From Fibrobacter succinogenes (lineage in GTDB: Bacteria > Fibrobacterota > Fibrobacteria > Fibrobacterales > Fibrobacteraceae): a stretch of DNA of 64,000 nucleotides. The notes under the pieces were generated by a model. That model made no database searches. It was not told where the DNA came from and saw nothing but the letters and a program-made list of their open reading frames with translations. Positions 1 to 64,000 of this stretch are shown piece after piece; positions within the stretch are counted from its first letter, which is position 1, and each line of letters opens with the position of its first letter. The translations under genes and the position numbers were made by a program. The stretch covers positions 6,084 to 70,083 of the forward strand of contig CADCDO010000011.1 of assembly GCA_902800345.1 (NCBI GenBank), given 5' to 3'.

Positions 1-910
1 GACGAGCATCCGTGATATCGTCACCGCCCATTTCGGCACGGCGCTTGAGGAGATAAAGACGCTTGGCCTTGACCTTGGAATCACGGCGGAGCTTTTCGAG
101 ACCGCTACCGAAAGCAAAAGCGACATCGCGCGGGATGAGCTTCTGGACGCCATCCGTTTCGAGGAGCTTCTTGACCTTTTCGATGCTTTCTTCAGCAATG
201 AAACCGCCATTGCCAAAAGAAATGAAGAAAGAAGAAAGCGACTGTCCAACCACGTCTGCCGGAGCGGCCTCCGCACTAGCGGAATCCTTGTTCTCGGCAC
301 TTTCAGTCTTGGCAACGCCACCGGCAAGAAGTTCGTCATCGGACAAAGTTTCTTTCTTTACCGTATCCTTGCTAGAAGAATCCTTCTTGGAAGAATCCGT
401 CACAGCGGAATCAGCAACAATGTCGGTCGTCTGGCGAGTGAGGTAGCCGTCAATAAGGCTCACAACCTGCGTAAACTTTTCGGATTCGGCGAGAATCTTG
501 AATTCGAGCTTTGCCGTAGAACCCACGAGAGCCTTGGCAGTGGAATCATCCACACCAGCCAGTTCAACGACGATGCGGTCGTCACCGGTCGGGGAAATCT
601 GCGGTTCGGAAAGACCGTACTGGTCAACGCGGTTACGAATAATTTCGAGAGACTGGGCCTGAATATCCTTAATGTCGTCGCCATCCTTGAGGCTGGACTG
701 ATCAATCTGGAGCGTGATACTCGTACCACCGGCAAGGTCCAAACCGAAGTTGATGGAGCTTGCACCAAGTTTCGGATTTTCCTTGAGGAATGTCTTCTTT
801 GCATCCCCTTTCTTAGAGTGGACCTGAATAGAAGGCCATACAGAGTAGGCCGAAAGAATAATGACGGCGAGAATGATCAATTCTCGCAAGCCGAATTTAT
901 GTTTATTCAT
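1..910 (-). CDS. secD: Protein translocase subunit SecD, N-terminal part (gene runs off the window start)
   Basis: Absent from the ORF track because it is open at the window edge. My minus-strand translation from the ATG at 908-910 gives MNKHKFGLRELIILAVIILSAYSVWP (TM anchor). It continues with FGLDLAGGTSITLQ, IIRNRVDQYGLSEPQI, DRIVVELAGV and TAKLEFKIL, which are classic SecD periplasmic-head signatures. It also has a Ser/Asp/Lys-rich low-complexity insert. Confidence 0.8.
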   Translation of the reverse strand, partial: MNKHKFGLRELIILAVIILSAYSVWPSIQVHSKKGDAKKTFLKENPKLGASSINFGLDLAGGTSITLQIDQSSLKDGDDIKDIQAQSLEIIRNRVDQYGLSEPQISPTGDDRIVVELAGVDDSTAKALVGSTAKLEFKILAESEKFTQVVSLIDGYLTRQTTDIVADSAVTDSSKKDSSSKDTVKKETLSDDELLAGGVAKTESAENKDSASAEAAPADVVGQSLSSFFISFGNGGFIAEESIEKVKKLLETDGVQKLIPRDVAFAFGSGLEKLRRDSKVKAKRLYLLKRRAEMGGDDITDAR

Positions 911-1280
911 TTGTAATCCCTTAAAAGGCATTAAACATACTAGTTGCGGGGTCAAATTTAGAAATTTAGACGAAAGACGATAAATGCGTAAGGCGAATAT
1001 CGCGGCAAAAAACTTGTTTTTTGACATGATTGAGCCTAGCATTTAGCACATGTGCAAAGACGAAAGACGAAAGATTAGCACCTTGAAAGCCTCGTATTAT
1101 TATAAAAGGGGGAAGAATCCCCCTGATTGCAGCCCCTACGGGTCTTCCATCACCCCTTCAAACGGGCTTCAGACGCCAGCCCGTAACGCCTGGCTTGTTT
1201 GCGATAAGGAGTGTATAAGGTATGGGCACGGGGCTTGCGCCCCTTTGAGGTATGGGGCATGGGCGTAATGTAACAAGAAA

Positions 1281-1364
1281 TGCTAGTGATTAGTGAATTA
1301 AAAATTGAAAATTGAAAGTTGAAAATTGAAAAATTCATTCTTAATTCTTCATTTTGTCATCCTG
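1281..1364 (+). repeat. 7-bp-periodic A/T-rich array followed by a GTCATCCTG box
   Basis: The array reads ..TAGTGAT TAGTGAA TTAAAAA TTGAAAA TTGAAAG TTGAAAA TTGAAAA.. and GTCATCCTG follows at 1356-1364. It abuts the GH13 stop codon. Confidence 0.75.
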
Positions 1365-1365
1365 T

Positions 1366-2625
1366 TTACTTCATTTCAAACGTCGGGTCAGGCAACGCAT
1401 TCGAGATGCAAAGCGTCATCTTCTTCCTGCCGAGGGAACGGACGATGTTCAGGTTGCCGGCACTGTAGGCAACTTCGAGTTTTCCGTCGCGCAACACGCG
1501 TTCCTCGTTCCTAAGCGTGATAAGTTCGTTCAGGAATCGGAAGACGGGGCTACGACGGCCATCGGAAAGCATGTTCCACGGGAACGTCCTGCGGTTGTCG
1601 GGATCCTTGCCGCCTTCCATGCCGATTTCGTCACCATAATAAATACACGGAGCGCCCGGCAGAAAGAAGAGTATCGCAAGCGCCAGTTTCACCCGCTGCA
1701 GGTTGCTGCACGGTAGCGACGCGAGACGGATAGTATCGTGGCTCCCGAGCAAGTTCATCGGCACACCAAAGCGCCCTGCAGGGAACGCTTCACGGAGCCT
1801 TTTCGCGAACTCAGCCAAGTTTATCGGCTTTTCGTCAAAGAGGAATGACAGTACCGCCCGCCTCAGCGGATAGTTCATCACACCGTCAAACTGGTCGCCC
1901 TTAAGCCAACGCGAAGGCTCGTCCCAAATTTCGCCGACGATATACGCTTCCGGGTTAATCGCCTTGATACGGCGACGGAATTCCTGCCAAAAGCTATCAT
2001 CGTCAATCTCGTTCGGCACATCGAGGCGCCAGCCGTCAATACCGCGTTTCATCCAGTACTCGCCCACCGAGAAAAGGTACTCGCGGACATCGGGATTGTC
2101 GGTATTGAACTTCGGGAGCGCCGGGAACCCCCACCAGCAATCGTAATTGGGCTTGCCGGAATACGCATGGAGCGGCCAGCCATGCACATGGAACCAATCG
2201 ACATACGGGGAATTCTTGCCCAGTTCCATCAAGCTGTTGAACTGGAAGAATCCACGCGAGCAGTGATTGAACACACCGTCCAAAATTACGCGAAGTCCAA
2301 GTTTGTGCGCTTTCTTGACAAGCCTGTCAAAATCCTTGAGCGTTCCCAGCACGGGGTCAATTTCAAAGTAATCGACCGTATGGTAGCGGTGATTGGAATT
2401 GCTCTTGAATATCGGGCAAAGGTAAATAGCGTTAACGCCAAGCGATGCAATATATTCTAGTTTGTCAACAATACCGGCGAGATTCCCGCCGAACATGTTT
2501 TCGCGAGTCGGTTTGCTATCCCACGGGACAAATTTTCCAATAGCCTTGTAACGTTCCGAACGGCAAAAGCGGTCCGGAAAAATCTGATAGAAAATAGCGT
2601 CTTTGGTCCAGGTGGGGAATGGCAT
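1366..2625 (-). CDS. GH13 alpha-amylase-family glycoside hydrolase (neopullulanase/cyclomaltodextrinase-like, no signal peptide)
   Basis: 419-aa ORF. GH13 conserved regions are present: AIFYQIFPDRF, LRVILDGVFNH, GIDGWRLDVPNE (nucleophile Asp), IVGEIW (acid/base Glu) and LLGSHD. Confidence 0.85.
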   Translation of the reverse strand: MPFPTWTKDAIFYQIFPDRFCRSERYKAIGKFVPWDSKPTRENMFGGNLAGIVDKLEYIASLGVNAIYLCPIFKSNSNHRYHTVDYFEIDPVLGTLKDFDRLVKKAHKLGLRVILDGVFNHCSRGFFQFNSLMELGKNSPYVDWFHVHGWPLHAYSGKPNYDCWWGFPALPKFNTDNPDVREYLFSVGEYWMKRGIDGWRLDVPNEIDDDSFWQEFRRRIKAINPEAYIVGEIWDEPSRWLKGDQFDGVMNYPLRRAVLSFLFDEKPINLAEFAKRLREAFPAGRFGVPMNLLGSHDTIRLASLPCSNLQRVKLALAILFFLPGAPCIYYGDEIGMEGGKDPDNRRTFPWNMLSDGRRSPVFRFLNELITLRNEERVLRDGKLEVAYSAGNLNIVRSLGRKKMTLCISNALPDPTFEMK

Positions 2626-2630
2626 GTGTA

Positions 2631-2700
2631 GTAGGAAGTAGGCGGTAGGAAGTTAGAAGTAGGCAGTGGTTAGTATTTAGTCATTGGTCAATGGTCATTA
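2631..2700 (+). repeat. Ten tandem GTNNNNN heptamers
   Basis: The array reads GTAGGAA GTAGGCG GTAGGAA GTTAGAA GTAGGCA GTGGTTA GTATTTA GTCATTG GTCAATG GTCATTA. It begins 6 nt beyond the GH13 start codon, in the intergenic region. Confidence 0.9.
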
Positions 2701-2707
2701 GAACGCA

Positions 2708-2757
2708 GGTATGGGGTATGGGCACGGCCGCCTACGGCGACCTCTGAGGTATGGGCA
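2708..2757. repeat. TATGGGG-box hairpin element (copy 2 of 3)
   Basis: GGTATGGGGTATGGGCACGGCCGCCTACGGCGACCTCTGAGGTATGGGCA. The related copies are at 1219..1265 and 9996..10045. Each has a GC-rich hairpin flanked by TATGGG(C/G) words and lies 3' of a minus-strand gene. Confidence 0.7.
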
Positions 2758-2843
2758 ATTGTAATAAGAAAGCCCCAAAACGAAGTGTGCTCAGAGGAGC
2801 TTTAGCTCCGTGCTCATTGCTCAAAGCGAAGCGTGCCCAACGC

Positions 2844-4817
2844 CTAAATTTTCCACAGCGGGCGTGACCTGCGTTCTTCGACAAGTTTACTGATTTCGGC
2901 AATCAGAGCCGAATTTCCCAACAAATCTTCGACGCTGCACGGCGTAATGTACGTCCAGTTGTTGCCACCGACGGTTCCTGGAATATTGATGCGTTCCTCC
3001 TTCGGGTCGCCATCGGAAAGTACTGAGGAAAGCGCAAAGTAATCCTGAATCGGCGGGATACAGAACAAGCTATTGGCCGTAAACACATGCGAAAGGATTT
3101 CGCGAACCACGGGGGGCGTAAGTTTTTCCGGAGCGACACCGGACATTTGCGCATGAGACCAGTAGAAGCCCCTGTCGAAATCAGGCTCTTCCCAAAGGCC
3201 ACGTAACGTCGAAGTGTCATGGCAGCTCGTGGTGCAAACGGAGAGACGCGGGTATTCATCCATGCTGTAATATGGCGAATACGGGACGTTCCAATTGCGA
3301 GCCCAGCGTTCGATGCGCAGCGACATGATATCGAGTTTCTTGAGCACAGTCGGCACGCACGGCGGCACGGCGCCCAAGTCTTCGGCGCAGACCAGCATAT
3401 CCGTTTCATTCGCCAGTACAGACAAGAGCTTCATCGCATTCTGTTCCCAGAGCGCATTTTGAGCCTGTTCGTTCTGACCAATCAGTTCATGGAGTTTTTG
3501 CTGCTCGTTCTGCGGGAGCGTAAAGAGAACGGGCTGGTTGTACCAATACCAATACGGATAAAACGTATTTTCGTCACCCGTCGGGATAAATACGCGGTTC
3601 CAATAAACACGGAGCATGGAATCCTTTATCTCTTGCGGTTCGTCCAGCGCAAGGATGGCGCGTTCGGACAAAAGTTCCGGCTTTAGGATAAAGCGGTCCG
3701 TCGTTCCCGACAAATTCACGAAATACTTGGACACAAGCCATTCCGTTTCCGTACCGAGAAACTCGCGCAACTGGTCCACGGAGAAATTCGGTCTACGTAA
3801 ATACTCCAGCGATTCACGGCAGAACCCCGCATTGCGCAACACATCCCAAGTGAGCGGAATCGACGGTTGGAAACGTCCAAGGATACCTGTCACCTCGGTT
3901 TCAGGAATCGCCCAGATACGGAAGAAACCTAGCACATGGTCAATGCGGTAAGCATGGTAGAACTTGCTCGCCTGCGCCAAACGACGGCGCCACCAGCCAA
4001 AGTCATCCGCTTCGAGCACATCCCAGCGGTAAGTCGGGAACCCCCAGTTCTGGCCGCCGTAACTGAACATGTCAGGAGGTGCGCCTGCACGGTCCGCAAG
4101 CGAAAAATACTTGCGGTCAAACCATACGTCCGCGCTGTCTTCGTTGATGAGGATAGGCACATCGCCTTTCAAGCGGAGCCCGAGTTTGGAAACCTCGTTC
4201 ACGGCAGCGGTAAACTGGCCTTCGGCCGTATATTGCATCCAAGCCTGGAACAAAGCGTCCCTGTAATTTTTCATCCAAAGCTTATCGACATCGGCGGCGG
4301 AGGGATTCTGGTATTTTTTCCAGTCCTTCCAGCTAGCCTCGTTGTTCTGTGCCTTGAGCGTGCAATAGACGCAATAGGACTTGACCCATGCATTCTTATC
4401 GACCCAAGCGATGAGTTTCTTGGACGATTTGAGGGTATCGTAACGGGAATCAAAAATTTTGCGAAGAATCGAGCGTTTCCAAGTGACAATACGATAATAA
4501 TCTACACGTTTAAGGCCCGCGAACTGTTCGCGAGCTTTGTCAATTTCATTTTCAAAATTGGAGGCCCCTTCAACAGACTGGACGTTGATAAAAACAGGAT
4601 TCAAGGCAAATGCGCTACGGGCACTGTACGGGCTTGGCTCGGAACCTGTATCGTTTACGGGTAAAAGCTGGATAATATTGAATCCGCAAAACTTGGACCA
4701 TTGGGCAAAAGGAATCAAGTCCAAAAATTCTCCAATGCCAATACTATGCTTGCTGTGAAGACTGAAAAGGGGAACGGCTACGCCGGTTTGAAAAGAAGTT
4801 AAATCACCATATCGCAT
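2844..4817 (-). CDS. malQ: 4-alpha-glucanotransferase (GH77 amylomaltase)
   Basis: 657-aa ORF. The N-terminus GVAVPLFSLHS..GIGEF.DL, plus YRIDHVLGFFRIW and CAEDLG motifs, are typical of MalQ/disproportionating enzyme. It is adjacent to the GH13 gene. Confidence 0.85.
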   Translation of the reverse strand: MRYGDLTSFQTGVAVPLFSLHSKHSIGIGEFLDLIPFAQWSKFCGFNIIQLLPVNDTGSEPSPYSARSAFALNPVFINVQSVEGASNFENEIDKAREQFAGLKRVDYYRIVTWKRSILRKIFDSRYDTLKSSKKLIAWVDKNAWVKSYCVYCTLKAQNNEASWKDWKKYQNPSAADVDKLWMKNYRDALFQAWMQYTAEGQFTAAVNEVSKLGLRLKGDVPILINEDSADVWFDRKYFSLADRAGAPPDMFSYGGQNWGFPTYRWDVLEADDFGWWRRRLAQASKFYHAYRIDHVLGFFRIWAIPETEVTGILGRFQPSIPLTWDVLRNAGFCRESLEYLRRPNFSVDQLREFLGTETEWLVSKYFVNLSGTTDRFILKPELLSERAILALDEPQEIKDSMLRVYWNRVFIPTGDENTFYPYWYWYNQPVLFTLPQNEQQKLHELIGQNEQAQNALWEQNAMKLLSVLANETDMLVCAEDLGAVPPCVPTVLKKLDIMSLRIERWARNWNVPYSPYYSMDEYPRLSVCTTSCHDTSTLRGLWEEPDFDRGFYWSHAQMSGVAPEKLTPPVVREILSHVFTANSLFCIPPIQDYFALSSVLSDGDPKEERINIPGTVGGNNWTYITPCSVEDLLGNSALIAEISKLVEERRSRPLWKI

Positions 4818-5228
4818 GGTTCAAATATAACTCCAAATTTATAAATGGAAACTTTCAAAAAACTCGCAAATAAAAAAAGGCCCGGAAACCCGAGACCATT
4901 TTCTTAATCATCCTTTAAAAAATTAAGCGCGCTTGGCGTACTTCTTAAAGCTTTTGACCAAGAGGGCGGCGAGAATGCAGTACATATTTTTGACTCCTTG
5001 TTTTGACGGCGCCAATGATAATAAAATTTTACTAACGTTTCAAGGGGGAAAAGTATATATTTCGCAAAAAATTTTGAAAAAGGCATTTATCCTCTCGCCG
5101 TTCTTCTGTTTTTTCATTTTAAGTCAATATCCCGCAACGTTCTTATCAAGACCCAAAAGAACACAAATCTTGCGATTGTTCTATATATACGGCAATCTCC
5201 AAGTTAAAAATTTGGTAAATTATGGGCT

Positions 5229-7046
5229 ATGAAACGATTTTTGCTTTTATGTCTCGGTTTAACAGCACTTTTAAACGCAAAGCCCTCATTACAAGTCGAT
5301 AGCGAACGCATCGAAGCGGGTCAGACATTCAATTTGCAGCTCATCGTCCCGATTCAGGAGTTGCCCGAAAATAGAGGCGCGCTACGCCTCGAAACCCGCA
5401 ATAACTTCAAATTCCTCGGCCTCGACAGCGCCGACCAGATAATGCGTCCGGATATGGACGATCTTTTCAACTCGTTTTTCGGCGGCGGCGGCAGGCCCTA
5501 CAAAGCACGAGTCTATTCGTTCAAGCTCAAGGCCCCGAAAAAGACAGGCATGCAGGATGTCGGTACAATCACGTGGATGATTGGCGGCGAAGCGAATGTC
5601 GTGAGCAACAAAATTCCGGTCAACGTGCAACGTTCCTACAACGACGACGCCCTTGCCGTAAGCCTCACACCGAGCAAAAAATCTATTTACGAGGGCGAAC
5701 AGTTCAGCGTCACCCTCAGCCTCCACACATTCGAGCATTTCCAGGGCGGCTTGCAGGCGACGGACATGAGCACGGGCAACGATTTCATCGTGCACCGTAA
5801 CGACCTCTCCAACATGGAATTCAAGCCGGTCGAAGGCACCCGCCGCGAAATGAAGGCGACCACGAGATTCGCATGGCTGAGCCCGACCAAGAGCGGAACG
5901 CTCGAAATTCCGCCGTTCAAGTTCAAGTACACCAAACTGGGCGAACCCAAAGTTGTCGAAGAAAAGAAACAGATGGGCAGCATGTCGTTCTCCAGCAGAA
6001 GCGTCAAGCAAGAATCCATCGAAACGGAAACCGCAACCCCGCCTCTCGCCATTACGGTTCTCCCGCTCCCGGCCGAAGGCAAGCCCGCAGATTTTAGCGG
6101 CATGGTCGGTTCCTATAGCTTTAGCGCAAACTTCGACCGTACAAACCTGAAAGTCGGCGAAGCGTTGACGCTTGCCATCAGCATCAAGGGCGACGGCACC
6201 CCTGGAACGATTACCGACCCGAAACTCCCCGACTTTAGCGAATTCCGCTCGGTGCCTCCCGAAAACAGCATCGACAAGAGCATCAAGGGCGCAAAGGTCG
6301 TCACCTCTAAAAACATCAAGGTTTTCCTCTACCCCAAGAAAAAAGGAACCTTCGAAATCCCGGCCATTACGTATTCCTGGTTCAACCCCGCCAAAAAGAA
6401 ATACGAAACCGCATCAGCTGGCCCATGGACTATAGAAGTCGAAAAGGGTGACACCCCCGCAGAACCGGTTTACCAGGCGCCCGTCTCCGCCGGAACGGGG
6501 ACCTCCACTCCGACTGTACAAAAACAAGAAATTGAATTCCTCGGCAGCGATATCCGATTCATCCACACGATTACGGACAAGTCTGAATCTTCGGCTCCGC
6601 ATCGGAACGCTTTGTTCTGGATACTCTTCGTGGCTGCGGTCCCGTTCTACCTGATAGTGAACGCCCTCATCACGAGAAAACGTAAACGCGACAGCAACAC
6701 GGCGCTTGTCCGCAAGGACAAGGCAAGCAAGTTGCTCAAGGAAAAGTTCGCGAACGCACGAGCAGCCCTCAAGAGCGGCGACGGCAAGGCTTTCTATGCC
6801 GCCCTCGAAAACGGCCTCATCGACTACCTCAGCAACTTGACGAACGTCGAATTCAAGGGCATGACCCGTCCACAAATGAAGCAGGAACTCGCAAAGCGTA
6901 ACGTCAAGGACGAGACCATCAACGCCATCGACAGTTGGCTCGAAAAATGCTCGTTCGTGCGATTCGCACCGGTCACCGCCTCGACCGAAGAACAGTCCCA
7001 AATGCTCAAAGACGTCGAAAAACTCTGCGAGGCACTGAAGTTATAA
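5229..7046 (+). CDS. BatD-family (oxygen-tolerance-like) membrane protein
   Basis: 605 aa. It has an N-terminal signal peptide, a long beta-rich ectodomain, a single C-proximal TM (LFWILFVAAVPFYLIVNALI) and a basic/helical cytoplasmic tail. It is followed by a TPR/SH3 gene, as in Bat operons. The family call is from memory of this architecture, not a search. Confidence 0.55.
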   Translation: MKRFLLLCLGLTALLNAKPSLQVDSERIEAGQTFNLQLIVPIQELPENRGALRLETRNNFKFLGLDSADQIMRPDMDDLFNSFFGGGGRPYKARVYSFKLKAPKKTGMQDVGTITWMIGGEANVVSNKIPVNVQRSYNDDALAVSLTPSKKSIYEGEQFSVTLSLHTFEHFQGGLQATDMSTGNDFIVHRNDLSNMEFKPVEGTRREMKATTRFAWLSPTKSGTLEIPPFKFKYTKLGEPKVVEEKKQMGSMSFSSRSVKQESIETETATPPLAITVLPLPAEGKPADFSGMVGSYSFSANFDRTNLKVGEALTLAISIKGDGTPGTITDPKLPDFSEFRSVPPENSIDKSIKGAKVVTSKNIKVFLYPKKKGTFEIPAITYSWFNPAKKKYETASAGPWTIEVEKGDTPAEPVYQAPVSAGTGTSTPTVQKQEIEFLGSDIRFIHTITDKSESSAPHRNALFWILFVAAVPFYLIVNALITRKRKRDSNTALVRKDKASKLLKEKFANARAALKSGDGKAFYAALENGLIDYLSNLTNVEFKGMTRPQMKQELAKRNVKDETINAIDSWLEKCSFVRFAPVTASTEEQSQMLKDVEKLCEALKL

Positions 7047-7133
7047 AGAAAATTCGCAAAGGATCAAGCACGCCCTACGGTCGTTCCAGGATGACAGGGC
7101 GTGATACGAAAAAAAAATTTATAGGATGATTTT

Positions 7134-7901
7134 ATGAAACTGAAGAGAATTTTTTTGACTTTCGCCGCAGCGTTCCTCCTCACCTCCGCAGCTTACGCCG
7201 CCGAAAAATGCGAAGGCATCGACGCCGGAACGAAGGCGTATAACGAAAACGATTTTGAGCGCGCTATTGACGAATGGCGCACATGCGTCGATGAAGGCAT
7301 CGTCAATGCAGACCTCTATTACAACTTAGGCAACGCCTACTACCGCAGCGGAAAACTTGGCTTCGCGATTTTTTACTACAAGTCCGCCCTCCGTTTGCAC
7401 CCAAGCGATGACGACATCCAGCACAACCTGAATTTTGCACAGACAAAGACACGCGACAAGGAAGGCGACGAAGAAGAGAACCCGATTTTGCAGGGACTCA
7501 TGAATTTGCACCATGCCATTTCGCTCAAGAGCCAGATGAACATCGCGCTCGTGCTTTTCTGGGCCATCGCCATCGTTACAATCGGGCGCCGTTTCGTGAA
7601 CGGCAGCCGCGGCAAGAACATCTGCACAGGCACCGTATTTGCATTGAGCGTCATCCTCTGCACCATTGGAGCAAGCGCCATCTACAAGATGATTGTCCTC
7701 GAAACAGACATCACGGGCGTCGTGACCGCTTCAAGCGCCGATGTCACCAGCGCCCCGAGCGACAGGTCCCAGACGCTCAATACGCTCAGCGAAGGCACTA
7801 GTTTCGAAGTCATCGGAGAACAAGGGAACTTCGCAGAAATCCGTCTAGGCGAAAAAATCCGCGGATTCGTAAAACTCAGCGAAGTCGGAATTGTGAGATA
7901 A
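7134..7901 (+). CDS. TPR-repeat plus C-terminal SH3b-domain membrane protein (BatE-like)
   Basis: 255 aa. It has a signal peptide, TPR-like repeats (ADLYYNLGNAYYRSGKLGFAIFYYKSALRLHP), two TM helices and a C-terminal SH3-like segment (FEVIGEQGNFAEIRLGEKIRGFV). Confidence 0.55.
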   Translation: MKLKRIFLTFAAAFLLTSAAYAAEKCEGIDAGTKAYNENDFERAIDEWRTCVDEGIVNADLYYNLGNAYYRSGKLGFAIFYYKSALRLHPSDDDIQHNLNFAQTKTRDKEGDEEENPILQGLMNLHHAISLKSQMNIALVLFWAIAIVTIGRRFVNGSRGKNICTGTVFALSVILCTIGASAIYKMIVLETDITGVVTASSADVTSAPSDRSQTLNTLSEGTSFEVIGEQGNFAEIRLGEKIRGFVKLSEVGIVR

Positions 7902-7902
7902 A

Positions 7903-7979
7903 GTAGACAGTGGTTGGTGGTTAGTGGTTAGTGGTTAGTGGTTAGTGATTAGTGGTTAGTAAACAGTAGACCGTAGGAA
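7903..7979 (+). repeat. Eleven tandem GTNNNNA heptamers
   Basis: The array reads GTAGACA GTGGTTG GTGGTTA x4 GTGATTA GTGGTTA GTAAACA GTAGACC GTAGGAA. It begins 2 nt after the stop of the TPR/SH3 gene. Confidence 0.9.
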
Positions 7980-7983
7980 GGAT

Positions 7984-8190
7984 GCGTCATCCCGAGAAGC
8001 GAAGCGACGATAGACAACTCAGAAGGCGAGCGTTGCAAAAATGAGTTTACTCATTTTTATAATCGAGCCGAAGAGTTGGGGCTTTAGCCCAATCCAGTGA
8101 TGTTTTAGTTGGGAGAGCTTAGAACTTACTGGAGACGACATCCTCGAATTGTCCTGGAGGGAACGTCGCGACCGATAGGATCCAGTAAAG
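7984..8190 (+). repeat. Structured intergenic element, copy X (homolog of 45589..45814, 3' part diverged)
   Basis: It shares these blocks with copy Y: CGTCATCCCGAG, CTCAGAAGGCGAGCGTTGC, ATAATCGAGCCGAAGAGTTGGGGCTTTAGCCCAATCCAGT (8058-8098) and ACTGGA (8128-8133). At the position of Y's GACAACG hairpin it carries a different but self-complementary stem, AAAAATGAG-TTTA-CTCATTTTT (8036-8058). Confidence 0.6.
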
Positions 8191-8217
8191 TCTTGTAATT
8201 GGCGGGGTCCGCTATTC

Positions 8218-8697
8218 CTAATCCCAAACGCTCTTATCCCAATTACCCCACGCAGAATTCTTCCGGGCGATGGGGATGACGACTTCCGTCGGGAATTTTC
8301 CGGCTTGCTTCGTTGGAATGACGGCTGTAGCAACTGCTACAGGGAACATGATCGCATCAAGAATCAACATCGTCATAACAGTGCTTGCGCGACCTCTACC
8401 ATCAGAAAAGAACGGCCAGTGACGCAACAAGCCTGCGCTAAAATGATACGTGGACTTTCCGCGATTGACTTGCAAACTACCGTAAATAATTTCATTTTTG
8501 CGAGCTTCCAGGTAAATCGTATCTTCGCTTGTTGAAGACTTGATGACGCAATCATCGCTTGTGAGGCAAGCAAGTTCCCCATCGCAATAAATGGAATAAT
8601 CTTCCTTACCGTCTGAAACGGAAACCTTCATGTTGAAGGACGATGCGCAACCGACGAAAAACAGGGACAGGGCTAGTAAAACTATATATCGATTCAT
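8218..8697 (-). CDS. Small lipoprotein, function unknown
   Basis: I trimmed the ORF-track entry 8218..8946 to the internal ATG at 8695-8697. This gives MNRYIVLLALSLFFVGCAS, a signal peptide with a lipobox Cys. The upstream extension is Arg/Cys-rich and runs into the end of mnmA. Confidence 0.5.
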   Translation of the reverse strand: MNRYIVLLALSLFFVGCASSFNMKVSVSDGKEDYSIYCDGELACLTSDDCVIKSSTSEDTIYLEARKNEIIYGSLQVNRGKSTYHFSAGLLRHWPFFSDGRGRASTVMTMLILDAIMFPVAVATAVIPTKQAGKFPTEVVIPIARKNSAWGNWDKSVWD

Positions 8698-8891
8698 TTC
8701 ACACGCAAAATACAATTTTCTGGAGAAGGAAGTTATGCCAAACAATTCACTGTATGAATTCCCACCCAATTGTATTAAAAAATGACAATCTCCAGGATGA
8801 CGGATTCGAGGACAAGTTTCAAAGCGACAGGCATGACAAGCCTCAAAGCGTAGCGGCCTCGGAGGTGCAACGCACCGTCCCCATTCCTCAA

Positions 8892-9959
8892 TTACACAAT
8901 TTGTCCGCCGCCGAGCACCATGTCGCCATCGTAAAAGACGGCGCACTGTCCCGGAGTCACGGCAAAGAGCGGTTCGTCAAAAACGGCAACGGCCTTGTTT
9001 GTATCGACGATGGTAATTTCGCAACCGACCGCTCGCTGGCGGTAACGCACCATGCCTTCGGCGCGGAACGTAGAACCGATCTCACGCACGCCACCATGCC
9101 ATTCGCAGTTCATCATTTCCACGCGGTCAAAGCAGACCGACGACTTGTCGCCCGTCACCACAATATCGCCCGTTTCCGGGTCCACATGCTTCACGAACGC
9201 GGGGACGCCTATCGCCACGCCCAGACCTTTACGCTGCCCGACCGTATATTTGTGGAATCCGTCGTGCGTGTTCCAAACCTTGCCTTTTTCATCAACAAAG
9301 CGGCCCGGGCGCGTCATCTCGCCAAAGCGGTCCTTGAGAAACTCGGTGTAATTCTTGCCGTAAATATCAAAGCAAATGTCCTGGCTGTCGCCAGTCTTCG
9401 CATTCACGAAGCCGTTCTGCTCCGCGATTTCGCGCACTTCGCTTTTCACGTACGTTCCAAGCGGCGTAAGCACATGATTGCGGCGTTCATCGGGAACCCA
9501 GAACAAAAAGTAGCTCTGGTCCTTGCCGGGGTCACGGCCACGCATCAGCCTGCGCGTTCCATTCACTTCTTCGATGCGCACGTAATGCCCCGTCGCCAAG
9601 AAGTCCGCGCCGAGCGATTTTGCGTAATCCATCATCCAGCCGAACTTGATAAAGCGATTGCAATAGCAGCAAGGGTTCGGCGTCCGCGCATGCGAAAAGT
9701 CCACATGGCAGCGTCTCAAGACATTATCGGTAAAAGCGTCGGAGCAGTTCGCCACGTGATGTTCGATGCCAAGCTTTTCGGCAATCATCTTCGCACGGAC
9801 TACGCTCGGGTCGTTATCGGCATCGAAAGCGCCATCGACATCGGGCAAAACGCGGAGCGTCACGCCCACGACTTCGTAGCCCTGCTGCTGCAAAAGCAAA
9901 GCGGCAACGGACGAATCCACGCCACCGCTCATGCCGACTGCTACTCTGGTTTTAGACAC
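8892..9959 (-). CDS. mnmA: tRNA 2-thiouridine(34) synthase MnmA
   Basis: 355 aa. It has a PP-loop (VAVGMSGGVDSSVAA) and the conserved Cys-containing motifs and C-terminal barrel typical of MnmA/TrmU. Confidence 0.95.
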   Translation of the reverse strand: MSKTRVAVGMSGGVDSSVAALLLQQQGYEVVGVTLRVLPDVDGAFDADNDPSVVRAKMIAEKLGIEHHVANCSDAFTDNVLRRCHVDFSHARTPNPCCYCNRFIKFGWMMDYAKSLGADFLATGHYVRIEEVNGTRRLMRGRDPGKDQSYFLFWVPDERRNHVLTPLGTYVKSEVREIAEQNGFVNAKTGDSQDICFDIYGKNYTEFLKDRFGEMTRPGRFVDEKGKVWNTHDGFHKYTVGQRKGLGVAIGVPAFVKHVDPETGDIVVTGDKSSVCFDRVEMMNCEWHGGVREIGSTFRAEGMVRYRQRAVGCEITIVDTNKAVAVFDEPLFAVTPGQCAVFYDGDMVLGGGQIV

Positions 9960-10139
9960 GCATTACTCCATCTTGAACTTAGAGCGAAACATCAAGCTAT
10001 GGGCTCGGTCGCCTACGGCTCCCTCTGAGCTATGGGGTATGAGCATAAATCATCAAGATTCGGACACTCAAGCCCAAAGCGAAGCGACCTCATAGTGCAA
10101 AGCACGACCCCATACCTCATAGCCAAAGCGCCAACGCCG

Positions 10140-13100
10140 CTAATCAAATCTCAGCATCAACGCAAGTTCGAACTGGAGAATTTGGCGCACGTGGGCCGTT
10201 TCGTCATCCAGTTTTTCATGAATCTGTCTATACTCGATATACGAACTGAGCGATGCCATCTTGTTGAACGTATAAGAAGCACTTGGCCTGATGAACCATT
10301 CATGCGTTCTCGACGGGACGGAACGATAAGTCTTTTCCAATTTCGGCTTGTAGGCTACGAAAGGTTCCAGACCAGAATCATATTTCCACTGCACGAATAC
10401 ACCATCCGTTCCGGATTCCTTATTTGTCATTTCATAGCCATTCACCGGCTCGTATTCCTTGCGGATCGTTTTCTTGTAATCATAACCTGCGGTCAGTTTC
10501 AAGTCGATATCGTTCTTGAGCTTGAAATACCACTTCCACAGCTGGAATCCCTTGTTGAGTTTCAACGGATACGTTATCGTAAAGTCGTCACCGACATTGA
10601 TTCCAAAGTCGTTATAAAGCGATGTCGGCATCCACGGCGTTTCAAGGTAATACCGCGTGGTATCCCTGCAATTCGAAGAGGTATCCGGCCAGCACGGGTT
10701 AGAAATCACTTCCTGTTTCGGACGGCGATCCGTCGATTCGATTTTCATGCGCACGCTGTTTTCGATACGCAAGTTGTTCTGCGTCAAGAACGATATACGC
10801 ACCAACGGGTTGAAATTCAATACACTCGACCATGAATCTTCGGCACTCTGGAAAGGACGTTTCGTCACCGTGCGGCTATAGTCGAAGCGGTGGCTCAGAC
10901 TTACGCTGCGGAAGCTGTTGAGGAACGGAACCTTCTGTGCAATGTTCGGAATAGAAACGCTTATGCCCAACTTCGGAAGAATGGTTGTCGTATCGATAAA
11001 CAACGGGTATTCGCGAGATTGCGAGAAGTCCTCTTTCCACTGGAAATCCGTCGTAACGGCAATATCCCAGAACGGCAAAGTGAATCCCGTTGAAATCTGC
11101 AACGAACGCGACACGGAATTGCGGAAACTGCCCTGATAGACAAGCGTATCCACGTTCCTGTTCCTATACTGCGCAAAGCCGATAAAGTCGTCACGGTCGG
11201 TAAGCCCCATGTCGCCCGTCATGATATTCCAGAGGCCGCGTCCACGGTAGCCGTTACCAAGGCCCAAACCGTAAAGGTAATACTGGAACGGCGTGACACG
11301 CTGCTGTTCGTACAACTGGGCAAGCGTAAAGTTTTCGCCAACGGTGTTCGTACTTGCATTCCAGTTGAACTTGATTTCCCGCCACTTAAGTTTGTTCAAG
11401 AAACTGGACACCGGATTGTCCTTTCCGAACAGGTTCGCAAGATCCATAATCTTGAGCGACGGAGTAAACTCGAAGCGGTTCGTCTGCGTAATGGTCCAGT
11501 AGTTCTTTTCGATATTGGAAGGATCCATGAAATCGTAATCGTCCGGAATGCTCTTCTGCTGGTTAAAGTCAGACGAGAACTGCATATTGAACGGCAAGAA
11601 CGGGATCAGCTTGGGATTGAAATTTATCCTAAACTGCTGGTTTCTAGAACGTTCGTTGCGGAGGATGCCGTACGCACGTCCATATTCGCGATGCCCAACG
11701 CTATCGACCTTGTAGAACGAAGTCGTATCGTAACGGATCTCGTAGGAATCCGGATTCTGCAAGTCTATCGCCATCGTGCCTTTCGCGATGGTATCAATAG
11801 GTACAATCACGAGACTGTCACGGGACATATAGACCCTCCTGTCGGAATGGTCATGGTCAAAGATGTACCCGCTTGCAAAAAGACCACCTTCATCAAAGCT
11901 GAAGAAATTCTCCTTCGTGAATGCTTCGCGGTCACCGCCACCATACATATCACGCCTGATATTCACGGCATAGTTCACCGAAAGGAACGAAAGGATGTTC
12001 CAGCGCATGTTCAGCTTATGGTTGAGTTCGGCGGTATAGGTCACCACCTTATCGACTTGCGGCTCCACAAAGTCCGGATCGCGGCTCTGGTTCACGTAGC
12101 GCACGTAGTTGAAGTCAAAGAGAGTCAAATCGAATGTCTGCGGCCATGGTTCAAATTCCGTCTTCGACAGGTCCTTGAGCCAGGAAAACTTTTCGAGACC
12201 CTCGAACGGCTTGAACTTGAACATGCTGAACGTACCCAGCTTGTACTCGAACAACGTATGGTAGGAATATGTGGAATCCGCCGATGTCGTCGAACGACCC
12301 TCGGACTGGTGGTACGAATAGCTCAACGCCGGACGTTCCAAGAAGGCCTGCGACAAGAACTCGCCCCACTTGGTTTCGCTCGCCTTGTAGTCCTTGTGAT
12401 AGCTGATGCTGAAGTTCAAGTCCTGCACATAGGATTCATAGCCCTTGGACTCGGCATTGTCCCTCAGCTTATTTTCTTCGCCATCCGACTCCACGGCAAG
12501 ATTGCCTTCGAACATGTCGCCCGTCAAGTCCGCGAAACTGCTCTTTTTAAGAATCATGTCGTCCGTCGGCTTCATGTAGGGGCGCTTCGTAGAACTGTGG
12601 TAGCCCAACGACACCGGGATATGATAGCCTAGAGAGTCGTTCAGGAACTTGTTGAGAGCAATGGAAATGTCCGCCGAAATGTCGAGCTGTGAAGCGGCCT
12701 GCGCCGGGTCCGGTTTCGGGGAACGCCCGGAATTGGAGAGCGTCGCAAAATCGCCGTCCTGGTAACGCACGGCGCCCGAAAGCGAGATAAAGTCTGCAAA
12801 GTTCACCTGGCCATTCACGCGAGCCGCATAACCCCAGTCCGTATCCATTTCGGAAAGGCGCAAGTCGTTCAGCCAGAATGTACCCTTGAGATCTTCCGGA
12901 GACGCCGAGGAATCCGCAATAATCACAAAGCGGATCCAATCGACCTTCGTGATAGACGGGTTACCGACCAGGCGAAGTTTTTCTTCCCTATCGCCACCAA
13001 TGTTCCTGACAACCGGTTCCAAATATGGCGGATGGCGGCCACGCTTCAGGTTCGAGAACTCGACCAGATTCATCGCAAAGGCGTTATCAAGCCAGTTCTG

Positions 13101-16100
13101 CTCATGGCAATCCACATCGCGCGAACAATCATGGGAAAGATTCTTCGGACGGAAACTCCATTCGTAGTAATCGCTGGAACCGTCTATGGACCCTTCACCG
13201 AACTGGAGTGCAAAGCGCACCGGGGCCTTGTCGATTTTCTTGTCCGTCTCGTAATGGATTTCCATTTTCAGGGACTTATACGACGAGAAATTCTTCGTAT
13301 CGGTTTCGAACAAGCGCGTCACGCCCACTTCCTGGCCCGGGCTCATATTGTGGTAATCCAGAACAAGCGCCGTTTCCTTGAGCGGAGCGTTAGAATCTGC
13401 GTCGCGCTCCGTGACAGTATTCGGGGACTTGACATACTGTTTCGCGTTTTCACGGTTATTGATCGTGGATACCTTGATGTACGTCGTATCCCGTGTGGCC
13501 ACCAGTTCGGAGACTCGGCTCTCGACGCCGTTCACCTCGACAATCTGCGAATTTTCAGAAGTGGTTGTACGGTAGAAGTCCGAGACAGTGGTTTCTTCCC
13601 AGGCGTTTCCAAGCACGGCAAGGCTCACCACCTGGACTTTCGCTTCGGCAACACCCGGATTAAGGCGCCCTATCCACATACGGGTGAACTGGGATTCCGC
13701 AAGAATTTCCTTGTAGCTGTTGCCGGTCGGAGAGACAATCGTATCGTACAGGTTCAGCGGAATGCGCCACTTGCGCCAGCCATTTTTGAGTTTTTCGAAA
13801 TTCGCGAGATTCGTATCGGAAAGGTCAACTCGATAGCGGACAAAACTGATGTCCTTGTCAAGAGCTCCGTTCTTGTTGATATCTTCGGTATCGTAAGCGC
13901 GTTCGCCCAGGTTGTTTTCAGTTCCGTTAATGGTTTTCGGCGGATCGCTTTCGTCATCCATGTCCTTGAAATCATCACCGGCAATATCCCTTTCCGAAGG
14001 ATCGACATTACCGTAAAGCACTCCATGCGGAATCGAATCGCACCCTGTAATGCGGCAATCCCACTCGATCCAAGTTTCTTCGGTACCCGTAAGGCCGTCA
14101 AGGCCGCGGTCATGCTGCGCCGTCGTCATGCCAATAAGGTTTTCACCGTTATAGTCATCGTTTGGCGCATAACCGTTTATCGAAAGGTCTTCGCTCACAA
14201 GGCCCAAGTCAATAAAGATGGAACCGGAATTACCGCGCGCGACAATTTCGATATACTTCATCTCGCTCATATCCTGGTAATACGAGCTGTTCGGGCGCAT
14301 GATACCACCCCACGAATTTCCCATGAGGTTATCGTTCGGGCGAAGCGTCATCTTGAGCACGGTCAGGTGCTGGTTATCGACGTCGGAGTTACCAACGTTG
14401 TCGTAAATATACTTGTAGAGCTCCGTATTGTTGCTGTGCCAAATAAATTCACCTTGATGTCGGTAATCCTCGTTTTCGTTATAAGTCGAAAGATTATTAA
14501 TCGTACCTCCCGGAGGAGATGCCGGATACCAGGACAGTCTAGACAAAGGATACACAAGCCCCGTCGCCGTCGATTCAAAATCCTCGACAAGCGCAGTCTG
14601 CTTGTCGCTCGTGTTCGCATTGTGGCGGCTACCGGCAAATTCCGCTTCGACGCGCCAGTTCGAGGTGGCCGTAGTCTGGATTCCCGGAATCGCATTCACC
14701 AAGTCCGTGAGCGCCTGTACGGAATCCTGCAAACGGATGTTAAAGCCCCAGAGGAAGCTGGAATACGGTTCGTTACCAAGCGTCGGGACTTCGGCCGTCG
14801 TGCTCTGGCTCCTGTAAAGAGCGGTAATGCCGAAAACGGACCCCGCCCCAAAGCCGTACAAGTCCAAAGGCAGTTCCGCACGTGCACCCAGGAGCAGCTT
14901 GTTGTCAATTTCAAACAAAGGTTCGCATTCAAACTTGACCTTGATTTCCTTGTTCGGATCCAAGGCGCGTTCGCTCAAAAGCTCAATCTGACCGAGTTCG
15001 TAGTTGACTTCGTAGTCCGTTCCTCGAATAAGCGTCGTGGAACCGGCAGTCACCTTTTCAGACCCCGGCGAAATATCCATACAGCTACCGCTATTGACGG
15101 AGTAACTCGAATTCGGGTCACGCACGCTGAGCATGGAATTGCGGCGCTTGCCCATAGATTCAAAATAGAACTGGCTCGTGTAGCGGCTCAAGTTATAGAC
15201 CGGCAAGTTATAAAGCTGATCCATCGCCGCAGACGAATCCAGGTTGCGCAACGGCTCCAAGCAGTTCTGCTTGGCGACCTCCCTCGCCTTGTCCTTGTAG
15301 TTAGCATAAATCGAATCGGTCCATAACCTACAGGGCAGCCACATTTCTCCCGTATAGCTCCCCGAAGCATCCTTCTTGAAAATTTCGGCATCGTTTACCA
15401 AGGGCGAGCCGCTCTTTTCATCCACAAGTCCCAGTGTCTTCAGATAATTTCCGGAAATGCCCGACTTGTTCTTCATGCGAAGGACAAAGTTGTTCGCACT
15501 CGCATCAGATATGCCGATGGAATAGACATTTCGAAGCATCAACTTGTCGATATCCTTGAGTTCGCTAAGCGAGGCATCCCACTGGATAAGCACAGCCGTG
15601 TCTCTATTACGTAATTTCGAGCCCCACTTCGCAGCCACGAGCGTGTTGCGACTGACGCCGTTAATTTTCACGATACCCGTCTTGGCATCGTACTTATAAT
15701 CTTCATCCCGGATTTCCACCATGCGGTCAACGGTCTTTGTAATGGGCACACCCTGCCGCGTGACATACTTTACCGTTATTTCCTTGAATACATCGTTCGT
15801 TTCGTTCAACGAACTTCTCTTGTACAACTTCAAGTCCGACAACGGTCTGTTTATCGTGTTGCCCTTAATTGCAGCTTCGAGATACTCGTCCCTCACCTCA
15901 TGGTTCAGGAAGTAATAGCGGTATGCAACAAACTGCTTGTCCGTCACCTGGAACTCGGTCGTCGATTCGTTCGCCTTGATGGAATACTCTTCCTGCTGTC
16001 CACCGTCCTGGGAGGCAATCGTCGTGAGTTTCCAGTCGCCCAACTTCCATTCCGCCTTGATGCCGAAAAGGCCCTGGTGGTTTTCGGAATATCCGGTAAA

Positions 16101-17348
16101 CTCCGTACCGGCAAGCGACAAGTTCGTCGTACCCGCTTCGACACGTTGCAAGATGTAGTCTTCGAATTCACCCTTGAACGATTCCTCATAGACGACGCGG
16201 ACTTCGTTCTGGGCACCGAGGCCCTCATCGACGTTCTTGATTTCGACCGTGATGTACGGACCAATCTTACCTTCGACCATGAAGCTCGGGTTGTAGTCCA
16301 AGGACGGAGATGGCCAAAGGCTCGTCTTGGTGCTGCCCTCGGCATCGTCCTTTTCGCCATACCCCTTGAAGCGGACATCCATCGAACCCTTCAACATGAG
16401 TTTCGGCTTGTTGAACCCGAAGTCCTTCATCCATGCCGGCATGTTCACCGGGATCGTGATATCAAATACGGAACCCGTCTCAGGCGCCTCGTAACCATCG
16501 TTCTGTCCGATAAGACCGTTAAGCCAAAGACGCTTGCGGCCCACATCGTACATGTCCGAAACGTAATCCGCAAGTTCCGGATAATGCGAAGTCCAGATTA
16601 CCGCCGTATCCATGCGGTTAGCCGTATTCACGCGCTTTTCAGACACGTCGATTTCACGCGTCGCGACATCGATATCGTGAGTGAACAATTGCCCCTTCGA
16701 CGCATTCATCAGGCCCGACCGCGTGCCGATGCCGCCCATGGGCAGGAGCCCATCCAACGGAGACGTCGATTTAGGCACGGGAATATACTTCATGGCAGGC
16801 GTCCAGGCGTCAGGCCCCTCTTCGGAGGCAACATCCGTCGCAGGCGCCTCAGAAGGAGCCGGTACGGACTCCTTGACGACCGGCTTCACTGCAGACGACG
16901 AAACCGGTTTAACCGACGAGGACGACCGGACAGCTGAATACGCAGGCTCGACAGCAGACGAAGCTGGAACCGCCGCGGAAGACAACGTCACAGCGGACGA
17001 AACAGGAACGACCGCAGAAGACAAAACATTACTCGAACTCGAAGGTTCGGTCAGCGGCTTTGCCGCCGAAGACACAAGCGAAGTCGAAGACGAAGACTGA
17101 ACCGCCGAAGACGGTCGAGACGAAGAAACCGAAGCCGAGGACGCAACCGACGATGCCGGAGCGGCTGCCGAAGAAGACACGCCGACCGATGCAGTAGATA
17201 CCGACGGCACATCCTGGAAAAGTTCATCGTCAAAAAGAGATTCATACGAGCCAAGCGTCCCGTCCTGAGACCAGACGGAACCCACAGCCACAAAGCTGCA
17301 CGCAGCAAAACCCCAAAGGGCGGAATTTAAAATCTTTCTAAAACGCAA
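10140..17348 (-). CDS. sprA: Giant outer-membrane protein, SprA/Sov-like (candidate type IX secretion translocon)
   Basis: Single 2402-aa ORF. It has an N-terminal signal peptide and a Ser/Ala/Val-rich low-complexity stretch (about aa 50-170). The rest is a very long region rich in aromatic/Gly/Asn/Asp, with the composition of a beta-barrel. Its length is almost identical to the flavobacterial SprA as I remember it. The window also has a protease with a T9SS-like C-terminal domain. Homology is not verified. Confidence 0.5.
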   Translation of the reverse strand: MRFRKILNSALWGFAACSFVAVGSVWSQDGTLGSYESLFDDELFQDVPSVSTASVGVSSSAAAPASSVASSASVSSSRPSSAVQSSSSTSLVSSAAKPLTEPSSSSNVLSSAVVPVSSAVTLSSAAVPASSAVEPAYSAVRSSSSVKPVSSSAVKPVVKESVPAPSEAPATDVASEEGPDAWTPAMKYIPVPKSTSPLDGLLPMGGIGTRSGLMNASKGQLFTHDIDVATREIDVSEKRVNTANRMDTAVIWTSHYPELADYVSDMYDVGRKRLWLNGLIGQNDGYEAPETGSVFDITIPVNMPAWMKDFGFNKPKLMLKGSMDVRFKGYGEKDDAEGSTKTSLWPSPSLDYNPSFMVEGKIGPYITVEIKNVDEGLGAQNEVRVVYEESFKGEFEDYILQRVEAGTTNLSLAGTEFTGYSENHQGLFGIKAEWKLGDWKLTTIASQDGGQQEEYSIKANESTTEFQVTDKQFVAYRYYFLNHEVRDEYLEAAIKGNTINRPLSDLKLYKRSSLNETNDVFKEITVKYVTRQGVPITKTVDRMVEIRDEDYKYDAKTGIVKINGVSRNTLVAAKWGSKLRNRDTAVLIQWDASLSELKDIDKLMLRNVYSIGISDASANNFVLRMKNKSGISGNYLKTLGLVDEKSGSPLVNDAEIFKKDASGSYTGEMWLPCRLWTDSIYANYKDKAREVAKQNCLEPLRNLDSSAAMDQLYNLPVYNLSRYTSQFYFESMGKRRNSMLSVRDPNSSYSVNSGSCMDISPGSEKVTAGSTTLIRGTDYEVNYELGQIELLSERALDPNKEIKVKFECEPLFEIDNKLLLGARAELPLDLYGFGAGSVFGITALYRSQSTTAEVPTLGNEPYSSFLWGFNIRLQDSVQALTDLVNAIPGIQTTATSNWRVEAEFAGSRHNANTSDKQTALVEDFESTATGLVYPLSRLSWYPASPPGGTINNLSTYNENEDYRHQGEFIWHSNNTELYKYIYDNVGNSDVDNQHLTVLKMTLRPNDNLMGNSWGGIMRPNSSYYQDMSEMKYIEIVARGNSGSIFIDLGLVSEDLSINGYAPNDDYNGENLIGMTTAQHDRGLDGLTGTEETWIEWDCRITGCDSIPHGVLYGNVDPSERDIAGDDFKDMDDESDPPKTINGTENNLGERAYDTEDINKNGALDKDISFVRYRVDLSDTNLANFEKLKNGWRKWRIPLNLYDTIVSPTGNSYKEILAESQFTRMWIGRLNPGVAEAKVQVVSLAVLGNAWEETTVSDFYRTTTSENSQIVEVNGVESRVSELVATRDTTYIKVSTINNRENAKQYVKSPNTVTERDADSNAPLKETALVLDYHNMSPGQEVGVTRLFETDTKNFSSYKSLKMEIHYETDKKIDKAPVRFALQFGEGSIDGSSDYYEWSFRPKNLSHDCSRDVDCHEQNWLDNAFAMNLVEFSNLKRGRHPPYLEPVVRNIGGDREEKLRLVGNPSITKVDWIRFVIIADSSASPEDLKGTFWLNDLRLSEMDTDWGYAARVNGQVNFADFISLSGAVRYQDGDFATLSNSGRSPKPDPAQAASQLDISADISIALNKFLNDSLGYHIPVSLGYHSSTKRPYMKPTDDMILKKSSFADLTGDMFEGNLAVESDGEENKLRDNAESKGYESYVQDLNFSISYHKDYKASETKWGEFLSQAFLERPALSYSYHQSEGRSTTSADSTYSYHTLFEYKLGTFSMFKFKPFEGLEKFSWLKDLSKTEFEPWPQTFDLTLFDFNYVRYVNQSRDPDFVEPQVDKVVTYTAELNHKLNMRWNILSFLSVNYAVNIRRDMYGGGDREAFTKENFFSFDEGGLFASGYIFDHDHSDRRVYMSRDSLVIVPIDTIAKGTMAIDLQNPDSYEIRYDTTSFYKVDSVGHREYGRAYGILRNERSRNQQFRINFNPKLIPFLPFNMQFSSDFNQQKSIPDDYDFMDPSNIEKNYWTITQTNRFEFTPSLKIMDLANLFGKDNPVSSFLNKLKWREIKFNWNASTNTVGENFTLAQLYEQQRVTPFQYYLYGLGLGNGYRGRGLWNIMTGDMGLTDRDDFIGFAQYRNRNVDTLVYQGSFRNSVSRSLQISTGFTLPFWDIAVTTDFQWKEDFSQSREYPLFIDTTTILPKLGISVSIPNIAQKVPFLNSFRSVSLSHRFDYSRTVTKRPFQSAEDSWSSVLNFNPLVRISFLTQNNLRIENSVRMKIESTDRRPKQEVISNPCWPDTSSNCRDTTRYYLETPWMPTSLYNDFGINVGDDFTITYPLKLNKGFQLWKWYFKLKNDIDLKLTAGYDYKKTIRKEYEPVNGYEMTNKESGTDGVFVQWKYDSGLEPFVAYKPKLEKTYRSVPSRTHEWFIRPSASYTFNKMASLSSYIEYRQIHEKLDDETAHVRQILQFELALMLRFD

Positions 17349-17470
17349 CGGTTACAAGATACAAAAACGGGACGTTCAAAATTAGCACCGATAACATAGC
17401 AAAAAAGAAACGCCCCCGTTTTCGCGGAAGCGTTTCAAATTCGGATTCTAGCCCCTAATCCAAGGATAAA

Positions 17471-19363
17471 TTAGAGGAACACCTCGATACCGCCGCGGCA
17501 CTTTTCCCAAGCCGGATTCTTCTTGCACAGAAGGTCCATCATCTTGTCGTAAGTGGCAGTGTTCGAGAAGCCCTTCCACAGGCGGCGTTCGACAGATTCA
17601 CCGGAATCCTTGTCGATTGTCGTGATGGTGTCGTAGTAGTTGGAATTGTCCTTGAATTCAGAAATCAAGATGTTCTTCAAGTCGTCCGTGTAAATGCGGG
17701 AGGCGTACTTGAGGATGGAATCGTTGAAATTGAGTTCGTTCTCGACGAGCCATTCGAAGTCCTGGATCGGATTGCCGTAGATGAGCCAGTGGCGGAGCGC
17801 AAGAGCGACCACGAGATCCTTCACGGCGCTGCGGAAGATGAACTTGTCTTCGAGACGGCCGTTCCACGTGATGCGGGTCAGCGGGTTATCGTCGTTCGCT
17901 TCGATGGAAACGCCCTTGCCCGGAGTGACCTTGCGGATCTTGATGGGCAAGCGGCTGAGGAGCTGCCAAGCCTTCGTGAAGGCGATGGTCTTACGGACGA
18001 AGTCCTTTTCCTTTTCGGGAGCGACGCGGATGAACGCACCGAAACAGCGCTGGTAGAGCGTTTCCTTGTCGAAGATGCAGTCACTGCTGCGGCATTCGCT
18101 AAGCTTTCCGTCCATCATGAACAATGTCTTTGCAAGTTCCGGACGCATACGGACTTCGAGTTTGCGGGTACGGGCTTTGAGACGCACGCCGTCCTTATAG
18201 ACGTAAGTAAAGCCTTCTTCCTGGTAGCGCTGCCAAATGAAGAACTGCAGGTCGTCCGCGGCACGCAGATGGTAGCTGAACACCGGGTTCTGGCGGTTGT
18301 TCGCCATGGTCACCTGGTTCAAGAAGTTGTCGGCGCCCTGGTAAGGCACAACGACTTTCACGAGCACTTGCGGGTTCACCGGATGCTTGCTCTTCTTGGC
18401 GTACTGCTCGTACGTGAAGAGGGACTGCGCACCGTTGATGATCTTCGGACGTTCGATGAAAAGCACCTTCTTGCCATCGCGTTCCTTGAGGCGCAGGTCG
18501 TCGCCCGTGAGCGTCATACCGTTATGGAGGAACGGGAAGTCATCGACGTTCACGTTCTTGTCGTCATTACGTTCCATCGTCTGGAAGGCGTCGATAAGAG
18601 CAGCGTTCGTGTGCGTGAGGTTACCAAGGTAAGTACGGATGTTGGAACTGACGATAGCCATGTTGTGCTTGGTCTTGAGGCGCTTGCCCAAGGCAACATG
18701 GTAGTCAAAAATCGTGCGGATTGGGCAGAAGCCGAGGAAAAGCTCGCCGTGATCCGATGTGAGGTGGAGCGGTTCGGAATCCATCTCGATTTCAAGTTTG
18801 TCGTCCGCACTGCGGAAATCGCGGGTCAGGTCGTCGTGTTCGGCAATGATTTCGAGTTTCGCCTTCACGTCGGTCTTCCAGAGCATGAGCTTTCTGCGCA
18901 TGTCCTTGAGCGTGCGTTCGAGTTCGGAGTCCGTGATGTCGCGGCTCGCGCGAGTGCGGAGCACCGTGATTTCCAAAGTTTCCATGTACGGACGGCTTGC
19001 AGGCGTGTCGTCATCTTCTTCGGTTTCATCTTCCGAAATCTTGTTGACGGCCCACGGGTCGGCTTCTTCGCGAAGCGAAAGGAAGAACGGGTTCGTCGGA
19101 TCGCTGGTGCGGAACACGGCTATCTGGAGTTGCTTCAAGTCCGAATTCAGATGGGCAACCACCTTTTCGAGTGGGGTGTCCTCATCCAGGAAGATGAAGA
19201 ATTCCATAAACCCTTGCGAATACTGGAAGCCATGAAAGCATCCATTTTCATCTAGATTCAGATGCCGGAGTGCCTTGATTCTATCGTTCGGGTCGTTAGG
19301 GTTCAAGCTCAAGAGGCTAGCGACAAATGCTAAGCGGCGTTCCTGCGATTTTGTTAGTTCCAT
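17471..19363 (-). CDS. AIPR-family (abortive-infection-associated) protein with an N-terminal extension of about 250 aa
   Basis: I trimmed the entry to the ATG at 19361-19363 (MELTKSQERR). The motif series NIRTYLG..TNAALIDAF, FPFLHNGMTLT, PKIINGAQSLFTY and VTMANNRQNPVFSYHLRAADDLQ matches my memory of the AIPR Pfam pattern (N.R.YLG / NNGIT / IVNGxQT / ATN.QN.V..DL.S.D). Confidence 0.55.
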   Translation of the reverse strand: MELTKSQERRLAFVASLLSLNPNDPNDRIKALRHLNLDENGCFHGFQYSQGFMEFFIFLDEDTPLEKVVAHLNSDLKQLQIAVFRTSDPTNPFFLSLREEADPWAVNKISEDETEEDDDTPASRPYMETLEITVLRTRASRDITDSELERTLKDMRRKLMLWKTDVKAKLEIIAEHDDLTRDFRSADDKLEIEMDSEPLHLTSDHGELFLGFCPIRTIFDYHVALGKRLKTKHNMAIVSSNIRTYLGNLTHTNAALIDAFQTMERNDDKNVNVDDFPFLHNGMTLTGDDLRLKERDGKKVLFIERPKIINGAQSLFTYEQYAKKSKHPVNPQVLVKVVVPYQGADNFLNQVTMANNRQNPVFSYHLRAADDLQFFIWQRYQEEGFTYVYKDGVRLKARTRKLEVRMRPELAKTLFMMDGKLSECRSSDCIFDKETLYQRCFGAFIRVAPEKEKDFVRKTIAFTKAWQLLSRLPIKIRKVTPGKGVSIEANDDNPLTRITWNGRLEDKFIFRSAVKDLVVALALRHWLIYGNPIQDFEWLVENELNFNDSILKYASRIYTDDLKNILISEFKDNSNYYDTITTIDKDSGESVERRLWKGFSNTATYDKMMDLLCKKNPAWEKCRGGIEVFL

Positions 19364-19565
19364 TTTTTCCTCAATATTGCACCCTAAAAATAGTTTCAAA
19401 TCATAACATTTGCGTGCAAAAAAGATAAAACATTCACTTTTTTTTGGAAAAAATACAAAAAACAAATGCACAAATGTGTAAATTTATCATTTTTTATGTT
19501 TTTTTTATGCGTTTCTCCGTTTTTGCAAACAAAAAAGCTATGATTTAAATATTAGGAGTCTTTTT

Positions 19566-20318
19566 ATGAATTTACTAGATGTCATAGCTAAAGCTAAAGC
19601 CGAAAAAGCAAAGTCGTTGGACTTGTCCCAGAAGGGGCTGCGCCTTTTGCCGCCCGAACTTTTCGAAATCGAATCGCTCGAAGAGCTAAACCTGGACCGT
19701 AACCTGCTCGTCGAAATTCCCGACGACATCGGCCTTCTGAAGAACCTGAAGAGCCTCTCCGTGAGCGAAAACGACCTCATGGAACTCCCGGATTCCATCG
19801 GCGACCTTGTAAACCTGGAACACCTATATTTAGGCTACAACAGCCTGTCCGAGCTCCCCGATTCCATCGGCAAACTTTCCAAGCTCGATACGGTGAACAT
19901 CGCCAAGAACCAGCTTTTGGACCTCACCAAAGAAATCGGCAAGTGCCAAAACGTGACCAAGCTGTCGCTCCACGACAACATGCTCACCGAAGTCCCGGCG
20001 ACGCTCGGCAAGCTTAAGAAGCTCCGCAAGCTCTACCTGGACAACAACGAACTGACCAGCATCCCGGCATCGCTATCCCAACTGGAATCCCTCGAAGTCC
20101 TGATGGTCTCGGGCAACAACCTGGGAGCCGTCCCGTCCGAGTTCGGCAACCTGAAAAAGCTCAAGGAACTCGTCCTCGACGCGAACCAGCTTGCAACACT
20201 CCCCGAAAGCCTCGCCGAATGCGACAGCCTCGAAACCATTTCCGTTGTCGAGAACCCGCTCGAAGGCGGAATCCCACGCATTCTTCTCGACAAGAAAGGA
20301 CTGAGCATCGATCAGTAG
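19566..20318 (+). CDS. Leucine-rich-repeat protein (about nine 23-residue LRRs, no signal peptide)
   Basis: 250 aa with the repeat LxxLxxLxLxxNxLxxLPxSIGxL throughout, e.g. LKNLKSLSVSENDLMELPDSIGDLVNLEHLYLGYNSLSELPDSIGKL. Confidence 0.85.
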   Translation: MNLLDVIAKAKAEKAKSLDLSQKGLRLLPPELFEIESLEELNLDRNLLVEIPDDIGLLKNLKSLSVSENDLMELPDSIGDLVNLEHLYLGYNSLSELPDSIGKLSKLDTVNIAKNQLLDLTKEIGKCQNVTKLSLHDNMLTEVPATLGKLKKLRKLYLDNNELTSIPASLSQLESLEVLMVSGNNLGAVPSEFGNLKKLKELVLDANQLATLPESLAECDSLETISVVENPLEGGIPRILLDKKGLSIDQ

Positions 20319-20331
20319 CGGCTTCGCCGCA

Positions 20332-20377
20332 GTTACTAGTCACTAGTTATTAGTTACTAGAGAATTGTCATTCCGGA
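20332..20377 (+). repeat. Five tandem heptamers followed by a GTCATTCCGGA box
   Basis: The array reads GTTACTA GTCACTA GTTATTA GTTACTA GAGAATT and is followed by GTCATTCCGGA. It begins 14 nt after the LRR gene stop. Confidence 0.8.
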
Positions 20378-20556
20378 CTAGTTCCAGAACGAAAGAGGTT
20401 AGGATTAAGGAGTAAAGGCTTTTCGTGTATATTCATCAACATCCAAACGAACACAAACATATCATCCCGGACTCCGTTCCGGGCTTTCCATTTCATTCAC
20501 TCGTCTCTCGTCTTTGGCCTTTCACTTCGTTCAAGGCCCAACCATTCGGCTCGATC

Positions 20557-21903
20557 ATGCCCATGCATGCATGGTCGCGATTCTCGCCTTTTATGGTTGT
20601 CGTCTGTATTTTCCTCTTAGCCGCTTGCTCCGACTTTATCCATCCGGTCAAGAGCACGCCCGAGCCAACGGAATACTCCTTCAACTACTGGCTCCTGCAG
20701 AGAACGTACCTGTACGAAGATGAACTCCCCAACCTGGCCGAAGACGGCGATTCCGTACAAGACCTCTACAAAACGCTCAAGGATCCATACACAAGCTACA
20801 TCCCCCCATCCAAGAGCGAAACGGCAAAACAACAATTGAGTACAAGCGTCATCATCGGCGGCGACATCGGGATGCGCTATTACAACTACAAGGACTTGGA
20901 GCACCCCATCCTCATCTCCCGCGTTTTTCCTAAAGCTCCCGCCGGAAGAGCCGGAGTTCCAAGATACGGGAACATCATCAGCGCAAACGAAATAGAACTC
21001 ACCGGAGAAAGAGCCGCAATAACATACGACTCCATCCTCTCCTACAGCGAGAATGTAAACATCCGCGTCGCCTACAAGGGCGATACCACGCTGTACAAGC
21101 TCAAGAAAGAGACCGTCTTTGCCCCGACCGTCTTTGTGGACACGCTCTACAGGGACTCGGCCAAAGGATATCCAGGCATAGTGTTCGTCACCATCGAGAT
21201 TTTCAAGGACTCGACAGAAAACTTAATATTCGGGACATACGGGGAACTCAAGGATTATCTGGATTCGACAACCTCAGACAAACGCGTTCGCGTCCTCGAT
21301 TTGAGGGGAAACCCAGGCGGAATTGTAAGGCAATGCCTTAACGTAGCGGATCTTTTCGTAAGCAAGGGAACGCTTTCGACAAGGCACTCGCACTCACTGA
21401 CCGCCGATGGGGGTTCAACGCATTACACGACGGTCGAAACGGCACACCCCGGAGATCCCGGAGAAACAGGCAACTACATCATCCTTGCAGACAGGACCTC
21501 CGCCAGTTGCGCCGAGATTTTCATTGCCGCCGTCACCGAGCTCACCGACATCCCATTCATCGGCACAAGAACTTACGGGAAAGGCGTGGGACAGACTCCG
21601 TACGATACATACGCAGGCGGAATTGCAAAGATTACAAACTTCGAGTTTTTCACGCCCAAGGGAAACTCATACAACCAGAAGGGGATTTTCCCCAAATACG
21701 AATGCAACGACGTCATTGGCGAAAGTTGCGCCGCGCAAATAGCCAAAAAAATTTACGGAGTTAAAATACCGAAACAAGAAACAGTGCTAGCCAAGTACGG
21801 AACGGAAATCAAGGAACAGACCGTAACAGAACTTGAGGGAGGAGCCATAATATGGACAAACGAAAACAACTTTTTAAAGGCATTCGAAGAATCAAATCGT
21901 TAA
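20557..21903 (+). CDS. S41-family (C-terminal processing/tail-specific-like) peptidase lipoprotein
   Basis: I trimmed the GTG-initiated ORF to the ATG at 20557 (MPMHAWSRFSPFMVVVCIFLLAACS, with lipobox). S41 motifs are present: DLRGNPGG, TSASCAEIF (catalytic Ser) and TYGKG (catalytic Lys). Confidence 0.8.
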   Translation: MPMHAWSRFSPFMVVVCIFLLAACSDFIHPVKSTPEPTEYSFNYWLLQRTYLYEDELPNLAEDGDSVQDLYKTLKDPYTSYIPPSKSETAKQQLSTSVIIGGDIGMRYYNYKDLEHPILISRVFPKAPAGRAGVPRYGNIISANEIELTGERAAITYDSILSYSENVNIRVAYKGDTTLYKLKKETVFAPTVFVDTLYRDSAKGYPGIVFVTIEIFKDSTENLIFGTYGELKDYLDSTTSDKRVRVLDLRGNPGGIVRQCLNVADLFVSKGTLSTRHSHSLTADGGSTHYTTVETAHPGDPGETGNYIILADRTSASCAEIFIAAVTELTDIPFIGTRTYGKGVGQTPYDTYAGGIAKITNFEFFTPKGNSYNQKGIFPKYECNDVIGESCAAQIAKKIYGVKIPKQETVLAKYGTEIKEQTVTELEGGAIIWTNENNFLKAFEESNR

Positions 21904-23249
21904 TTTACGCATTCTCCGTATTTTCATTCGTCTGTTTAAACCTATCTATCGTCGCATGCGACACAAGCGACGAAGTGACATCTTTAAAATCGGAACCCCT
22001 CTCGGCAGGCGTTTCCAACGAATTTATTTACAATTACGAATTACTTCACTTCTTTTACATCCATCAGGACAAATATCTTGACAAACCCGAGACCTATATA
22101 GGGAAAGCCGATGAAGAAGCCTTGTTCGAAAAAGGGATTCCCTGGGATTACTACGACATCTATTACATGTACTCCCAGATGAACGACCCCTATACATACT
22201 ACTTGGATCCATCGATAGCCGCCAGCCTGTTAAATTCATTGAACAATTCCGAAGAAAAAATCGGAGCAGGCTTTGTGCTGGATTCATCACTTGTGCCGAA
22301 CAAGTACGTTATCAAGAATGTCATTAAAAATTCACCCGCCGACAAGTCCGGGATCAAGGCCGGTGACGAAATCATCGAAATCGAAGGAATCGTTCCGACC
22401 AGCGAAATTGCATTCAGAAGATTGGCCGTTGGTGTCGAAGGCGAAACCATCACCTACACCATCAAACGCGATTCCGCAACAAAAAAAATTCCGGTCGTCA
22501 TCGCCCACTACTTCATGCCCACCCTGGAACTCACATTCATGGATTCCATTCCAATCATCAAGATTAACGAATTCACGGGGCACACGTCGAACGATTCCGG
22601 CTCGTACGGGGAATTTAAAGAAATTCTCCGAGAAACCAAAAATTACCCGACAACAATCATCGATTTACGTGACAATGGCGGCGGAGATGCCGACCAGTGC
22701 TTCGCCATGACCCAGGAACTTCTTTCCAAGGGCGACACGACCGTAGCCGTCATAGAAGCTGACGCGGACACCGTCCTCAACAAGCAAATTTTCGATACAA
22801 CATATTACATCAACGAATTCGACGGAATGGCAAAAGACCGCTATTTCGTATTCCTCGCGAACGAAATGACAGCAAGCTGTTCCGAAATCATGATTGCAGG
22901 CGTCGTATCGAACAAGAAATATCCGGTCATCGGGACGACCACATACGGGAAAGGAATCGGGCAATCGCAAATGCTGACGCCATCCTATTCGCTAGCCTCC
23001 ATCACCCGGCTGCAAATCATAGACAAGCAAAAATTAACTTACCACAAATACGGAATCGAGCCGGATTTTGCCATAAGGAACGACAAACAAGCTCTCAACA
23101 AAGCCGTAGCCCTCGCCAAGGAACAAAACTTTGTACGAGTTGCCGGATATGGTAACGAAAATACCGGGCACTTTGCAAAAATGGGGACCGCGCCGGATAC
23201 CATGTCGGGATTCTACTTCTTGCCGAAAGAATACAGGAAGAAATTTTAG
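21852..23249 (+). CDS. S41-family peptidase lipoprotein with PDZ domain (paralog of the preceding gene)
   Basis: 465 aa. It has a lipobox (LSIVAC), a PDZ-like segment (SPADKSGIKAGDEIIEIEG) and the motifs DLRDNGGG, MTASCSEIM and TYGKGIGQ. Its start overlaps the upstream S41 gene by 52 nt. Confidence 0.8.
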   Translation: MDKRKQLFKGIRRIKSLIYAFSVFSFVCLNLSIVACDTSDEVTSLKSEPLSAGVSNEFIYNYELLHFFYIHQDKYLDKPETYIGKADEEALFEKGIPWDYYDIYYMYSQMNDPYTYYLDPSIAASLLNSLNNSEEKIGAGFVLDSSLVPNKYVIKNVIKNSPADKSGIKAGDEIIEIEGIVPTSEIAFRRLAVGVEGETITYTIKRDSATKKIPVVIAHYFMPTLELTFMDSIPIIKINEFTGHTSNDSGSYGEFKEILRETKNYPTTIIDLRDNGGGDADQCFAMTQELLSKGDTTVAVIEADADTVLNKQIFDTTYYINEFDGMAKDRYFVFLANEMTASCSEIMIAGVVSNKKYPVIGTTTYGKGIGQSQMLTPSYSLASITRLQIIDKQKLTYHKYGIEPDFAIRNDKQALNKAVALAKEQNFVRVAGYGNENTGHFAKMGTAPDTMSGFYFLPKEYRKKF

Positions 23250-23304
23250 AATCGTATGGATCCTATCGCCTTCGGCTCCAGGATGACCGCGACGTTCGCC
23301 GCGG

Positions 23305-24615
23305 TCACTTCAGCACGCGCATGCGAACGAGCACGTCCGTGGAGTCGTTCGCCTTGACCGCCGGAGACTCAAGCGTCTGCTGCAGTTCCTTGCGGATATC
23401 GGCCACCTGCTTTTTAAGCCTTGCAAGGCGGTTGCCTTCGAGTTTCGGCGTTGCAATCATCGTCTTCTTTGCCGGGTTCATCCAGGAGCCACGAGCGTCC
23501 TTGAAGCCCAAGTGCAAATGCGGCCCCGTACTGCGGCCCGTCGAGCCCACGCGGCCAATGACCTGGCGCGGAGCGACCTTCGTCCCGACATTCACGCCAC
23601 GGACGGAAAGATGCATATACCAGCTCTCGGAATTGTCCCTGTGGCGGATGGCAATCTTGTTTCCGCTCAAGTCGTCGTAGCCCGAAACAGTCACGACACC
23701 GGCAGCAACGGCATAGACAGGCGAACCCTTGGGGCTACCGTAGTCAATACCATGATGCACCGTGCGACGCCCCGTAATCGGGTGAATTCGTGCTCCGTAC
23801 GGGCTCGTGATGTGCAAACGGTCCAACGGGTAGCGGAGCCCTTCAAAAATAAGCGCCTCGCCCTTTTCGGTATAGTGGGCGTTGAAGGTACTCTTCGGAT
23901 CCGGATCTTCGTAACGGAAAGCTTCGTGATGCCCCACCCTGTAACCGTCGAATTCGGCATACAGGACCTTGCCGCTAATCCAGATGGAATCCTGATAGAA
24001 CTTTTCTTCGAGCAATATGCGGAACTTGTCACCCGGACGCGCTAGCTGGAACGAGACCTTGCACTGCAAAATACCGCTCACGACGCCCACCATGCGGCCA
24101 GGAATACCGACCTTGTACAGAATACCGTTCAACGTGCTGCCGTTCTCGAGAGCGCCTTCGAACGCAGACTGGCGGACCGTCACCGGCTTGTCGATACGGC
24201 TGTAGGCAAAGCCGGAATCCGTCTTGCTCAACATGTGGACCGTCGCCGGGTTCGGCGCAAAACGGAAACGCTGGACATCGCCAGCAGAATCGAGAGCCGC
24301 ATAGAACACCTGCCCCACGCGGAGCGCCGCAAGTTCAACGGAATCCTGCAAGGCAATCACGATTTTTCCGCGTTCCTTTTCGTTGATGTTCATGCGGTAC
24401 AGCACCTGGAAAAGCCCATCGCCCGCACGGACCGTATCGTTTTTCACAATCCACTTAGAAACTCCACCTTGAGCCTTTGCAATCAAGGCTTTCAGCGAAT
24501 CCGCTTTCGCTTCCAATTTTGCGTTTTCCTGTTTCAACGCATCAATCTTTTTCTGTTCGTTACATCCGGTAAGCGCAATAAACGCGGCGCAAAGCAAAAC
24601 AATAATTCTAGACAT
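23305..24615 (-). CDS. M23-family peptidoglycan metalloendopeptidase lipoprotein with N-terminal coiled coil
   Basis: I trimmed the entry to the ATG at 24613-24615 (MSRIIVLLCAAFIALTGC). M23 motifs are present: HHGIDYGSPKGSPVYA, WYMHLS and GSTGRSTGPHLH. Confidence 0.85.
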   Translation of the reverse strand: MSRIIVLLCAAFIALTGCNEQKKIDALKQENAKLEAKADSLKALIAKAQGGVSKWIVKNDTVRAGDGLFQVLYRMNINEKERGKIVIALQDSVELAALRVGQVFYAALDSAGDVQRFRFAPNPATVHMLSKTDSGFAYSRIDKPVTVRQSAFEGALENGSTLNGILYKVGIPGRMVGVVSGILQCKVSFQLARPGDKFRILLEEKFYQDSIWISGKVLYAEFDGYRVGHHEAFRYEDPDPKSTFNAHYTEKGEALIFEGLRYPLDRLHITSPYGARIHPITGRRTVHHGIDYGSPKGSPVYAVAAGVVTVSGYDDLSGNKIAIRHRDNSESWYMHLSVRGVNVGTKVAPRQVIGRVGSTGRSTGPHLHLGFKDARGSWMNPAKKTMIATPKLEGNRLARLKKQVADIRKELQQTLESPAVKANDSTDVLVRMRVLK

Positions 24616-24723
24616 AAACACCCGCTCAAAAAACATGCAAAACCAAAGATAAAATTTTTCGACAACCATCGAGAAAGCAGTCCCCGCCAAACGCACATAA
24701 TGAAAAGTAATGGATGGCAACAC

Positions 24724-24759
24724 AAAAAAAAACACCCCACGCAGAGTTGCGCAGGGTGC
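24724..24759 (-). terminator. Intrinsic terminator after the FKBP isomerase gene
   Basis: The minus strand reads CACCCTGCGC-AACTCT-GCGTGGGGTG, a stem of about 10 bp with two G-U pairs. It is followed by a run of 9 T. Confidence 0.7.
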
Positions 24760-24785
24760 AAGTTTCGAAACCGAAAAGCGAGAGC

Positions 24786-25598
24786 TTACTTGGCAGCAGG
24801 AGCGGCAGGCTTCTTAGCCGGCTTGGCAGTCTTTGCAGCGGGCTTGGCTTCTTCGGCAGGCTTTTCAGGAGCAATCACATCCAAAAGTTCCATTTCGAAC
24901 TTGAGGACGGAGTTACCCGGGATAGCGCGGTTGCCACGCGGACCGTAAGCGAGGTCGCTCGGGATCCATGCGGTGACCTTTTCGCCAACCTTCATGAGCT
25001 TGAGCATTTCTGTCCAGCCGGAAATAACGGCCGTGACCGGGAATTCGAGCGGCTGGCCACGATCGACAGAGCTGTCGAACTTGGTGCCATCGAGGAGCGT
25101 ACCAGTATAGTGAACCTTGACCTTGTCTTCGTCAGTCGGCGTTGCACCAGTACCTTCGGTCATAACCTTATACTGAAGACCACTTGCCGTGGTCACGACG
25201 CCTTCGGCAGTCTTGTTCTTGGCGAGGAAAGCTTCACCTTCAGCCTTGTTCTTTTCGGCGGCGATGCTGTCCTTCTTCATCTTTTCGGCCTGACGGTCAG
25301 CAGAAAGCTTGTTGAGCGTTTCCATGATGATGGAATCGTTCATCAAGAACTTTGAAGAATCTTCGTTATAGCGTTCCTTGAAAGCCTGGATGAAGAGATC
25401 CAAGTCAAGATCGATAGAATCACGAGTCACCAGCTGGAAACGAGCCTGGTTACCAAAGTGGGCACCGAGAGCGTAGCTATACTTGTCCTTTTCGGTCACA
25501 AGCGAAGTCTTTTCGGCAGGAGCGGATTGGCACATTTGGTCGCAACCCGTCATGAGCAGGGCAAGAGCGCCAGCTGCAATAATAAGTTTGGTCTTCAT
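24786..25598 (-). CDS. FKBP-type peptidyl-prolyl isomerase (FkpA/Mip-like lipoprotein) with Lys/Ala/Pro-rich C-terminal tail
   Basis: 270 aa. It has a lipobox (LLMTGC), an FKBP_N-like helical domain and an FKBP core (VKVHYTGTLLDGTKFDSS...VISGWTEML..VGEK..IPSDLAYG). The tail is PEKPAEEAKPAAKTAKPAKKPAAPAAK. Confidence 0.9.
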   Translation of the reverse strand: MKTKLIIAAGALALLMTGCDQMCQSAPAEKTSLVTEKDKYSYALGAHFGNQARFQLVTRDSIDLDLDLFIQAFKERYNEDSSKFLMNDSIIMETLNKLSADRQAEKMKKDSIAAEKNKAEGEAFLAKNKTAEGVVTTASGLQYKVMTEGTGATPTDEDKVKVHYTGTLLDGTKFDSSVDRGQPLEFPVTAVISGWTEMLKLMKVGEKVTAWIPSDLAYGPRGNRAIPGNSVLKFEMELLDVIAPEKPAEEAKPAAKTAKPAKKPAAPAAK

Positions 25599-25729
25599 TT
25601 TTATCCTCTATGAAAAAAATTTGGCTCTTTTAAAATAGTAAAACATTGCTGATAAATATTATCAATATTTTATTTTTACCTCCACATTTTGTATATTTTC
25701 CGTCAACAATCAAAATAACCAGGATTTTT

Positions 25730-27559
25730 ATGTGCGGAATAGTTGGATACAATGGTAAGGGAAGTGCACTCCCGATCCTAGTGGAAGGTCTCAAGAAAAT
25801 GGAATACCGCGGCTATGACAGTTCAGGAGTCGCAGTTTTAGACCAAGGGAGTATAAAAGTCGTCCGCGCATCCGGCAAAATCAAGGCTCTCGAGGACAAA
25901 CTAAAAGAAACCCCGATTAAAGGTACCGTAGGCATAGCCCACACCCGCTGGGCCACCCACGGCGCCCCCACCGAAGAAAACGCCCACCCGCACACCAGCT
26001 ACGATGGAAAAATTTCGATTGTCCACAACGGCATCATCGAAAACTACGCAAGCCTCAAGGCAAAACTCATTTCCGAGGGAATCCAGTTCAAGTCCGAAAC
26101 CGACACCGAAGTCGTCGCCCACCTCATCGCACGCTATTACAACGGGGATTTGAAGTCCGCCGTCCTCAAGGCGCTCAAGCAAGTCGAAGGAACATTCGGC
26201 CTCGGCGTCATCTGCAGCGACGAACCGGACGTCTTGATCGGCGCCCGCCGCGGAAGCCCGCTTATCCTCGGCATCGGAAACGACGGGGACTTTTACCTCG
26301 CCAGTGACGTCGCCGCCATCATCAACCACACGCAAAAAGTCGTTTATCTGGACGACAACGACGTTGTACAAATCAAGAACGGCGGCTACTCCATCGTGAA
26401 CATGAGCAGCCACGAAGTGCAGCGCGAAGTCCAGGACGTGGAATTCGACGCCGACGCCGTCGCCAAGGGCGGATTCCCGCACTTCATGCTCAAGGAAATT
26501 TTCGAACAGCCCGACGTGCTCCGCAACACCATGCGCGGCCGCCTGCTCACCGCCGAAGGCAACGCGAAACTCGCCGGCCTCGACACGAACATCAAGGAAC
26601 TCAGGAACATCAACCGAATCATCATCACCGCCTGCGGCACAAGCTACTATGCCGGCATGGTCGGCGAATACATGATCGAAGACCTCGCCGGCGTCCCGGT
26701 CGAAGTCGAATACGCATCCGAATTCCGCTACAGGAACCCGATTATCAAGCCGGGCACGCTTGTACTCGCCATCAGCCAGTCCGGCGAAACGGCCGATACG
26801 CTCGCCGCCCTCAAGGAAGCCCAGCAAAAAGGCGCAACCGCGCTCGCCATCTGTAACGGAGTCGGTTCGACCATCGCGCGCACAAGCGACGGTGGCGTTT
26901 ACTTGCACGCCGGCCCAGAAATCGGTGTGGCTAGCACCAAGGCATTCACAAGCCAGGTGACCGTGCTTGCCATGATTGCACTTTTGCTCGGACGTCAACG
27001 CCGACTCAGCTTCGAGACAGGCGCCGACATCGTCAAGGACCTTACGGAACTTCCGGATCTCGTCACAGAGACCCTCAAGCTCTCCGACAGCATCGCCGAA
27101 ATCGCAAAGACCCTCAGCAAGGCGAACAACTTCTTGTACCTCGGTCGCCACTTCTGCTACCCGGTCGCCATGGAAGGCGCCCTGAAGCTCAAGGAAATCA
27201 GCTACATCCACGCCGAAGGCTACCCCGCCGCCGAAATGAAACACGGCCCGATTGCCCTCATCGACGAGAACATGCCCGTCGTGGTCATCGCCCCGAAAGA
27301 CGCCCTCTTCGACAAGATTATCAGCAACATCCGCGAAATCAAGGCCCGCGGCGGCAAAGTCATCGCCGTCACCACGGAAGACTGCCACCCGCTCGACGAA
27401 ATCGCAGACAACCTCATTATAGTGCCGAAGACCCGCCCGATGCTCATGCCGATTGTCACCTGCATTCCGTTGCAGCTCCTCGCCTACCACATCGCCGTGC
27501 TGCGCGGAAACGACGTGGACCAGCCGAGAAACCTCGCCAAGAGCGTAACGGTAGAATAA
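25730..27559 (+). CDS. glmS: Glutamine--fructose-6-phosphate aminotransferase
   Basis: I trimmed the entry to the ATG at 25730, giving MCGIVGY (N-terminal nucleophile Cys). It has two SIS domains and the canonical C-terminus NLAKSVTVE. Confidence 0.97.
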   Translation: MCGIVGYNGKGSALPILVEGLKKMEYRGYDSSGVAVLDQGSIKVVRASGKIKALEDKLKETPIKGTVGIAHTRWATHGAPTEENAHPHTSYDGKISIVHNGIIENYASLKAKLISEGIQFKSETDTEVVAHLIARYYNGDLKSAVLKALKQVEGTFGLGVICSDEPDVLIGARRGSPLILGIGNDGDFYLASDVAAIINHTQKVVYLDDNDVVQIKNGGYSIVNMSSHEVQREVQDVEFDADAVAKGGFPHFMLKEIFEQPDVLRNTMRGRLLTAEGNAKLAGLDTNIKELRNINRIIITACGTSYYAGMVGEYMIEDLAGVPVEVEYASEFRYRNPIIKPGTLVLAISQSGETADTLAALKEAQQKGATALAICNGVGSTIARTSDGGVYLHAGPEIGVASTKAFTSQVTVLAMIALLLGRQRRLSFETGADIVKDLTELPDLVTETLKLSDSIAEIAKTLSKANNFLYLGRHFCYPVAMEGALKLKEISYIHAEGYPAAEMKHGPIALIDENMPVVVIAPKDALFDKIISNIREIKARGGKVIAVTTEDCHPLDEIADNLIIVPKTRPMLMPIVTCIPLQLLAYHIAVLRGNDVDQPRNLAKSVTVE

Positions 27560-27618
27560 TAGGTCTTAGGGTTTTTCCACAGTTGGCGGAACTTAGAACT
27601 TAGAGCTTAGAAAGCAAG

Positions 27619-27642
27619 CCCCTCCCGACGGGAGGGGTTTTT
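27619..27642 (+). terminator. Intrinsic terminator after glmS
   Basis: The 7-bp GC stem CCCCTCC / GGAGGGG has loop CGACG and is followed by TTTTT. It sits 60 nt after the glmS stop. Confidence 0.7.
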
Positions 27643-27644
27643 AG

Positions 27645-27854
27645 CTATTTCATCATTTGATAGATGTAGAGCCAACTTTCGTGCCAAAGTTTAGAAGATT
27701 CCCTGCTGAGAATTTTGCAGACTGGGGAATTGTAGTATTTCAACAGGGCATCTTGAAGAGACAGATGCTCAGTGCGGTTCAGTTCACCACAAATCTTTGC
27801 AATCTTCCCAGGAATGAACAAATGAACATTCTCTTGTGTTACCTGCCGATTCAT
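27645..27854 (-). CDS. Small helical protein, DUF3791-like (third gene of the DUF3990 module)
   Basis: 69 aa. Its start codon overlaps the stop of the DUF3990 gene (TGATG). The family call is tentative, based on size, position and a helical LxxxL/W-rich pattern. Confidence 0.4.
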   Translation of the reverse strand: MNRQVTQENVHLFIPGKIAKICGELNRTEHLSLQDALLKYYNSPVCKILSRESSKLWHESWLYIYQMMK

Positions 27855-28342
27855 CAGCGAACCTCCTCGCTTTTTACAAAATTGAGAAACGCAAGGGAAC
27901 GTTCCGTATGAAAACAGAACTGGTTTACAAACTTCCAGGCTCTTAGTTCTTCAAGCAACTGAGGCCTTGAAAGAAAGCCCTGCTCGTAAAGATTAATACT
28001 GGCATAGACACTATCGTTTGCAACAGCTCCCTTTACAATGTCGTATTCGTACTTGAAATTCGCGTCTTGGCGATTAGCAATGACAAAGTCAAGCCATTCG
28101 TCATCGGCTCTTTCGAACACCTTGCTGTTGAGCGAAGAACTGGACAAATCCTGTTCATCAAATTCAAATTCCGAGACTACAGCCATTTCATACCCAAAAC
28201 GATCTTTTTTGATTAGCGACCAATCCTTAGCTTGTTTAAAACTAGATGTCGCATAGAATCCTTGGCCAAAGTCCATCGCTCGCGTAGGTTTCAAAATTTT
28301 CGGTTCGGAAACAGTTGTGAAGCCGCCATGATAGAGAATCAT
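27854..28342 (-). CDS. DUF3990-domain protein
   Basis: 162 aa. MILYHGG...DFGQGFYATS...DEWLDFVIANR...YDIVKGAVANDSV...NLY..G.....L..L......NQFCFHTE matches my memory of the DUF3990 consensus. It has TGATG overlaps with both flanking small genes. Confidence 0.7.
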   Translation of the reverse strand: MILYHGGFTTVSEPKILKPTRAMDFGQGFYATSSFKQAKDWSLIKKDRFGYEMAVVSEFEFDEQDLSSSSLNSKVFERADDEWLDFVIANRQDANFKYEYDIVKGAVANDSVYASINLYEQGFLSRPQLLEELRAWKFVNQFCFHTERSLAFLNFVKSEEVR

Positions 28343-28551
28343 CAGTCCCCCTTTTTCATCAAATCGTCAAGCGTCCCGAGGATGTAGTCTTTCCCCTGCG
28401 TGTGCAGAACTTCGTAATGCTTTTCCAAAAAAGAGATAATCCCCTTTTGAGCAAAGGAGTTCGCTATAGTCGTAGGATCCATCCGATAAAAAGCGGAATA
28501 TTCCTCGATACACCAGGATGCGAATGCAGCTATTTTTTCGAACTCAGACAT
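28342..28551 (-). CDS. DUF3791-domain protein
   Basis: 69 aa. FASWCIEEYSAFYRMDP....F...G...FL.KHYEVLHTQG matches the DUF3791 pattern usually paired with DUF3990. Confidence 0.6.
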   Translation of the reverse strand: MSEFEKIAAFASWCIEEYSAFYRMDPTTIANSFAQKGIISFLEKHYEVLHTQGKDYILGTLDDLMKKGD

Positions 28552-28610
28552 ATGGAATCAATAAACCTTTTCCTTAATATACATTTTTCGAACAGGTCTT
28601 CAAAATCACA

Positions 28611-28735
28611 TAAATTCCCCAAAGTGATGTTTTTTCGCGATTTGGGAAAATATACGCATAAAACTACGGATAATCTCCCAAATCTCTGAATTTTGACAAG
28701 ATTTGAGAGATTATACAACTTTTAGAGAATTGTAG
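28611..28735. repeat. Iteron-rich intergenic module, copy A (upstream of the DUF3791/DUF3990 operon)
   Basis: My hand alignment to 41741..41868 gives roughly three-quarters identity over about 125 bp. It starts TAA(A)TTCCCC(A)AAAGTGAT(G/A)TTTTTT. It contains 4 copies, in both orientations, of a motif of about 16 bp, GATTT(G/T)(G/A)G(G/A)(A/G)A(A/T)(A/T)TAT. Confidence 0.75.
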
Positions 28736-28750
28736 TGAGGTTTTTAGCAC

Positions 28751-28795
28751 ATTTAGAGAGTTATACCGCAAAAAAGTGCTTATAACTCTCTAAAT
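28751..28795. repeat. Perfect 15-bp inverted repeat of the iteron motif
   Basis: ATTTAGAGAGTTATA (28751-28765) and TATAACTCTCTAAAT (28781-28795) are separated by 15 nt. A further direct copy, ATTTTGAGAATTATA, lies at 28813-28827. Confidence 0.85.
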
Positions 28796-28973
28796 CTCAT
28801 ATTTTTTAGCACATTTTGAGAATTATAGAGAGGTTTTTGTCGAATAGCGTTTTTTTTCGAGGGAAACCCGGTAGTGTAAAGGAAACCGTTTTAATCGATT
28901 CTAGAAGGATACCCTATACAACCTTCGGCTTATAGCTTACGGGGGTATGATTCCTAATACGAAAGAAACTTTT

Positions 28974-31900
28974 TTACATCTTTTCAAATTCAACGCCAAG
29001 CAATGGAACCCAGATAGCCTGACCAAATTCATCTTCCCATTTACAAACTTGGATTAATTTAGCTGTTTTCGGCTTATAGAAATTTTTCTGGAGATTCCTG
29101 AGATAATCTTTTTCAAATTTATTAGAAAATTTGGTAACGTACCGCCCATTAAAGTACGTGTTGTAGCATTGAAATTCTTGATTAAATTTAATCTCAATTA
29201 CAGTTCCCAATGGAATGGATGCAAATTTCTCTTGTAAATATCGTGTCCGACTTTTATTCTTTTCATTTACAAGCATATATTTGAAGACCAAATCATCTAA
29301 GCCGGTTTCAACGTGTACTATCTTAGGTACACTATATTCTTTAAGTCTGCCCATATTTTTAAAATTCTTAATCCAAGAACTCGGAAGATTCGCCTCAGTT
29401 CCTAATACTGTAAGGGTTTTCTTGGCACGCGTTGCAGCAACATAGAGTAATCTGAATTGTTCCTGAGTTTCAGGAATCCATTCACCAAGATTTAATATAA
29501 CGTGATCCCATTCAAGTCCTTTTGAACTATGCATTGTACCAACATTAACCTGCAAATTTCCTTTTTTATTTAGGTCAGCATAAGAGACTTCGTTTAGGTA
29601 TTGTTCAAAATCACTTAAAACAACTTCGTCTTCACCATCTATAAAGTCGTTGATTACAGCATCTAACAATTCAAAGGAACTTTCGCCTTCATAGTCTTTC
29701 TTATACTTTTCTGCAATTTGTTTGAACAGCTCTATAGTCCAAGATCTCTTTGCAATATCTTTATCCGCTTCTACAATTGTTTTGAAACCAACAATTTCAC
29801 GAACTGATTCCACAGGACATTTTTCTAGATCCTGGCTTTTTATGACACGACAATCTACTCCTAATTCTTCTAATTTTGCTGCCGCCAAAAACACTTCTGA
29901 ATTTTCTGGACTTAGAATGCAAGCGGAACCATTATCTAATTTACATTTCTCAACCAAAATTTCAGCAGCGGCAAACGCACCTCGCGTTCTATCGTATTCT
30001 TCAAAGAATTCAAGTTTTCCAAGTTCAGGATTAACAGCAACTTGTTTCTTGCCATCTTTAACTCGATAATTTAGACAGCTCAATATTTCTTCATTTGCTC
30101 GAACAAGATTTACCGCAGAACGATAATTATTCGTTAAATAGAATTCTTTCGTATTGGAAAATTCCGATGAAAATTTTCTAAAAAATTCAGAGGAACTTCC
30201 TCGAAATTCAAAAATACTTTGGTCATCATCCCCAACAACTATCAATCTCGGAGGTTTATCTCCATACCTATAGAGGGCTTTTAACATTTTGTATTCCGAA
30301 CTAGAAAGGTCTTGAAATTCATCAACAAGAATAACGCCTAGTGAACCAATTCCAACATCTTCGCCAGATTCAACGACCTCTGCGGCTTTATTAATAATTT
30401 CTTCGCCTTTTTGCGCATTGCCCGTCTTCTTAAAATCCTTCTTAGAGCCCTGAATTCCTAGAATTGAAAAAGCCAAGGCATGGAAAGTTGTGATAGTAAC
30501 ACCATGGGCCAACCCCTTTGCCAAATCATTTAATCGCTTGCGAAGTTCTCGACAAGCTGAACGTGTAAAAGTCAATATCAACAAAGAATTGGGTTGAATT
30601 TCTTCCAACCACAACAAAGACGCGGCCTTATGTACAAGCATGTGTGTTTTGCCAGACCCTGGTCCAGCGCCAACTAAAATATGTCTCGCATTACTTTTGA
30701 TAATTGCTTTCTGTTCTTTATTAACCGCGTTTATACGTTCACGCAAATTTATGGAAACGGCACCCTTTTCATCGGGAGACATCATGTATTTTTGACGGAA
30801 TTGATTAATATTCAACGTAAAATAGTCATTCAGCAATTCTTGTGCGGCTTCTTTATTGTTAAGCATCATTTGGGCATACCTGCCGACAATATGAATCGCT
30901 TCAGCCTTGTTTTCATAAAAGTCGTGGAGTTTCTGAAAATCTTGTTCACTAAATGGTTTTGTCCTATTTTCAGGACTTATATCCAAAACAAGCCCAGTAT
31001 AGAATACCATCAATCCATTTTCTAGACTAATGGCTCCAATCAAATGCAAGAAGAGTAAAGCAAATTCAAATTGCGCTTGCCTTGCAAGGTCTTCAATGTC
31101 GTCTTCCCCATAGATTCTCAAGATGAGATTGTCTATAGAGAACCAAACAGTATCATTAAGAGTATCATCTTTCTTTTTTCCCTGCTCTTTTTGTATAACA
31201 AGCAGAGTATCGATAATCCGTTCAAAACATTCCCAGTTATCAACAAGATTCTTACGGACAATATCAAGTTCTTTTAGAAATTCAATTTGATATCGCTGAT
31301 GACCTGCCTCTATTAAATGAATTTCTGCAATACTTTCATGAGCCCAATAACGAAGAATACCTCGCAAAATTTGCAGACATTTTCTTGTTTCAGTTCCAGA
31401 TTCAGATTCACCTCGAGCAGCATTGACTTTCGTCAAATTCAGCAAAAACGGCTCATTGATACAATGACCCTCACAACTTTTTAACAGAATTTCTTGTAAA
31501 CCCTTCGCCCGTTCCAGCATTCGTTTGCAATTAAAGGTCCCCAAGCGTTGAATCTTTGCACTCCAATCATTTCGTTGGTCTAAAAGACGTTTGCTACGAA
31601 GCAGCCGTAAAGCCTCATTTGCATCTTTTCGTTCAATGCCCAAATTGACTGTAATATCATCAAGAGCACATTCAGGATTCTTTGTCCATCTTTTAGTGAT
31701 AATATGTCGCATGATTCTAAATGCGATGTTTTCAATCGTATTTGTCTTATCAATGTTTGGACTATCTAAAATGTACCGAATCTGTGAAACAGTTTCTATG
31801 GCAATTGAGGAACCAAATACTTGTGTTTGATTCCGTTTTCTTTTCAAAAAGCCTTGATCTTCCAAAAGCATAATGGCGTGCTTAACTTTTGTTTCTAGCG

Positions 31901-33908
31901 CTCCTATATTTTCGTTTTGCTCAGTCCAACCGCATTTATCTGCAATTTCCAAAGCAGACATCACAAGCCGTTCACGTTTCTCGCTTTGCTTCATTAATAC
32001 ACGCCAAATGTCACCAATTTCTTTTTCAGATAATTTTGATTGCTGCAAAAGTTGAAAATTGGTATCCAAATCTTTTGAATTGTACAGGGCAACACAAAAA
32101 GCCTGCATATCCGGGTTTCTACCCGCACGACCAGCCTCTTGCACATAGTTTTCTAATGTACTTGAAATTTCGTAATGAGCGACTAATTTGACATTGTTTT
32201 TGTCAACCCCCATTCCAAATGCTGTGGTAGCGACAATCGTATCAATGTTTCCATCAGTTTTTTGAAATTCTTCCTGAACATCTATTTTAATATCAGCATC
32301 CATTTGACCATTATAACAACCGCTTTTGAAACCATACTCTTTTAAACTCTCTGCTAATTTTTCGGTTGTTTTAACTGTAGTTGCATAAACTATTTTAGGT
32401 CCATCATACAACTTCAATAAATTAACAAGTTCTTTTCCACGTTCATGTTTATCTCTAGATGCAGGTATAACAGAATATTCCAAATTTTTTCTTGTTGCAG
32501 AGCTAACAATCTTTACCAAATCGAGATTCATTCTTTTCTTAAAATATCCACAAATATCATCAACGACATCCTGTTTTGCTGTTGCCGTAAAACAACTGAT
32601 TGGAATAGATGATTCCAAACGCTTTTCTTTTTCGAGATCCTTGATAAAATCGGCAAGATAAAGATAATCAACTCGGAAATCTTGTCCCCAAGCACTAAAA
32701 CAATGCGCTTCGTCTATAACAAATCGTTCTATACGGCGTTGTTTTAGCAACTTAAATATCGTATTGGAACGAAGAGCCTCGGGCGAAATATAAAGAATGT
32801 CTTTTTCATTATCAAGAATTGCCCTAATTGTATTTTTTCGCTCTAATGGAGAAATTTGTGAGTATATACACGCGGCACGATCTATTCCAAAACGCTTTGT
32901 CAACACATCCACTTGGTCTTTCATCAAAGCCACAATCGGCGAAATCACAACCGTCAGTGCACCAATTTGGCTACCAGCAATCAAAGCTGGCAATTGAAAA
33001 GTCATTGACTTTCCACCGCCAGTCGGGAAAACCGCTAAAAGAGAATCTCCTCGCATTGCTGTTTCAACAACGCGCTGTTGTAAGGGAATTATTTCATCTT
33101 TCTCAAAAGAACGGAAAGCATCAAATCTAAACCATTTCTTTAATTGCTTTGTTGAACTTAGCTGTTCTGAGCAATATAGACATTGAAAATTGCCGCAAGG
33201 AACAAGACGACGATGATGCAAAATACTTTCAAGATGTGGGTACTGGTAGCGAACCCAATGGGGAACAAAATCACTAATTCCATCCTCATAGAATAGCGTT
33301 AAGAGGAAACTCCATTCTATAGGAGACTCCTTTATCTCATCACGACAATTTGTCAAACATAGTTTCGACTTATAATTCTCATAAAGCCAAACAAACACTT
33401 CCTTACGTTTTTCTTTAACCTCAGGCTGAGCAAAATCGCCAACTATTTCAAAGAATGGAGCAAAACCCGGTTTATCGTACAACAAACAATACAACAGTAA
33501 TCGCAATTGCCATGGAAAGGTTTTCCATTTTTCAACACAGGCTTCCAACAAGTCCTTGCATAGATCCGCATCTTTGAGAGAGTTTGAAGGATCATTTTCA
33601 TCACGCAGATATTCCTTGCGTAACTTATGATAGGGTTCACGAGGAAATATAAGTGGTGATAATCTTAATGTATCTAGAACCTTGATGCTTGGGAAATCGA
33701 TTGAAAAGTATTGTTTGATGATTGGAACATCATGTTGTAAAGCGTTGTGCCCCACAATAAATTTCGCTTTTGATGCAGCATCTTCTAATTTTGCGGGATT
33801 TTTCTCACGAGCACGATCCTCACCTAGAATATAGCCGTATTCCCGAACAATTTCCGTTCCAGGATTATACTCCAAATCAAAAAATAAAAAATCGTGCAAA
33901 TTATCCAT
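28974..33908 (-). CDS. 1644-aa triple fusion: DEDD (DnaQ-like) 3'-5' exonuclease + RecQ-type SF2 helicase + UvrD/Rep-type SF1 helicase
   Basis: - Exonuclease region (about aa 8-130): FFDLEYNP and IVGHNALQHDVPII.
- RecQ core (about aa 270-620): FPTGGGKSMTFQLPAL (Walker A at nt 33002-33032), ISPIVALMKDQ, VIDEAHCFSAWGQDFRVDY and QEAGRAGRN.
- UvrD core (about aa 1060-1580): LVGAGPGSGKTH (nt 30661-30683), ILTFTRSA, ILVDEFQDLS, VVGDDDQSIFEFRGS, TNNYRS, GTMHSSKGLEWDHVIL and LLYVAATRAKKTL. Confidence 0.85.
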   Translation of the reverse strand: MDNLHDFLFFDLEYNPGTEIVREYGYILGEDRAREKNPAKLEDAASKAKFIVGHNALQHDVPIIKQYFSIDFPSIKVLDTLRLSPLIFPREPYHKLRKEYLRDENDPSNSLKDADLCKDLLEACVEKWKTFPWQLRLLLYCLLYDKPGFAPFFEIVGDFAQPEVKEKRKEVFVWLYENYKSKLCLTNCRDEIKESPIEWSFLLTLFYEDGISDFVPHWVRYQYPHLESILHHRRLVPCGNFQCLYCSEQLSSTKQLKKWFRFDAFRSFEKDEIIPLQQRVVETAMRGDSLLAVFPTGGGKSMTFQLPALIAGSQIGALTVVISPIVALMKDQVDVLTKRFGIDRAACIYSQISPLERKNTIRAILDNEKDILYISPEALRSNTIFKLLKQRRIERFVIDEAHCFSAWGQDFRVDYLYLADFIKDLEKEKRLESSIPISCFTATAKQDVVDDICGYFKKRMNLDLVKIVSSATRKNLEYSVIPASRDKHERGKELVNLLKLYDGPKIVYATTVKTTEKLAESLKEYGFKSGCYNGQMDADIKIDVQEEFQKTDGNIDTIVATTAFGMGVDKNNVKLVAHYEISSTLENYVQEAGRAGRNPDMQAFCVALYNSKDLDTNFQLLQQSKLSEKEIGDIWRVLMKQSEKRERLVMSALEIADKCGWTEQNENIGALETKVKHAIMLLEDQGFLKRKRNQTQVFGSSIAIETVSQIRYILDSPNIDKTNTIENIAFRIMRHIITKRWTKNPECALDDITVNLGIERKDANEALRLLRSKRLLDQRNDWSAKIQRLGTFNCKRMLERAKGLQEILLKSCEGHCINEPFLLNLTKVNAARGESESGTETRKCLQILRGILRYWAHESIAEIHLIEAGHQRYQIEFLKELDIVRKNLVDNWECFERIIDTLLVIQKEQGKKKDDTLNDTVWFSIDNLILRIYGEDDIEDLARQAQFEFALLFLHLIGAISLENGLMVFYTGLVLDISPENRTKPFSEQDFQKLHDFYENKAEAIHIVGRYAQMMLNNKEAAQELLNDYFTLNINQFRQKYMMSPDEKGAVSINLRERINAVNKEQKAIIKSNARHILVGAGPGSGKTHMLVHKAASLLWLEEIQPNSLLILTFTRSACRELRKRLNDLAKGLAHGVTITTFHALAFSILGIQGSKKDFKKTGNAQKGEEIINKAAEVVESGEDVGIGSLGVILVDEFQDLSSSEYKMLKALYRYGDKPPRLIVVGDDDQSIFEFRGSSSEFFRKFSSEFSNTKEFYLTNNYRSAVNLVRANEEILSCLNYRVKDGKKQVAVNPELGKLEFFEEYDRTRGAFAAAEILVEKCKLDNGSACILSPENSEVFLAAAKLEELGVDCRVIKSQDLEKCPVESVREIVGFKTIVEADKDIAKRSWTIELFKQIAEKYKKDYEGESSFELLDAVINDFIDGEDEVVLSDFEQYLNEVSYADLNKKGNLQVNVGTMHSSKGLEWDHVILNLGEWIPETQEQFRLLYVAATRAKKTLTVLGTEANLPSSWIKNFKNMGRLKEYSVPKIVHVETGLDDLVFKYMLVNEKNKSRTRYLQEKFASIPLGTVIEIKFNQEFQCYNTYFNGRYVTKFSNKFEKDYLRNLQKNFYKPKTAKLIQVCKWEDEFGQAIWVPLLGVEFEKM

Positions 33909-33972
33909 ACTTTACAAATATATAAGAAAAAATTTCAAAACAAACCTCGCACGAAAAAACAATCCACTTCAA

Positions 33973-36900
33973 TCAGTTGCTAAACTCATTCCAAATGAAC
34001 TTTTCCTTATATTCGCAAGCAGGATAATTAGAACATCCCACAAAATAATGGCCATTATAGCCTTTTCGTTTTATAAGGAACCCTCCACAATTAGGACATA
34101 TTTTAGGACTTGACAAAATAGTCACGTCTCTTTGCGCATACCGACACCGCGGAAAATTAGAACACCCCACAAAAGATTTACCATCATGTTCAACTTTCAG
34201 CAAGTCTCCCGTTTTACAAAGAGGACATTTCGTCTGTTTTCCACTTGTTCTTCTCCTCGTTGATTTGAAGAATACAGATGTAGATTCTGAAAATTCCTTG
34301 AAAAATGGCGATGGATTCTTGTTGTCCACAAGGACATATGTTCTATTTTTTGTTCGGGTAATAGCAACATAAAATAAACGACGTTCTTCCGCAAATCTGT
34401 AGTCTTCTGCATTTGTAAGAACAAAATTCAAAACAGGATCATCAATTATCTGATTCGGGAAACCAAGTTTGTCATTTCTAAAATTCAGAAGAATAACATT
34501 ATCTGCTTCCAATCCTTTTGATTTGTGAACGGAAAGGAATTGTATTGGCAACATCGGATTTTGAATGTACTCTAGTGCTTCAGTACCATTCTTCCGAATT
34601 TCTCGGAATAAGCCGGTATCTTTTGCAATTTCTATATCGTAATTTGTTCTCCCTAAAAGTAAAATGGACGAATTCGTTCCATAATCCAAAGCGATTTTAT
34701 TGATTATCGCTTGCAAAGCGTTTCTCGGATTGTCATCGAAGCCCCAAAAAACAAGAGGATAATCTAGCTTTTTATCGGAGCGTAAACATTTCTTGAGCTG
34801 AAGTGGATTTTGCAAAACAAAACGCGAAGCTTCATCGATTAACTTTTGCGAATTACGATAAGTTTTCTCAATTTTCAATATTTTCGTTTTTCCAAAATAC
34901 TTTGCAATATCAGTAAATAACGAAATATCGCTACCAGCAAACCTATATATGGATTGCCAGTCATCCCCTACACAGAATAACTTCGCTTTTGTTTTATCGA
35001 CAATAGCCTTTAACAGATTAAATCTAGCCTTCGAGATATCCTGGTATTCATCAACAATCACATATTTATACACAGGAATCTCGCAACCAGCATTAACCTT
35101 CTCTGTTGCATTGTTTATCATATCCGAAAAGTCTATTGAATTATTAGCTATTAAGTGTTTTTGATATTCTTCCAATATCACTCTTATTATATTCAAAAAA
35201 GTGTTGTTTCTTCTTTGCAAGAAACTGTTATTTTCTAACGAAAGCCAATCTTTCCAATTATCAATCGTTCCTATTGTATAATTATTAGACTTAAAAAGCA
35301 CAATAAAAGTTCCGCACAATTTTACAAATTCAGAGAAATACTTATTCGTCTTGGTTGCGTAAACAGTATTGAAAATATCCATGAAATTTCTTGATTTCAG
35401 AACAACCCCATTTTGTTTTAGAAGTTCTTCAAGTTTTTGCAGGAGAACACCTTCTGAATTGTAGTATGAATAAGTTTCAATCAACTTAGTTTTATTCTGC
35501 TTATGAAAATCTCTTTTCCATTCAATTCCTTCTAAATATTTTTGAGCTTCAACAAGAGAAAGCCACGGAACCGTATAATCTCTTGTTATTCCAAAATGTT
35601 CTAAATAAATATCATAATCTTTCAAATAAAAATCCGGCCTATATGCTTTTCGCAAGGGATCCTGACTTTCGAAAGGATAGATTTTTTCATATTCGTAATT
35701 TACGCCATTTAAAAAAAGAAAATTTGCAATCTGAACTTCTTGAAGACTTTTTACTTTTTCATTTTTAAGCGTTGTATGATCCTGCGCTTTCTTTATTTTT
35801 TCTTCATGTATATATTTTTCTTGATCATATTTTGATTTAAGAGTTTCTAAATCTACGCTTTTTTCAGCCTCATACATTTCACCCAACGAAGAACATTCTT
35901 CCATATTTTGCGGGATATCGATATAATACGCAAAGTATTCAATTATATTTTTCACTAAATCAGGATAATTTACAAGTTCCTTTTCAAAAAAAACATGTAT
36001 AAATTTATTAAAGAGAGATTCATCAAGAACCTCAGGCCTTTTCCCATCAGCACTTTTGATTATATCAAGACCTAACTTGTGAAAAGTAGTCGAGTTAACA
36101 GGAATTCCCAACTTTCCCTGAATTCTATCGGTCATTTCTTGAGCAGATTTTTTCGTAAACGAAATAAGAAGTATTTCCTCTGGATTTATATTCTTGACAT
36201 CGCAAAGATACTTAACCTTGCCTGCAATCGTTAGTGTTTTTCCGCTACCCGCTCCGGCAAGAACAAGGATTCTATCTTCATCGGTTATGACAGCTTCTCT
36301 TTGTTGCAGATCCAAAGACTTACCATCTATATCAGAAAACAAAGAATCATATTTTTGTGATTCTTGTGCAATAAATAATTTATTCGCATTTTCCAAATAA
36401 TTGGAAAATTTCTTATAAGTCGTTTCAAAAAGATTTATTTTTCTATATTCATCATCATTCGTTTTTAAATTACAAGTTGCAACATCTTGAGACAATTTTT
36501 TCCATTTCAGATGAAATATTTCACCATCAGCATCCGTAACATAATAACTCGTCAGCACACGTAGTTCTTCAAAAAAAATGTTCACAAATTGCAAAAGCAG
36601 CTTGAGTTGTTCCTTACGCCTAATCTCTGCATTTGATTCTAAAACAAGCCTTGGGAAATCTTCGTATTTTCTTCTAAATTCTTCTAATATTACAAAAGTT
36701 TTTACTTTTGAAGAAATACGACTGTACTTTAGCAATTCAAAATACAAAGCCTGATATTTTAGAATGAACGTATCTCTTTCGGTATCTTGGATATAGTGTT
36801 TAAACAATCCGTCAAATTCAATTAAAAATGATTCTACTTCGATTAAGAGCTCTTTGCATTTGATTTCCACATTTGATTCTATAACGAGCCTCGGAAAATC

Positions 36901-37188
36901 TTTGTACTTCTTCTTAAAATCTTCTAACTTTACAAAATCATCAACTTTTGATGGAATACCACTATACCTTTGCAACTCATAATACAACACTTTATACTTA
37001 AAAACAAAGGCGTCCCTTTCTGCATCCTGAATATAGTGATTAAAGATACCGTCAAAGTCAACGAAAAAACAATCACATATTTCTATGAAGTTTTCTACTT
37101 TTTGTTCAAATTCTTTAGCAAGTTGTCTCCGATGTGCCACGTAACATAGAGCAACTGAAGTGAATAATACAATTATTAGCACAAACAT
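33973..37188 (-). CDS. Membrane-anchored UvrD/helicase-IV-like SF1 helicase with a PD-(D/E)xK-like insert and two C-terminal topoisomerase-type C4 zinc ribbons
   Basis: The ORF track starts at a TTG (37197); I prefer the ATG at 37186-37188 (MFVLIIVLFTSVALCYVA, a TM helix).
- Helicase motifs: VLAGAGSGKTLT (nt 36241-36264), ISFTKKSA, VIVDEYQDIS, CVGDDWQSIYRFAGS, TYRNS, SVHKSKGLEADNVILL and RRLFYVAITRTKNR.
- Insert: YRPDFYLKDYDIYLEHFG (nt 35591-35640).
- C-terminus: CPLCKTGDL..GCSNFPRCRY and CPNCGGFL..GCSNYPACEY. Confidence 0.8.
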   Translation of the reverse strand: MFVLIIVLFTSVALCYVAHRRQLAKEFEQKVENFIEICDCFFVDFDGIFNHYIQDAERDAFVFKYKVLYYELQRYSGIPSKVDDFVKLEDFKKKYKDFPRLVIESNVEIKCKELLIEVESFLIEFDGLFKHYIQDTERDTFILKYQALYFELLKYSRISSKVKTFVILEEFRRKYEDFPRLVLESNAEIRRKEQLKLLLQFVNIFFEELRVLTSYYVTDADGEIFHLKWKKLSQDVATCNLKTNDDEYRKINLFETTYKKFSNYLENANKLFIAQESQKYDSLFSDIDGKSLDLQQREAVITDEDRILVLAGAGSGKTLTIAGKVKYLCDVKNINPEEILLISFTKKSAQEMTDRIQGKLGIPVNSTTFHKLGLDIIKSADGKRPEVLDESLFNKFIHVFFEKELVNYPDLVKNIIEYFAYYIDIPQNMEECSSLGEMYEAEKSVDLETLKSKYDQEKYIHEEKIKKAQDHTTLKNEKVKSLQEVQIANFLFLNGVNYEYEKIYPFESQDPLRKAYRPDFYLKDYDIYLEHFGITRDYTVPWLSLVEAQKYLEGIEWKRDFHKQNKTKLIETYSYYNSEGVLLQKLEELLKQNGVVLKSRNFMDIFNTVYATKTNKYFSEFVKLCGTFIVLFKSNNYTIGTIDNWKDWLSLENNSFLQRRNNTFLNIIRVILEEYQKHLIANNSIDFSDMINNATEKVNAGCEIPVYKYVIVDEYQDISKARFNLLKAIVDKTKAKLFCVGDDWQSIYRFAGSDISLFTDIAKYFGKTKILKIEKTYRNSQKLIDEASRFVLQNPLQLKKCLRSDKKLDYPLVFWGFDDNPRNALQAIINKIALDYGTNSSILLLGRTNYDIEIAKDTGLFREIRKNGTEALEYIQNPMLPIQFLSVHKSKGLEADNVILLNFRNDKLGFPNQIIDDPVLNFVLTNAEDYRFAEERRLFYVAITRTKNRTYVLVDNKNPSPFFKEFSESTSVFFKSTRRRTSGKQTKCPLCKTGDLLKVEHDGKSFVGCSNFPRCRYAQRDVTILSSPKICPNCGGFLIKRKGYNGHYFVGCSNYPACEYKEKFIWNEFSN
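36493..37095 (-). repeat. Intragenic tandem duplication (2.4 copies of a 240-bp/80-aa unit) in the N-terminus of the UvrD-like helicase
   Basis: In ORF-track numbering, aa 44-123 (FFVDFDGIFNHYIQDAERDAFVFKYKVLYYELQRYSGIPSKV..KKKYKDFPRLVIESNVEIKCKE) align to aa 124-203 (FLIEFDGLFKHYIQDTERDTFILKYQALYFELLKYSRISSKV..RRKYEDFPRLVLESNAEIRRKE). A degenerate third partial copy follows. Confidence 0.85.
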
Positions 37189-37202
37189 GTTTAGCAAACG
37201 CC

Positions 37203-38384
37203 TTACCCCTTAAAATTCCAAATTTCGTACCCTTGCCGTCTTGCAGAATCATATACGGGTTGCATGTTCTTTTTCAGAATATTGATAAATTGTTCTTCAC
37301 TATTTCCCGCTCGAAAAAGTTCCGTTTCAGCCCATATCGAATGAATGTTGTCGCGGTAACATTTCTCAAAGCGGTTGCGAACGAATTCGTCATTCCACAT
37401 CAAACGATACATTGCATATTGGTTGTCAGCAAATTGCTTGAAAAAAGTCCAATGTGGCAGGCGATTATTCTTGGAAGAGTTTAACGAAGAATCCATCGGA
37501 ATCAGATTCCACAATTCATCGTTCATCACGAACGACCATGGAATAAAATGGTCAATATCGTAATCATTTTCAATAGGCTTGTTTGTATAGATGTCAAGAA
37601 TCGTTTCTCGTTGCAGGATTATTTCCCATAGTTTGCGGACTTGTTCAAGTTTTCGAGTACTTGCATCCAAAGGAGAAAGTTTATACACAATACCCGGAAC
37701 TTCGGGATTGTTGACTTGCAACCATTTTGATTTTTCATGCTGAATCCATCCAAGAATCGCAACCGAATTGTCTTGAATATATTGTTTCCATATCGGATTA
37801 AAAACAACTTTACGATTTAGCTGCGGATTTTCGTCAAAGGTGTACGGCAGCAAAATACGGCGATTCACTGCTTGCGTATATCCAATGATTGCCGAGGTAC
37901 TATTCCAATTGACTTTTTCCCCACGTCCCTGTTCGTAACGATTATAAAATCCTGCCAACGCTCGATAAGGAACATATTTTGTCAATGCGATTTTATACTT
38001 CTTAATATCTCTGTTAAATTCCTTGATTGCATTCTTGATTTCTATCTTGGATGCATTGGATTGCAAGTCACTCTTTTCGGCTAAATCAGTAACGGCCAAT
38101 TCTAACGCATCGCGAAATTCGCCTTTCAGCATACCGCTCAAGTGAATGTGATATTCGCGGACAGTGAACCATGCATTCGCAATCATTTCGTCAATAATCG
38201 CATCAAAACTTGCAACGCTCACATTTTCATCAATCAATTTGACAATCGCTTCAAGCCAATAGAACTTGTAACAATATGTTGGATCTTTCATCATGAGCGA
38301 AAAACACTCGACATCGAGTTGATTGCAATAGGGCGAATTAACATCCAAAGCTAAGCTTTGCGGGAAAGGATTATATTCATCCAT
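37203..38384 (-). CDS. HNH endonuclease-domain protein (Cas9/HNH_4-type motif) with an uncharacterised N-terminal domain of about 270 aa
   Basis: 393 aa. The motif is YDIDHFIPWSFVMNDELWNLIPMDSSLNSSKNNRLP (nt about 37455-37562). It fits D-x-D-H-x-x-P-x-S...N-L-x-P...N-x-x-K-x-x-x-x-P. The start overlaps the methyltransferase gene by 34 nt. Confidence 0.75.
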   Translation of the reverse strand: MDEYNPFPQSLALDVNSPYCNQLDVECFSLMMKDPTYCYKFYWLEAIVKLIDENVSVASFDAIIDEMIANAWFTVREYHIHLSGMLKGEFRDALELAVTDLAEKSDLQSNASKIEIKNAIKEFNRDIKKYKIALTKYVPYRALAGFYNRYEQGRGEKVNWNSTSAIIGYTQAVNRRILLPYTFDENPQLNRKVVFNPIWKQYIQDNSVAILGWIQHEKSKWLQVNNPEVPGIVYKLSPLDASTRKLEQVRKLWEIILQRETILDIYTNKPIENDYDIDHFIPWSFVMNDELWNLIPMDSSLNSSKNNRLPHWTFFKQFADNQYAMYRLMWNDEFVRNRFEKCYRDNIHSIWAETELFRAGNSEEQFINILKKNMQPVYDSARRQGYEIWNFKG

Positions 38385-38941
38385 TTTTCTTCGCTCCTAT
38401 TCGGTCTTACATCCATAGATATCCAATATTCATCGCATTTCAATTCAGGAATATTCAAAAGAAATTCAGCAAACGTTTGCTCTGTAAAATCAGAAAAATA
38501 ACGGGCGTTTCTTTCGCCAGAAAAAGTCCCATATTTGAACGATGTATAAATTATTCCAGCAGGCTTAAGGGCCACTGACATTTTTTTCATAACAGGAATA
38601 AGTTCATCGTTTGGCAAATGAAGAATAGAAGCACACGCCCAAATTCCATCGTATTTTGCGACAGCATCTAATTGTTGAAAAAACATTTGCCTAACGGCAA
38701 GGCCCGTGTAGGCACTGGCAATTTTGCACAGTTCTTCTGAACCATCGACAGCGTCCACATCATAACCTTTCATAAGGAACGCTTTCGCATCACGACCAGC
38801 ACCACACCCAAAGTCCAATATTTTCGCATGTAGCGGTAAATAATTGAGGAATCGATCCTGCGTGGCAGAAAAATCTACACCAATAGTACTGCTGGAGTAT
38901 TCCTTCGCATTTTTATTATAATAATCAACGGATGTTGTCAT
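38351..38941 (-). CDS. Class I SAM-dependent methyltransferase (small-molecule/Methyltransf_11-25 type, not an obvious DNA MTase)
   Basis: 196 aa. Motif I is ILDFGCGAGRDA, with an acidic post-I residue (DAVDGS) and motif II YDGIWACASILHL. I saw no (D/N)PP(Y/F) motif and no cytosine-5 PC/ENV motif. Confidence 0.85.
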   Translation of the reverse strand: MTTSVDYYNKNAKEYSSSTIGVDFSATQDRFLNYLPLHAKILDFGCGAGRDAKAFLMKGYDVDAVDGSEELCKIASAYTGLAVRQMFFQQLDAVAKYDGIWACASILHLPNDELIPVMKKMSVALKPAGIIYTSFKYGTFSGERNARYFSDFTEQTFAEFLLNIPELKCDEYWISMDVRPNRSEEKWMNIILSRKA

Positions 38942-39201
38942 GAGTTTTTTAAGCTTTATACTATGTTTGAAAATCTATATAAAAATAAGCGACAGATAAA
39001 GCAAAAAGACCTCAAAAATAACGTCTAAAGCAAATAAAGGAAGAAAAGCTCAACAAACCTCGACATATTTGCAAAATAAGCCCTCTGGATGAGGACGGCA
39101 AAGACGCCGATGAAGTCAAATACCCCCACTTGCCTTCCCTCGCCGTATTTTGTATATTCCCCAATAGTCAAGCTATAGTGGCAGGATAAGCCTGCGACAA
39201 G

Positions 39202-39238
39202 CCGTGTTACTTTTATCAAAAAGGACACGGTTTTTTTT
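39202..39238 (+). terminator. Terminator/attenuator-like hairpin immediately upstream of the ORF6N gene
   Basis: The stem CCGTGT / ACACGG has a 17-nt loop and is followed by T8. It ends 9 nt before the AAGGAGA Shine-Dalgarno of the 39256 gene. Confidence 0.45.
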
Positions 39239-39255
39239 GTTTTAAGGAGAAAAAA

Positions 39256-40245
39256 ATGAACAAAAAGACCGACAATACAGATGTCATCGTACAGAATTCG
39301 CTCATCAATTCGTCCGTCGAAAAGATGATTCAAGTCATCCGAGACAAGCAGGTTCTGCTGGACCGCGACTTGGCGACGCTCTACGGGGTAGAAACGAAAG
39401 CACTAAACCAAGCCGTCAAGCGAAACCAGAAACGTTTTCCTGAAAGGAACTGCTTTATGCTGAATAAAGATGAAATTCCTGAATCTTTAAAGTCACAAGT
39501 TGTGACTTTAAACGAGAGAGGCAACAGACGAGGCTTACATATCAAAAAAATGCCCTACGCTTTTACAGAACAAGGCGTCGCAATGCTTGCATCTGTTTTG
39601 CGCAGCGATACCGCGATTCGTGTATCCCTCCAAATCATGGACGCTTTTGTCGAAATGCGGCACACTCTGATGCAAAACGGAGGTTTGGTCCGCAGACTTT
39701 CCAATCTCGAATCAACTGTTATAGACCAAAGCGCCAAAATCGTCGACCACGACCGTAAACTAGATGAACTCTTCGAGGCAATGGACCGCGGTGAACTCCA
39801 AACGAAAGGATTATATTACAACAATCAGATGTTCGACGCCTATGTATTCGTTTGCGGATTGATCCGACAAGCAAAAAAGCGAATTGTCCTTGTAGATCGC
39901 TACGTGGATGAAAAAGTGCTCGCAATGATGCTCAAGCGCAGCAAAGGCGTGTCGGTGACAATCTATACATACGACAAAAGCAAGGTCTTCGAAGTGGATT
40001 TGGCAACATACAACGCACAGTATGCGGACAGTCCCATTGAAATTTTACCATGTTATGGAATGCACGACCGATTCCTATTCATAGACAATATAGCTTACCA
40101 TTTTGGCGCATCCCTGAAAGACCTGGGAACAAGCACATTTTTCTTCAGCAAAGAAGATTTCACACTAGATGAAGTGCTAAAGAAATCAGAGGAAAAGCGA
40201 CAATTACAAGAGTTCTTAGCAACCGAACCATCAAGGAATACTTGA
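39256..40245 (+). CDS. ORF6N (KilA-N-like) DNA-binding-domain protein with a C-terminal degenerate HKD/PLD-like module
   Basis: 329 aa with a strong SD (AAGGAGA). The ORF6N signature is IRDKQVLLDRDLATLYGVETKALNQAVKRNQKRFPE..CFML. The C-terminal motif is HDRFLFIDNIAYHFGASLK (nt 40063-40119), which fits HxRxxxxD-x6-GAS. Confidence 0.7.
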   Translation: MNKKTDNTDVIVQNSLINSSVEKMIQVIRDKQVLLDRDLATLYGVETKALNQAVKRNQKRFPERNCFMLNKDEIPESLKSQVVTLNERGNRRGLHIKKMPYAFTEQGVAMLASVLRSDTAIRVSLQIMDAFVEMRHTLMQNGGLVRRLSNLESTVIDQSAKIVDHDRKLDELFEAMDRGELQTKGLYYNNQMFDAYVFVCGLIRQAKKRIVLVDRYVDEKVLAMMLKRSKGVSVTIYTYDKSKVFEVDLATYNAQYADSPIEILPCYGMHDRFLFIDNIAYHFGASLKDLGTSTFFFSKEDFTLDEVLKKSEEKRQLQEFLATEPSRNT

Positions 40246-40257
40246 CAGGGAAAAACT

Positions 40258-41694
40258 TTATATCGTATTCTCCCTGAACAAATCCTCCATCGTGATTTCT
40301 TGTTGTGCAACGCTGCTGTTAGCACCTTCGGCAACACCATAGGTAGTTACCATTGTGGGAACGATGGCGTACTTGGTTTTCGTTTTAGCACGGAATAGTT
40401 CGGCCCTGTTGCGAATGTAATCGGCATATTCCGCCGTCATTTGATACTTGCCTATAGCGAATTTAATTTCGCACAAGTTTATTGTTCTGTCCGCCCTTGA
40501 AATAACCAAGTCAATTTGGGCTCCTTTTTCAGAATCGCTTTTCGGCACATATCTCCACGCAGACACTTCCGTCGCAACGCCAGCAATACCCAGTTTCTGC
40601 TTTATGGCATCGACATGCGTCATGCAGACAAGTTCAAAAGTCTGTCCCTGCCAACTTTCTACGCTACGCGAGTTGAAATGTTTACTCCACCATTGTTCAT
40701 CAAGAGAGTTGTTCGCCTGCACATACTTGAAATAAAAGAGAGTATAGAAATCAGACAACCGATAGATGGCGTCCTTGACCTTGTTACCAAGCTGGCTATA
40801 TCGCAAAACAAAATCGCATCGTTCAAGGTTCTTCAGCACGGCTGTCAGTGTTTTGCCATCAAAATCGACCTTTTTGTCTATTTGGGAACGAGTCAAGCCT
40901 TCCTTATGGTTTGCCAATAGTTGCGCCACCTGTACATAGTAATCCGCATGGGTGAACAAAGCGTTGTACAATTCGTCAAATTCAATTTTCAGTAGAGCAT
41001 TCTTACGGAAGAAAAGACGGTCTATGTTTTGGACAAGGCTCAAGCGGGTATCCAGCAGGCTCCAGTAAAACGGGACTCCGCCCAAAATCATGTACGCCTG
41101 GAGAATCTGGTACCTGTCCCATGCGCATTTCCTAGCACGGAGATATTGTTCCGATTCATAAAGTGTAAAAGGATTCAGGTAGATGCTGTTCGTAATGCGG
41201 CAATGCAACCCACCTTGGTTTTCGACGAGTTTGTCGATCATCCAGCTAGTTGCGCTACCCGTTGCAATAAACAATATATCTTTACGGCGTGCAGCCCAGC
41301 CATTCCAAAAATTCTCAAACTCCTCAACGAAATCCGATTTTGGGGTGTCGATCCAGGGCATTTCATCAAAAAAGATGACTTTTTTATGGTCACTGGATTG
41401 CGACTCGATCCATCCGGTTAACGAATCGAATGCTTCGGACCAATCGGCAAACTCTGGCAATTTTGGCAAACGCGCGTAATGTTTGATAGCTTTTGCGAAA
41501 TTACGCAACTGCTTTTTTACGGGCAGGTTATGGCCACCGACAAAAGAAAATTCGTACTGACGATTGAAAAACTCTTCCACAAGGAAGGTCTTACCTACGC
41601 GACGACGGCCGTAAACGACAACGAACTCCGACTGGTCACTTTTCAGGCACCGGTCGAGTTCCCCTATTTCACGATTTCGTCCAATCAAGTTCAT
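40258..41694 (-). CDS. AAA-type ATPase (archaeal-ATPase/DUF234-like, Orc1/Cdc6-related fold)
   Basis: 478 aa. It has Walker A (VVYGRRRVGKTFLV), Walker B (VIFFDEMPW) and a C-terminal DUF234-like region (QIDLVISRADRTINLCEIKF, nuclease-fold-like). Confidence 0.75.
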   Translation of the reverse strand: MNLIGRNREIGELDRCLKSDQSEFVVVYGRRRVGKTFLVEEFFNRQYEFSFVGGHNLPVKKQLRNFAKAIKHYARLPKLPEFADWSEAFDSLTGWIESQSSDHKKVIFFDEMPWIDTPKSDFVEEFENFWNGWAARRKDILFIATGSATSWMIDKLVENQGGLHCRITNSIYLNPFTLYESEQYLRARKCAWDRYQILQAYMILGGVPFYWSLLDTRLSLVQNIDRLFFRKNALLKIEFDELYNALFTHADYYVQVAQLLANHKEGLTRSQIDKKVDFDGKTLTAVLKNLERCDFVLRYSQLGNKVKDAIYRLSDFYTLFYFKYVQANNSLDEQWWSKHFNSRSVESWQGQTFELVCMTHVDAIKQKLGIAGVATEVSAWRYVPKSDSEKGAQIDLVISRADRTINLCEIKFAIGKYQMTAEYADYIRNRAELFRAKTKTKYAIVPTMVTTYGVAEGANSSVAQQEITMEDLFRENTI

Positions 41695-41740
41695 CAGAAT
41701 CTCCCATGTTGTTTATCTAAATATATAAAAATCAATCGTA

Positions 41741-41868
41741 TAATTCCCCAAAAGTGATATTTTTTACGAGATTTTAGGAAATTATCTATCAAAAATAACA
41801 GATATTTCCCCAAATCTCAAAATTTCAGCAAGATTTTAGGAAATTATGCAACTTTTAGAAAATTCTTC
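41741..41868. repeat. Iteron-rich intergenic module, copy B (upstream of the DUF234-type ATPase gene)
   Basis: This is the homolog of 28611..28735 in the same orientation. The motif copies are at 41770-41786, 41801-41816 (inverted), 41831-41848 and 41852-41868. Confidence 0.75.
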
Positions 41869-41927
41869 GAAGCGATGGGCTGCGTTGACCCCCAAACAAA
41901 AGGGCTATATTTCTATATTATCGTTCA

Positions 41928-43940
41928 ATGGTTGATTCCGAAGTTCTTGAGCAAGAAGACTACGAGGTAAAAATCGGTTCGTTTAACGGGCCGATGGACT
42001 TGCTCGTCTATCTCGTCCAGAAGAAGGAAATGACGCTGGACCAGATTCCCATTGCGGAAATCGCGGACGACTTTCTCAAGTGGGTGAACGAGTATTCCGA
42101 AACGGACCTTTCCAAGGCGGGCGACTTCTTGTTCATGGCGAGCCGCTTGATGGCGCTCAAGGTGCAGGAGCTGCTCCCGGCCGAAGAACGCGACCCGGAG
42201 ACAATCGAAGAATACAACGAGGACCGCGAAAAGCTCATGCAGGAAATGTTGGAGTACCAGCGTTTCAAGCAGGTCGCAAGCGGTCTCCAGGAAATGGAAG
42301 CGAAGAACTTCGGGACGTATTCACGTGGGCGCCTTGAAAAGACGCAGAACGACGACGATACGCTCGCGGATGCGAACATCTGGCAGCTTTTCCGCGCTTA
42401 CCAGAAGAGTTTAAAGACAAAGATTTCCGAGACGATTCACCATATTGAATTGGACTACGTGACGATTCAGGACCGTCAGCAGGCCATCAACAACTTCTTG
42501 AATGTGCATGGACGTGCGCTTTTTGAAGACTTGCTCGACAACGATTCGCACCCGATTGTCGCGGCGGTGACGTTCATGGCTATGCTCGAAATGATCAAGA
42601 CGGACGACATCGTTTTCCGCCAGAGCGAACTTTTCGGACCGATTTGGATTTACCGCAAGAAGAACAACCCCGAGTACGCCGACGAAATGGCGCACGAGAC
42701 GGTGTTCTTCAGCAAGGATCCCGAAGTCAAGGCTGGGCTTGTGGAGACAATCCGCAGCCAGGCGATTGCGCGTTCCAAGGAAAAGAGCGTGGGCGACCTT
42801 GCCGCGACGATGCGCGAGGCCGTACTTTGGACGGAACGCGGCAGGAACGTCACGGAAGAAGACCTCAACGCGATGTTGGAAGGGCGCGAAGATATTTCCG
42901 AAGTGCAGGAGAATCCGTTTGCCGACATGATTGCGGAAGCAGACGCTGCCGAAGGCGCTCTGCAGGCAGCAAGCGCACCCGCCGGAGATGCACAGCAGCC
43001 CGCAGCTACGGGAAGCGCAGAAACAGCACCGAATCAAGATGTCGCATCCGCAAACGACAATGTTGCAACTTCGATCGACAGCGCGAGCGTTTCCGCAACT
43101 GAAGATGCCGCCATTCCGACAATTCAGGCAAGCACTGACGCCAGCGCCGAAACGAGCGAGGCGACGAACGGAACGAGCGTTCTTGCGGACATGAACAAGC
43201 CGTCACACATCATCGAGCCTTCGAGCAACATTTCAGACATTGCGGAAACGGCCCACACGTTCGAGCCGGTCGATGAACTCGGCGAAAGTGCGATTGAACA
43301 GGAAACTGCTGAAGTTGCAGATATTGAAAGCGAAGCCGCAGATTTCGAAAGCGTAGACGACTCTATCGGCGAACCTACAATCGTTGCAGGCAACATAAAC
43401 AGCGTCCAAGGTTTGAACGAAGATGCGGTCAAGCAGATGAGCGACGAGGAGTTTGCCGCCTTCATGCAAAAGGCGCAGGCGTTCTACGACAACGCAAGTT
43501 CCGCGCAGTCCGAAGCAAGTTCCGCGCAGTCCTCTACAAACGAAACGCCGTCTTCAACAGCCTTCGCGCAGCATTCCAGCGATATCTCCGAAAACGACGA
43601 CGTTCCATTTATTACAAAGTCGCACCTTTCTGATTTCGAATCGAACAACGTTTCTACGTCCAACGACGAACCCGAAGAAGACAAGTATTCCTCTTACAGT
43701 TTCGGCAACGAAATGACAGACGAGGAATATATCGCCTACTTGAACCGCAGCGCCCGCGCAAGCCGCAAGGAAGAATCGAAGTCCGCGGCATCACCCGAAA
43801 AGCCTAAGAAAAAATCCTTTATGCCCGAAGATGACGAAGGCGGAATGACGGAAGAAGAATACCAAGCCTATCTCGCTGAACACGGCGATGACGACGAAGA
43901 CGAAGAAGGCCCCGTTGTTTACGGAGCCGGCAATAACTGA
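41928..43940 (+). CDS. scpA: Segregation and condensation protein A (kleisin) with a C-terminal acidic low-complexity extension of about 400 aa
   Basis: The N-terminal 260 aa carry the ScpA signature (FNGPMDLLVYLVQKKEMTLDQIPIAEIADDFL ... AVTFMAMLEMIK). The remainder is Asp/Glu/Ser/Ala-rich and predicted disordered. Confidence 0.75.
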   Translation: MVDSEVLEQEDYEVKIGSFNGPMDLLVYLVQKKEMTLDQIPIAEIADDFLKWVNEYSETDLSKAGDFLFMASRLMALKVQELLPAEERDPETIEEYNEDREKLMQEMLEYQRFKQVASGLQEMEAKNFGTYSRGRLEKTQNDDDTLADANIWQLFRAYQKSLKTKISETIHHIELDYVTIQDRQQAINNFLNVHGRALFEDLLDNDSHPIVAAVTFMAMLEMIKTDDIVFRQSELFGPIWIYRKKNNPEYADEMAHETVFFSKDPEVKAGLVETIRSQAIARSKEKSVGDLAATMREAVLWTERGRNVTEEDLNAMLEGREDISEVQENPFADMIAEADAAEGALQAASAPAGDAQQPAATGSAETAPNQDVASANDNVATSIDSASVSATEDAAIPTIQASTDASAETSEATNGTSVLADMNKPSHIIEPSSNISDIAETAHTFEPVDELGESAIEQETAEVADIESEAADFESVDDSIGEPTIVAGNINSVQGLNEDAVKQMSDEEFAAFMQKAQAFYDNASSAQSEASSAQSSTNETPSSTAFAQHSSDISENDDVPFITKSHLSDFESNNVSTSNDEPEEDKYSSYSFGNEMTDEEYIAYLNRSARASRKEESKSAASPEKPKKKSFMPEDDEGGMTEEEYQAYLAEHGDDDEDEEGPVVYGAGNN

Positions 43941-43956
43941 TTAATCATTCGAGAGT

Positions 43957-44595
43957 TCAGAGCGTTTTTCTCACGCTCCAGCTTTTCATTTTACCTCCGT
44001 CCGGTATTGAAATATCACGTTCATCAAATATTTCAAAACCGTTTTTCCTGTAAAACGCAAGATTTTTCTCGGAATTTGTAAACAATATCAGTTGCTTGCC
44101 GCCACGCTCACGGATATAATCTTCCCAAAAACCAATAAATTTCGACCCGATTCCCTTTCTCTGAAATGCAGGTTCCACCGTTACCGAACTTGTATACCAA
44201 ATATCCGAACTAGACTTCTGGTAATCGTGACATGGTTTACTAGCAACGGTATCCATGGAAAGCCAATTATTTACGTGCTTTATCTTCGCTCCGATGTACA
44301 CCATTAGCCAACCATGAATCAAAAACCGTAAAACCGAAGGTCTCCTGTATTGCGGGTCGTCAATCTGGGCCACGGCCACCATTTTCCCGTCAATTTTCGC
44401 CGTCAAAAAATGAGTTTTCCCGAAATTCGTAAGCCCAGCTCTGTACATCATGGACCTTAGCGCATTTCGTCTTTCTTCCGCATCCGGGAAAAAATTCGTA
44501 AAATACTCGTAGTCCATATAAGCCCTGGTCGCAAGCTCAACCGACTCTTTCAATTCCCCTCGTTTCAATATTCCGAATTCGATTTCCATACACAT
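43957..44595 (-). CDS. GNAT-family N-acetyltransferase
   Basis: 212 aa. The acetyl-CoA motif A is VEPAFQRKGIGSKFI, followed by LILFTNSEKNLAFYRKNGFE. Confidence 0.7.
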   Translation of the reverse strand: MCMEIEFGILKRGELKESVELATRAYMDYEYFTNFFPDAEERRNALRSMMYRAGLTNFGKTHFLTAKIDGKMVAVAQIDDPQYRRPSVLRFLIHGWLMVYIGAKIKHVNNWLSMDTVASKPCHDYQKSSSDIWYTSSVTVEPAFQRKGIGSKFIGFWEDYIRERGGKQLILFTNSEKNLAFYRKNGFEIFDERDISIPDGGKMKSWSVRKTL

Positions 44596-44833
44596 ATTAA
44601 AATAACGTTTTTAATGCGGATAAAACAAAAAGTTGCATTAAAATCCTTTATTTTCTCCTTAAGAAATTCAAAAAATAGGTGAAAGCATATAAACCCTAGT
44701 GGTAAAATTATATGCCCCTCCTAACGTATTATCGGCCTTCGGCCTAATTAATTTATTTAAAAACTTTAATTCGAAGCAGGTAAAAATGTTTTTTTTGACA
44801 CACTCCGAATAACAGCAACGTTATAAGAACTAT

Positions 44834-45550
44834 TTAATCGTCGCTGCGGCCACCAAAGAGGCCTGCTCGATAAGCCCAATAGAGCAACTGCAAAATGGAA
44901 GAAATCGCAGCTGCGACGTATGTAAGGCCGGCTGCAAAAAGCACGCCCGAAACAGTATTGTATTCGCGACCTGCCGCCACAATTTCCATGCGGGCAAGAG
45001 CTTTCTTGGCGCGTGCCGATGCGTCAAATTCCACAGGCACGGTCACAAGCGTAAATAGCGTTGCAAGCGCAAAGAGCACAACGCCGATAACCGCCACCGA
45101 CTGCCCGATTGCCTTGCCAAGCCCCATCAGCATAATGCCGATTATCACAAGCCAAGGTCCCAAATTGGAGCCGATGTTAGCCGCCGGGACAATCGCCGAA
45201 CGGAGCCACAGCGGAAAATATCCTTGCGCATGCTGGATGGCATGACCGACTTCGTGAGCGGCTACACCTGCGGCACTGGCACTGCGGCCATGATAAACTT
45301 CAGGAGAAAGATTGAGCGTCTTGTTCAGCGGATTGTAATGATCCGAAAGAAATCCCTGATGCTGCAAAATTTTCACATCGGTGATGCCCGCTTCCATGAG
45401 GATGGCCTTTGCGACATCGGCGCCGGTAAGACCGCTAGAAATATGAACTTTCTGGCCTGCGGCAAAACGCTTCTTGACAAGCAGAGAAACGGCGCCCGAA
45501 AGGGCGAGCGTGACTACGAGAATGCCTATGTATAAATGATCGAACATCAT
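44834..45550 (-). CDS. Membrane zinc metallopeptidase (Zn_peptidase_2/YugP-like)
   Basis: 238 aa with an N-terminal TM, an HEVGHAIQH zinc motif and C-terminal TM helices. Confidence 0.8.
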   Translation of the reverse strand: MMFDHLYIGILVVTLALSGAVSLLVKKRFAAGQKVHISSGLTGADVAKAILMEAGITDVKILQHQGFLSDHYNPLNKTLNLSPEVYHGRSASAAGVAAHEVGHAIQHAQGYFPLWLRSAIVPAANIGSNLGPWLVIIGIMLMGLGKAIGQSVAVIGVVLFALATLFTLVTVPVEFDASARAKKALARMEIVAAGREYNTVSGVLFAAGLTYVAAAISSILQLLYWAYRAGLFGGRSDD

Positions 45551-45557
45551 AGAACTA

Positions 45558-45585
45558 GTAAACAGTGGTTAGTGGTTAGTCGTGA
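45558..45585 (+). repeat. Four tandem GTNNNNA heptamers
   Basis: The array reads GTAAACA GTGGTTA GTGGTTA GTCGTGA and leads directly into the GTCATTCTGAG box. Confidence 0.8.
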
Positions 45586-45588
45586 TAA

Positions 45589-45814
45589 CGTCATTCTGAG
45601 CCAACGGCGAAGATGACTCAGCAGGCAAGAGTTGCGACAACGCTTGCGTTGTCATAACCGAGCCAAAAAGTCAGGGCTTTAGCCCAATCCAGTCAATGTA
45701 ATTAAGATATCACTGGATGGGACTACGTCCCTCCCCTTTGGCTCGGTCATAGCCATGCAAGCATGGCTGCGACTATCGCCTTTAGGGTAGTCTTCACATT
45801 CGTTCAGGATGACG
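45589..45814 (+). repeat. Structured intergenic element of about 226 nt (MITE-like or ncRNA), copy Y
   Basis: The element has nested complementary segments:
- outer 45589-45600 / 45803-45814 (10 of 12 pairs, inverted GTCATYCTGA boxes)
- middle ACCGAGCCAAA 45657-67 / TTTGGCTCGGT 45737-47 (perfect 11 bp)
- hairpin 45636-53 (GACAACG-CTTG-CGTTGTC)
- hairpin 45674-85 (GGGCT-TT-AGCCC)
- hairpin 45689-716 (CCAGT...ACTGG)
- hairpin 45751-68 (AGCCATG-CAAG-CATGGCT). Confidence 0.6.
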
Positions 45815-45905
45815 GTTTGCGTCATTTTACATGTTTCAATTTACAAAAAGAATGGCGAAAGCGGCTATGACTTCGTCACTCTTTTTTGCTTATTTTCGCA
45901 ATTTT

Positions 45906-47087
45906 CTACATATCCCCTGTTTTGAAGTGAGTCTTGTCGCGCAAATGCGTGAGTATCATCCCGAGCACAAGATAGATGACCGACTGTATCGCAAGCAGAT
46001 AGAGCTTCGGCGCCACGTCGTAAATGTCCCCGCCCATCTGCTCTATCGAGAGCCATGCGGGCACGGCAAACGTACTCGGCAGAACATACGAAAGCCCCAC
46101 CATCCAGCTCGGCATCAGGTAACTGGGCCAGCTAAAGTTCGCAAGGAAAAGAATCGGAATGGAGAGATTGAGGAACAACTGCATGCTCGATTCACGATGC
46201 AAGAATACCTGCGAAAGGCACATGCCGAAATTGATGACCGAAGTCAGGAACACAACCGCAAACAACATCATCGGCAAGAGTTCCCCACGGCGCGGGAAGT
46301 CAAAGAGGTTATAAATAAAGCAGTGATAGAACAAGATGAAGCAGCAATAGTGGAGAAAATAGGCAAGAGAGCGACCCAAGTATCGATACGGCATACTCTC
46401 ATTTTCGACTTCAGAATAACGTTCATTCCGGCGGAAACGTCTGTGTCCACGGGCGCCGCCCATGATGCAGATACCTATAATCAGAGACTGTTGCAGAATC
46501 ACCACAAGAACGCTCGGGACAACATAATTCGAGTAACTTCCCGTATTATTAAACATTGTCTGTATTGATATGGGAATCGGGTCTCGCATCGCCATTGCTT
46601 TGGCAGAAGGTACTTTTTTGCTCAAAGCAATCGCCTTGACTTTACTTACCGCGCCAACCGTCAGCGCGCATGTCGAAAACGCCGTCCCTATCGTACCGTG
46701 GAGCATCACGTAGGCGCCATGCGTAAAGATGTTTATCTTGGTCGGTTTCTTGTTCAGCAAGTCCTTTTCCATGTTCTCGGGAATGACCATGAATCCGAAA
46801 ATATCTTCACGCGCCATGGCTGTTTCCGCTTCGAGCATGTCGTTAAAAACGGCCTTGACTTCGACCTGCTGCGTTGCAGACGCCATGCGGGTAAGTTCAC
46901 GTGACTTTGCCGAATGGTCCAAATCGACAACGGCAACCGGAACACGGACAACCGTTTGGTTCACATACGCCGTCGGATAATAGAACGCATAGAGGATTCC
47001 CGCGACGACAAGCAACAGCACTGCCGCAGGATCCGAGAAAAACAGTTTCCACTCAGTCAACGTCACTTTCAAAAGACGACTAATCAT
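45906..47087 (-). CDS. ABC-2-type transporter permease (YhhJ/YbhS-like)
   Basis: I trimmed the entry to the ATG at 47085-47087 (MISRLLKVTLTEW), which overlaps the upstream stop in ATGATTAG. It has one TM, a large periplasmic loop and then 5 TM helices, which is typical ABC-2 topology. Confidence 0.7.
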   Translation of the reverse strand: MISRLLKVTLTEWKLFFSDPAAVLLLVVAGILYAFYYPTAYVNQTVVRVPVAVVDLDHSAKSRELTRMASATQQVEVKAVFNDMLEAETAMAREDIFGFMVIPENMEKDLLNKKPTKINIFTHGAYVMLHGTIGTAFSTCALTVGAVSKVKAIALSKKVPSAKAMAMRDPIPISIQTMFNNTGSYSNYVVPSVLVVILQQSLIIGICIMGGARGHRRFRRNERYSEVENESMPYRYLGRSLAYFLHYCCFILFYHCFIYNLFDFPRRGELLPMMLFAVVFLTSVINFGMCLSQVFLHRESSMQLFLNLSIPILFLANFSWPSYLMPSWMVGLSYVLPSTFAVPAWLSIEQMGGDIYDVAPKLYLLAIQSVIYLVLGMILTHLRDKTHFKTGDM

Positions 47088-48297
47088 GTTTCGCCTCCTG
47101 ATGACGCATTGAAGTTTCATGGACCGTTTTCTCGATATCGATGGGATTTTCGTCGTCAACGACTACGGGCAACTTGGAATCGTGCGACAGGCGGTACTTC
47201 CAGCGGAGATACATCGTAAAACTTCCGAGCAAAGCCCAGAAAACGGCCATGCCCGCCATAAGCTTTATAATTTCCCAGGATTCCGCCATGCCCACATCGC
47301 CAAGGAGCATCATGGATTGCACACGGAGCACATGAGTGAGCGGTAGCACAAAAGCAAAGCAGCGCACGGCAAAGGGCATCGCCATCACGGGGAACGTCTG
47401 TCCGGCAAACGCAAACGCAGGGCCGCCTATCACGCCCGAAACACCAGTCGCAATACGCATCACGCCGGTAATGCCCACAAAAGCCATGCCAGCGCCCACG
47501 CAGCTAACGACCATCAAGAACTGCGCCACGGAAACCATCACAAATTCTTCAAAGCCCATCGGCATGAGCATGCGATGCGTGTAAGCGTAGCAGCCCATAT
47601 ATTCCAGCCAAACGATGATGGTCATCGGAACAAACGAAGCTACGGCAAGCGTCAACCAAGAACGTTCGGCGCTTTGGTAAAATTCACGTACGCGGCGGTC
47701 GCGAAGCGGGAACGAGGCGATATAGACGGCCACAAGCATCGCCGCCAAATGGAACATCGCGGACACAAGCCCTAGCGCCAAGAATCCTTGATAATTGCCT
47801 TCGATATTCCCGACCGAATGAATTTCCGTCTTGACGGGATTTTCGAACGATGCCGTAAAAAGTTTTTCGCCGACATCCGTAATTACCGCACGGATTTCCT
47901 TTGTCGCAAACATGTTCGTGAGATAATTCTGACCGCTCGAATAAACGGGGATGACGGGCGTTTCAAGGCGCAAGGCACGACGGTCCAAATCATACGGCAA
48001 AACGACGAACGTCTGCAAATCGCCGCGGATTACCGCATGTTCGCATTCGCTCATGTCATGACACAGCACTTTTACATCGAGCACCGGACTTGAACGAAGC
48101 GCCATTTCGAGTTTATTCGCTAGTTCGCTGTCATCCTGCTTGACAATGCCTATAGGGACATGCTGCACGATTTCGGACGAAAACATTTCCAGCATGAATA
48201 CGGAAACGCCCACGGGTAGGATCGTAAGAATCATCCACAAAACGATTTTGTGGCCAAAGTAAATTTTCCCGATTGTCTTTAAAAGACCTTTCAGCAC
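47080..48297 (-). CDS. ABC-2-type transporter permease (paralog)
   Basis: 405 aa with the same topology as its neighbour. It is translationally coupled to the downstream permease. Confidence 0.7.
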   Translation of the reverse strand: MLKGLLKTIGKIYFGHKIVLWMILTILPVGVSVFMLEMFSSEIVQHVPIGIVKQDDSELANKLEMALRSSPVLDVKVLCHDMSECEHAVIRGDLQTFVVLPYDLDRRALRLETPVIPVYSSGQNYLTNMFATKEIRAVITDVGEKLFTASFENPVKTEIHSVGNIEGNYQGFLALGLVSAMFHLAAMLVAVYIASFPLRDRRVREFYQSAERSWLTLAVASFVPMTIIVWLEYMGCYAYTHRMLMPMGFEEFVMVSVAQFLMVVSCVGAGMAFVGITGVMRIATGVSGVIGGPAFAFAGQTFPVMAMPFAVRCFAFVLPLTHVLRVQSMMLLGDVGMAESWEIIKLMAGMAVFWALLGSFTMYLRWKYRLSHDSKLPVVVDDENPIDIEKTVHETSMRHQEAKHD

Positions 48298-48315
48298 GAT
48301 AACCTTCTATCCGAT

Positions 48316-49314
48316 TTACTGGATATCATCGACAGGGAGCAGAACGCTCATGCCCGGGCGCAAGTTCACGACCTTGTGAGTCGGACGCATGCGGACTTCG
48401 AACGTCTTGAGGTCAAAGCCGGAACTTTCCTTGCTGCTCCGCCACGTGGCGTAATCGCCGACAGACGCGATGTAACTCACGACCATTTCGACCGTCTTAT
48501 CGAGAGCAGGAATCTGGAGGTAGAACTTTTTACCTTTATACACGTTCTTGAGGTAGTCTTCGCGAAGGTGGAAAACAGCCCAGGAGTCGCTCAAGTCCGT
48601 TACTGCGATAATCGGCATGCCAGACCCCACCACTTCGCCTTCTTCGGCAAGTTTCAAGGAGACTTCGCCCGTAATCGGTGTACGGATTTTAGTTTCTTCA
48701 AGATAGGCATCGACTTCGGCGGTCGCACCCTTGGCCTGCAACACGAGAGCGTTCGCGGCGGCCTTGTCTTCGCTACGGGCGCCGGCCACGGCCTGGTTGT
48801 ACTGGGCGCGGGCGGCATCGGCGGCGGACTGGCTCGCCTTCATCTGCGTTTCGGCCTCGTCACGTTTCTGGAGCGGGAGAACTCCTTCGTTATAAAGTTT
48901 CTGCACACGGTCGTAAGTGTTCTTCGCAAGCGTCGCCGCTTCTTGAGCGCGGTCCGCCATGGCCTTGAGTGCGGCGATATCTTCGCTGCGTGCTCCGTTA
49001 CGGGCTTTACTCGCCTGGGCCTTCGCAGCTCCGAGAGCGCCCTGCGCCTGAATCTTCTTCGCCTCGATTTCCGGGCTGCTGAGGACGGCGATCAAGGAAT
49101 CCTTATGGACAACGTCTCCCTCATGAACGAGCAAGCGTTCGATACGGCCAGGAACCTTCCCCGCCACAAGGACGCGCCTTGCTTCCATTTGCCCTTGCAG
49201 GAACTGTTCTCGAGGCTGCGTCGCAAACTGTTGAAGCTGGGAGATGCCCATAATGACGAGCACAATCAGGGCAAGCACTACAATAACTTTTCCAATCATC
49301 TTCAATGCGTTCAT
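48316..49314 (-). CDS. HlyD-family membrane-fusion (periplasmic adaptor) protein
   Basis: 332 aa with a TM anchor, a lipoyl-like half-motif (VHEGDVVHKDSLIAVL), a long Ala-rich coiled coil and a beta-barrel C-terminus. Confidence 0.85.
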   Translation of the reverse strand: MNALKMIGKVIVVLALIVLVIMGISQLQQFATQPREQFLQGQMEARRVLVAGKVPGRIERLLVHEGDVVHKDSLIAVLSSPEIEAKKIQAQGALGAAKAQASKARNGARSEDIAALKAMADRAQEAATLAKNTYDRVQKLYNEGVLPLQKRDEAETQMKASQSAADAARAQYNQAVAGARSEDKAAANALVLQAKGATAEVDAYLEETKIRTPITGEVSLKLAEEGEVVGSGMPIIAVTDLSDSWAVFHLREDYLKNVYKGKKFYLQIPALDKTVEMVVSYIASVGDYATWRSSKESSGFDLKTFEVRMRPTHKVVNLRPGMSVLLPVDDIQ

Positions 49315-49337
49315 TATTTTTTCTCCGTTTCTAAAAT

Positions 49338-51155
49338 TTATTCAACAGGCTGAGTTTCTGTCAAGACTTTACTGGATCCTTCGCTTTGCTCAGGATGACG
49401 AACTGCAGCGGGTTCTTTACTGGATCCTTCGCTTTGCTCAGGATGACGAACTGCAGCGGGGACTTTACTGGATCCTTCGCTTTGCTCAGGATGACGAACT
49501 GCAGCGGGTACTTCACTGGATCCTTCGCTTTGCTCAGGATGACGAACTGCAGCAGTCTCGCCGGTTGCAGAGTTCACCGGAGCATCGACAACGAGTTGCT
49601 TAGAGACCAAAACCGTCCCCGCGGTAGAAACCTCACCCGCCGCTTCAAGAAGTCCAAGCCATGCAATCACGGCGTCGTAATGCGCTTTGAGGTCGGCAAC
49701 CTGCAAGCGTGAAAGCGCAAGTTCCGCATCCACCACGTCAAGACCCGTCGCAAGCCCCGCCTCGTACGCCTTGTTCTGGCTGCGCAAAGCTTCATCGGCC
49801 AGTTCTCGCGTCTTGGCAAGGCTCACAAGCCTGCCTTTGGCATGTTCCAATTCACGCCAACGTTTTTCGACCAAAAGTTTCAGGTTGTCAATCGTCTCTT
49901 CTTCGAGACTGCCCAAGGACCGGTCCATCGCCTTTGCCGAACTGACTTTCGCACGCGTGTCGCCACCCTTGAAAATGTCCCACTGCAACTTGGCGCCAAT
50001 CGCCCATTCCGGTTCCAGGAGAGTCAAGTCTTTCGTATAAAGTTCCTTGTAGCCGAACAGCGCCACCGTAGGGTAGTAATCGGCCTGGGCCGCCTTCACC
50101 GCGTTCTGGTTGCGCTTGCGTTCTATGCGCAACTGACGGAGTCCCGGGTGGTGTTCAATCGCAAGTTGCTTGAATTCATCCATCGAACGGATGCCTTCCG
50201 GTGATTCCACGGGCGTTGTCGCGGTAAGGCTCGTATCCGTATGCAGCATGCTTGCAAGCGCCATACGCGCAAGCGACTGGTCTCGGAGCGCATCTTCGTA
50301 AGCGTTTTCGGCTTCGGCAAGTGCCACTTCTGCACGGAGGCGTTCCGTCTTGCTAATCTGGCCGCCCTCTTCGAGCTTTTTGGAGCGTTTCAGATGTTCT
50401 TCGAGGTCCTTCTTGGTCGTCTCGCGCATTACGACAAGTTCCTCGCACAAGCGAAGCGTAAAATACTTTGTCGCCACATCCATGAGAACTGTATTTTGCG
50501 CCATCTCGAATTCGGCCTTGCGGGCGTTCACGTTTTCCTTCGCGGCGTCGTACGCGGAATAAATCTTGAAGCCCGTAAAGATGGGCCACACGACGGTCAG
50601 GCGGGCGTTAAAGAACCAGTCGTCCTGCACCTTCATGTTGAAATCGGCATTTTTAATCTGTTCGGCGGATTCCTTGCCCTTGCTCTCTGCCATTTGCACA
50701 GCGGCATCGTTGGCGGCCTTGCTATTCACGACCCCCTTCCAGATATCCGCCGATTTTCCATCTACGTATGCCTTGGCCGTTTTTTCGTCCATGCCGGCTT
50801 TTTGCGCCTGCGCTACGGCCTCTTGGTATGCTTTGGCATAGGCGCCGTTGTACGTGGCAAGATAAGCTTTCGAATAGGCGGCAGCCCCGGCAATATCGCC
50901 GAGAGGCTGTTGAATTTGCCCGAGGTCAATCGAAATGGGGTCATTGATTTTGGTAATGCCCGCCGACAAACTCACTGTCGGGAGGAACCGTGCAAAAGCT
51001 TCGTTCTTGCCGCTTTCGGCGATATCCACTTTTGCCTTTTCGGCCTTGATTTTAGAATTGTTGGCCATCGCCAAATCCAGCGCATCCTGCAAAGAAAGCG
51101 AGGTGGCGTTCACTCCCATACAGCCACATAAAATAAATCCAATGTACCGTTTCAT
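49338..51155 (-). CDS. TolC-family outer-membrane efflux protein with a repeat-encoded C-terminal tail
   Basis: I trimmed the entry to the ATG at 51153-51155 (MKRYIGFILCGCMG). LSLQDALDLAMANN opens the TolC repeats, and there are two coiled-coil/barrel repeats. The last 70 aa or so are 4 copies of AAVRHPEQSEGSSKVP. Confidence 0.8.
   Translation of the reverse strand: MKRYIGFILCGCMGVNATSLSLQDALDLAMANNSKIKAEKAKVDIAESGKNEAFARFLPTVSLSAGITKINDPISIDLGQIQQPLGDIAGAAAYSKAYLATYNGAYAKAYQEAVAQAQKAGMDEKTAKAYVDGKSADIWKGVVNSKAANDAAVQMAESKGKESAEQIKNADFNMKVQDDWFFNARLTVVWPIFTGFKIYSAYDAAKENVNARKAEFEMAQNTVLMDVATKYFTLRLCEELVVMRETTKKDLEEHLKRSKKLEEGGQISKTERLRAEVALAEAENAYEDALRDQSLARMALASMLHTDTSLTATTPVESPEGIRSMDEFKQLAIEHHPGLRQLRIERKRNQNAVKAAQADYYPTVALFGYKELYTKDLTLLEPEWAIGAKLQWDIFKGGDTRAKVSSAKAMDRSLGSLEEETIDNLKLLVEKRWRELEHAKGRLVSLAKTRELADEALRSQNKAYEAGLATGLDVVDAELALSRLQVADLKAHYDAVIAWLGLLEAAGEVSTAGTVLVSKQLVVDAPVNSATGETAAVRHPEQSEGSSEVPAAVRHPEQSEGSSKVPAAVRHPEQSEGSSKEPAAVRHPEQSEGSSKVLTETQPVE
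49371..49556 (-). repeat. Four tandem 48-bp repeats inside the 3' end of the TolC gene
   Basis: The units start at 49371, 49419, 49467 and 49515 (ACTGGATCCTTCGCTTTGCTCAGGATGACGAACTGCAGCGGG....). They are in frame and each encodes AAVRHPEQSEGSSKVP. Each unit contains the GTCATCCTGAGC..GAAGGATCC box found in intergenic DNA elsewhere in the window. Confidence 0.9.
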
Positions 51156-51282
51156 AGCTAAATAAATAATACAAAAACATTTTACTGTCAACAATTGTAA
51201 AACGGGACAAATGTGTAAAGCCATAAAAAAAGTTCCGACAAAATGTCGGAACTTTTGGCTTAAAACTCAAAAGCGCTTAAAA

Positions 51283-53013
51283 CTACTTGCCCGGGGTCGG
51301 ATCGAGAGCCTGCCAGGAGGCGCTCCCGTAACCCATCGTAGTATAGTCCTTGCGGTTGAGGCTCTTGCCCTTGCCGTCAGCTTCGGTCAATCCCGACCAG
51401 CGGTCATTATAAATTGTCGCGTCGGAAATTTCGTAATACCACTGCTTGGTGCCATCGCTCTTTGCCGTAAACGAGAACGGCTTCTTGACAGCGACCGTTT
51501 CACCGCGGTTCGAGAGCTTACCCGCATAGAAACGGATAAGAACATTTTCCGGGATGCTGTAACGGGCACGGAGCAAATCTTCCTTTGTCTTCATGGAATC
51601 GTTGAACAAGACCATCATTCCACCAGCCGGAAGAACATCGGTCGAAGAGAATTCTATATTCACGCCTTCAATTTTCCAGCCTTTTGACTGACCATTGACG
51701 GACTCAAACAAGGTAACATTTTCCGTTCCCTTGTTTACAATTTCAAGGAATTCCATGTCGTTGGGGTTGGTTTCATTTTCGTGATAATTGATTTCGCTGA
51801 TGAAAATCGGACCTGCCTTGAGAGCGGAGTTCGCGGCACCCGGAGTTTCGGTCGCCATCGTCCCCTGAACCGAGGAACCACCAGCCACATCGACAACACC
51901 GCTAGACTGCGTACCCGCCGAAAGCATCAAGCTCGTTTCCTTGCCGGTACGCGTACCGGAAGCGGCTTCGTACAGATAAATTTCATCACCATTGTTGCCC
52001 AGGTAAAGGCCGTCATCTCCAAAGACTGCGGCGGTCGATTCCAAAAGCAGGTAACCGTTGGCCGGGACAACCGTATTGTCGCCACCAATCTTCCAGGTCT
52101 TATCCTTTTTCTTGGATTCGAGTTCCCAGCCCTTGACATCGACAGGAGCGCTGCCATAGTTGTAGAGTTCAATCCAGCCATCCGTTTCATTGATGACAAA
52201 CGGCTTGATTTCGTTCAGACGTACCGTCGTAGCGTCGAGAACCTTGTCGCCGCCAGCACACGGATTGCCATTTTCGACAGAGCTTGCACCCCACGAAGAC
52301 GGATCCGCTTCGCTGCCCGAACCCTTATACACAAGAGTACGGCCCTTGCCATCCGCAAGGCTCGGCCAAGGCGGTTCGTTACTGAAAGCGGCGCTCACGT
52401 CACCGGAACCATGGATCTTCACATCGACGACATCGCCCTCGTTGATGAGCTTTGCCACCTGATCAGTCTTGGGATCCTTGTCCCACGGGCCAAAGACGCG
52501 GCAATTAGCCGGCAAATTCTTGTAAGTGGACTTGAACGTTGTCGGGTCATTCGTCACGATGACATATTCGCCCTTTTTCAATCCCCCTGACGGGAACGCA
52601 AAATTGACGGCACCGTCCAGACGGAGCCCGCTCAATTCCATGTCGCCGATATCCGGACCGGCCTTGATATAGACTTCGACCCATTCCAGCGCAGAACCGC
52701 CCGGAGCGTTGTACATGATTTCAGAAACACCCATCTGAGACGAAGCGCTGTCTATAGGATCGATACTCTCGCTAGACATCGGAACAGGAACTGTCGCAGA
52801 AGATGAAGTCGGAACTGTGGCCGATGAAGGCGTCTGGGCTTCGCCAGCGCTACTATTCGGAGCAACTTCAGAAGAACCCGGAACAACCATCGCGGAACTG
52901 GAGAGCCCCGGATCCGGAGGGGTTACTGGACTACTTTCGTCATCGGAGCAGGCAGAGAACATGCTCAACAGAGAGACACAAGTGCCAACTGCAAGCCATT
53001 TTTTTGTATTCAT
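51283..53013 (-). CDS. Lipoprotein with three lamin-tail (LTD)-like domains
   Basis: 576 aa with a lipobox (LSMFSAC) and a Ser/Pro-rich linker. There are three LTD-like starts: VSEIMYNAP..LEWVEVY, RLNEIKP...GWIELYNYG and ISEINYHEN...EFLEIVNKG. Confidence 0.55.
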   Translation of the reverse strand: MNTKKWLAVGTCVSLLSMFSACSDDESSPVTPPDPGLSSSAMVVPGSSEVAPNSSAGEAQTPSSATVPTSSSATVPVPMSSESIDPIDSASSQMGVSEIMYNAPGGSALEWVEVYIKAGPDIGDMELSGLRLDGAVNFAFPSGGLKKGEYVIVTNDPTTFKSTYKNLPANCRVFGPWDKDPKTDQVAKLINEGDVVDVKIHGSGDVSAAFSNEPPWPSLADGKGRTLVYKGSGSEADPSSWGASSVENGNPCAGGDKVLDATTVRLNEIKPFVINETDGWIELYNYGSAPVDVKGWELESKKKDKTWKIGGDNTVVPANGYLLLESTAAVFGDDGLYLGNNGDEIYLYEAASGTRTGKETSLMLSAGTQSSGVVDVAGGSSVQGTMATETPGAANSALKAGPIFISEINYHENETNPNDMEFLEIVNKGTENVTLFESVNGQSKGWKIEGVNIEFSSTDVLPAGGMMVLFNDSMKTKEDLLRARYSIPENVLIRFYAGKLSNRGETVAVKKPFSFTAKSDGTKQWYYEISDATIYNDRWSGLTEADGKGKSLNRKDYTTMGYGSASWQALDPTPGK

Positions 53014-53046
53014 AAGCGCCTTCCTTGTTATTTGTTTAAATCCTTA

Positions 53047-53865
53047 TTAAAAGTTTCCCGCGAGGCGAGTCCAGTACGGACTCTTGAAACGACGCGGATT
53101 TTCGTAAACTCGTTTCCATTCCGCAGCGGCATTCCCGAATTTGGAAAACGCGGAATGCTTCAAATTAAACGCGCGAATCAAGTCGAACATCCAGTAGGGC
53201 ATCTGGGCCGCCGGACATTTGAGTTCCAACACGGCATCGGCGCCAGGCTGGAAGAATCGCGGAATACCCGTGGAATGCATGTAGTGCGGGTCCACCGTAT
53301 AGTCAAAGCCGTTCTCTTCACGGAAACGCATGCCCGTGTCGATCGTCACGCGGGAATACTCCTCGCGCAGACCGAACCACGCACGACGCTTGTACTGCGT
53401 CAAAAGACGCGGATGCGCATGGTGAACTTCAGTCTTGTACAAGAAGTCCTTGAGATACATGCGGTCCTTGTCGCTCTTGCAGGGCCATTCATCGGGTTTC
53501 ATGTTCCAGACTTCGCCCGGATTGATTCCCTTGATAGTTGCACGGCTCTTGTAGCAAATGTTGCGAATCTTGCGTTTGCACTCGAAGTGGAACGTACCTT
53601 CCTGAGCCGGATGCTCCCCGTAAGTGCGGATACGCATGTTGAACCGGTCCAAAAGCTGTTTCTTTTTCCAGCCGAGGAACGTCCACGTCGGAGAATCCAG
53701 GTAAAGGTTCGTAATCCAGTAGAATCCACCCGGAGTAATCTTGGAATAATAGTCTTCTTCGCAATACGGCGCAAGGAACGCACCAATCCGGTCCGCCCAT
53801 TCGACGGGGATATGGTACTTCAGTTCGAAGCGTTCGAGAAGACTAAATCCACGGGCCTCAGCCAT
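53047..53865 (-). CDS. VTC-domain (CYTH-like polyphosphate-polymerase-domain) protein
   Basis: 272 aa. The N-terminal ERFELKYHIP carries the ExK motif of CYTH/VTC tunnel enzymes, and Arg/Lys-rich beta strands recur (RIRTYG, FECKRK, RVTIDTGMRF, LELK). Confidence 0.65.
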   Translation of the reverse strand: MAEARGFSLLERFELKYHIPVEWADRIGAFLAPYCEEDYYSKITPGGFYWITNLYLDSPTWTFLGWKKKQLLDRFNMRIRTYGEHPAQEGTFHFECKRKIRNICYKSRATIKGINPGEVWNMKPDEWPCKSDKDRMYLKDFLYKTEVHHAHPRLLTQYKRRAWFGLREEYSRVTIDTGMRFREENGFDYTVDPHYMHSTGIPRFFQPGADAVLELKCPAAQMPYWMFDLIRAFNLKHSAFSKFGNAAAEWKRVYENPRRFKSPYWTRLAGNF

Positions 53866-53868
53866 AAA

Positions 53869-55269
53869 CTACCTGATTCCTTCACGAAGATGGTTCAGCA
53901 CGTCCTGACGGGCAAGACCACCGGCGTAATCGAGCAGAGACAAGTAACGGGCGTAAATATCATACTCGAGCTTAGCGGCCTTCAAGTCGCTTTCGAGAGA
54001 ACTTTCGCGAGCACGGAGAAGCAGAAGCGGGTCGGAACCGGCATTACGGGCGAACTGCTCCATAAAGCCGCTTGCGTTAACTTGTTCGGCATAATCCTTC
54101 AAAACTTTCCACTGGTCGATCAGCGCAAGAACTTCTTCGGTCAAGCGCGCGACCTTCTGGTTCACTTCGCGGACATCGTCTAGATACTTGCTTTCGGCAT
54201 CCAGCGTTTCGACCTGTTCACGGAGAGAGGCATCCTTGTTGCTGTCGAAGAACGGCAGGCGGAAAGCCAGGTTCACAAAGAACTTGTCCGCAGTCCTGCG
54301 GTCATCCGTTTCGGGAACAAGCTTGCGGAGCGTGCTATTCTCGTTATACGTGCCGTAACAGTCTCCATTCTTGAATTCTGCATTACAGGCATTTGCCTTC
54401 CACTCGTTCATGTACTTATTGTACTTGTCCTTGCTCACGTCGCTGTAATCCAAGTCCTTGTACTTTTCCATCAAGGATTCAATCTGGAGCGAGTAACCTA
54501 TGCCTATATGAGAAATGTAGTTGCGGTCCTTGCTCGCATCCTGCTTCGCCTTCGAGATGTCGGAATCGCGCTTGCCCTTCGCTAACGCCACGAGCGGGAA
54601 GTTTTCGTCAACAGTCACACCGTTCTTCAAGAACCCTGCAAGCTCTTCCATCGTCGGCATGAAGTTCGAATCGAGGTCAACCACATCAAAGTCCGGCACC
54701 CAAATTTTCAGCTTGAGTTCTGCATCGCGGAGCGCTGTGCTGTCCGAAAGAATATTCGACTTGAGCGACGCATTCTTTTCGAGCGATGCCATCAAATCTT
54801 CGGCATTGAACGTAGCGGACCCCGCCTTGATGTGAAGCACATCGATGCGGTCGTTATTGACCTGCAACAACTGCTTGTTGATTTCGTTAATCTTCTTGCG
54901 CAATACATAACGAACACCGCGTTCGTAACGGTCGTAAAGGAGGATTGAGCGTTCAACGGCAAAGCTTGCCTGCTGGTAATTCTTGGCAGCCTCGTAATGA
55001 GCCCTGTCGGCAGCGCGTTCGCCAAAAGCCTGCGGAGTCACGCGGAGTTCAAAGTCGTGCTTGGCAAAGCTAAAGCCGTCCAGCTGGTAACGGAGCTCGA
55101 TTTTATCCCAAAGTTTGAGATTCCGCTCTGTCGCGGTCGCTTCGGCTCGCTTTTGTGCCGCATCATATCTCGGATCATTTTTTGCAGAATTAACAAGTCT
55201 GTCCCACGTGAGCGGGCTTGCAATGGCGGCTGCGGAGAGCGCAAGCGATATGAGAGTTACGTTTTTCAT
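53869..55269 (-). CDS. TolC-like outer-membrane factor (divergent)
   Basis: 466 aa with a signal peptide and long heptad-rich helical segments alternating with short beta segments. It abuts an HlyD-like gene with no gap. The assignment rests on architecture only. Confidence 0.45.
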   Translation of the reverse strand: MKNVTLISLALSAAAIASPLTWDRLVNSAKNDPRYDAAQKRAEATATERNLKLWDKIELRYQLDGFSFAKHDFELRVTPQAFGERAADRAHYEAAKNYQQASFAVERSILLYDRYERGVRYVLRKKINEINKQLLQVNNDRIDVLHIKAGSATFNAEDLMASLEKNASLKSNILSDSTALRDAELKLKIWVPDFDVVDLDSNFMPTMEELAGFLKNGVTVDENFPLVALAKGKRDSDISKAKQDASKDRNYISHIGIGYSLQIESLMEKYKDLDYSDVSKDKYNKYMNEWKANACNAEFKNGDCYGTYNENSTLRKLVPETDDRRTADKFFVNLAFRLPFFDSNKDASLREQVETLDAESKYLDDVREVNQKVARLTEEVLALIDQWKVLKDYAEQVNASGFMEQFARNAGSDPLLLLRARESSLESDLKAAKLEYDIYARYLSLLDYAGGLARQDVLNHLREGIR

Positions 55270-56379
55270 TTATTTCTTAGCCTTCTGTTGCTGCTTCTGC
55301 AAATTACGTTTGCTGGTTTCAGTGATGGACACCATTTCGCCCAACAAGAACGAGTTGTCTTCGGGAATCTTGATGGTCACTTCACGACCATAGACGGGCA
55401 ATTCGGGCATCTTCCACATACGCGTCGGGAAGGGCACGATACGGCTCGAAAGACCGACAATTTCGCCAATCACAGCCTTGCCCGTACCGGCGAGCGTGGT
55501 CACCTTTACCGCTTCGCCAACTTCCGTGTTCTGGTAAATCTGTTCGTTGATGTAGCCGCGGATGAGCGTCGGGGACTTGTGGGCGAGCGTTATGATCGGA
55601 GCAAAGCTGGAAACCTTTTCTCCATCGCGAACGTTCACGTCGCCAACGACCCAGCTTTCCTTAGCAATCTGCGTGAGTTCCTTCTGCTGCTTGCGCATTT
55701 CAGCAAGTTCCTTACGGATGTTCGCAGCTTCGCTCTTGCCGCTAGACTTCTGGAGGCGGCCACTGCCACGGAGAAGAGCAATCTGTTCGTTCGCGCTCTT
55801 GACAGCCAGGTTCAGTTCGTTCTTCAAGCTCTTGATGCGCATCGCCATGGCGTCGTTACCGTCGGACTTGGATTTCGAGTTGGAGAGGCTCTTGAGCTTT
55901 GCGGAGATGGCCTTGTTGCTTTCGTATTCCGTTTCGAGGTTGCGGATTTCGGCAGAAAGGGCCAAGCGGCGAGTTTCGAGGTTTGCCTTGACTTCGGCGA
56001 CCTTCTGGTCGATTTCGGCGGAGCTCAAGTTGCTGCGACCTTCAAGAGCGTCGAGTTCACGAGTGAGTTCTGCGATGCGGAGCGTGAGGTCCGGGCGATT
56101 GATGACCACGATGGTATCGCCTTCCTTGACTTCCTGACCCGGCACCACATAAACCTTGACGATTTCCGTCGGGCTCGGGAGGCTGATAATCGTTTCGCTC
56201 GATTCCGCAATGCCGCGGTACATGGCGACCTTACCCTGGTAGATAAAGCCCAGGACGATGGCGAAGACCACGCAAAGAATCCAGGCTAGGGAGAGTTTGT
56301 GAGTATAAACGTAAGCGACACCCGCATTGTTCTTGTGGGTATTCCAGAAATTGTCGAGAAGATCTTCAAGCTTATTCAT
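55270..56379 (-). CDS. HlyD-like periplasmic adaptor protein
   Basis: 369 aa with one TM (LAWILCVVFAIVLGFIY), a lipoyl-like motif (VVPGQEVKEGDTIVVI), a coiled coil of about 150 aa and a beta-barrel C-terminus. Confidence 0.6.
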   Translation of the reverse strand: MNKLEDLLDNFWNTHKNNAGVAYVYTHKLSLAWILCVVFAIVLGFIYQGKVAMYRGIAESSETIISLPSPTEIVKVYVVPGQEVKEGDTIVVINRPDLTLRIAELTRELDALEGRSNLSSAEIDQKVAEVKANLETRRLALSAEIRNLETEYESNKAISAKLKSLSNSKSKSDGNDAMAMRIKSLKNELNLAVKSANEQIALLRGSGRLQKSSGKSEAANIRKELAEMRKQQKELTQIAKESWVVGDVNVRDGEKVSSFAPIITLAHKSPTLIRGYINEQIYQNTEVGEAVKVTTLAGTGKAVIGEIVGLSSRIVPFPTRMWKMPELPVYGREVTIKIPEDNSFLLGEMVSITETSKRNLQKQQQKAKK

Positions 56380-56392
56380 TTTTCAAACCTCC

Positions 56393-57076
56393 TTACATTT
56401 CCGTCGTGGCGTCTTGCATCATGAACTGGACGTCCGAAATGCCCTCGATCTTTGAAAGCAACGTAAGGATTTCGGCAGCGGGTTTCGTCGCGCGGAGACG
56501 AATCTGGTAGGCGACGTCAAGACGTGCACCGCCATCCACTTCGCGCATTGTAATCAAAATAAACGTCTTTAAATTGCCCTTCATGATATCTTCGACCTGG
56601 CCACGGACCTTCGGTTCATTCGGAAGAGCAAAGCGGAGCATGCCGTCAAAGAAGTGCTTGGTACCAAGACCTGTACGGGAGAGAAGGAACGCAACACAGC
56701 AGAACGCAATCGTTCCGCCCACGGCGGCGCCCCAGGCATAGACACCGCAACCGATACCCGCCCCTAGCGCCGCGAATATGAACATGATATCTCGCGGATC
56801 TTTGAAACTTGTACGGAAACGGACCACCGAGAGGGCGCCCATCATGCCGAGACCGCGGCCGACGTTATCGCCGATGGCCTGCATAATCATCGAAGCAGCA
56901 ACCGCGCTCAAGACGATGCCCTGCACGAAGTTGCGAGAATAGGAAAGCCCGAGGAAGGTCTTTTCGTACGTCCAACCAATGGCAGAAGACAGGATGAACG
57001 CCAGGATCAAGGTGTAAGCAAGCGTAATAATCGTTGCGTTTGTTGTGCTGGACTGGACAGCAAGAAGGTCAAGCAT
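56393..57076 (-). CDS. DUF4956-domain integral membrane protein
   Basis: 227 aa with 4-5 TM helices. The motif GALSVVRFRTSFKDPRDIMFIFAALGAGIGCG matches my memory of the DUF4956 core (SIIRFRT..KD.RD..F.F). The family typically partners with VTC-domain genes. Confidence 0.6.
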   Translation of the reverse strand: MLDLLAVQSSTTNATIITLAYTLILAFILSSAIGWTYEKTFLGLSYSRNFVQGIVLSAVAASMIMQAIGDNVGRGLGMMGALSVVRFRTSFKDPRDIMFIFAALGAGIGCGVYAWGAAVGGTIAFCCVAFLLSRTGLGTKHFFDGMLRFALPNEPKVRGQVEDIMKGNLKTFILITMREVDGGARLDVAYQIRLRATKPAAEILTLLSKIEGISDVQFMMQDATTEM

Positions 57077-57475
57077 AATAACTCCGTTAATTAATTCTTT
57101 TTTTTTAGCTCGTGGTTCTCAAAATTTACTTAAAAACGGGCATTTTTTTCCCATTTTTATGTAAATAATGGACTAACAAAAACATTACAGTTCCTTTTTT
57201 ACAAGGATTCGGGCGAGTTTCACCCATTTTTGCATCCACAAGCCTTAAAAAACCCACGCTAAAAATAATAAATGTACTTTTTTTCATTTCCAAAAAAAAG
57301 AATTACACGTTGGTTACTCTAACAACGCATTGTAGAAGTCGCAACGTTTGTTTATTTTCGGAAACAGAACGGAGAAATGTTAAAGATAGGAAACATTTTT
57401 TTTGAGGAAGGGCGGGAATCCGCTCAACAGACCTCCATTTCCGAAATCAGGATTCCAAAACAGAGTATGTACCGC

Positions 57476-57510
57476 AAAAAAAAGACCTTCCACTTTCGCG
57501 GAAGGTCTTT
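57476..57510 (-). terminator. Intrinsic terminator after tRNA-Cys
   Basis: A perfect 11-bp stem AAAGACCTTCC / GGAAGGTCTTT has an 8-nt loop. It is followed on the minus strand by T8, directly 3' of the tRNA. Confidence 0.75.
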
Positions 57511-57514
57511 CCAG

Positions 57515-57587
57515 AGGCAACGGGCGGACTCGAACCGCCGAATAAGAGTTTTGCAGACTCGCCCCTTACCAACTTGGGTACGTCGCC
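57515..57587 (-). tRNA. tRNA-Cys (anticodon GCA)
   Basis: I folded this 73-nt cloverleaf by hand. The sequence is GGCGACG-UA-CCCA-AGUUGGUAA-AGGG-G-CGAGU-CUGCAAA-ACUCU-UAUUC-GGCGG-UUCGAGU-CCGCC-CGUUGCC-U. The anticodon loop is CU-GCA-AA. It has the U73 discriminator and the A13:A22 mismatch characteristic of bacterial tRNA-Cys. No CCA is encoded. Confidence 0.93.
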
Positions 57588-57672
57588 GTAAATGATGGGC
57601 GTAATATAAGTAATTTAAGCCAACCTTACAAGGGGTCCGAGCGAAAAAAGTCAAAAAAATTATCTTTTACAT

Positions 57673-58197
57673 GTGAAATTTGCCGTTCTAAAAACAAAAT
57701 TGCTAGCCTGGCTCGGCGCCCTCTGGATGAGAAGCCTCCGCATCCGTCTGCACGAGCCCGACGACTTCCGTCCCGGGATTCTCGGACTTTGGCACAAAGA
57801 TTTGCTCGCAAGCTGCGCCGCCTTCAAGGACAAGAATGTCCACATTCTCGTCTCGGAATCAAGCGACGGGGAATTTTTCGCCCAGGCGGCAAAACGTCTC
57901 CACTACGAAGTGACCCGCGGCTCCGACACGCACGGCGCGACAAACGTGAGGCACCTGCTCCAGTCGCTCAGAAGCGGCCGTTTCGTCGGCATGGCGCTCG
58001 ACGGTCCGCACGGTCCGGCCCTCCAGGTAAAACCCGGTTCGCTTTGGCTATCCAAAGCTAGCGGACGCCCCCTTTGGCTTTTTTGCATCAAGTACGGCAG
58101 GCATTTTCAACTGAACGGATGGGATAATTTCATCATTCCGCTCCCCTTGACAGCTATTGACATCGAAATTAAGTATCTTTTGCCCGAAAGCAATTAA
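57673..58197 (+). CDS. DUF374-domain (lysophospholipid-acyltransferase-like) protein
   Basis: 174 aa with a GTG start. GILGLWHKDLL...VSESSDGEF.A......G...TRGS....G......L......G.....A.DGP.GP matches the DUF374 pattern. Confidence 0.6.
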   Translation: MKFAVLKTKLLAWLGALWMRSLRIRLHEPDDFRPGILGLWHKDLLASCAAFKDKNVHILVSESSDGEFFAQAAKRLHYEVTRGSDTHGATNVRHLLQSLRSGRFVGMALDGPHGPALQVKPGSLWLSKASGRPLWLFCIKYGRHFQLNGWDNFIIPLPLTAIDIEIKYLLPESN

Positions 58198-58214
58198 CAA
58201 AAAGGAACACAGCC

Positions 58215-58862
58215 GTGATAGCATTACCCCCTAAATTTGTCGCATTCGACTTGGAAACGACTGGTCTTGTCAACCGCAAAGACGAAATCATCGAAATTGG
58301 CGCCGTCAAGTTCACTGTAGAGGTGAAAAACGGCCGCGTCGTACCGAAACTCATCTCGGAATTCGACACGCTTGTAAAGCCCAACATGCTTATCCCCGCC
58401 GAGGCCACGAACGTGAACCACATCACCGACAAGATGGTCGAAAACGCCCCGCCTGTCGGCGAAGCGCTCAAGCAGTTCACCGCATTCTGCGGCCCGGGCT
58501 CCATTTTGCTCGCCCACAACGCGAACTTCGACGCAAGTTTCTTGCGCACCGCCTACGAGCAGAACCCGCAGTTCACGCCCGGCAATCCCGTTGTCGATAG
58601 CCTCGCCATTTCCAAGACTATCATGCCGGAACTCGCAAACCACAAGCTCGGTTTCATGGCGAACATGTTCATGAAGCGTGGCGAAATTTCAATGACCATC
58701 GACGAAGAAAAAATGCACCGTTCCGTCTATGACTGCGAAATGCTCATGGAAGTGTTCGTGGCCCTCCTCCGCCGCCGCCTCAAGGAAAAGGAATGGGAAA
58801 TGGGAAGCATCATGCAGGCGATGGCCAAGTACAAAGGCGTCCCGCAGTTCATCAGGAAGTAA
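58215..58862 (+). CDS. DEDD-family 3'-5' exonuclease (DNA polymerase III epsilon-like)
   Basis: 215 aa, with a GTG start preceded by AAAGGAA. The motifs are Exo I FVAFDLETTGL, Exo II LLAHNANFDASFL and Exo III HRSVYDCEML. Confidence 0.8.
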   Translation: MIALPPKFVAFDLETTGLVNRKDEIIEIGAVKFTVEVKNGRVVPKLISEFDTLVKPNMLIPAEATNVNHITDKMVENAPPVGEALKQFTAFCGPGSILLAHNANFDASFLRTAYEQNPQFTPGNPVVDSLAISKTIMPELANHKLGFMANMFMKRGEISMTIDEEKMHRSVYDCEMLMEVFVALLRRRLKEKEWEMGSIMQAMAKYKGVPQFIRK

Positions 58863-58934
58863 TCGGAAGAGCTTAGCAGACAGTTTTTTAAATGAAATTG
58901 CTGTCCTAAAGTTTTCCCTAAAGCCTATAAAGGA

Positions 58935-58959
58935 ATCCCGCTCTGCGGGATTTTTTTTT
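58935..58959 (+). terminator. Intrinsic terminator after the epsilon-like exonuclease gene
   Basis: The stem ATCCCGC / GCGGGAT has loop TCT and is followed by T9. Confidence 0.7.
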
Positions 58960-59165
58960 ACAGAAGCAGAACTCCACTTTTTCTCCTTTTCCCTAAATAA
59001 TACGTATTGTATTATTTAGAAAATCAATTTAAAAAATATCAATATTAATTAGCTATTTTTCACGGATTTTTTAATTTTTGTATAATAGAGAATATTGTTT
59101 TAATTTAAAAAATTACATAATTTTTAGACGCAAGGACACAAATTCACCTCAAAAGGAGAACTTCC

Positions 59166-59963
59166 ATGAACAACAGAAACTTCCTTCACGTCGGAATTTT
59201 TTCGTTAATCGCACTTACAGCCTGCACAAACGAAAATTCTATACCCAGCGCCGCCATCAGCACAAAGGACAATCCGTCAGGACAAATTAAAAACGAGGAG
59301 CCCCAAGGCAACCCCGCAAACGACAGCCTCAAATATTTAACGAACAATCAGGTCATCGCCATCGATTCTTTGCACACACTGGATCGTTACACAGCGCAAT
59401 TCACGGATGACGCAAACGAACTTTCGTTCGACAGCCACGTCCTCGCCTACAACGGAAGCGTGCTTTCATCGGCCATTATGATCCAAGTCAGCGAAACCAA
59501 AGCAGTAGAGGACATTCCTTCGTGGCCCATTTTTGAAACAACAGCCGACAATGTCGCCAAATACTTCCCGGCATCCGACCCCCTCACAAGCAAGCGAATG
59601 AACCAAAGCAACTGCAAATTCTACACCGTCATGGTCAACGACGGCGGCCAACCCACGGGACATGTGCTCACCAAGATATCTAGCGGCTCCGTCGAAGTCA
59701 CAAGTGTCAACATGGGAGGCGAACACCCACTGACCAGCAATTACTTCCCCGTCGCTTTCCTCGTTCAAGATTGCGAAGGACTCATCGACGAGAATTCCGA
59801 AATAACGCACAAAAGCTTTACAAGCAGGACCTGGTGCACAAACAAGAGACTAAGAATGATTAGCGACAAGGAAGACAAACACGATTCGATTTGCGACGAA
59901 AATGCCCATACCGATGCATCCACCTACGGAGAATGGTACAACTCCAACCTGATAGCCCCATAA
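59166..59963 (+). CDS. Lipoprotein, function unknown
   Basis: 265 aa with a signal peptide and lipobox (SLIALTAC). It is flanked by AT-rich promoter DNA and an intrinsic terminator. Confidence 0.5.
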   Translation: MNNRNFLHVGIFSLIALTACTNENSIPSAAISTKDNPSGQIKNEEPQGNPANDSLKYLTNNQVIAIDSLHTLDRYTAQFTDDANELSFDSHVLAYNGSVLSSAIMIQVSETKAVEDIPSWPIFETTADNVAKYFPASDPLTSKRMNQSNCKFYTVMVNDGGQPTGHVLTKISSGSVEVTSVNMGGEHPLTSNYFPVAFLVQDCEGLIDENSEITHKSFTSRTWCTNKRLRMISDKEDKHDSICDENAHTDASTYGEWYNSNLIAP

Positions 59964-59983
59964 TTAGCCTCCTAAAAAACGAA

Positions 59984-60011
59984 CCTCCCGTCGCTATGGC
60001 GGGAGGTTTTT
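59984..60011. terminator. Bidirectional intrinsic terminator between convergent genes
   Basis: The stem CCTCCCG / CGGGAGG has a 9-nt loop. It is flanked by an A-run upstream and TTTTT downstream, between the 59166..59963(+) and 60029..62188(-) genes. Confidence 0.65.
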
Positions 60012-60028
60012 CGTACAGACGCTAACGA

Positions 60029-62188
60029 CTAGCGGACCATTTTCATGAACAAAGTCTTCGATCCCTGCGACACGGATATCACCAGATTCCGTTTTCCCAA
60101 ATAACGGGGCCACAGGAATTGACAAGCTTCGCCATCCATAACCCGTTCAAACAAAAGCTGTCCGTTGAGCGAAAACATCCGCACAATTTTTTGCCCTGGC
60201 AGCGGGGCATAAACGTAAATCCTACTGTCATGCGCTTGGACTTGGACGTTCGGCGATAGCGCCGGGAGTGTTGCGTAAACAGAATGTTCACTGGAACTGG
60301 ATTCGATGATTTCCGAGGACGAAGAATTTGTCGCGGAGCTGGAGATTGCTACAGCAGAACTAGACGGAACCCCCTTCGAACTCGATGAAGCCACAGACGA
60401 GGAAGTCGCCGAACTGGACGATGAGACTCTCGAACTCGATGAAACAGGCGCCGAACTGGACGAACTTGGTGCATTTGAACTTGAGAAAATTGCAGACGAG
60501 CTCGACATCGCCGAAGAGCTAGACTTTGCCGAGGAACTGGACTTCACTGACGGAGACGATTTGACGGTCATATCCACATTGAAGGTGACATATTCCTTGT
60601 CCGAAGATTCCGTAATGTCGGAAAGTGCGATTTTCATGCTGTCACCGGTCCAAAAGACGAAATTGCTGAAATCGGTGACATTGCCGGTTCCTGGGAACAC
60701 ATCCTCCGCTGTTGCAGCTGTTCCTTTTGCAGGAACAGCTTCGACAACATCGACATACATATGTGCCGCGTTGGCATTAACCGCATTGATATTCCAAATA
60801 GAATCTACAAAGTCAATATGCCATATCAGCATTCCTGAACCGGGCTGCCCTACATCCCAATTTTTTTTATTTCTGTATTCCAATAAATAAACTTCTTTTG
60901 GATTTTTCGGATTGGTAACACTATACGCAACGTTATCTTCAATTTTATCCAGTTTCACCTCGCCTTTGACATTGAGTTCTATCGGCGTTATCCATCCAAG
61001 CGACATTCTTTCGAACGCTGAATAGAACGGCGGCGCGCAACACTGGACATACTCAGGATTGCGAGGACAGTTATACACTCCAGTGGACATGACAGACCAT
61101 GTTGTAGGGTCTCTTCGTGTCTTATTAGTCCCTTTCGTATCATTCAAATCGGGTAAGCCCAGAACATGGCTGAATTCGTGGATGAACGTTCCTATTCCGT
61201 TCAATGTGCTTGTAGAATTATCATTTCTATATGCGTTAGGACCGATTTCGTTGGCACAAGCAAAGTAGTTGATGTAAGAGCCGTCGCTCATCATCACCCC
61301 TGATTTCGGACCTTTTTGTGAATTAAAATAATTGGCATGCGGCCAAATAGCGTCATCGACCCCCGTACCATTAGAACCAACACCAGCATAAATCATAAAA
61401 ACAAAATCCACCATTCCGTCGCCATCGTTATCGTACTTTGAAAAGTCTACTTCACCTCTCTTGTCGAGTGAATCGAGAGCAATCTTTAAAATGGTCTTTG
61501 CTGCGGCAAAATTTTTGTTACCAGACGTCGTACTTGCGTAAGTCGCCCGTTTCTCTGGAACCGTAATCGGCCCATATACATCGAAAGTCGGGCGAAATAC
61601 ACCCATGGAGTTCTTTATAAAATAATCCCTTGCGCTACCCTGATTATGGTATTCGTTGTACCCTTCTTTGTTCAGAAAATCGGTAAACTGGGCCTTCGGA
61701 TCAGCGTTCTTGAATTTTATATCGGCATACTGTACGAGAACGACCATTCCATGAAATTCGCCATGAGTCGGTATGCTGTCAGGAACAGGCAGTCTCTGTA
61801 TTGTTGGCTTGATGAATCTCGGGAAACTGAAATCCTGGGGTTCTTCAGATGGAGTATTCGTCAGAAGCTTTTGATATATCGCATCCGGGTCGAGACCCGC
61901 CAAGAACTGAGCGTCTGATCCGTTACGGTCCTGTGCGTCGCGGGCATAGATTCCCGACGATTCGCCCTTTTCATCGGCGTAGGCGTAATACCCGAGCGCA
62001 TCTTTTTGCAAAATGTAGCCGTCTGCAGTTTCGAGCACATGGAAATTCTCGTCGCCTACCTGACGCACCTCGACGGAGCTCCCGTCCGGTTGCTTTATGA
62101 AAAAAGTTTCGTTGCTTGCTGGATTAGCGAAACTCTGCACTGCCAAAGCAAGCAACGCCAATATCATTTGAATGATTTTCACACCCAC
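60029..62188 (-). CDS. Secreted M6-family (immune-inhibitor-A-like) metalloprotease with a Ser-rich linker and a T9SS-like C-terminal sorting domain
   Basis: 719 aa with a signal peptide and an HEFSHVLGLPDL zinc motif. A poly-Ser linker spans about aa 545-640. The last 75 aa (KIVRMFSLNGQLLFERVMDGEACQFLW....VISVSQGSKTLFMKMVR) resemble a Por-secretion tail. Confidence 0.7.
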   Translation of the reverse strand: MGVKIIQMILALLALAVQSFANPASNETFFIKQPDGSSVEVRQVGDENFHVLETADGYILQKDALGYYAYADEKGESSGIYARDAQDRNGSDAQFLAGLDPDAIYQKLLTNTPSEEPQDFSFPRFIKPTIQRLPVPDSIPTHGEFHGMVVLVQYADIKFKNADPKAQFTDFLNKEGYNEYHNQGSARDYFIKNSMGVFRPTFDVYGPITVPEKRATYASTTSGNKNFAAAKTILKIALDSLDKRGEVDFSKYDNDGDGMVDFVFMIYAGVGSNGTGVDDAIWPHANYFNSQKGPKSGVMMSDGSYINYFACANEIGPNAYRNDNSTSTLNGIGTFIHEFSHVLGLPDLNDTKGTNKTRRDPTTWSVMSTGVYNCPRNPEYVQCCAPPFYSAFERMSLGWITPIELNVKGEVKLDKIEDNVAYSVTNPKNPKEVYLLEYRNKKNWDVGQPGSGMLIWHIDFVDSIWNINAVNANAAHMYVDVVEAVPAKGTAATAEDVFPGTGNVTDFSNFVFWTGDSMKIALSDITESSDKEYVTFNVDMTVKSSPSVKSSSSAKSSSSAMSSSSAIFSSSNAPSSSSSAPVSSSSRVSSSSSATSSSVASSSSKGVPSSSAVAISSSATNSSSSEIIESSSSEHSVYATLPALSPNVQVQAHDSRIYVYAPLPGQKIVRMFSLNGQLLFERVMDGEACQFLWPRYLGKRNLVISVSQGSKTLFMKMVR

Positions 62189-62321
62189 CTCCTAAATACT
62201 CTTAGACTAAGTATAAGTTTTTAATTCAAAATTAGGCATGAAAATTATGGATAATTAGAGGTTAGGGAACTTTCGCCATCGAACAAGGCAAAACGACCAA
62301 ACCATCAATTCCAGTAAATAC

Positions 62322-62356
62322 ACAAAAGACCGCCATGTCAGACATAGCGGTTTTTG
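62322..62356 (-). terminator. Possible terminator after rpmB
   Basis: The imperfect hairpin GACCGCCATGTC-A-GACATAGCGGT is flanked by A/T runs on both sides. Confidence 0.4.
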
Positions 62357-62377
62357 TCAAACTTTAAAATCTAGAAA

Positions 62378-62599
62378 TTAGATTCCGAGTTCCTGAGCAA
62401 CAGCCTGGATGCCAAGCTTGCTGATGGTACGAAGGCCAGCGGCGCTCACGCGGAGAGTCACCCAACGGTCTTCTTCAGGAATGTAGAAGCGCTTCTTCTG
62501 GAGGTTCGGAAGCTGCTTGATCAACTTCTTACGATTAGAGTGGGAAACCATGTTGCCCACGAGACCGGCCTTGCCGGTGACTTCACAAATGCGGCTCAT
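62378..62599 (-). CDS. rpmB: 50S ribosomal protein L28
   Basis: I trimmed the entry to the ATG at 62597-62599. MSRICEVTGKAGLVGNMVSHSNRKKLIKQLPNLQKKRFYIPEEDRWVTLRVSAAGLRTI is a canonical L28 sequence. Confidence 0.92.
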   Translation of the reverse strand: MSRICEVTGKAGLVGNMVSHSNRKKLIKQLPNLQKKRFYIPEEDRWVTLRVSAAGLRTISKLGIQAVAQELGI

Positions 62600-62666
62600 A
62601 TTAAACTCCGTTGTTTTTACAGGCACCAATTTTAGCTAAAAATTTTAAAACTGTCAAGGCTAAAGT

Positions 62667-63599
62667 TTAATCTTGCAGTGCCTTTGGCAAGTTAAACTTG
62701 GTATTTTCGACCAGTTTTATGAGATTTTTGACTTCGACAGGGCCAAATTTTTCTTTCAGCCAATCGACAACGCCCTGAACCAGCACTTCCGGTGCGCTCG
62801 CCCCGCTCGAGATCCCGACCGTTTCGATGCCATAGAACCAAGACGAATCGAGGTCACCGACATCGTCAATCAGGTGGCTCGGCAGCCCCTGTTCAAGCCC
62901 GAGTTCCATCAAGCGCGAAGAATTGGACGAATTTTTCGCCCCGACGACCAAGAGCATATCGACCATGGAACAAAGATCGAGAACGGCCGATTGACGGTTT
63001 CCCGTCGCATAGCAGAGATCCCCGGCTTCCGGTCCGATAATGTTCGGGAAACGCCGCTTGAGCGCATCGATAATCTTGCGCGTTTCAGCAACAGAAAGCG
63101 TCGTCTGCGTGATATAGGCAAGTTCCTTGTTTTCGGGCACCACAACCATCTCCGCATCCGTCTCGTTGCGGATGAGCGTAATGGCGCCCTCAGGGAGCTG
63201 CCCCAGCGTTCCTTCCACCTCGGCGTGCCCCGCATGCCCAATCAAGATGATATGGCGCCCGGCATTGTAATGGCGCTTGGCACTGAAATGCACCTTGAGC
63301 ACCAGCGGACAACTTGCATCGAGCACTTGCAAATTGCGGGCCTTTGCCTCTTCATAAATGCGTTCGGCAACACCGTGTGCCGAAAAAATCACCACGGAGC
63401 CCTCCGGCACCTGCGAAAGTTCATCGACAAAGACGACTCCCTTGTCCTTGAGCGTATCCACGACAAACTTGTTATGGACTATTTCGTGGCGGACATAGAT
63501 GGGCGTACCGAACTTTTCGATAGCTTTTTCGACCACATGGATGGCACGATCGACTCCGGCACAGAATCCACGGGGAGTGGCCAAAACGATTTTTTTCAT
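62667..63599 (-). CDS. ispH: 4-hydroxy-3-methylbut-2-enyl diphosphate reductase
   Basis: 310 aa. It begins MKKIVLATPRGFCAGVDRAI, continues with VRHEIVHN and SAHG, and has the three conserved Cys residues (C13, C96-like, C197-like). Confidence 0.95.
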   Translation of the reverse strand: MKKIVLATPRGFCAGVDRAIHVVEKAIEKFGTPIYVRHEIVHNKFVVDTLKDKGVVFVDELSQVPEGSVVIFSAHGVAERIYEEAKARNLQVLDASCPLVLKVHFSAKRHYNAGRHIILIGHAGHAEVEGTLGQLPEGAITLIRNETDAEMVVVPENKELAYITQTTLSVAETRKIIDALKRRFPNIIGPEAGDLCYATGNRQSAVLDLCSMVDMLLVVGAKNSSNSSRLMELGLEQGLPSHLIDDVGDLDSSWFYGIETVGISSGASAPEVLVQGVVDWLKEKFGPVEVKNLIKLVENTKFNLPKALQD

Positions 63600-63611
63600 A
63601 ATTCACCTAAT

Positions 63612-64000
63612 TTACTTGAGCAATTTTTTCAAAAATTCAATCAACTGCTGGTACGAGTCGCTAATCTTCGCACTTTCGTGCGCAAGGAACGTCTGCACCA
63701 GACGGACATCCGGGATGTTGCGCCGTGAATAATCCGCAGTCGATTGCAACTGCGCGATGACGCCCTCACGGACTAGTGTCGAGACGGCTTCTTTCTGACC
63801 AACGGCATAAGGCCCCACACAAGTGGCGACGCCACGCTGGAGAGGCTCCCAAAAGTCATGGACGCCCAGGCCTCGGGCAAACGAGCCTCCAATAACCGCC
63901 GTCCTGGAAACGGCAAAAACGTCCTTCGTCTTGCCGAACTGCGAAACAATCGACACAGCGCCCTTCTGCACCAAGGGCCAATCGACAACAATCACTTCCT
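63612..64000 (-). CDS. waaA: 3-deoxy-D-manno-octulosonic-acid (Kdo) transferase, C-terminal part (5' end outside the window)
   Basis: The C-terminal segment AVIGGSFARGLGVHDFWEPLQRGVATCVGPY resembles the GGS...GGHN.LEP...G.P...GP motif at the end of WaaA/KdtA. The ORF is open at the window edge. Confidence 0.55.
   Translation of the reverse strand, partial: EVIVVDWPLVQKGAVSIVSQFGKTKDVFAVSRTAVIGGSFARGLGVHDFWEPLQRGVATCVGPYAVGQKEAVSTLVREGVIAQLQSTADYSRRNIPDVRLVQTFLAHESAKISDSYQQLIEFLKKLLK

Follow-up and report, generated by a model that had tools for sequence, protein, structure and literature searches.

The four-gene block on the minus strand at positions 28974-38941 of the window (the whole 64,000-nt stretch of Fibrobacter DNA that was analysed) comprises three separable modules in a stack: a methyltransferase (MTase)-HNH pair, a helicase-IV-like gene, and a gene for a fusion of a predicted exonuclease with RecQ and UvrD helicases (Exo-RecQ-UvrD). 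The MTase-HNH pair is the conserved core, and it is both widespread and unnamed. On balance, the block is probably a defence-island stack of anti-mobile-element modules whose core is a two-component, restriction-like MTase-HNH nuclease module. A previous sequence-only reading had proposed a single four-gene system. Its genes, their packing and the defence island were all recovered, whereas the idea of one conserved unit did not hold when co-occurrence was examined, as the four families were found together only in Fibrobacter (the window and loci L010-L012 and L090).

Anatomy and genomic setting of the block

ORF calling returned the four closely spaced, co-directional genes described before (Table 1), with intergenic distances of -34, +5 (TTG start) or +14 (ATG start), and +64 nt. 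The block was also confirmed as the most AT-rich part of the window, its GC content of 0.33-0.37 across 28-38 kb (against ~0.51) being the window minimum (flanks, ~0.50-0.55) and low for the host, and it is placed in a low-GC island bounded by glmS and scpA on the Fibrobacter chromosome. A weak NMB0315-like Pfam match had hinted at Neisseria as the host, but a search for the uptake sequence of that genus gave 0 matches, and the host is Fibrobacter. The earlier domain calls for all four proteins could be verified by using Pfam, NCBIfam, profiles and structure models. It should be noted that Pfam was empty on six unassigned segments of these proteins, and that the exonuclease and insert folds needed profiles and a structure model.

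Table 1. Features of the four-gene block and its flanks (positions in the window)
Feature	Positions	Strand	Basis
DUF3791 + DUF3990 pair, separate module	27854..28551	-	Pfam; PADLOC candidate PDC-M13
DnaQ-like exonuclease + RecQ-family SF2 + UvrD-type SF1 fusion, 1644 aa	28974..33908	-	Pfam, NCBIfam, Foldseek
UvrD/PcrA-type SF1 helicase core, residues 1057-1507	29388..30740	-	UvrD-helicase, AAA_19, UvrD_C
RecQ-family helicase core, residues 266-630	32019..33113	-	DEAD + Helicase_C; TIGR00614
Putative DEDD (DnaQ-like) 3'-5' exonuclease fold + helical Cys-containing subdomain, residues 1-262	33123..33908	-	AF2 model, Foldseek, profile
Helicase-IV-like SF1 (UvrD-type) helicase, 1074 aa (TTG) or 1071 aa (ATG at 37188, used by gene callers)	33973..37197	-	Pfam UvrD-helicase, AAA_19, UvrD_C
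Two topoisomerase-I-type C4 zinc ribbons, C-terminus of helicase-IV-like protein	34000..34233	-	PF01396 Zn_ribbon_Top1, 73 bits, two stretches
PD-(D/E)xK-fold insert within SF1 motor, T7 endonuclease I-like, atypical active site	35389..35871	-	Profile A4
Tandem 240-nt (80-aa) duplication, N-terminal region of helicase-IV-like gene	36623..37068	-	Direct repeat D1, two copies, 74% identity
N-terminal hydrophobic helix, putative membrane anchor, FVLIIVLFTSVALCYVA then HRRQ	37135..37188	-	Sequence
HNH protein, 393 aa; helical N-terminal module of ~250 aa + C-terminal Cas9-type HNH nuclease	37203..38384	-	HNH_4 only Pfam match
HNH catalytic core, residues 265-311, YDIDHFIPWSF...N...N	37452..37592	-	PF13395 HNH_4; Cas9 alignment
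Class I SAM-dependent MTase, RPA2492/3E23-like subfamily, 196 aa	38351..38941	-	Pfam Methyltransf_25/11/12/TehB
ORF6N-domain protein, separate module	39256..40245	+	Pfam ORF6N; PADLOC candidate PDC-S05, 346 bits
ATPase_2-type P-loop protein, separate module	40258..41694	-	Pfam ATPase_2; PADLOC candidate PDC-S27, 647 bits

The flanking DUF3990, ORF6N and ATPase genes named before were recovered by Pfam, the last as ATPase_2, and their matches to PADLOC candidates agree with the claimed setting among defence genes; the DUF3791 + DUF3990 pair is missing from the corresponding site of L010, the closest relative. This genomic context points to a defence function of the block. A conjugative or replicative element had been raised as an alternative origin. 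No conjugation or replication genes could be found among the neighbouring genes of the window, and a megablast search of the 10-kb block against plasmids returned zero matches.

The methyltransferase-HNH pair

PF13395 HNH_4 was the only Pfam match of the HNH protein, as expected from the claim that a Cas9-type HNH is its sole recognisable part. The core aligns with the Cas9 HNH catalytic D-x-D-H...N motif, and residues D278, H279, N293 and N302 are invariant (alignment A1). The N-terminal 255 aa had no match in Pfam, a profile of the protein found only the Cas9 HNH among PDB sequences, and the AF2 model of the whole protein (moderate, pLDDT 72) gave nothing significant against the PDB in Foldseek, just weak MarR/wHTH-like hints. 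Known modified-DNA readers (SRA/SAD, sulfur-binding wHTH and EVE) were not detected in the N-terminal module by Pfam, the PDB profile or Foldseek on the pLDDT 72 model, searches that leave remote kinship possible. In one protein (P0401), the same module is joined to PDDEXK_7/DUF2357 instead of HNH.

A total of 3254 relatives of the HNH protein were found; at E<=1e-30, clustering at 50% identity gave 389 groups. Contigs representing one genome per species held 485 relatives, and the family ranged over Bacillota, Fibrobacterota, Bacteroidota, Spirochaetota and Pseudomonadota of the gut and rumen. It was scarce in phage and viral collections, with 6 loci in 2.9 million viral contigs and one unannotated record; thus, an HNH of the phage-homing or packaging kind is unlikely.

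The MTase is a small class I enzyme whose Pfam and NCBIfam matches were generic class I or small-molecule families only (for example, Methyltransf_25, TehB, CpaM and BchM), and the claim that it lacks a DNA-MTase motif was borne out. Its nearest solved structure is 3E23, an uncharacterised small SAM MTase (E=2e-35), and across 75 orthologues the motifs for SAM binding and those typical of the family are conserved. No DNA-MTase family (N6_Mtase, DNA_methylase or similar) was matched in Pfam or NCBIfam, and no target-recognition domain in Pfam; thus, the data do not support self-marking of DNA in the classical manner, and the signatures are those of small-molecule, protein or RNA-type class I enzymes. 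Kinship with the phosphorothioation-associated methyltransferase TIGR04096 was considered and rejected, as the alignment was limited to the SAM-binding loop.

Neighbourhoods were counted in 80 genomes or loci carrying the HNH protein. The MTase adjoined the HNH gene in 61 of them (60 upstream and 1 downstream), usually with an overlap of 4-40 nt; the overlap in the window is 34 nt, at the start of the HNH gene. The other 19 loci had no adjacent MTase, so any protection by it is either not universally required or supplied in trans, and loci of this kind were often preceded directly by a MazG-like gene and followed directly by one for a SauUSI-type type IV enzyme. The pairing was kept across phyla at 25-40% identity and in either gene order. 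For example, an HNH gene is followed by an MTase of 34% identity in Francisella, and an MTase of 40% identity lies near the HNH homologue in Allochromatium, the HNH homologues in both cases being 25-27% identical. A natural fusion of HNH_4 and Methyltransf_25 was also observed (P0456), its MTase part being 40% identical to that of the window (E=2e-50). More distant HNH homologues (25-31% identity) were located on cyanobacterial plasmids, beside genes for a cysteine desulfurase, DUF4007, a P-loop protein and dnd_rel_methyl.

Across genomes, the pair was accompanied by restriction genes of types IV and I, by Wadjet and GmrSD, and by PADLOC candidate systems. It also left degenerate remnants, seen as an MTase with an HNH fragment (L008) and as an HNH fragment (L027). 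A third conserved gene 3' of the HNH gene was rejected, as the small downstream ORFs were heterogeneous. In about 15 loci, a long helicase gene, drawn from five different families, starts 3-80 nt past the HNH stop, and in several unrelated combinations helicase-type genes begin only 3-18 nt past it; the latter spacing could mean that the genes are truly coupled in function and not simply stacked.

Two separable helicase proteins

The helicase-IV-like protein had been described as a membrane-anchored SF1 helicase. Its SF1 core, both zinc ribbons and the PD-(D/E)xK-like insert could be confirmed, and the hydrophobic helix is conserved, its role as an anchor being putative: the hydrophobic N-terminus is kept in relatives that are at least 58% identical and missing from two that are 36% identical (L019 and L075). 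The protein is 1071 aa long here and ~991 aa in most relatives because of the 80-aa tandem duplication, at which most members are gapped. It had no Pfam match in the insert, whose profile (A4) matched T7 endonuclease I (3cae, E=0.003; 2pfj; 1m0d) with the PD...E residues aligned. The position of the catalytic Lys is occupied by an invariant Phe, so the insert may be inactive as a nuclease. Against the NCBIfam equivalog for helicase IV (HelD; NF008276), its best match in that collection, the protein scored 345.5 bits, below the cutoff of 543 bits, and together with its additional insert and zinc ribbons this places it outside HelD proper.

The claimed 1644-aa fusion of a DEDD exonuclease, RecQ and UvrD was corroborated by Pfam and NCBIfam cores and by a modelled DnaQ-like fold. 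The RecQ core scored 262.2 bits against TIGR00614 (recQ_fam, cutoff 219.8) and 290 bits against the RecQ equivalog TIGR01389 (cutoff 640); it is thus a RecQ family member but not a housekeeping RecQ. The N-terminal 262 aa had no match in Pfam or, by single-sequence phmmer, in the PDB. The AF2 model of this segment (pLDDT 87) had S. aureus DinG as its top Foldseek match (9ii8, E=6e-4), followed by the TREX1 homologue Plex9.1, NrnC, RNase T and Cap18, and its profile matched the DEDD exonuclease 9l8b (E=4.6e-4). Residues D11, E13, D60 and D113, the four conserved acidic residues of Exo motifs I-III, are invariant. On the modelled RNase-H-like fold and these residues, the domain qualifies as a putative DEDD (DnaQ-like) exonuclease. 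The fifth residue (the ExoIII His or Tyr) is not conserved, the His being replaced, and the exonuclease may therefore be inactive. Members of this family are ~1600-1700 aa long and widespread in Bacteroidota, where they occur in many species of the same genera (for example, Pontibacter).

The helicase-IV-like gene stood beside the HNH gene in only 5 of the 80 loci and Exo-RecQ-UvrD in 3, these three all being Fibrobacter, and most HNH genomes had the MTase-HNH pair without either helicase. Both helicases were also found on their own, including in defence islands from other phyla, the former in L098 and L099 and the latter in L091 and L092 (Fibrobacter and Bacteroidota). Fibrobacter itself carried the pair with the helicase-IV-like gene and then Wadjet (L097), with an Exo-RecQ-UvrD only 33% identical (L001-4), with a DdmD-like protein (L013) or with nothing further (L014). 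The same four-gene cassette was present at a second chromosomal site (L090), its large protein being 59% identical, and the helicases of Fibrobacter occupied three different loci in low-GC DNA.

Possible functions and relation to known systems

In the reading that we consider probable, the translationally coupled MTase-HNH pair would form the first of three modules. The HNH protein would be the DNA-cutting effector, with a recognition module of ~220-250 aa in front of its Cas9-type nuclease, and the class I MTase would work physically with it and restrain it from the host, either through an unusual methylation that labels self or through direct modification or control of the nuclease. The second module would be the helicase-IV-like SF1 motor, with its possibly membrane-anchored helix, embedded T7-endonuclease-I-like fold and two zinc ribbons, and the third the DnaQ-exonuclease, RecQ and UvrD giant. 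Both would act as stand-alone helicase-nuclease effectors elsewhere; in Fibrobacter, they would have joined behind the pair to move as a cassette, where they plausibly unwind and degrade nicked or cut DNA. The anatomy, the modular distribution, the coupling of MTase and HNH and the setting among defence genes are shown by the data; from them we infer the anti-phage function, the methylation target and any cooperation of the modules. A more specific and tentative version of this idea is that the pair might be a widespread immune module of a new type, in which a ~220-aa, so far unseen recognition domain would steer a swappable nuclease and a non-DNA-type MTase, sometimes fused, would protect self or exert control via unconventional methylation. 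The methyl group might be placed on DNA at a non-canonical base or backbone position, on a nucleotide or on the nuclease itself, and the helicase-nuclease giants might have been recruited in Fibrobacter as processive degraders.

Other explanations were weighed against the same evidence. The pair could be a selfish addiction module, in the style of restriction-modification (R-M) or toxin-antitoxin systems, with no real anti-phage benefit, and the helicases accessory repair or recombination enzymes on the island. Gene overlap, a nuclease-plus-protector logic, patchy horizontal distribution over five phyla and the degenerate remnants fit such a view, as do the helicase cores (RecQ, UvrD and helicase IV), which are nearest to repair helicases, and the recurrence of Exo-RecQ-UvrD in many species of Bacteroidota genera such as Pontibacter. 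We regard it as unlikely, however, since the neighbourhoods consist mostly of defence rather than repair genes, the helicases score far under the RecQ, UvrD and HelD equivalog cutoffs and those of Fibrobacter are spread over three low-GC loci; in addition, addiction and defence can coexist. A modification-dependent (type IV-like) action of the HNH nuclease also appears improbable; in this view, it would read a non-canonical mark on invader DNA, and its variable partners (the class I MTase, a MazG-like NTP pyrophosphohydrolase or phosphorothioation genes) would act on nucleotides or the mark rather than on sequence sites of host DNA. A reader module with a swappable nuclease is type IV architecture, the MTase has no DNA-MTase features, and both the MazG-like and SauUSI-type neighbours of loci lacking the MTase and the gene set on cyanobacterial plasmids would suit this explanation. 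But the N-terminal module shows no detectable similarity to SRA, sulfur-binding or EVE domains, a fused or overlapping MTase is foreign to known type IV enzymes, and the phosphorothioation context is limited to the homologues of 25-31% identity.

Finally, the four proteins might constitute one obligate multi-component immunity system, with HNH, exonuclease and PD-(D/E)xK nucleases, three motors and an MTase marking self. The retention of gene order and tight spacing at two chromosomal sites in Fibrobacter, even where the large protein is only 59% identical, is consistent with this possibility, as are the position of the 33%-identical second Exo-RecQ-UvrD right behind the MTase-HNH pair and the five helicase families close to the HNH stop. 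Nevertheless, the absence of the helicase-IV-like gene from 75 and of Exo-RecQ-UvrD from 77 of the 80 HNH loci, the restriction of the full set to Fibrobacter, where every partial combination is seen, and the occurrence of each helicase alone elsewhere make it quite improbable. Several of the downstream helicases are, moreover, known autonomous systems, such as a SauUSI-type type IV restriction enzyme (619 bits). It should be noted that a shared strand and tight spacing in a defence island do not alone define a system. Should the MTase-HNH pair function in defence, a common system would be added to the catalogue, and the biochemical question would be which substrate is used by a 196-aa class I MTase that has no DNA-recognition domain and partners a nuclease; both helicase giants would then join Nhi, Hna and SauUSI as effectors that unite helicase and nuclease in a single gene.

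The claim that the block matches no named system was upheld: PADLOC v2 had no model naming the pair or either helicase, and the four proteins gave generic matches only (DpdF, PsyrT, GajB, Cas9-HNH and mad2). In the full-text literature, we found no paper naming the MTase + HNH pair, an Exo-RecQ-UvrD defence protein or either helicase. Among characterised enzymes, ScoMcrA and SprMcrA consist of a wHTH sulfur-binding domain, an SRA domain and an HNH domain, and TagI of SRA and HNH (PMC10853773). The HNH protein of the window resembles them in its single polypeptide with an N-terminal recognition region and a C-terminal HNH, in its location in defence islands and in having distant homologues in phosphorothioation-type clusters, but no modified-DNA reader domain was recognised in it by Pfam, the PDB profile or Foldseek. 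It also has a class I MTase as a coupled and in some cases fused partner, whereas we know of no type IV enzyme with a fused or overlapping one. Like type II R-M systems with an HNH endonuclease, the pair is an overlapping, horizontally mobile two-gene unit of nuclease and SAM-methyltransferase, and its fusion form recalls type IIG/IIC enzymes. Unlike them, its MTase is only 196 aa long, and the combination that marks classical R-M (types I-III), a DNA MTase (N6/N4 amino or C5) with a target-recognition element, was not found in it. Cas9 shares ~55 residues of catalytic core only; a RuvC domain, a REC lobe and a CRISPR array are absent here.

With regard to multi-gene systems, MADS is a mad1-8 gene set in which mad2 is a methyltransferase; the MTase gave one 45.6-bit match to mad2 positions 283-410 of 492, and the other mad components were unmatched by the four proteins. 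Gabija combines GajA (an OLD-family ATPase with a TOPRIM nuclease) with the adjacent UvrD-type GajB. No GajA was among the matches listed for the four proteins (the best 25 for both helicases) or for four flanking proteins, and the GajB matches in PADLOC were generic, to the two SF1 cores. The helicase-IV-like protein shares the SF1 UvrD-type core with E. coli HelD and GajB (up to 147 bits for GajB models) and differs from both in its hydrophobic N-terminus, 80-aa repeat, T7-endonuclease-I-like insert and two zinc ribbons. The RecQ-type core of the large protein matched the PADLOC models of DpdF (296 bits) and PsyrT/RqlH (247 bits), matches that are confined to residues ~266-650. The Dpd 7-deazaguanine system comprises the DpdA transglycosylase and a dpdB-K set around DpdF; here the NCBIfam DpdF score was 218 bits (cutoff 550), and the genes nearby were DUF3990, ORF6N, ATPase_2, glmS and scpA, with no DpdA-K genes among them. 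In PsyrTA/RqlHI, a RecQ-like toxin of ~700 aa is encoded next to its antitoxin PsyrA, whereas the PsyrT model covered only residues 271-656 of the 1644-aa fusion and no PsyrA match was obtained in the region. S. aureus DinG, the best structural match of the predicted exonuclease fold, shares the exonuclease-plus-helicase layout; the motor of DinG is an XPD-type SF2, whereas the large protein carries RecQ and UvrD motors in one chain and has its ExoIII His replaced.

Genes and site of the block

The four minus-strand ORFs of the block were found exactly where the sequence-only reading had placed them, with spacings of -34, +5/+14 and +64 nt, in a site bounded by glmS and scpA. The description of the block as AT-rich also held, with a GC content of 0.33-0.37 versus approximately 0.50-0.55 in the surroundings. 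In the closest relative, a locus of an F. succinogenes MAG (L010), all four proteins showed 90-94% identity, and gene order and the glmS-scpA site were the same as in the window; close relatives thus place the host in Fibrobacter. No integrase, conjugation or replication genes were seen in the island.

Features of the block and its site in the window
Feature	Position	Strand	Remark
Methyltransferase	38351-38941	minus	196 aa
HNH protein	37203-38384	minus	393 aa
SF1 helicase (helicase-IV-like)	33973-37197	minus	1074 aa from TTG; 1071 aa from ATG at 37188, the start in public gene calls
Large protein (Exo-RecQ-UvrD)	28974-33908	minus	1644 aa
glmS	25646-27559		one boundary of the site
scpA	41928-43940		other boundary of the site
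Palindromic repeat cluster, left	28610-28827 (also 28741-28765)
Palindromic repeat cluster, right	41740-41847

Conservation of the methyltransferase-HNH pair

The conserved core of the block is the methyltransferase-HNH pair. The HNH-family alignment was scanned against one genome per species, and the best 80 of the 485 relatives were analyzed with 10-kb flanks. The methyltransferase gene was directly upstream of the HNH gene in 60 of these 80 loci, mostly overlapping it by 40, 34, 7 or 4 nt, and directly downstream in one. Loci bearing the pair came mostly from Lachnospiraceae and other Clostridia, with a few in Treponema, Bacteroidales and Fibrobacter. An exhaustive HNH-family profile search gave 1315 clusters at E<=1e-10, 389 of them at E<=1e-30. 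Beyond adjacency, the two genes are linked by four kinds of evidence. Plasmids of Francisella and Allochromatium carry HNH homologues (25-27% identical) with orthologous methyltransferases beside or near them, which are 34% and 40% identical, respectively, over their full length, C-terminal signature included. The gene order is reversed in Francisella; at another locus, L080, the HNH gene likewise comes first. Moreover, the HNH family is joined to the methyltransferase in a natural fusion of 578 aa, in which Pfam confirmed HNH_4 and Methyltransf_25 and whose methyltransferase portion shares 40% identity with that of the window (E=2e-50). One relative has the N-terminal 216 aa of the HNH protein joined to a PDDEXK_7/DUF2357 nuclease instead of HNH; this swap singles out the N-terminal part as the recognition module, with an exchangeable effector at the C-terminal end.

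The sequence-only reading had put forward all four genes as one candidate undescribed defence system, a unity not supported by their distribution. A helicase-IV-like neighbour was present in 5 of the 80 HNH loci and an Exo-RecQ-UvrD neighbour in 3, all from Fibrobacter, and both helicases stand alone elsewhere. The Exo-RecQ-UvrD family (approximately 1600-1700 aa) is common in Bacteroidota; a lone member adjoins McrBC, a type I R-M system and a SIR2 gene in Pontibacter, and another lies without a partner on a Fibrobacteraceae-like contig. Lone helicase-IV-like genes were found at two loci, one beside AIPR, Mrr and VapBC and the other, in Treponema, beside a type I R-M system and a diversity-generating retroelement. 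All combinations are seen in Fibrobacter itself: the pair on its own (L014), the pair with the helicase-IV-like gene followed by Wadjet (L097, from Fibrobacter sp. UWB2), the pair with both helicases at a second chromosomal site (L090; large protein 59% identical), the pair with a 33%-identical Exo-RecQ-UvrD protein and no helicase-IV-like gene at that same second site (L001-4), and the pair with a DdmD-like protein (L013). Such combinations look like cassette shuffling in a defence hotspot and not like an obligate four-part machine, and we lean towards regarding the block as a defence-island stack of three modules.

Several other arrangements were observed in the relatives. A PDDEXK_2 gene (Rpn/YhgA-like recombination-promoting nuclease or transposase) lies directly beside methyltransferase-HNH and helicase cassettes at the Fibrobacter-type loci L001-L004, L090, L091 and L097. 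These genes occupy different chromosomal sites, and none flanks the block in the window; they may mobilise the cassettes. Apparently decayed additional copies of the pair were found at two loci: at L008:12366-13148, a second methyltransferase copy precedes an HNH remnant that keeps only its last ~45 residues, and at L027:15630-15761 an HNH C-terminal fragment stands alone. At loci with no methyltransferase beside HNH, the upstream neighbour is often a small MazG-like NTP pyrophosphohydrolase (L042, L050, L060, L059, L093 and L008); the ORF in this position is 113 aa long and lies ~90 nt upstream of HNH in L042, L050 and L060. In this arrangement a SauUSI-type type IV restriction enzyme starts 18 nt downstream of HNH, and the MazG-like protein may be an alternative partner of HNH or part of a lineage-specific three-gene unit. 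Finally, HNH homologues 25-31% identical occur on Synechocystis PCC 6803 plasmid pSYSM (L095/L101, record 17880-30168) and a Leptolyngbya plasmid (L093). Their neighbours there are genes for a DUF4007 protein, a P-loop protein and a cysteine desulfurase, together with an AAA+DUF4276 pair and a phosphorothioation-associated methyltransferase (TIGR04096), and these surroundings resemble an Ssp/Dnd phosphorothioation cluster.

Domain composition and putative mode of action

The domain readings made from sequence for all four proteins were confirmed, with caveats on activity for two of the three nuclease folds. The methyltransferase matched only generic class-I families in Pfam (Methyltransf_25/11/12 and TehB) and small-molecule methyltransferase families in NCBIfam; neither database revealed DNA-methyltransferase signatures or a target-recognition domain. 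Its nearest solved structure is RPA2492 (3E23), an uncharacterised SAM methyltransferase (E=2e-35), and 75 orthologues keep both its SAM-binding motifs and a signature of the family (SFKYG, GRYF, DVRPxRxxEKWxN). In the HNH protein, the single Pfam match was HNH_4 (residues 265-311), which aligns with the Cas9 catalytic D-x-D-H...N, and these residues are invariant in the family alignment. The N-terminal region (~250 aa) had no Pfam match, and the AlphaFold model (pLDDT 72; N-terminal part 70-95) gave no significant match in the PDB.

The SF1 helicase is closest to helicase IV in NCBIfam (345 bits versus a cutoff of 543) and contains two Top1-type zinc ribbons (Pfam), and its hydrophobic N-terminus is kept in relatives at least 58% identical. 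A 240-nt tandem duplication (window 36623-37068; copies 74% identical) adds an 80-aa repeat to its N-terminal region; in most relatives, which are ~991 aa long, the unit occurs once. The insert profile matched T7 endonuclease I (E=0.003) with PD...E aligned, but an invariant Phe takes the place of the catalytic Lys. The large protein combines a RecQ-family core, for which TIGR00614 scored above its subfamily cutoff, with a UvrD core (Pfam). Its N-terminal 262 aa, which had no sequence-family match, were modelled (pLDDT 87) as a DnaQ-like exonuclease of DEDD fold, best matched by the exonuclease domain of S. aureus DinG (E=6e-4) and then by a TREX1 homologue, NrnC, RNase T and Cap18. Four acidic residues of this domain are invariant, and the usual motif III His is replaced.

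In the core pair, the HNH protein would bind DNA via its N-terminal module and then cut, and the methyltransferase would prevent self-damage by this nuclease. Because of the gene overlap and the fusion form, the methyltransferase must act close to the HNH protein. A classical DNA-methylation mark is not supported, since the enzyme lacks any DNA-methyltransferase signature or target-recognition domain; the methyl group could instead go to an unconventional site in nucleic acid, to a nucleotide or to the nuclease itself. The MazG-like genes often found upstream of HNH at methyltransferase-less loci and the phosphorothioation-type surroundings of the cyanobacterial homologues are leads towards non-canonical nucleic-acid chemistry. 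The two giant proteins are most plausibly autonomous helicase-nuclease effectors, which within the Fibrobacter cassette may go on to process the ends left in DNA by the HNH protein.

Known systems, defence context and island edges

The absence of a match to Gabija or classical R-M among known architectures was corroborated: no GajA appeared among the PADLOC matches listed for the block and its flanks, and the tested defining feature of classical R-M was not found. Dpd differs likewise (no DpdA-K, with a DpdF match below cutoff), as do PsyrTA, MADS and the SRA- or SBD-type type IV HNH enzymes in their tested defining features. Neither the pair nor the giants are covered by a PADLOC v2 model, and full-text literature searches found no description of them. 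The domain types are known (HNH, class-I methyltransferase, SF1/SF2 helicases, DEDD and PD-(D/E)xK folds), whereas their conserved combinations are unreported in PADLOC v2 and the literature searched. The most interesting piece is the widespread two-gene pair with its puzzling methyltransferase, not the four-gene block.

In Clostridia and other groups, the pair is surrounded by genes of the GmrSD, AIPR, Mrr/AspBHI, Vsr-Dcm and SNF2/HATPase kinds. A PADLOC scan of 123 neighbouring proteins from 19 Clostridia loci most commonly matched SauUSI-type type IV enzymes (6 proteins), PDC-S01 (4), type I R-M subunits, WYL, AbiL/AriA-type ATPases and mad3. Among the genes that begin 3-80 nt past the HNH stop codon are those for a type IV enzyme, which scored 619 bits against the PADLOC model, and for proteins similar to DdmD and to Bunzi BnzB; another encodes a Schlafen-type helicase (DUF2075) that matched Nhi weakly. 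The HNH family is nearly absent from viral collections. The genes flanking the block in the window, previously described as typical of defence islands, matched PADLOC candidate systems: PDC-M13 (DUF3791+DUF3990 pair), PDC-S05 (ORF6N protein) and PDC-S27 (ATPase_2 protein).

The segment holding the DUF3791+DUF3990 module (27643-28746) has no counterpart in the otherwise collinear L010, and thus the site downstream of glmS gains and loses cassettes between strains. The low-GC island is bracketed by a family of palindromic repeats of ~46 nt (ATAATTTCCCCAAA...TTTTAGGAAATTAT), ~60 nt apart. One cluster of them lies immediately upstream of the DUF3791/DUF3990 pair and the other immediately upstream of the ATPase_2 gene, all of these genes being on the minus strand. 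L010 homology picks up again inside the left cluster, and a 109-nt match to window 28746-28854 lies at the island edge in Fibrobacter sp. UWB2 (L097:17733-17841). The repeats may serve as operators, as REP-like elements or as sites where recombination exchanges cassettes. Upstream of the studied region, a 2402-aa ORF occupies 10140-17348 on the minus strand.

What the first reader, a model, noticed from the sequence alone, without database searches (positions are those of the whole stretch)
28974..33908. Single polypeptide combining a DEDD exonuclease, an SF2 RecQ core and an SF1 UvrD core
The SF1 and SF2 helicase cores in one chain both keep intact Walker A/B and arginine-finger motifs. RecQ has GGGKS, DEAH and QEAGRAGR. 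UvrD has GSGKT, DEFQD and VAATRAK.

A DnaQ-like exonuclease head precedes them. The two cores are separated by an uncharacterised linker of about 430 aa (about aa 630-1060, nt about 30730-32020).

A dual motor with a nuclease head recalls the logic of RecBCD/AddAB in a single chain. RecQ and UvrD are both 3'-5' helicases, so the mechanistic rationale is unclear.
Basis: partly seen in the sequence, partly recalled or inferred. Interest (0 to 1): 0.7.

Follow-up and report, generated by a model that had tools for sequence, protein, structure and literature searches.

The report
Single-chain exonuclease–RecQ–UvrD dual-motor enzyme
This is a real gene, found in hundreds of bacterial species but never studied, whose single 1644-residue protein joins a 3'-5' exonuclease-type domain, a RecQ helicase motor and a UvrD helicase motor through a chain of DNA-binding winged-helix domains; it moves between genomes as a stand-alone gene and often lands among anti-phage defence genes.

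Summary
Window 28974-33908 (minus strand) is one intact 1644-aa ORF. Identical copies occur on at least 10 independent contigs. Full-length relatives (1580-1760 aa) form a family of about 340-980 clusters at 50% identity, found in at least 595 species genomes.

The three claimed domains are real:
- **DnaQ-fold exonuclease (aa 1-135):** the four acidic residues are invariant, but the canonical Exo III His/Tyr is missing.
- **RecQ-family SF2 core (aa 268-625).**
- **UvrD/PcrA-type SF1A core (aa 1059-1502).**

Every ATPase motif residue examined was invariant or nearly so in 118 homologues.

The "uncharacterised linker" is predicted to be about four winged-helix-like units plus a helical bundle. 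Two further modules were found: a helical module with an invariant Cys4 site (aa 136-267) and a conserved C-terminal domain (aa 1503-1644).

The gene has no conserved partner and no synteny even within genera. It is absent from phages, present on some plasmids, and here lies in a low-GC island beside defence-candidate genes.

The RecBCD/AddAB analogy is weak. The closest analogues are WRN and ExoDinG, with a UvrD motor added. Function is untested. I favour an accessory, probably anti-mobile-element, enzyme that processes 3'-ended DNA. No publication on it was found.

The parts
33504..33908 (-). aa 1-135: DnaQ-fold 3'-5' exonuclease-like domain (non-canonical DEDD). The acidic residues D11, E13, D60 and D113 are present; Exo III position 108 is Ser.
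   Evidence: AF2 model has pLDDT 88.8 with a b1-b2-b3-a-b4-a-b5-a topology. Foldseek top hits are 9ii8 (S. aureus DinG), 3k5o (Pol II) and 1skw (T7 polymerase). The family profile hits 9l8b at E 8.6e-4. D11, E13, D60, D79, H94, K98 and D113 are invariant in 116-118 of 118 sequences.
33108..33503 (-). aa 136-267: all-helical module with an invariant four-Cys cluster (C184, C237/238, C243, C246), probably a metal site. It ends in RecQ motif 0.
   Evidence: The AF2 model shows helices 133-260. C184, C243 and C246 are 118/118. The fourth Cys is at column 237 (41 sequences) or 238 (77 sequences), which sums to 118.
32034..33107 (-). aa 268-625: RecQ-family SF2 helicase core with motifs 0, I (GGGKS), II (DEAH), aromatic-rich loop (WGQDF), III (TAT) and VI (QEAGRAGR).
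   Evidence: Pfam DEAD plus Helicase_C. TIGR00614 scores 262 bits, above the 219.8 cut-off. PDB RecQ 1oyw E 2.6e-49. Motif residues are 116-118/118.
30735..32033 (-). aa 626-1058: family-specific connector, about four winged-helix-like units followed by a helical bundle.
   Evidence: AF2 pLDDT 78 with a repeated H-H-H-hairpin pattern. Foldseek top hits are multi-WH proteins (RPC82/RPC62, TFIIIC tauB, Stn1, Cdt1, PadR), with weak E-values from 5e-3 upward. The profile hits MarR 3nrv at E 3e-3. In the listed full-length proteins the linker is found only in this architecture.
29403..30734 (-). aa 1059-1502: UvrD/PcrA/Rep-type SF1A helicase core with motifs I (GSGKT), II (DEFQD), III (GDDDQ), IV (YR) and VI (VAATRAK).
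   Evidence: Pfam UvrD-helicase, AAA_19 and UvrD_C. PDB UvrD 3lfu E 1e-25 and PcrA. Motif residues are 111-118/118.
28977..29402 (-). aa 1503-1644: conserved C-terminal domain of unknown fold (W1624 invariant in alignment A4; FS..F and RV.LP motifs). The stop codon is at 28974-28976.
   Evidence: Alignment A4. No Pfam or PDB relative was found. Its divergence correlates with that of the UvrD and linker modules (r 0.93-0.94).
33973..37197 (-). Upstream co-directional gene: Helicase IV-like UvrD-family protein (1074 aa) with two C-terminal Topo-I-type zinc ribbons. It is a partner only in close Fibrobacter relatives.
   Evidence: NCBIfam PRK11054 Helicase IV E 6.5e-103; Pfam Zn_ribbon_Top1 x2. 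It is conserved next to the target in L006, a 59%-identical homologue at another chromosomal site. It is absent from the other 82 loci.
37203..38384 (-). HNH_4 endonuclease-domain protein (393 aa), third gene of the cassette.
   Evidence: Pfam HNH_4 E 4.6e-11. Homologues lie beside the target in 5 of 84 loci across two phyla.
38351..38941 (-). Small SAM-dependent methyltransferase (196 aa), overlapping the HNH gene by 34 nt; first gene of the cassette.
   Evidence: Pfam Methyltransf_25/12/23; PADLOC mad2 E 1.1e-12. A methyltransferase-HIT version overlaps the HNH homologue in L056, L066 and L073.

Best explanation
**What it is.** The ORF encodes a genuine six-module enzyme, in this order:
1. 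a non-canonical DEDD (DnaQ-fold) 3'-5' exonuclease-type domain;
2. a helical Cys4 metal-binding module;
3. a RecQ-family SF2 motor;
4. about four winged-helix domains plus a helical bundle;
5. a UvrD/PcrA-type SF1A motor;
6. a small conserved C-terminal domain.

The fusion arose once and is inherited as a unit. All three catalytic centres are under strict purifying selection, so all three activities are probably used.

**Its biology.** It is a stand-alone, horizontally mobile accessory gene, not a core repair gene. Here it is the last gene of a four-gene operon in a low-GC island rich in defence-candidate genes.

**Proposed mechanism (inferred, not shown).**
- The winged-helix array holds duplex or branched DNA.
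- The two motors, both 3'-5' by family, each take one 3'-ended or antiparallel single strand of a gapped, forked or D-loop intermediate.
- RecQ opens the branch or duplex.
- The UvrD motor strips proteins (recombinase or polymerase) and unwinds in the opposite direction along the duplex.
- The N-terminal exonuclease degrades the freed 3' end.

In this way all three activities converge on 3'-ended DNA.

**Likely role.** The most likely biological role is destruction or disabling of replication and recombination intermediates of invading DNA (plasmids, phages, ICEs). Host accessory repair is the main alternative.
For: **Shown: architecture and selection.**
- The ORF and its motifs.
- Domain assignments.
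- The catalytic and motif residues examined are 111-118/118 across homologues at 34-100% identity.
- Module divergences correlate at r 0.82-0.97.
- The linker is found only inside 1580-1760-aa proteins at ~600-1100.

**Shown: accessory and mobile.**
- The ORF is at GC 0.37 in a GC 0.33-0.43 island, against about 0.51 in the flanks.
- No neighbour family is conserved. The commonest cluster is in 5 of 84 loci, and no Pfam family is in more than 3 of 148 neighbours.
- Proteins that are 78-89% identical within Pontibacter, Paludibacter and Flavobacterium have almost entirely different +/-6 neighbours.
- The cassette lies at a different chromosomal site in L006.
- 17 plasmid or chromid records carry a copy at >=80% coverage.
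- The phyletic spread is patchy and includes an archaeal MAG.

**Suggestive of conflict or defence.**
- Window neighbours hit PADLOC candidates PDC-M13, PDC-S05 and PDC-S27.
- Pontibacter oryzae has McrBC, a Type I R-M system and SIR2 next door.
- Paludibacter loci carry GmrSD_N, HNH_2, a Schlafen-like helicase, AlbA_2, ATPase_2 and RhuM.
- Type I methyltransferases and Fic are among the commonest neighbours.
Against: - There is no experimental datum for any activity or phenotype.
- The exonuclease lacks the canonical Exo III His/Tyr (S108; N or S across the family). It could therefore be slow or a binding-only module.
- Many loci have ordinary metabolic or transport neighbours, and defence enrichment was not quantified against a background.
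- PADLOC 2.0 has no full-length model for the protein, only domain-level hits to DpdF, PsyrT and GajB.
- The polarity of both motors is assumed from family membership.
Confidence: 0.5

Rival explanations
1. Accessory genome-maintenance enzyme for the host. On this view it is a bacterial WRN-like Exo-RecQ unit coupled to a UvrD motor. It would process stalled or reversed forks, gaps or mismatch-repair-type excision tracts. UvrD unwinding combined with a DEDD 3'-5' exonuclease mirrors UvrD plus ExoX/ExoI in E. coli mismatch repair (my own knowledge).
For: - The domain logic matches known repair enzymes: WRN is Exo-RecQ-WH, and ExoDinG is the best structural hit for the N-terminus.
- Many loci have housekeeping neighbours, including nfo, gyrB, RNase H and ribosomal proteins.
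- The protein is absent from phages.
- One locus lies near umuDC and radC.
Against: - There is no synteny within genera.
- The distribution is patchy and the gene here sits in a low-GC island.
- Copies occur on plasmids, and decay to a pseudogene is seen.
- Defence genes recur next door.
- Core repair genes are normally syntenic and vertically inherited.
Confidence: 0.3
2. Only one motor is a true helicase. The other would act as an ATP-driven ssDNA translocase, protein stripper or conformational switch. Parallels, from my own knowledge, are the dispensable AdnA motor of AdnAB and the inactive second cassette of Brr2. This concerns the mechanism and is compatible with either a defence or a repair role.
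For: - UvrD-family monomers are translocases that need activation to unwind (established knowledge).
- The RecQ core is the most conserved module, at 63% mean pairwise identity against 46% for UvrD.
- Both motors have the same polarity by family, so they cannot co-translocate on the two strands in one direction.
Against: The ATPase and DNA-coupling motif residues examined in both motors are invariant or nearly so. These include the RecQ aromatic-rich loop and UvrD motifs III, IV and VI. That is not the pattern of a degenerate cassette.
Confidence: 0.25
3. In this Fibrobacter lineage the protein is one subunit of a four-gene system: methyltransferase, HNH nuclease, Helicase IV-like protein and the Exo-RecQ-UvrD protein. 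Its activity would depend on those partners, for example in a modification-dependent or restriction-like system.
For: - The four genes are co-directional and tightly packed: a 34-nt overlap, then a gap of about 5-14 nt depending on the Helicase IV-like start, then 64 nt.
- The cassette is conserved at a different site in a 59%-identical relative.
- The HNH plus methyltransferase pair recurs beside distant homologues in Paludibacter and Cyclobacteriaceae.
Against: - 79 of 84 loci lack the HNH and methyltransferase genes, and 82 of 84 lack the Helicase IV-like gene.
- The pair changes side and order, as expected for independent neighbours in a defence island.
- The methyltransferase looks like a small-molecule type (Methyltransf_25, TehB-like), not a typical DNA methyltransferase.
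Confidence: 0.2
4. Artefact: two or three genes joined by a sequencing frameshift or assembly error.
For: None was found. The only multi-CDS version, on Nostoc pNPUN02, has in-frame stop codons in a single frame.
Against: - The identical 1644-aa product is found on 10 contigs from independent assemblies.
- Nearly every complete locus of 84 has one 1590-1650-aa ORF.
- The linker profile finds 978 clusters at 50% identity.
Confidence: 0.01

Closest known systems
WRN (Werner syndrome protein; eukaryotic RecQ with an N-terminal DEDDy exonuclease)
   Same: The N-to-C order matches: DnaQ-fold 3'-5' exonuclease, RecQ SF2 core, then winged-helix domain(s). The RecQ core matches WRN structures at E 1e-35. 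A 3'-5' exonuclease is coupled to a 3'-5' helicase.
   Different: - WRN is DEDDy. This family has neither Tyr nor His at the Exo III position.
- There is no RecQ-Ct zinc subdomain after motif VI and no HRDC.
- This protein has four WH units instead of one, plus a complete UvrD motor and a C-terminal domain that WRN lacks.
ExoDinG (Firmicutes DinG with an N-terminal DEDDh exonuclease; S. aureus and B. subtilis)
   Same: It is the best structural match of the N-terminal model (9ii8, prob 1.00, 206 aligned columns). Both have an exonuclease domain followed by a helical bundle leading into an SF2 motor, as described for ExoDinG in PMC11981726.
   Different: The ExoDinG motor is XPD-like (5'-3') with an FeS or pseudo-FeS domain and a DEDDh active site. 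Here the motor is RecQ-type, the His is absent, and a second SF1A motor is present.
RecBCD / AddAB / AdnAB helicase-nuclease complexes
   Same: Two ATP-driven motors plus nuclease activity in one machine. AdnAB also pairs two motors of the same family polarity (my own knowledge). The UvrD core gives weak NCBIfam hits to RecB and AddA.
   Different: - There is no PD-(D/E)xK nuclease.
- The motors are SF2 plus SF1A, not SF1A plus SF1B or SF1A plus SF1A.
- It is a single chain with no partner genes.
- There is no evidence for DNA-end loading or Chi recognition.
Stand-alone or modular defence helicases: DpdF and PsyrT/RqlH (RecQ-like), GajB (UvrD-like)
   Same: Domain-level similarity: PADLOC DpdF E 1.8e-88, PsyrT E 9.6e-74, GajB E 4.8e-47. 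Defence-island neighbourhoods occur in several loci.
   Different: The hits cover only one motor each. The partners that define those systems (other Dpd genes, PsyrA/RqlI, GajA) are absent. No PADLOC model covers the full architecture.

Membership tests
RecQ family (SF2) | Helicase motifs 0, I, Ia, II (DExH), III, V and VI, plus the aromatic-rich loop (SxWGxDFR) between motifs II and III | tested here: met
   F265, R266 and Q277 (motif 0), GGGKS, DEAH, W407-G-x-D410-F411, TAT and QEAGRAGR are all 116-118/118.
RecQ family (SF2) | Score above a curated family threshold | tested here: met
   The TIGR00614 recQ_fam subfamily model scores 262.2 bits against a cut-off of 219.8. The RecQ equivalog TIGR01389 fails (290 against 640), so this is a family member but not an orthologue of E. 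coli RecQ.
RecQ family (SF2) | RecQ-Ct zinc-binding subdomain (four Cys) directly after the helicase core | tested here: not met
   There is no Cys cluster after motif VI; only C605 and C658 are present. The NCBIfam and PDB alignments stop at about residue 629. An invariant Cys4 cluster lies N-terminal of the core instead.
RecQ family (SF2) | RQC winged-helix and HRDC domains | tested here: inconclusive
   There is no Pfam RQC or HRDC hit. The AF2 model shows a WH-like unit immediately after the core and three more. No HRDC-like element was identified.
UvrD/Rep/PcrA family (SF1A) | SF1 motifs I, II, III, IV, V and VI, with Pfam UvrD-helicase plus UvrD_C above threshold | tested here: met
   PF00580 scores 137.9 bits (cut-off 23) and PF13361 scores 64 bits (cut-off 25.6). 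GSGKT, DE(F/Y)QD, GDDDQ, YR and TR are 111-118/118.
UvrD/Rep/PcrA family (SF1A) | Orthology to a named enzyme (UvrD, PcrA, Rep or Helicase IV equivalogs) | tested here: not met
   The best equivalog scores are 122-141 bits against cut-offs of 543-1144.
UvrD/Rep/PcrA and RecQ | 3'-5' translocation polarity | not testable with these tools
   Polarity is inferred from family membership only.
DEDD (DnaQ-like) 3'-5' exonucleases | RNase H-like DnaQ fold | tested here: met
   AF2 pLDDT 88.8. The Foldseek top hits are exonuclease domains of DinG, Pol II and T7 polymerase, prob 0.95-1.00.
DEDD (DnaQ-like) 3'-5' exonucleases | Four metal-binding acidic residues in Exo I (DxE), Exo II (D) and Exo III (D) | tested here: met
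   D11, E13, D60 and D113 are invariant and align to the Exo motifs of 9l8b.
DEDD (DnaQ-like) 3'-5' exonucleases | Fifth catalytic residue in Exo III: His (DEDDh, H-x4-D) or Tyr (DEDDy, Y-x3-D) | tested here: not met
   Position 108 is N71/S42 (Ser here) and position 109 is N81/D36. The invariant residues H59, H94, K98 and Y100 are candidate substitutes; this is inference.
DEDD (DnaQ-like) 3'-5' exonucleases | Curated sequence-model match | tested here: not met
   There is no Pfam hit at E<10. NCBIfam gives only sub-threshold hits, E 0.04-0.26, all to DEDD families.
RecBCD/AddAB-type helicase-nuclease | PD-(D/E)xK (RecB-type) nuclease domain and an SF1A+SF1B or SF1A+degenerate-SF1 motor pair in a multi-subunit complex | tested here: not met
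   No such nuclease domain is detected anywhere in the protein. The motors are SF2 plus SF1A. There are no conserved partner genes.
Catalogued anti-phage defence systems (PADLOC-DB 2.0) | Full-length match to a system protein together with that system's partner genes | tested here: not met
   Only partial, single-domain hits were found (DpdF 266-630, GajB 1057-1507). Partner genes are absent.

The most novel reading that the evidence does not exclude
This family would be a new class of single-protein immune or anti-mobile-element effector. An SF2 RecQ motor and an SF1A UvrD motor, tethered by a winged-helix array, would run in opposite directions along a duplex from an internal entry site (a gap, fork or D-loop). 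A non-canonical DEDD exonuclease would destroy the released 3' ends. This mode of action has no characterised precedent among helicase-nucleases.
Probability: 0.2. Interest if true: 0.8.

Novelty: new variant of a known kind. Interest (0 to 1): 0.6.

Why it matters
Helicase-nuclease machines such as RecBCD, AddAB, WRN, Cas3, Gabija and Hachiman are central to repair and immunity. I know of no characterised enzyme that combines an SF1 and an SF2 DNA motor in one chain, and five literature searches found no description of one.

This family is large: about 340-980 clusters at 50% identity, in at least 595 species. Its architecture is uniform, and all three active sites are under strict selection. 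It is therefore a well-defined target for biochemistry and structural work rather than a one-off fusion.

It offers a natural system for asking how two motors of the same nominal polarity cooperate on one DNA substrate. It may also add a widespread single-gene system to the inventory of bacterial genome-conflict tools in Bacteroidota, Clostridia and Fibrobacterota, which include gut and rumen bacteria.

Tried and rejected
- **Pfam on isolated regions.** Scans of the N-terminus, linker and C-terminal domain at E<=10 gave nothing useful. The exonuclease and WH assignments needed family profiles and structure prediction.
- **C-terminal domain.** A profile search against PDB sequences found no relative.
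- **Conserved partner gene.** Clustering the +/-4 neighbours of 84 loci found none; the commonest cluster was in 5 loci. Pfam and PADLOC scans of 148 immediate neighbours showed no dominant family. A proper defence-enrichment statistic could not be computed, because the tool reports only the top families.
- **Natural split-gene versions.** The Nostoc pNPUN02 three-CDS annotation is a single frame with two in-frame stops beside an ISNCY transposase. PGAP's '3'-5' exonuclease' label there sits on the UvrD C-terminal fragment, not on a DEDD domain. The short hits have coordinates typical of contig-end fragments.
- **RecBCD/AddAB membership.** Rejected; see the membership test.
- **Phage origin.** Rejected: none of 50,697 phage records has a full-length match.
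- **Promoter and terminator scan of the island.** Uninformative: 33 promoter-like sites against 40 expected.
- **Literature.** Five full-text searches found no description of the fusion.
- **Neighbouring genes.** The Helicase IV-like insertion (aa 380-660), its N-terminal repeats and the HNH protein's N-terminal 265 aa gave no Pfam hits.
Full report
**1. The observation**

Window 28974..33908 is a single ATG-initiated ORF of 1644 aa on the minus strand.

Pfam finds DEAD (275-450, E 8.6e-32) plus Helicase_C (494-598), and UvrD-helicase (from 1063, E 6.6e-40) plus AAA_19 and UvrD_C (1399-1501). NCBIfam places the first motor in the RecQ family: the TIGR00614 subfamily model scores 262 bits against a cut-off of 219.8. 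It falls below the RecQ equivalog cut-off. The second motor is nearest UvrD, PcrA, Helicase IV and Rep, below all equivalog cut-offs. PDB sequence hits agree: RecQ 1oyw E 2.6e-49, WRN about 1e-35, UvrD 3lfu about 1e-25.

**2. Not an artefact, and not rare**

- The identical protein is recorded on 10 contigs from NCBI, ENA and Logan assemblies, with the same neighbours.
- A protein search returned about 100 full-length homologues (1500-1800 aa, 34-100% identity). All carry both helicase domain sets. Sources name them only 'RecQ family ATP-dependent DNA helicase'.
- A scan of species-representative genomes with the family-specific linker found at least 595 loci. They come from Bacteroidota, Clostridia, Fibrobacterota, Lentisphaerae, some Proteobacteria and one archaeal MAG.
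- In 84 loci analysed, nearly every complete copy is one ORF of 1590-1650 aa.
- An exhaustive profile search with the linker found 978 clusters at 50% identity with E<=1e-3, and 339 with E<=1e-30. In the listed full-length proteins (1580-1760 aa) the linker lies at about residues 600-1100.

**3. The exonuclease head**

Pfam sees nothing in residues 1-260, even at E<10. NCBIfam gives only sub-threshold hits, but all four are DEDD families: PolC, DinG and two annotated 3'-5' exonuclease families.

A 26-sequence family profile hits a DEDD exonuclease structure (9l8b, E 8.6e-4). The alignment runs through FFDLE (Exo I), HNxxFD (Exo II), DTL and the Exo III helix.

An AlphaFold model built on that alignment is confident (pLDDT 88.8, pTM 0.86) and has the DnaQ topology. 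Its best PDB matches are the exonuclease-bearing S. aureus DinG (9ii8, prob 1.00), E. coli Pol II and T7 DNA polymerase.

D11, E13, D60 and D113 are invariant in 116-118 of 118 homologues. However, the position that aligns with the catalytic His of DEDDh enzymes is Ser108 here, and Asn (71) or Ser (42) across the family. The DEDDy position is Asn or Asp. The invariant family-specific residues H59, H94, K98 and Y100 could supply the general base; that is inference. So the fold and metal site are confirmed, but activity is unproven.

**4.

- **Helical Cys4 module (aa 136-267).** These residues are helical. They carry C184, C243 and C246 in 118/118 sequences, and a fourth Cys at column 237 or 238 in all 118. 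This is a Cys4 metal site (Zn or Fe-S). It lies N-terminal of the RecQ core, whereas the canonical RecQ zinc subdomain after motif VI is absent.
- **The 430-aa 'linker' (aa 626-1058).** It models at pLDDT 78 as about four helix-helix-helix-hairpin units followed by a helical bundle. The Foldseek hits are weak (best E 5e-3) but consistent. They are multi-winged-helix proteins: Pol III C82/RPC62, TFIIIC tauB, Stn1, Cdt1 and PadR/MarR. The sequence profile weakly hits MarR and ArsR regulators at residues ~725-777.
- **C-terminal domain (aa 1503-1644).** It is conserved and has no detectable relative.

**5. Selection and evolution**

The motif residues checked are invariant or nearly so (111-118 of 118). 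These cover RecQ motif 0, I, II, the aromatic-rich loop, III and VI, and UvrD motifs I, II, III, IV and VI.

Pairwise divergence of the six modules is strongly correlated (r 0.82-0.97). Among pairs under 45% identity, r is still 0.50-0.85 for RecQ, linker and UvrD. This indicates one ancestral fusion inherited as a unit.

The only 'split' version found, on Nostoc pNPUN02, is one reading frame with two in-frame stop codons beside an IS element. It is a pseudogene.

**6. Genomic context**

Here the gene lies in a low-GC island (GC 0.33-0.43 against about 0.51) between glmS and scpA. It is the last of four tightly packed co-directional genes: a small SAM methyltransferase, an HNH_4 protein, a Helicase IV-like protein with two Topo-I zinc ribbons, and the target. 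The island also carries PADLOC defence candidates: DUF3990 (PDC-M13), ORF6N (PDC-S05) and ATPase_2 (PDC-S27).

The four-gene cassette recurs at a different chromosomal site in a 59%-identical Fibrobacter homologue. Outside that clade the Helicase IV-like gene is absent. The HNH plus methyltransferase(-HIT) pair recurs in only three further loci, on either side of the target.

Across 84 loci no neighbour cluster occurs in more than five, and no Pfam family occurs in more than 3 of 148 immediate neighbours.

Congeneric species whose proteins are 78-89% identical share almost none of the +/-6 flanking genes. That argues against a core, vertically inherited repair gene.

Defence genes recur nearby. 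Pontibacter oryzae has McrBC, a Type I R-M system and SIR2. Paludibacter loci have GmrSD_N, HNH_2, Schlafen-like helicases, AlbA_2, ATPase_2 and RhuM. Other loci look ordinary.

No phage record carries the full gene. Seventeen plasmid or chromid records do.

**7. Mechanism**

*Shown:* the architecture, the conservation of the active sites, and the accessory, mobile character of the gene.

*Inferred:* both motors belong to families that translocate 3'-5' on ssDNA. They therefore cannot chase each other along the two strands in one direction, as RecB and RecD do.

The simplest coherent reading is that all three catalytic modules act on 3'-ended DNA at a branched or gapped intermediate held by the winged-helix array:
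- RecQ opens the branch.
- The UvrD motor clears bound proteins and unwinds the antiparallel strand in the opposite direction.
- The exonuclease removes the freed 3' end.

Such an enzyme would dismantle D-loops, rolling-circle or recombination-dependent replication intermediates of invading DNA. Equally, it could process stalled host forks.

I favour the conflict or defence reading on context (about 0.5 in all, less for the mechanistic detail). Accessory repair is the main rival (about 0.3). A 'one working helicase plus one translocase or switch' variant is compatible with either role.

**8. Comparison with known systems**

The N-terminal two-thirds is WRN-like in domain order (Exo-RecQ-WH). 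Its exonuclease plus helical-bundle head resembles ExoDinG.

It is a RecQ-family member by motif and score, but lacks the RecQ-Ct zinc subdomain and HRDC. It is an SF1A UvrD-family member, but not an orthologue of any named enzyme.

It fails the defining features of RecBCD/AddAB. No catalogued defence system covers it.

Five full-text literature searches found no description of an Exo-RecQ-UvrD or RecQ-UvrD fusion. Absence from that library is not proof of absence.

**9. Verdict**

- It is a new variant of a known kind (helicase-nuclease machines).
- The family is abundant, uniform and uncharacterised.
- Interest is 0.6.

Noticed in passing
window ~27600-41800: Low-GC island (GC 0.33-0.43 against about 0.51 in the flanks), immediately downstream of glmS (25646-27559) and upstream of scpA (41928-43940). 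Besides the four-gene cassette it carries DUF3990 (27854-28342; PADLOC PDC-M13), an ORF6N protein (39256-40245; PDC-S05, E 4e-104) and an ATPase_2 protein (40258-41694; PDC-S27, E 5e-195). No integrase or transposase ORF was seen. Strains with the identical target protein differ by a DUF3791 gene next to DUF3990 (L002 and L003 against the window and L001).
   Followed up: partly
window 33973-37197 (-): The Helicase IV-like neighbour (1074 aa) has several unusual features:
- a hydrophobic N-terminal segment;
- two tandem repeats of about 95 aa, visible in the translation (FxGxFxHYIQDxERDxF...DFPRLVxESNxEI);
- an insertion of about 280 aa in the UvrD core (aa ~380-660), containing a PD-(D/E)xK-like string YRPDFYL...IYLEHFG with no Pfam hit;
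- two C-terminal Topo-I-type C4 zinc ribbons.
   Followed up: partly
window 37203-38941 (-); L056:5245-7169, L073:1712-3636, L066:13062-14974: An overlapping two-gene module recurs beside Exo-RecQ-UvrD genes in Fibrobacter, Paludibacter and Cyclobacteriaceae, in different orders and on different sides. One gene encodes an HNH_4 protein (350-393 aa, N-terminal 'YK(F/Y)YWF/L' motif, no Pfam hit for the N-terminal 265 aa). The other encodes a small SAM methyltransferase, which in Bacteroidota is fused to a HIT domain. It may be an uncharacterised defence pair in its own right.
   Followed up: partly
window aa 184, 237/238, 243, 246 of the target (nt ~33171-33359): An invariant Cys4 cluster lies N-terminal of the RecQ core in all 118 homologues, whereas the canonical RecQ zinc-binding subdomain C-terminal of the core is missing. 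This may be a relocated or independent metal site (Zn or Fe-S).
   Followed up: partly
window 17471-19471 (-): 666-aa protein with an AIPR (abortive infection phage resistance) domain, E 2.3e-16. It lies outside the low-GC island.
   Followed up: no
window 10140-17348 (-): Very long ORF (2402 aa, TTG start) with no Pfam family at E<=1e-5.
   Followed up: no
window 41928-43940 (+): The ScpA homologue is 670 aa. The SMC_ScpA domain covers only residues 29-241. It is followed by an acidic, Ser/Ala/Glu-rich low-complexity tail of about 430 aa.
   Followed up: no
L089 (Nostoc punctiforme pNPUN02, NC_010632.1) 6767-11785: A decayed family member is annotated as three CDS. PGAP calls the UvrD C-terminal fragment a '3'-5' exonuclease', a label that could mislead domain surveys. 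All three CDS are in one frame, separated by in-frame TAA and TAG codons. The copy lies next to an ISNCY transposase and downstream of an N6 DNA methylase plus helicase-related pair.
   Followed up: yes
L082 (Candidatus Methanomethylophilaceae archaeon MAG, CAVERO010000006.1): A full-length 1593-aa family member sits on a contig binned to a gut methanogenic archaeon. This is either inter-domain transfer or bin contamination.
   Followed up: no
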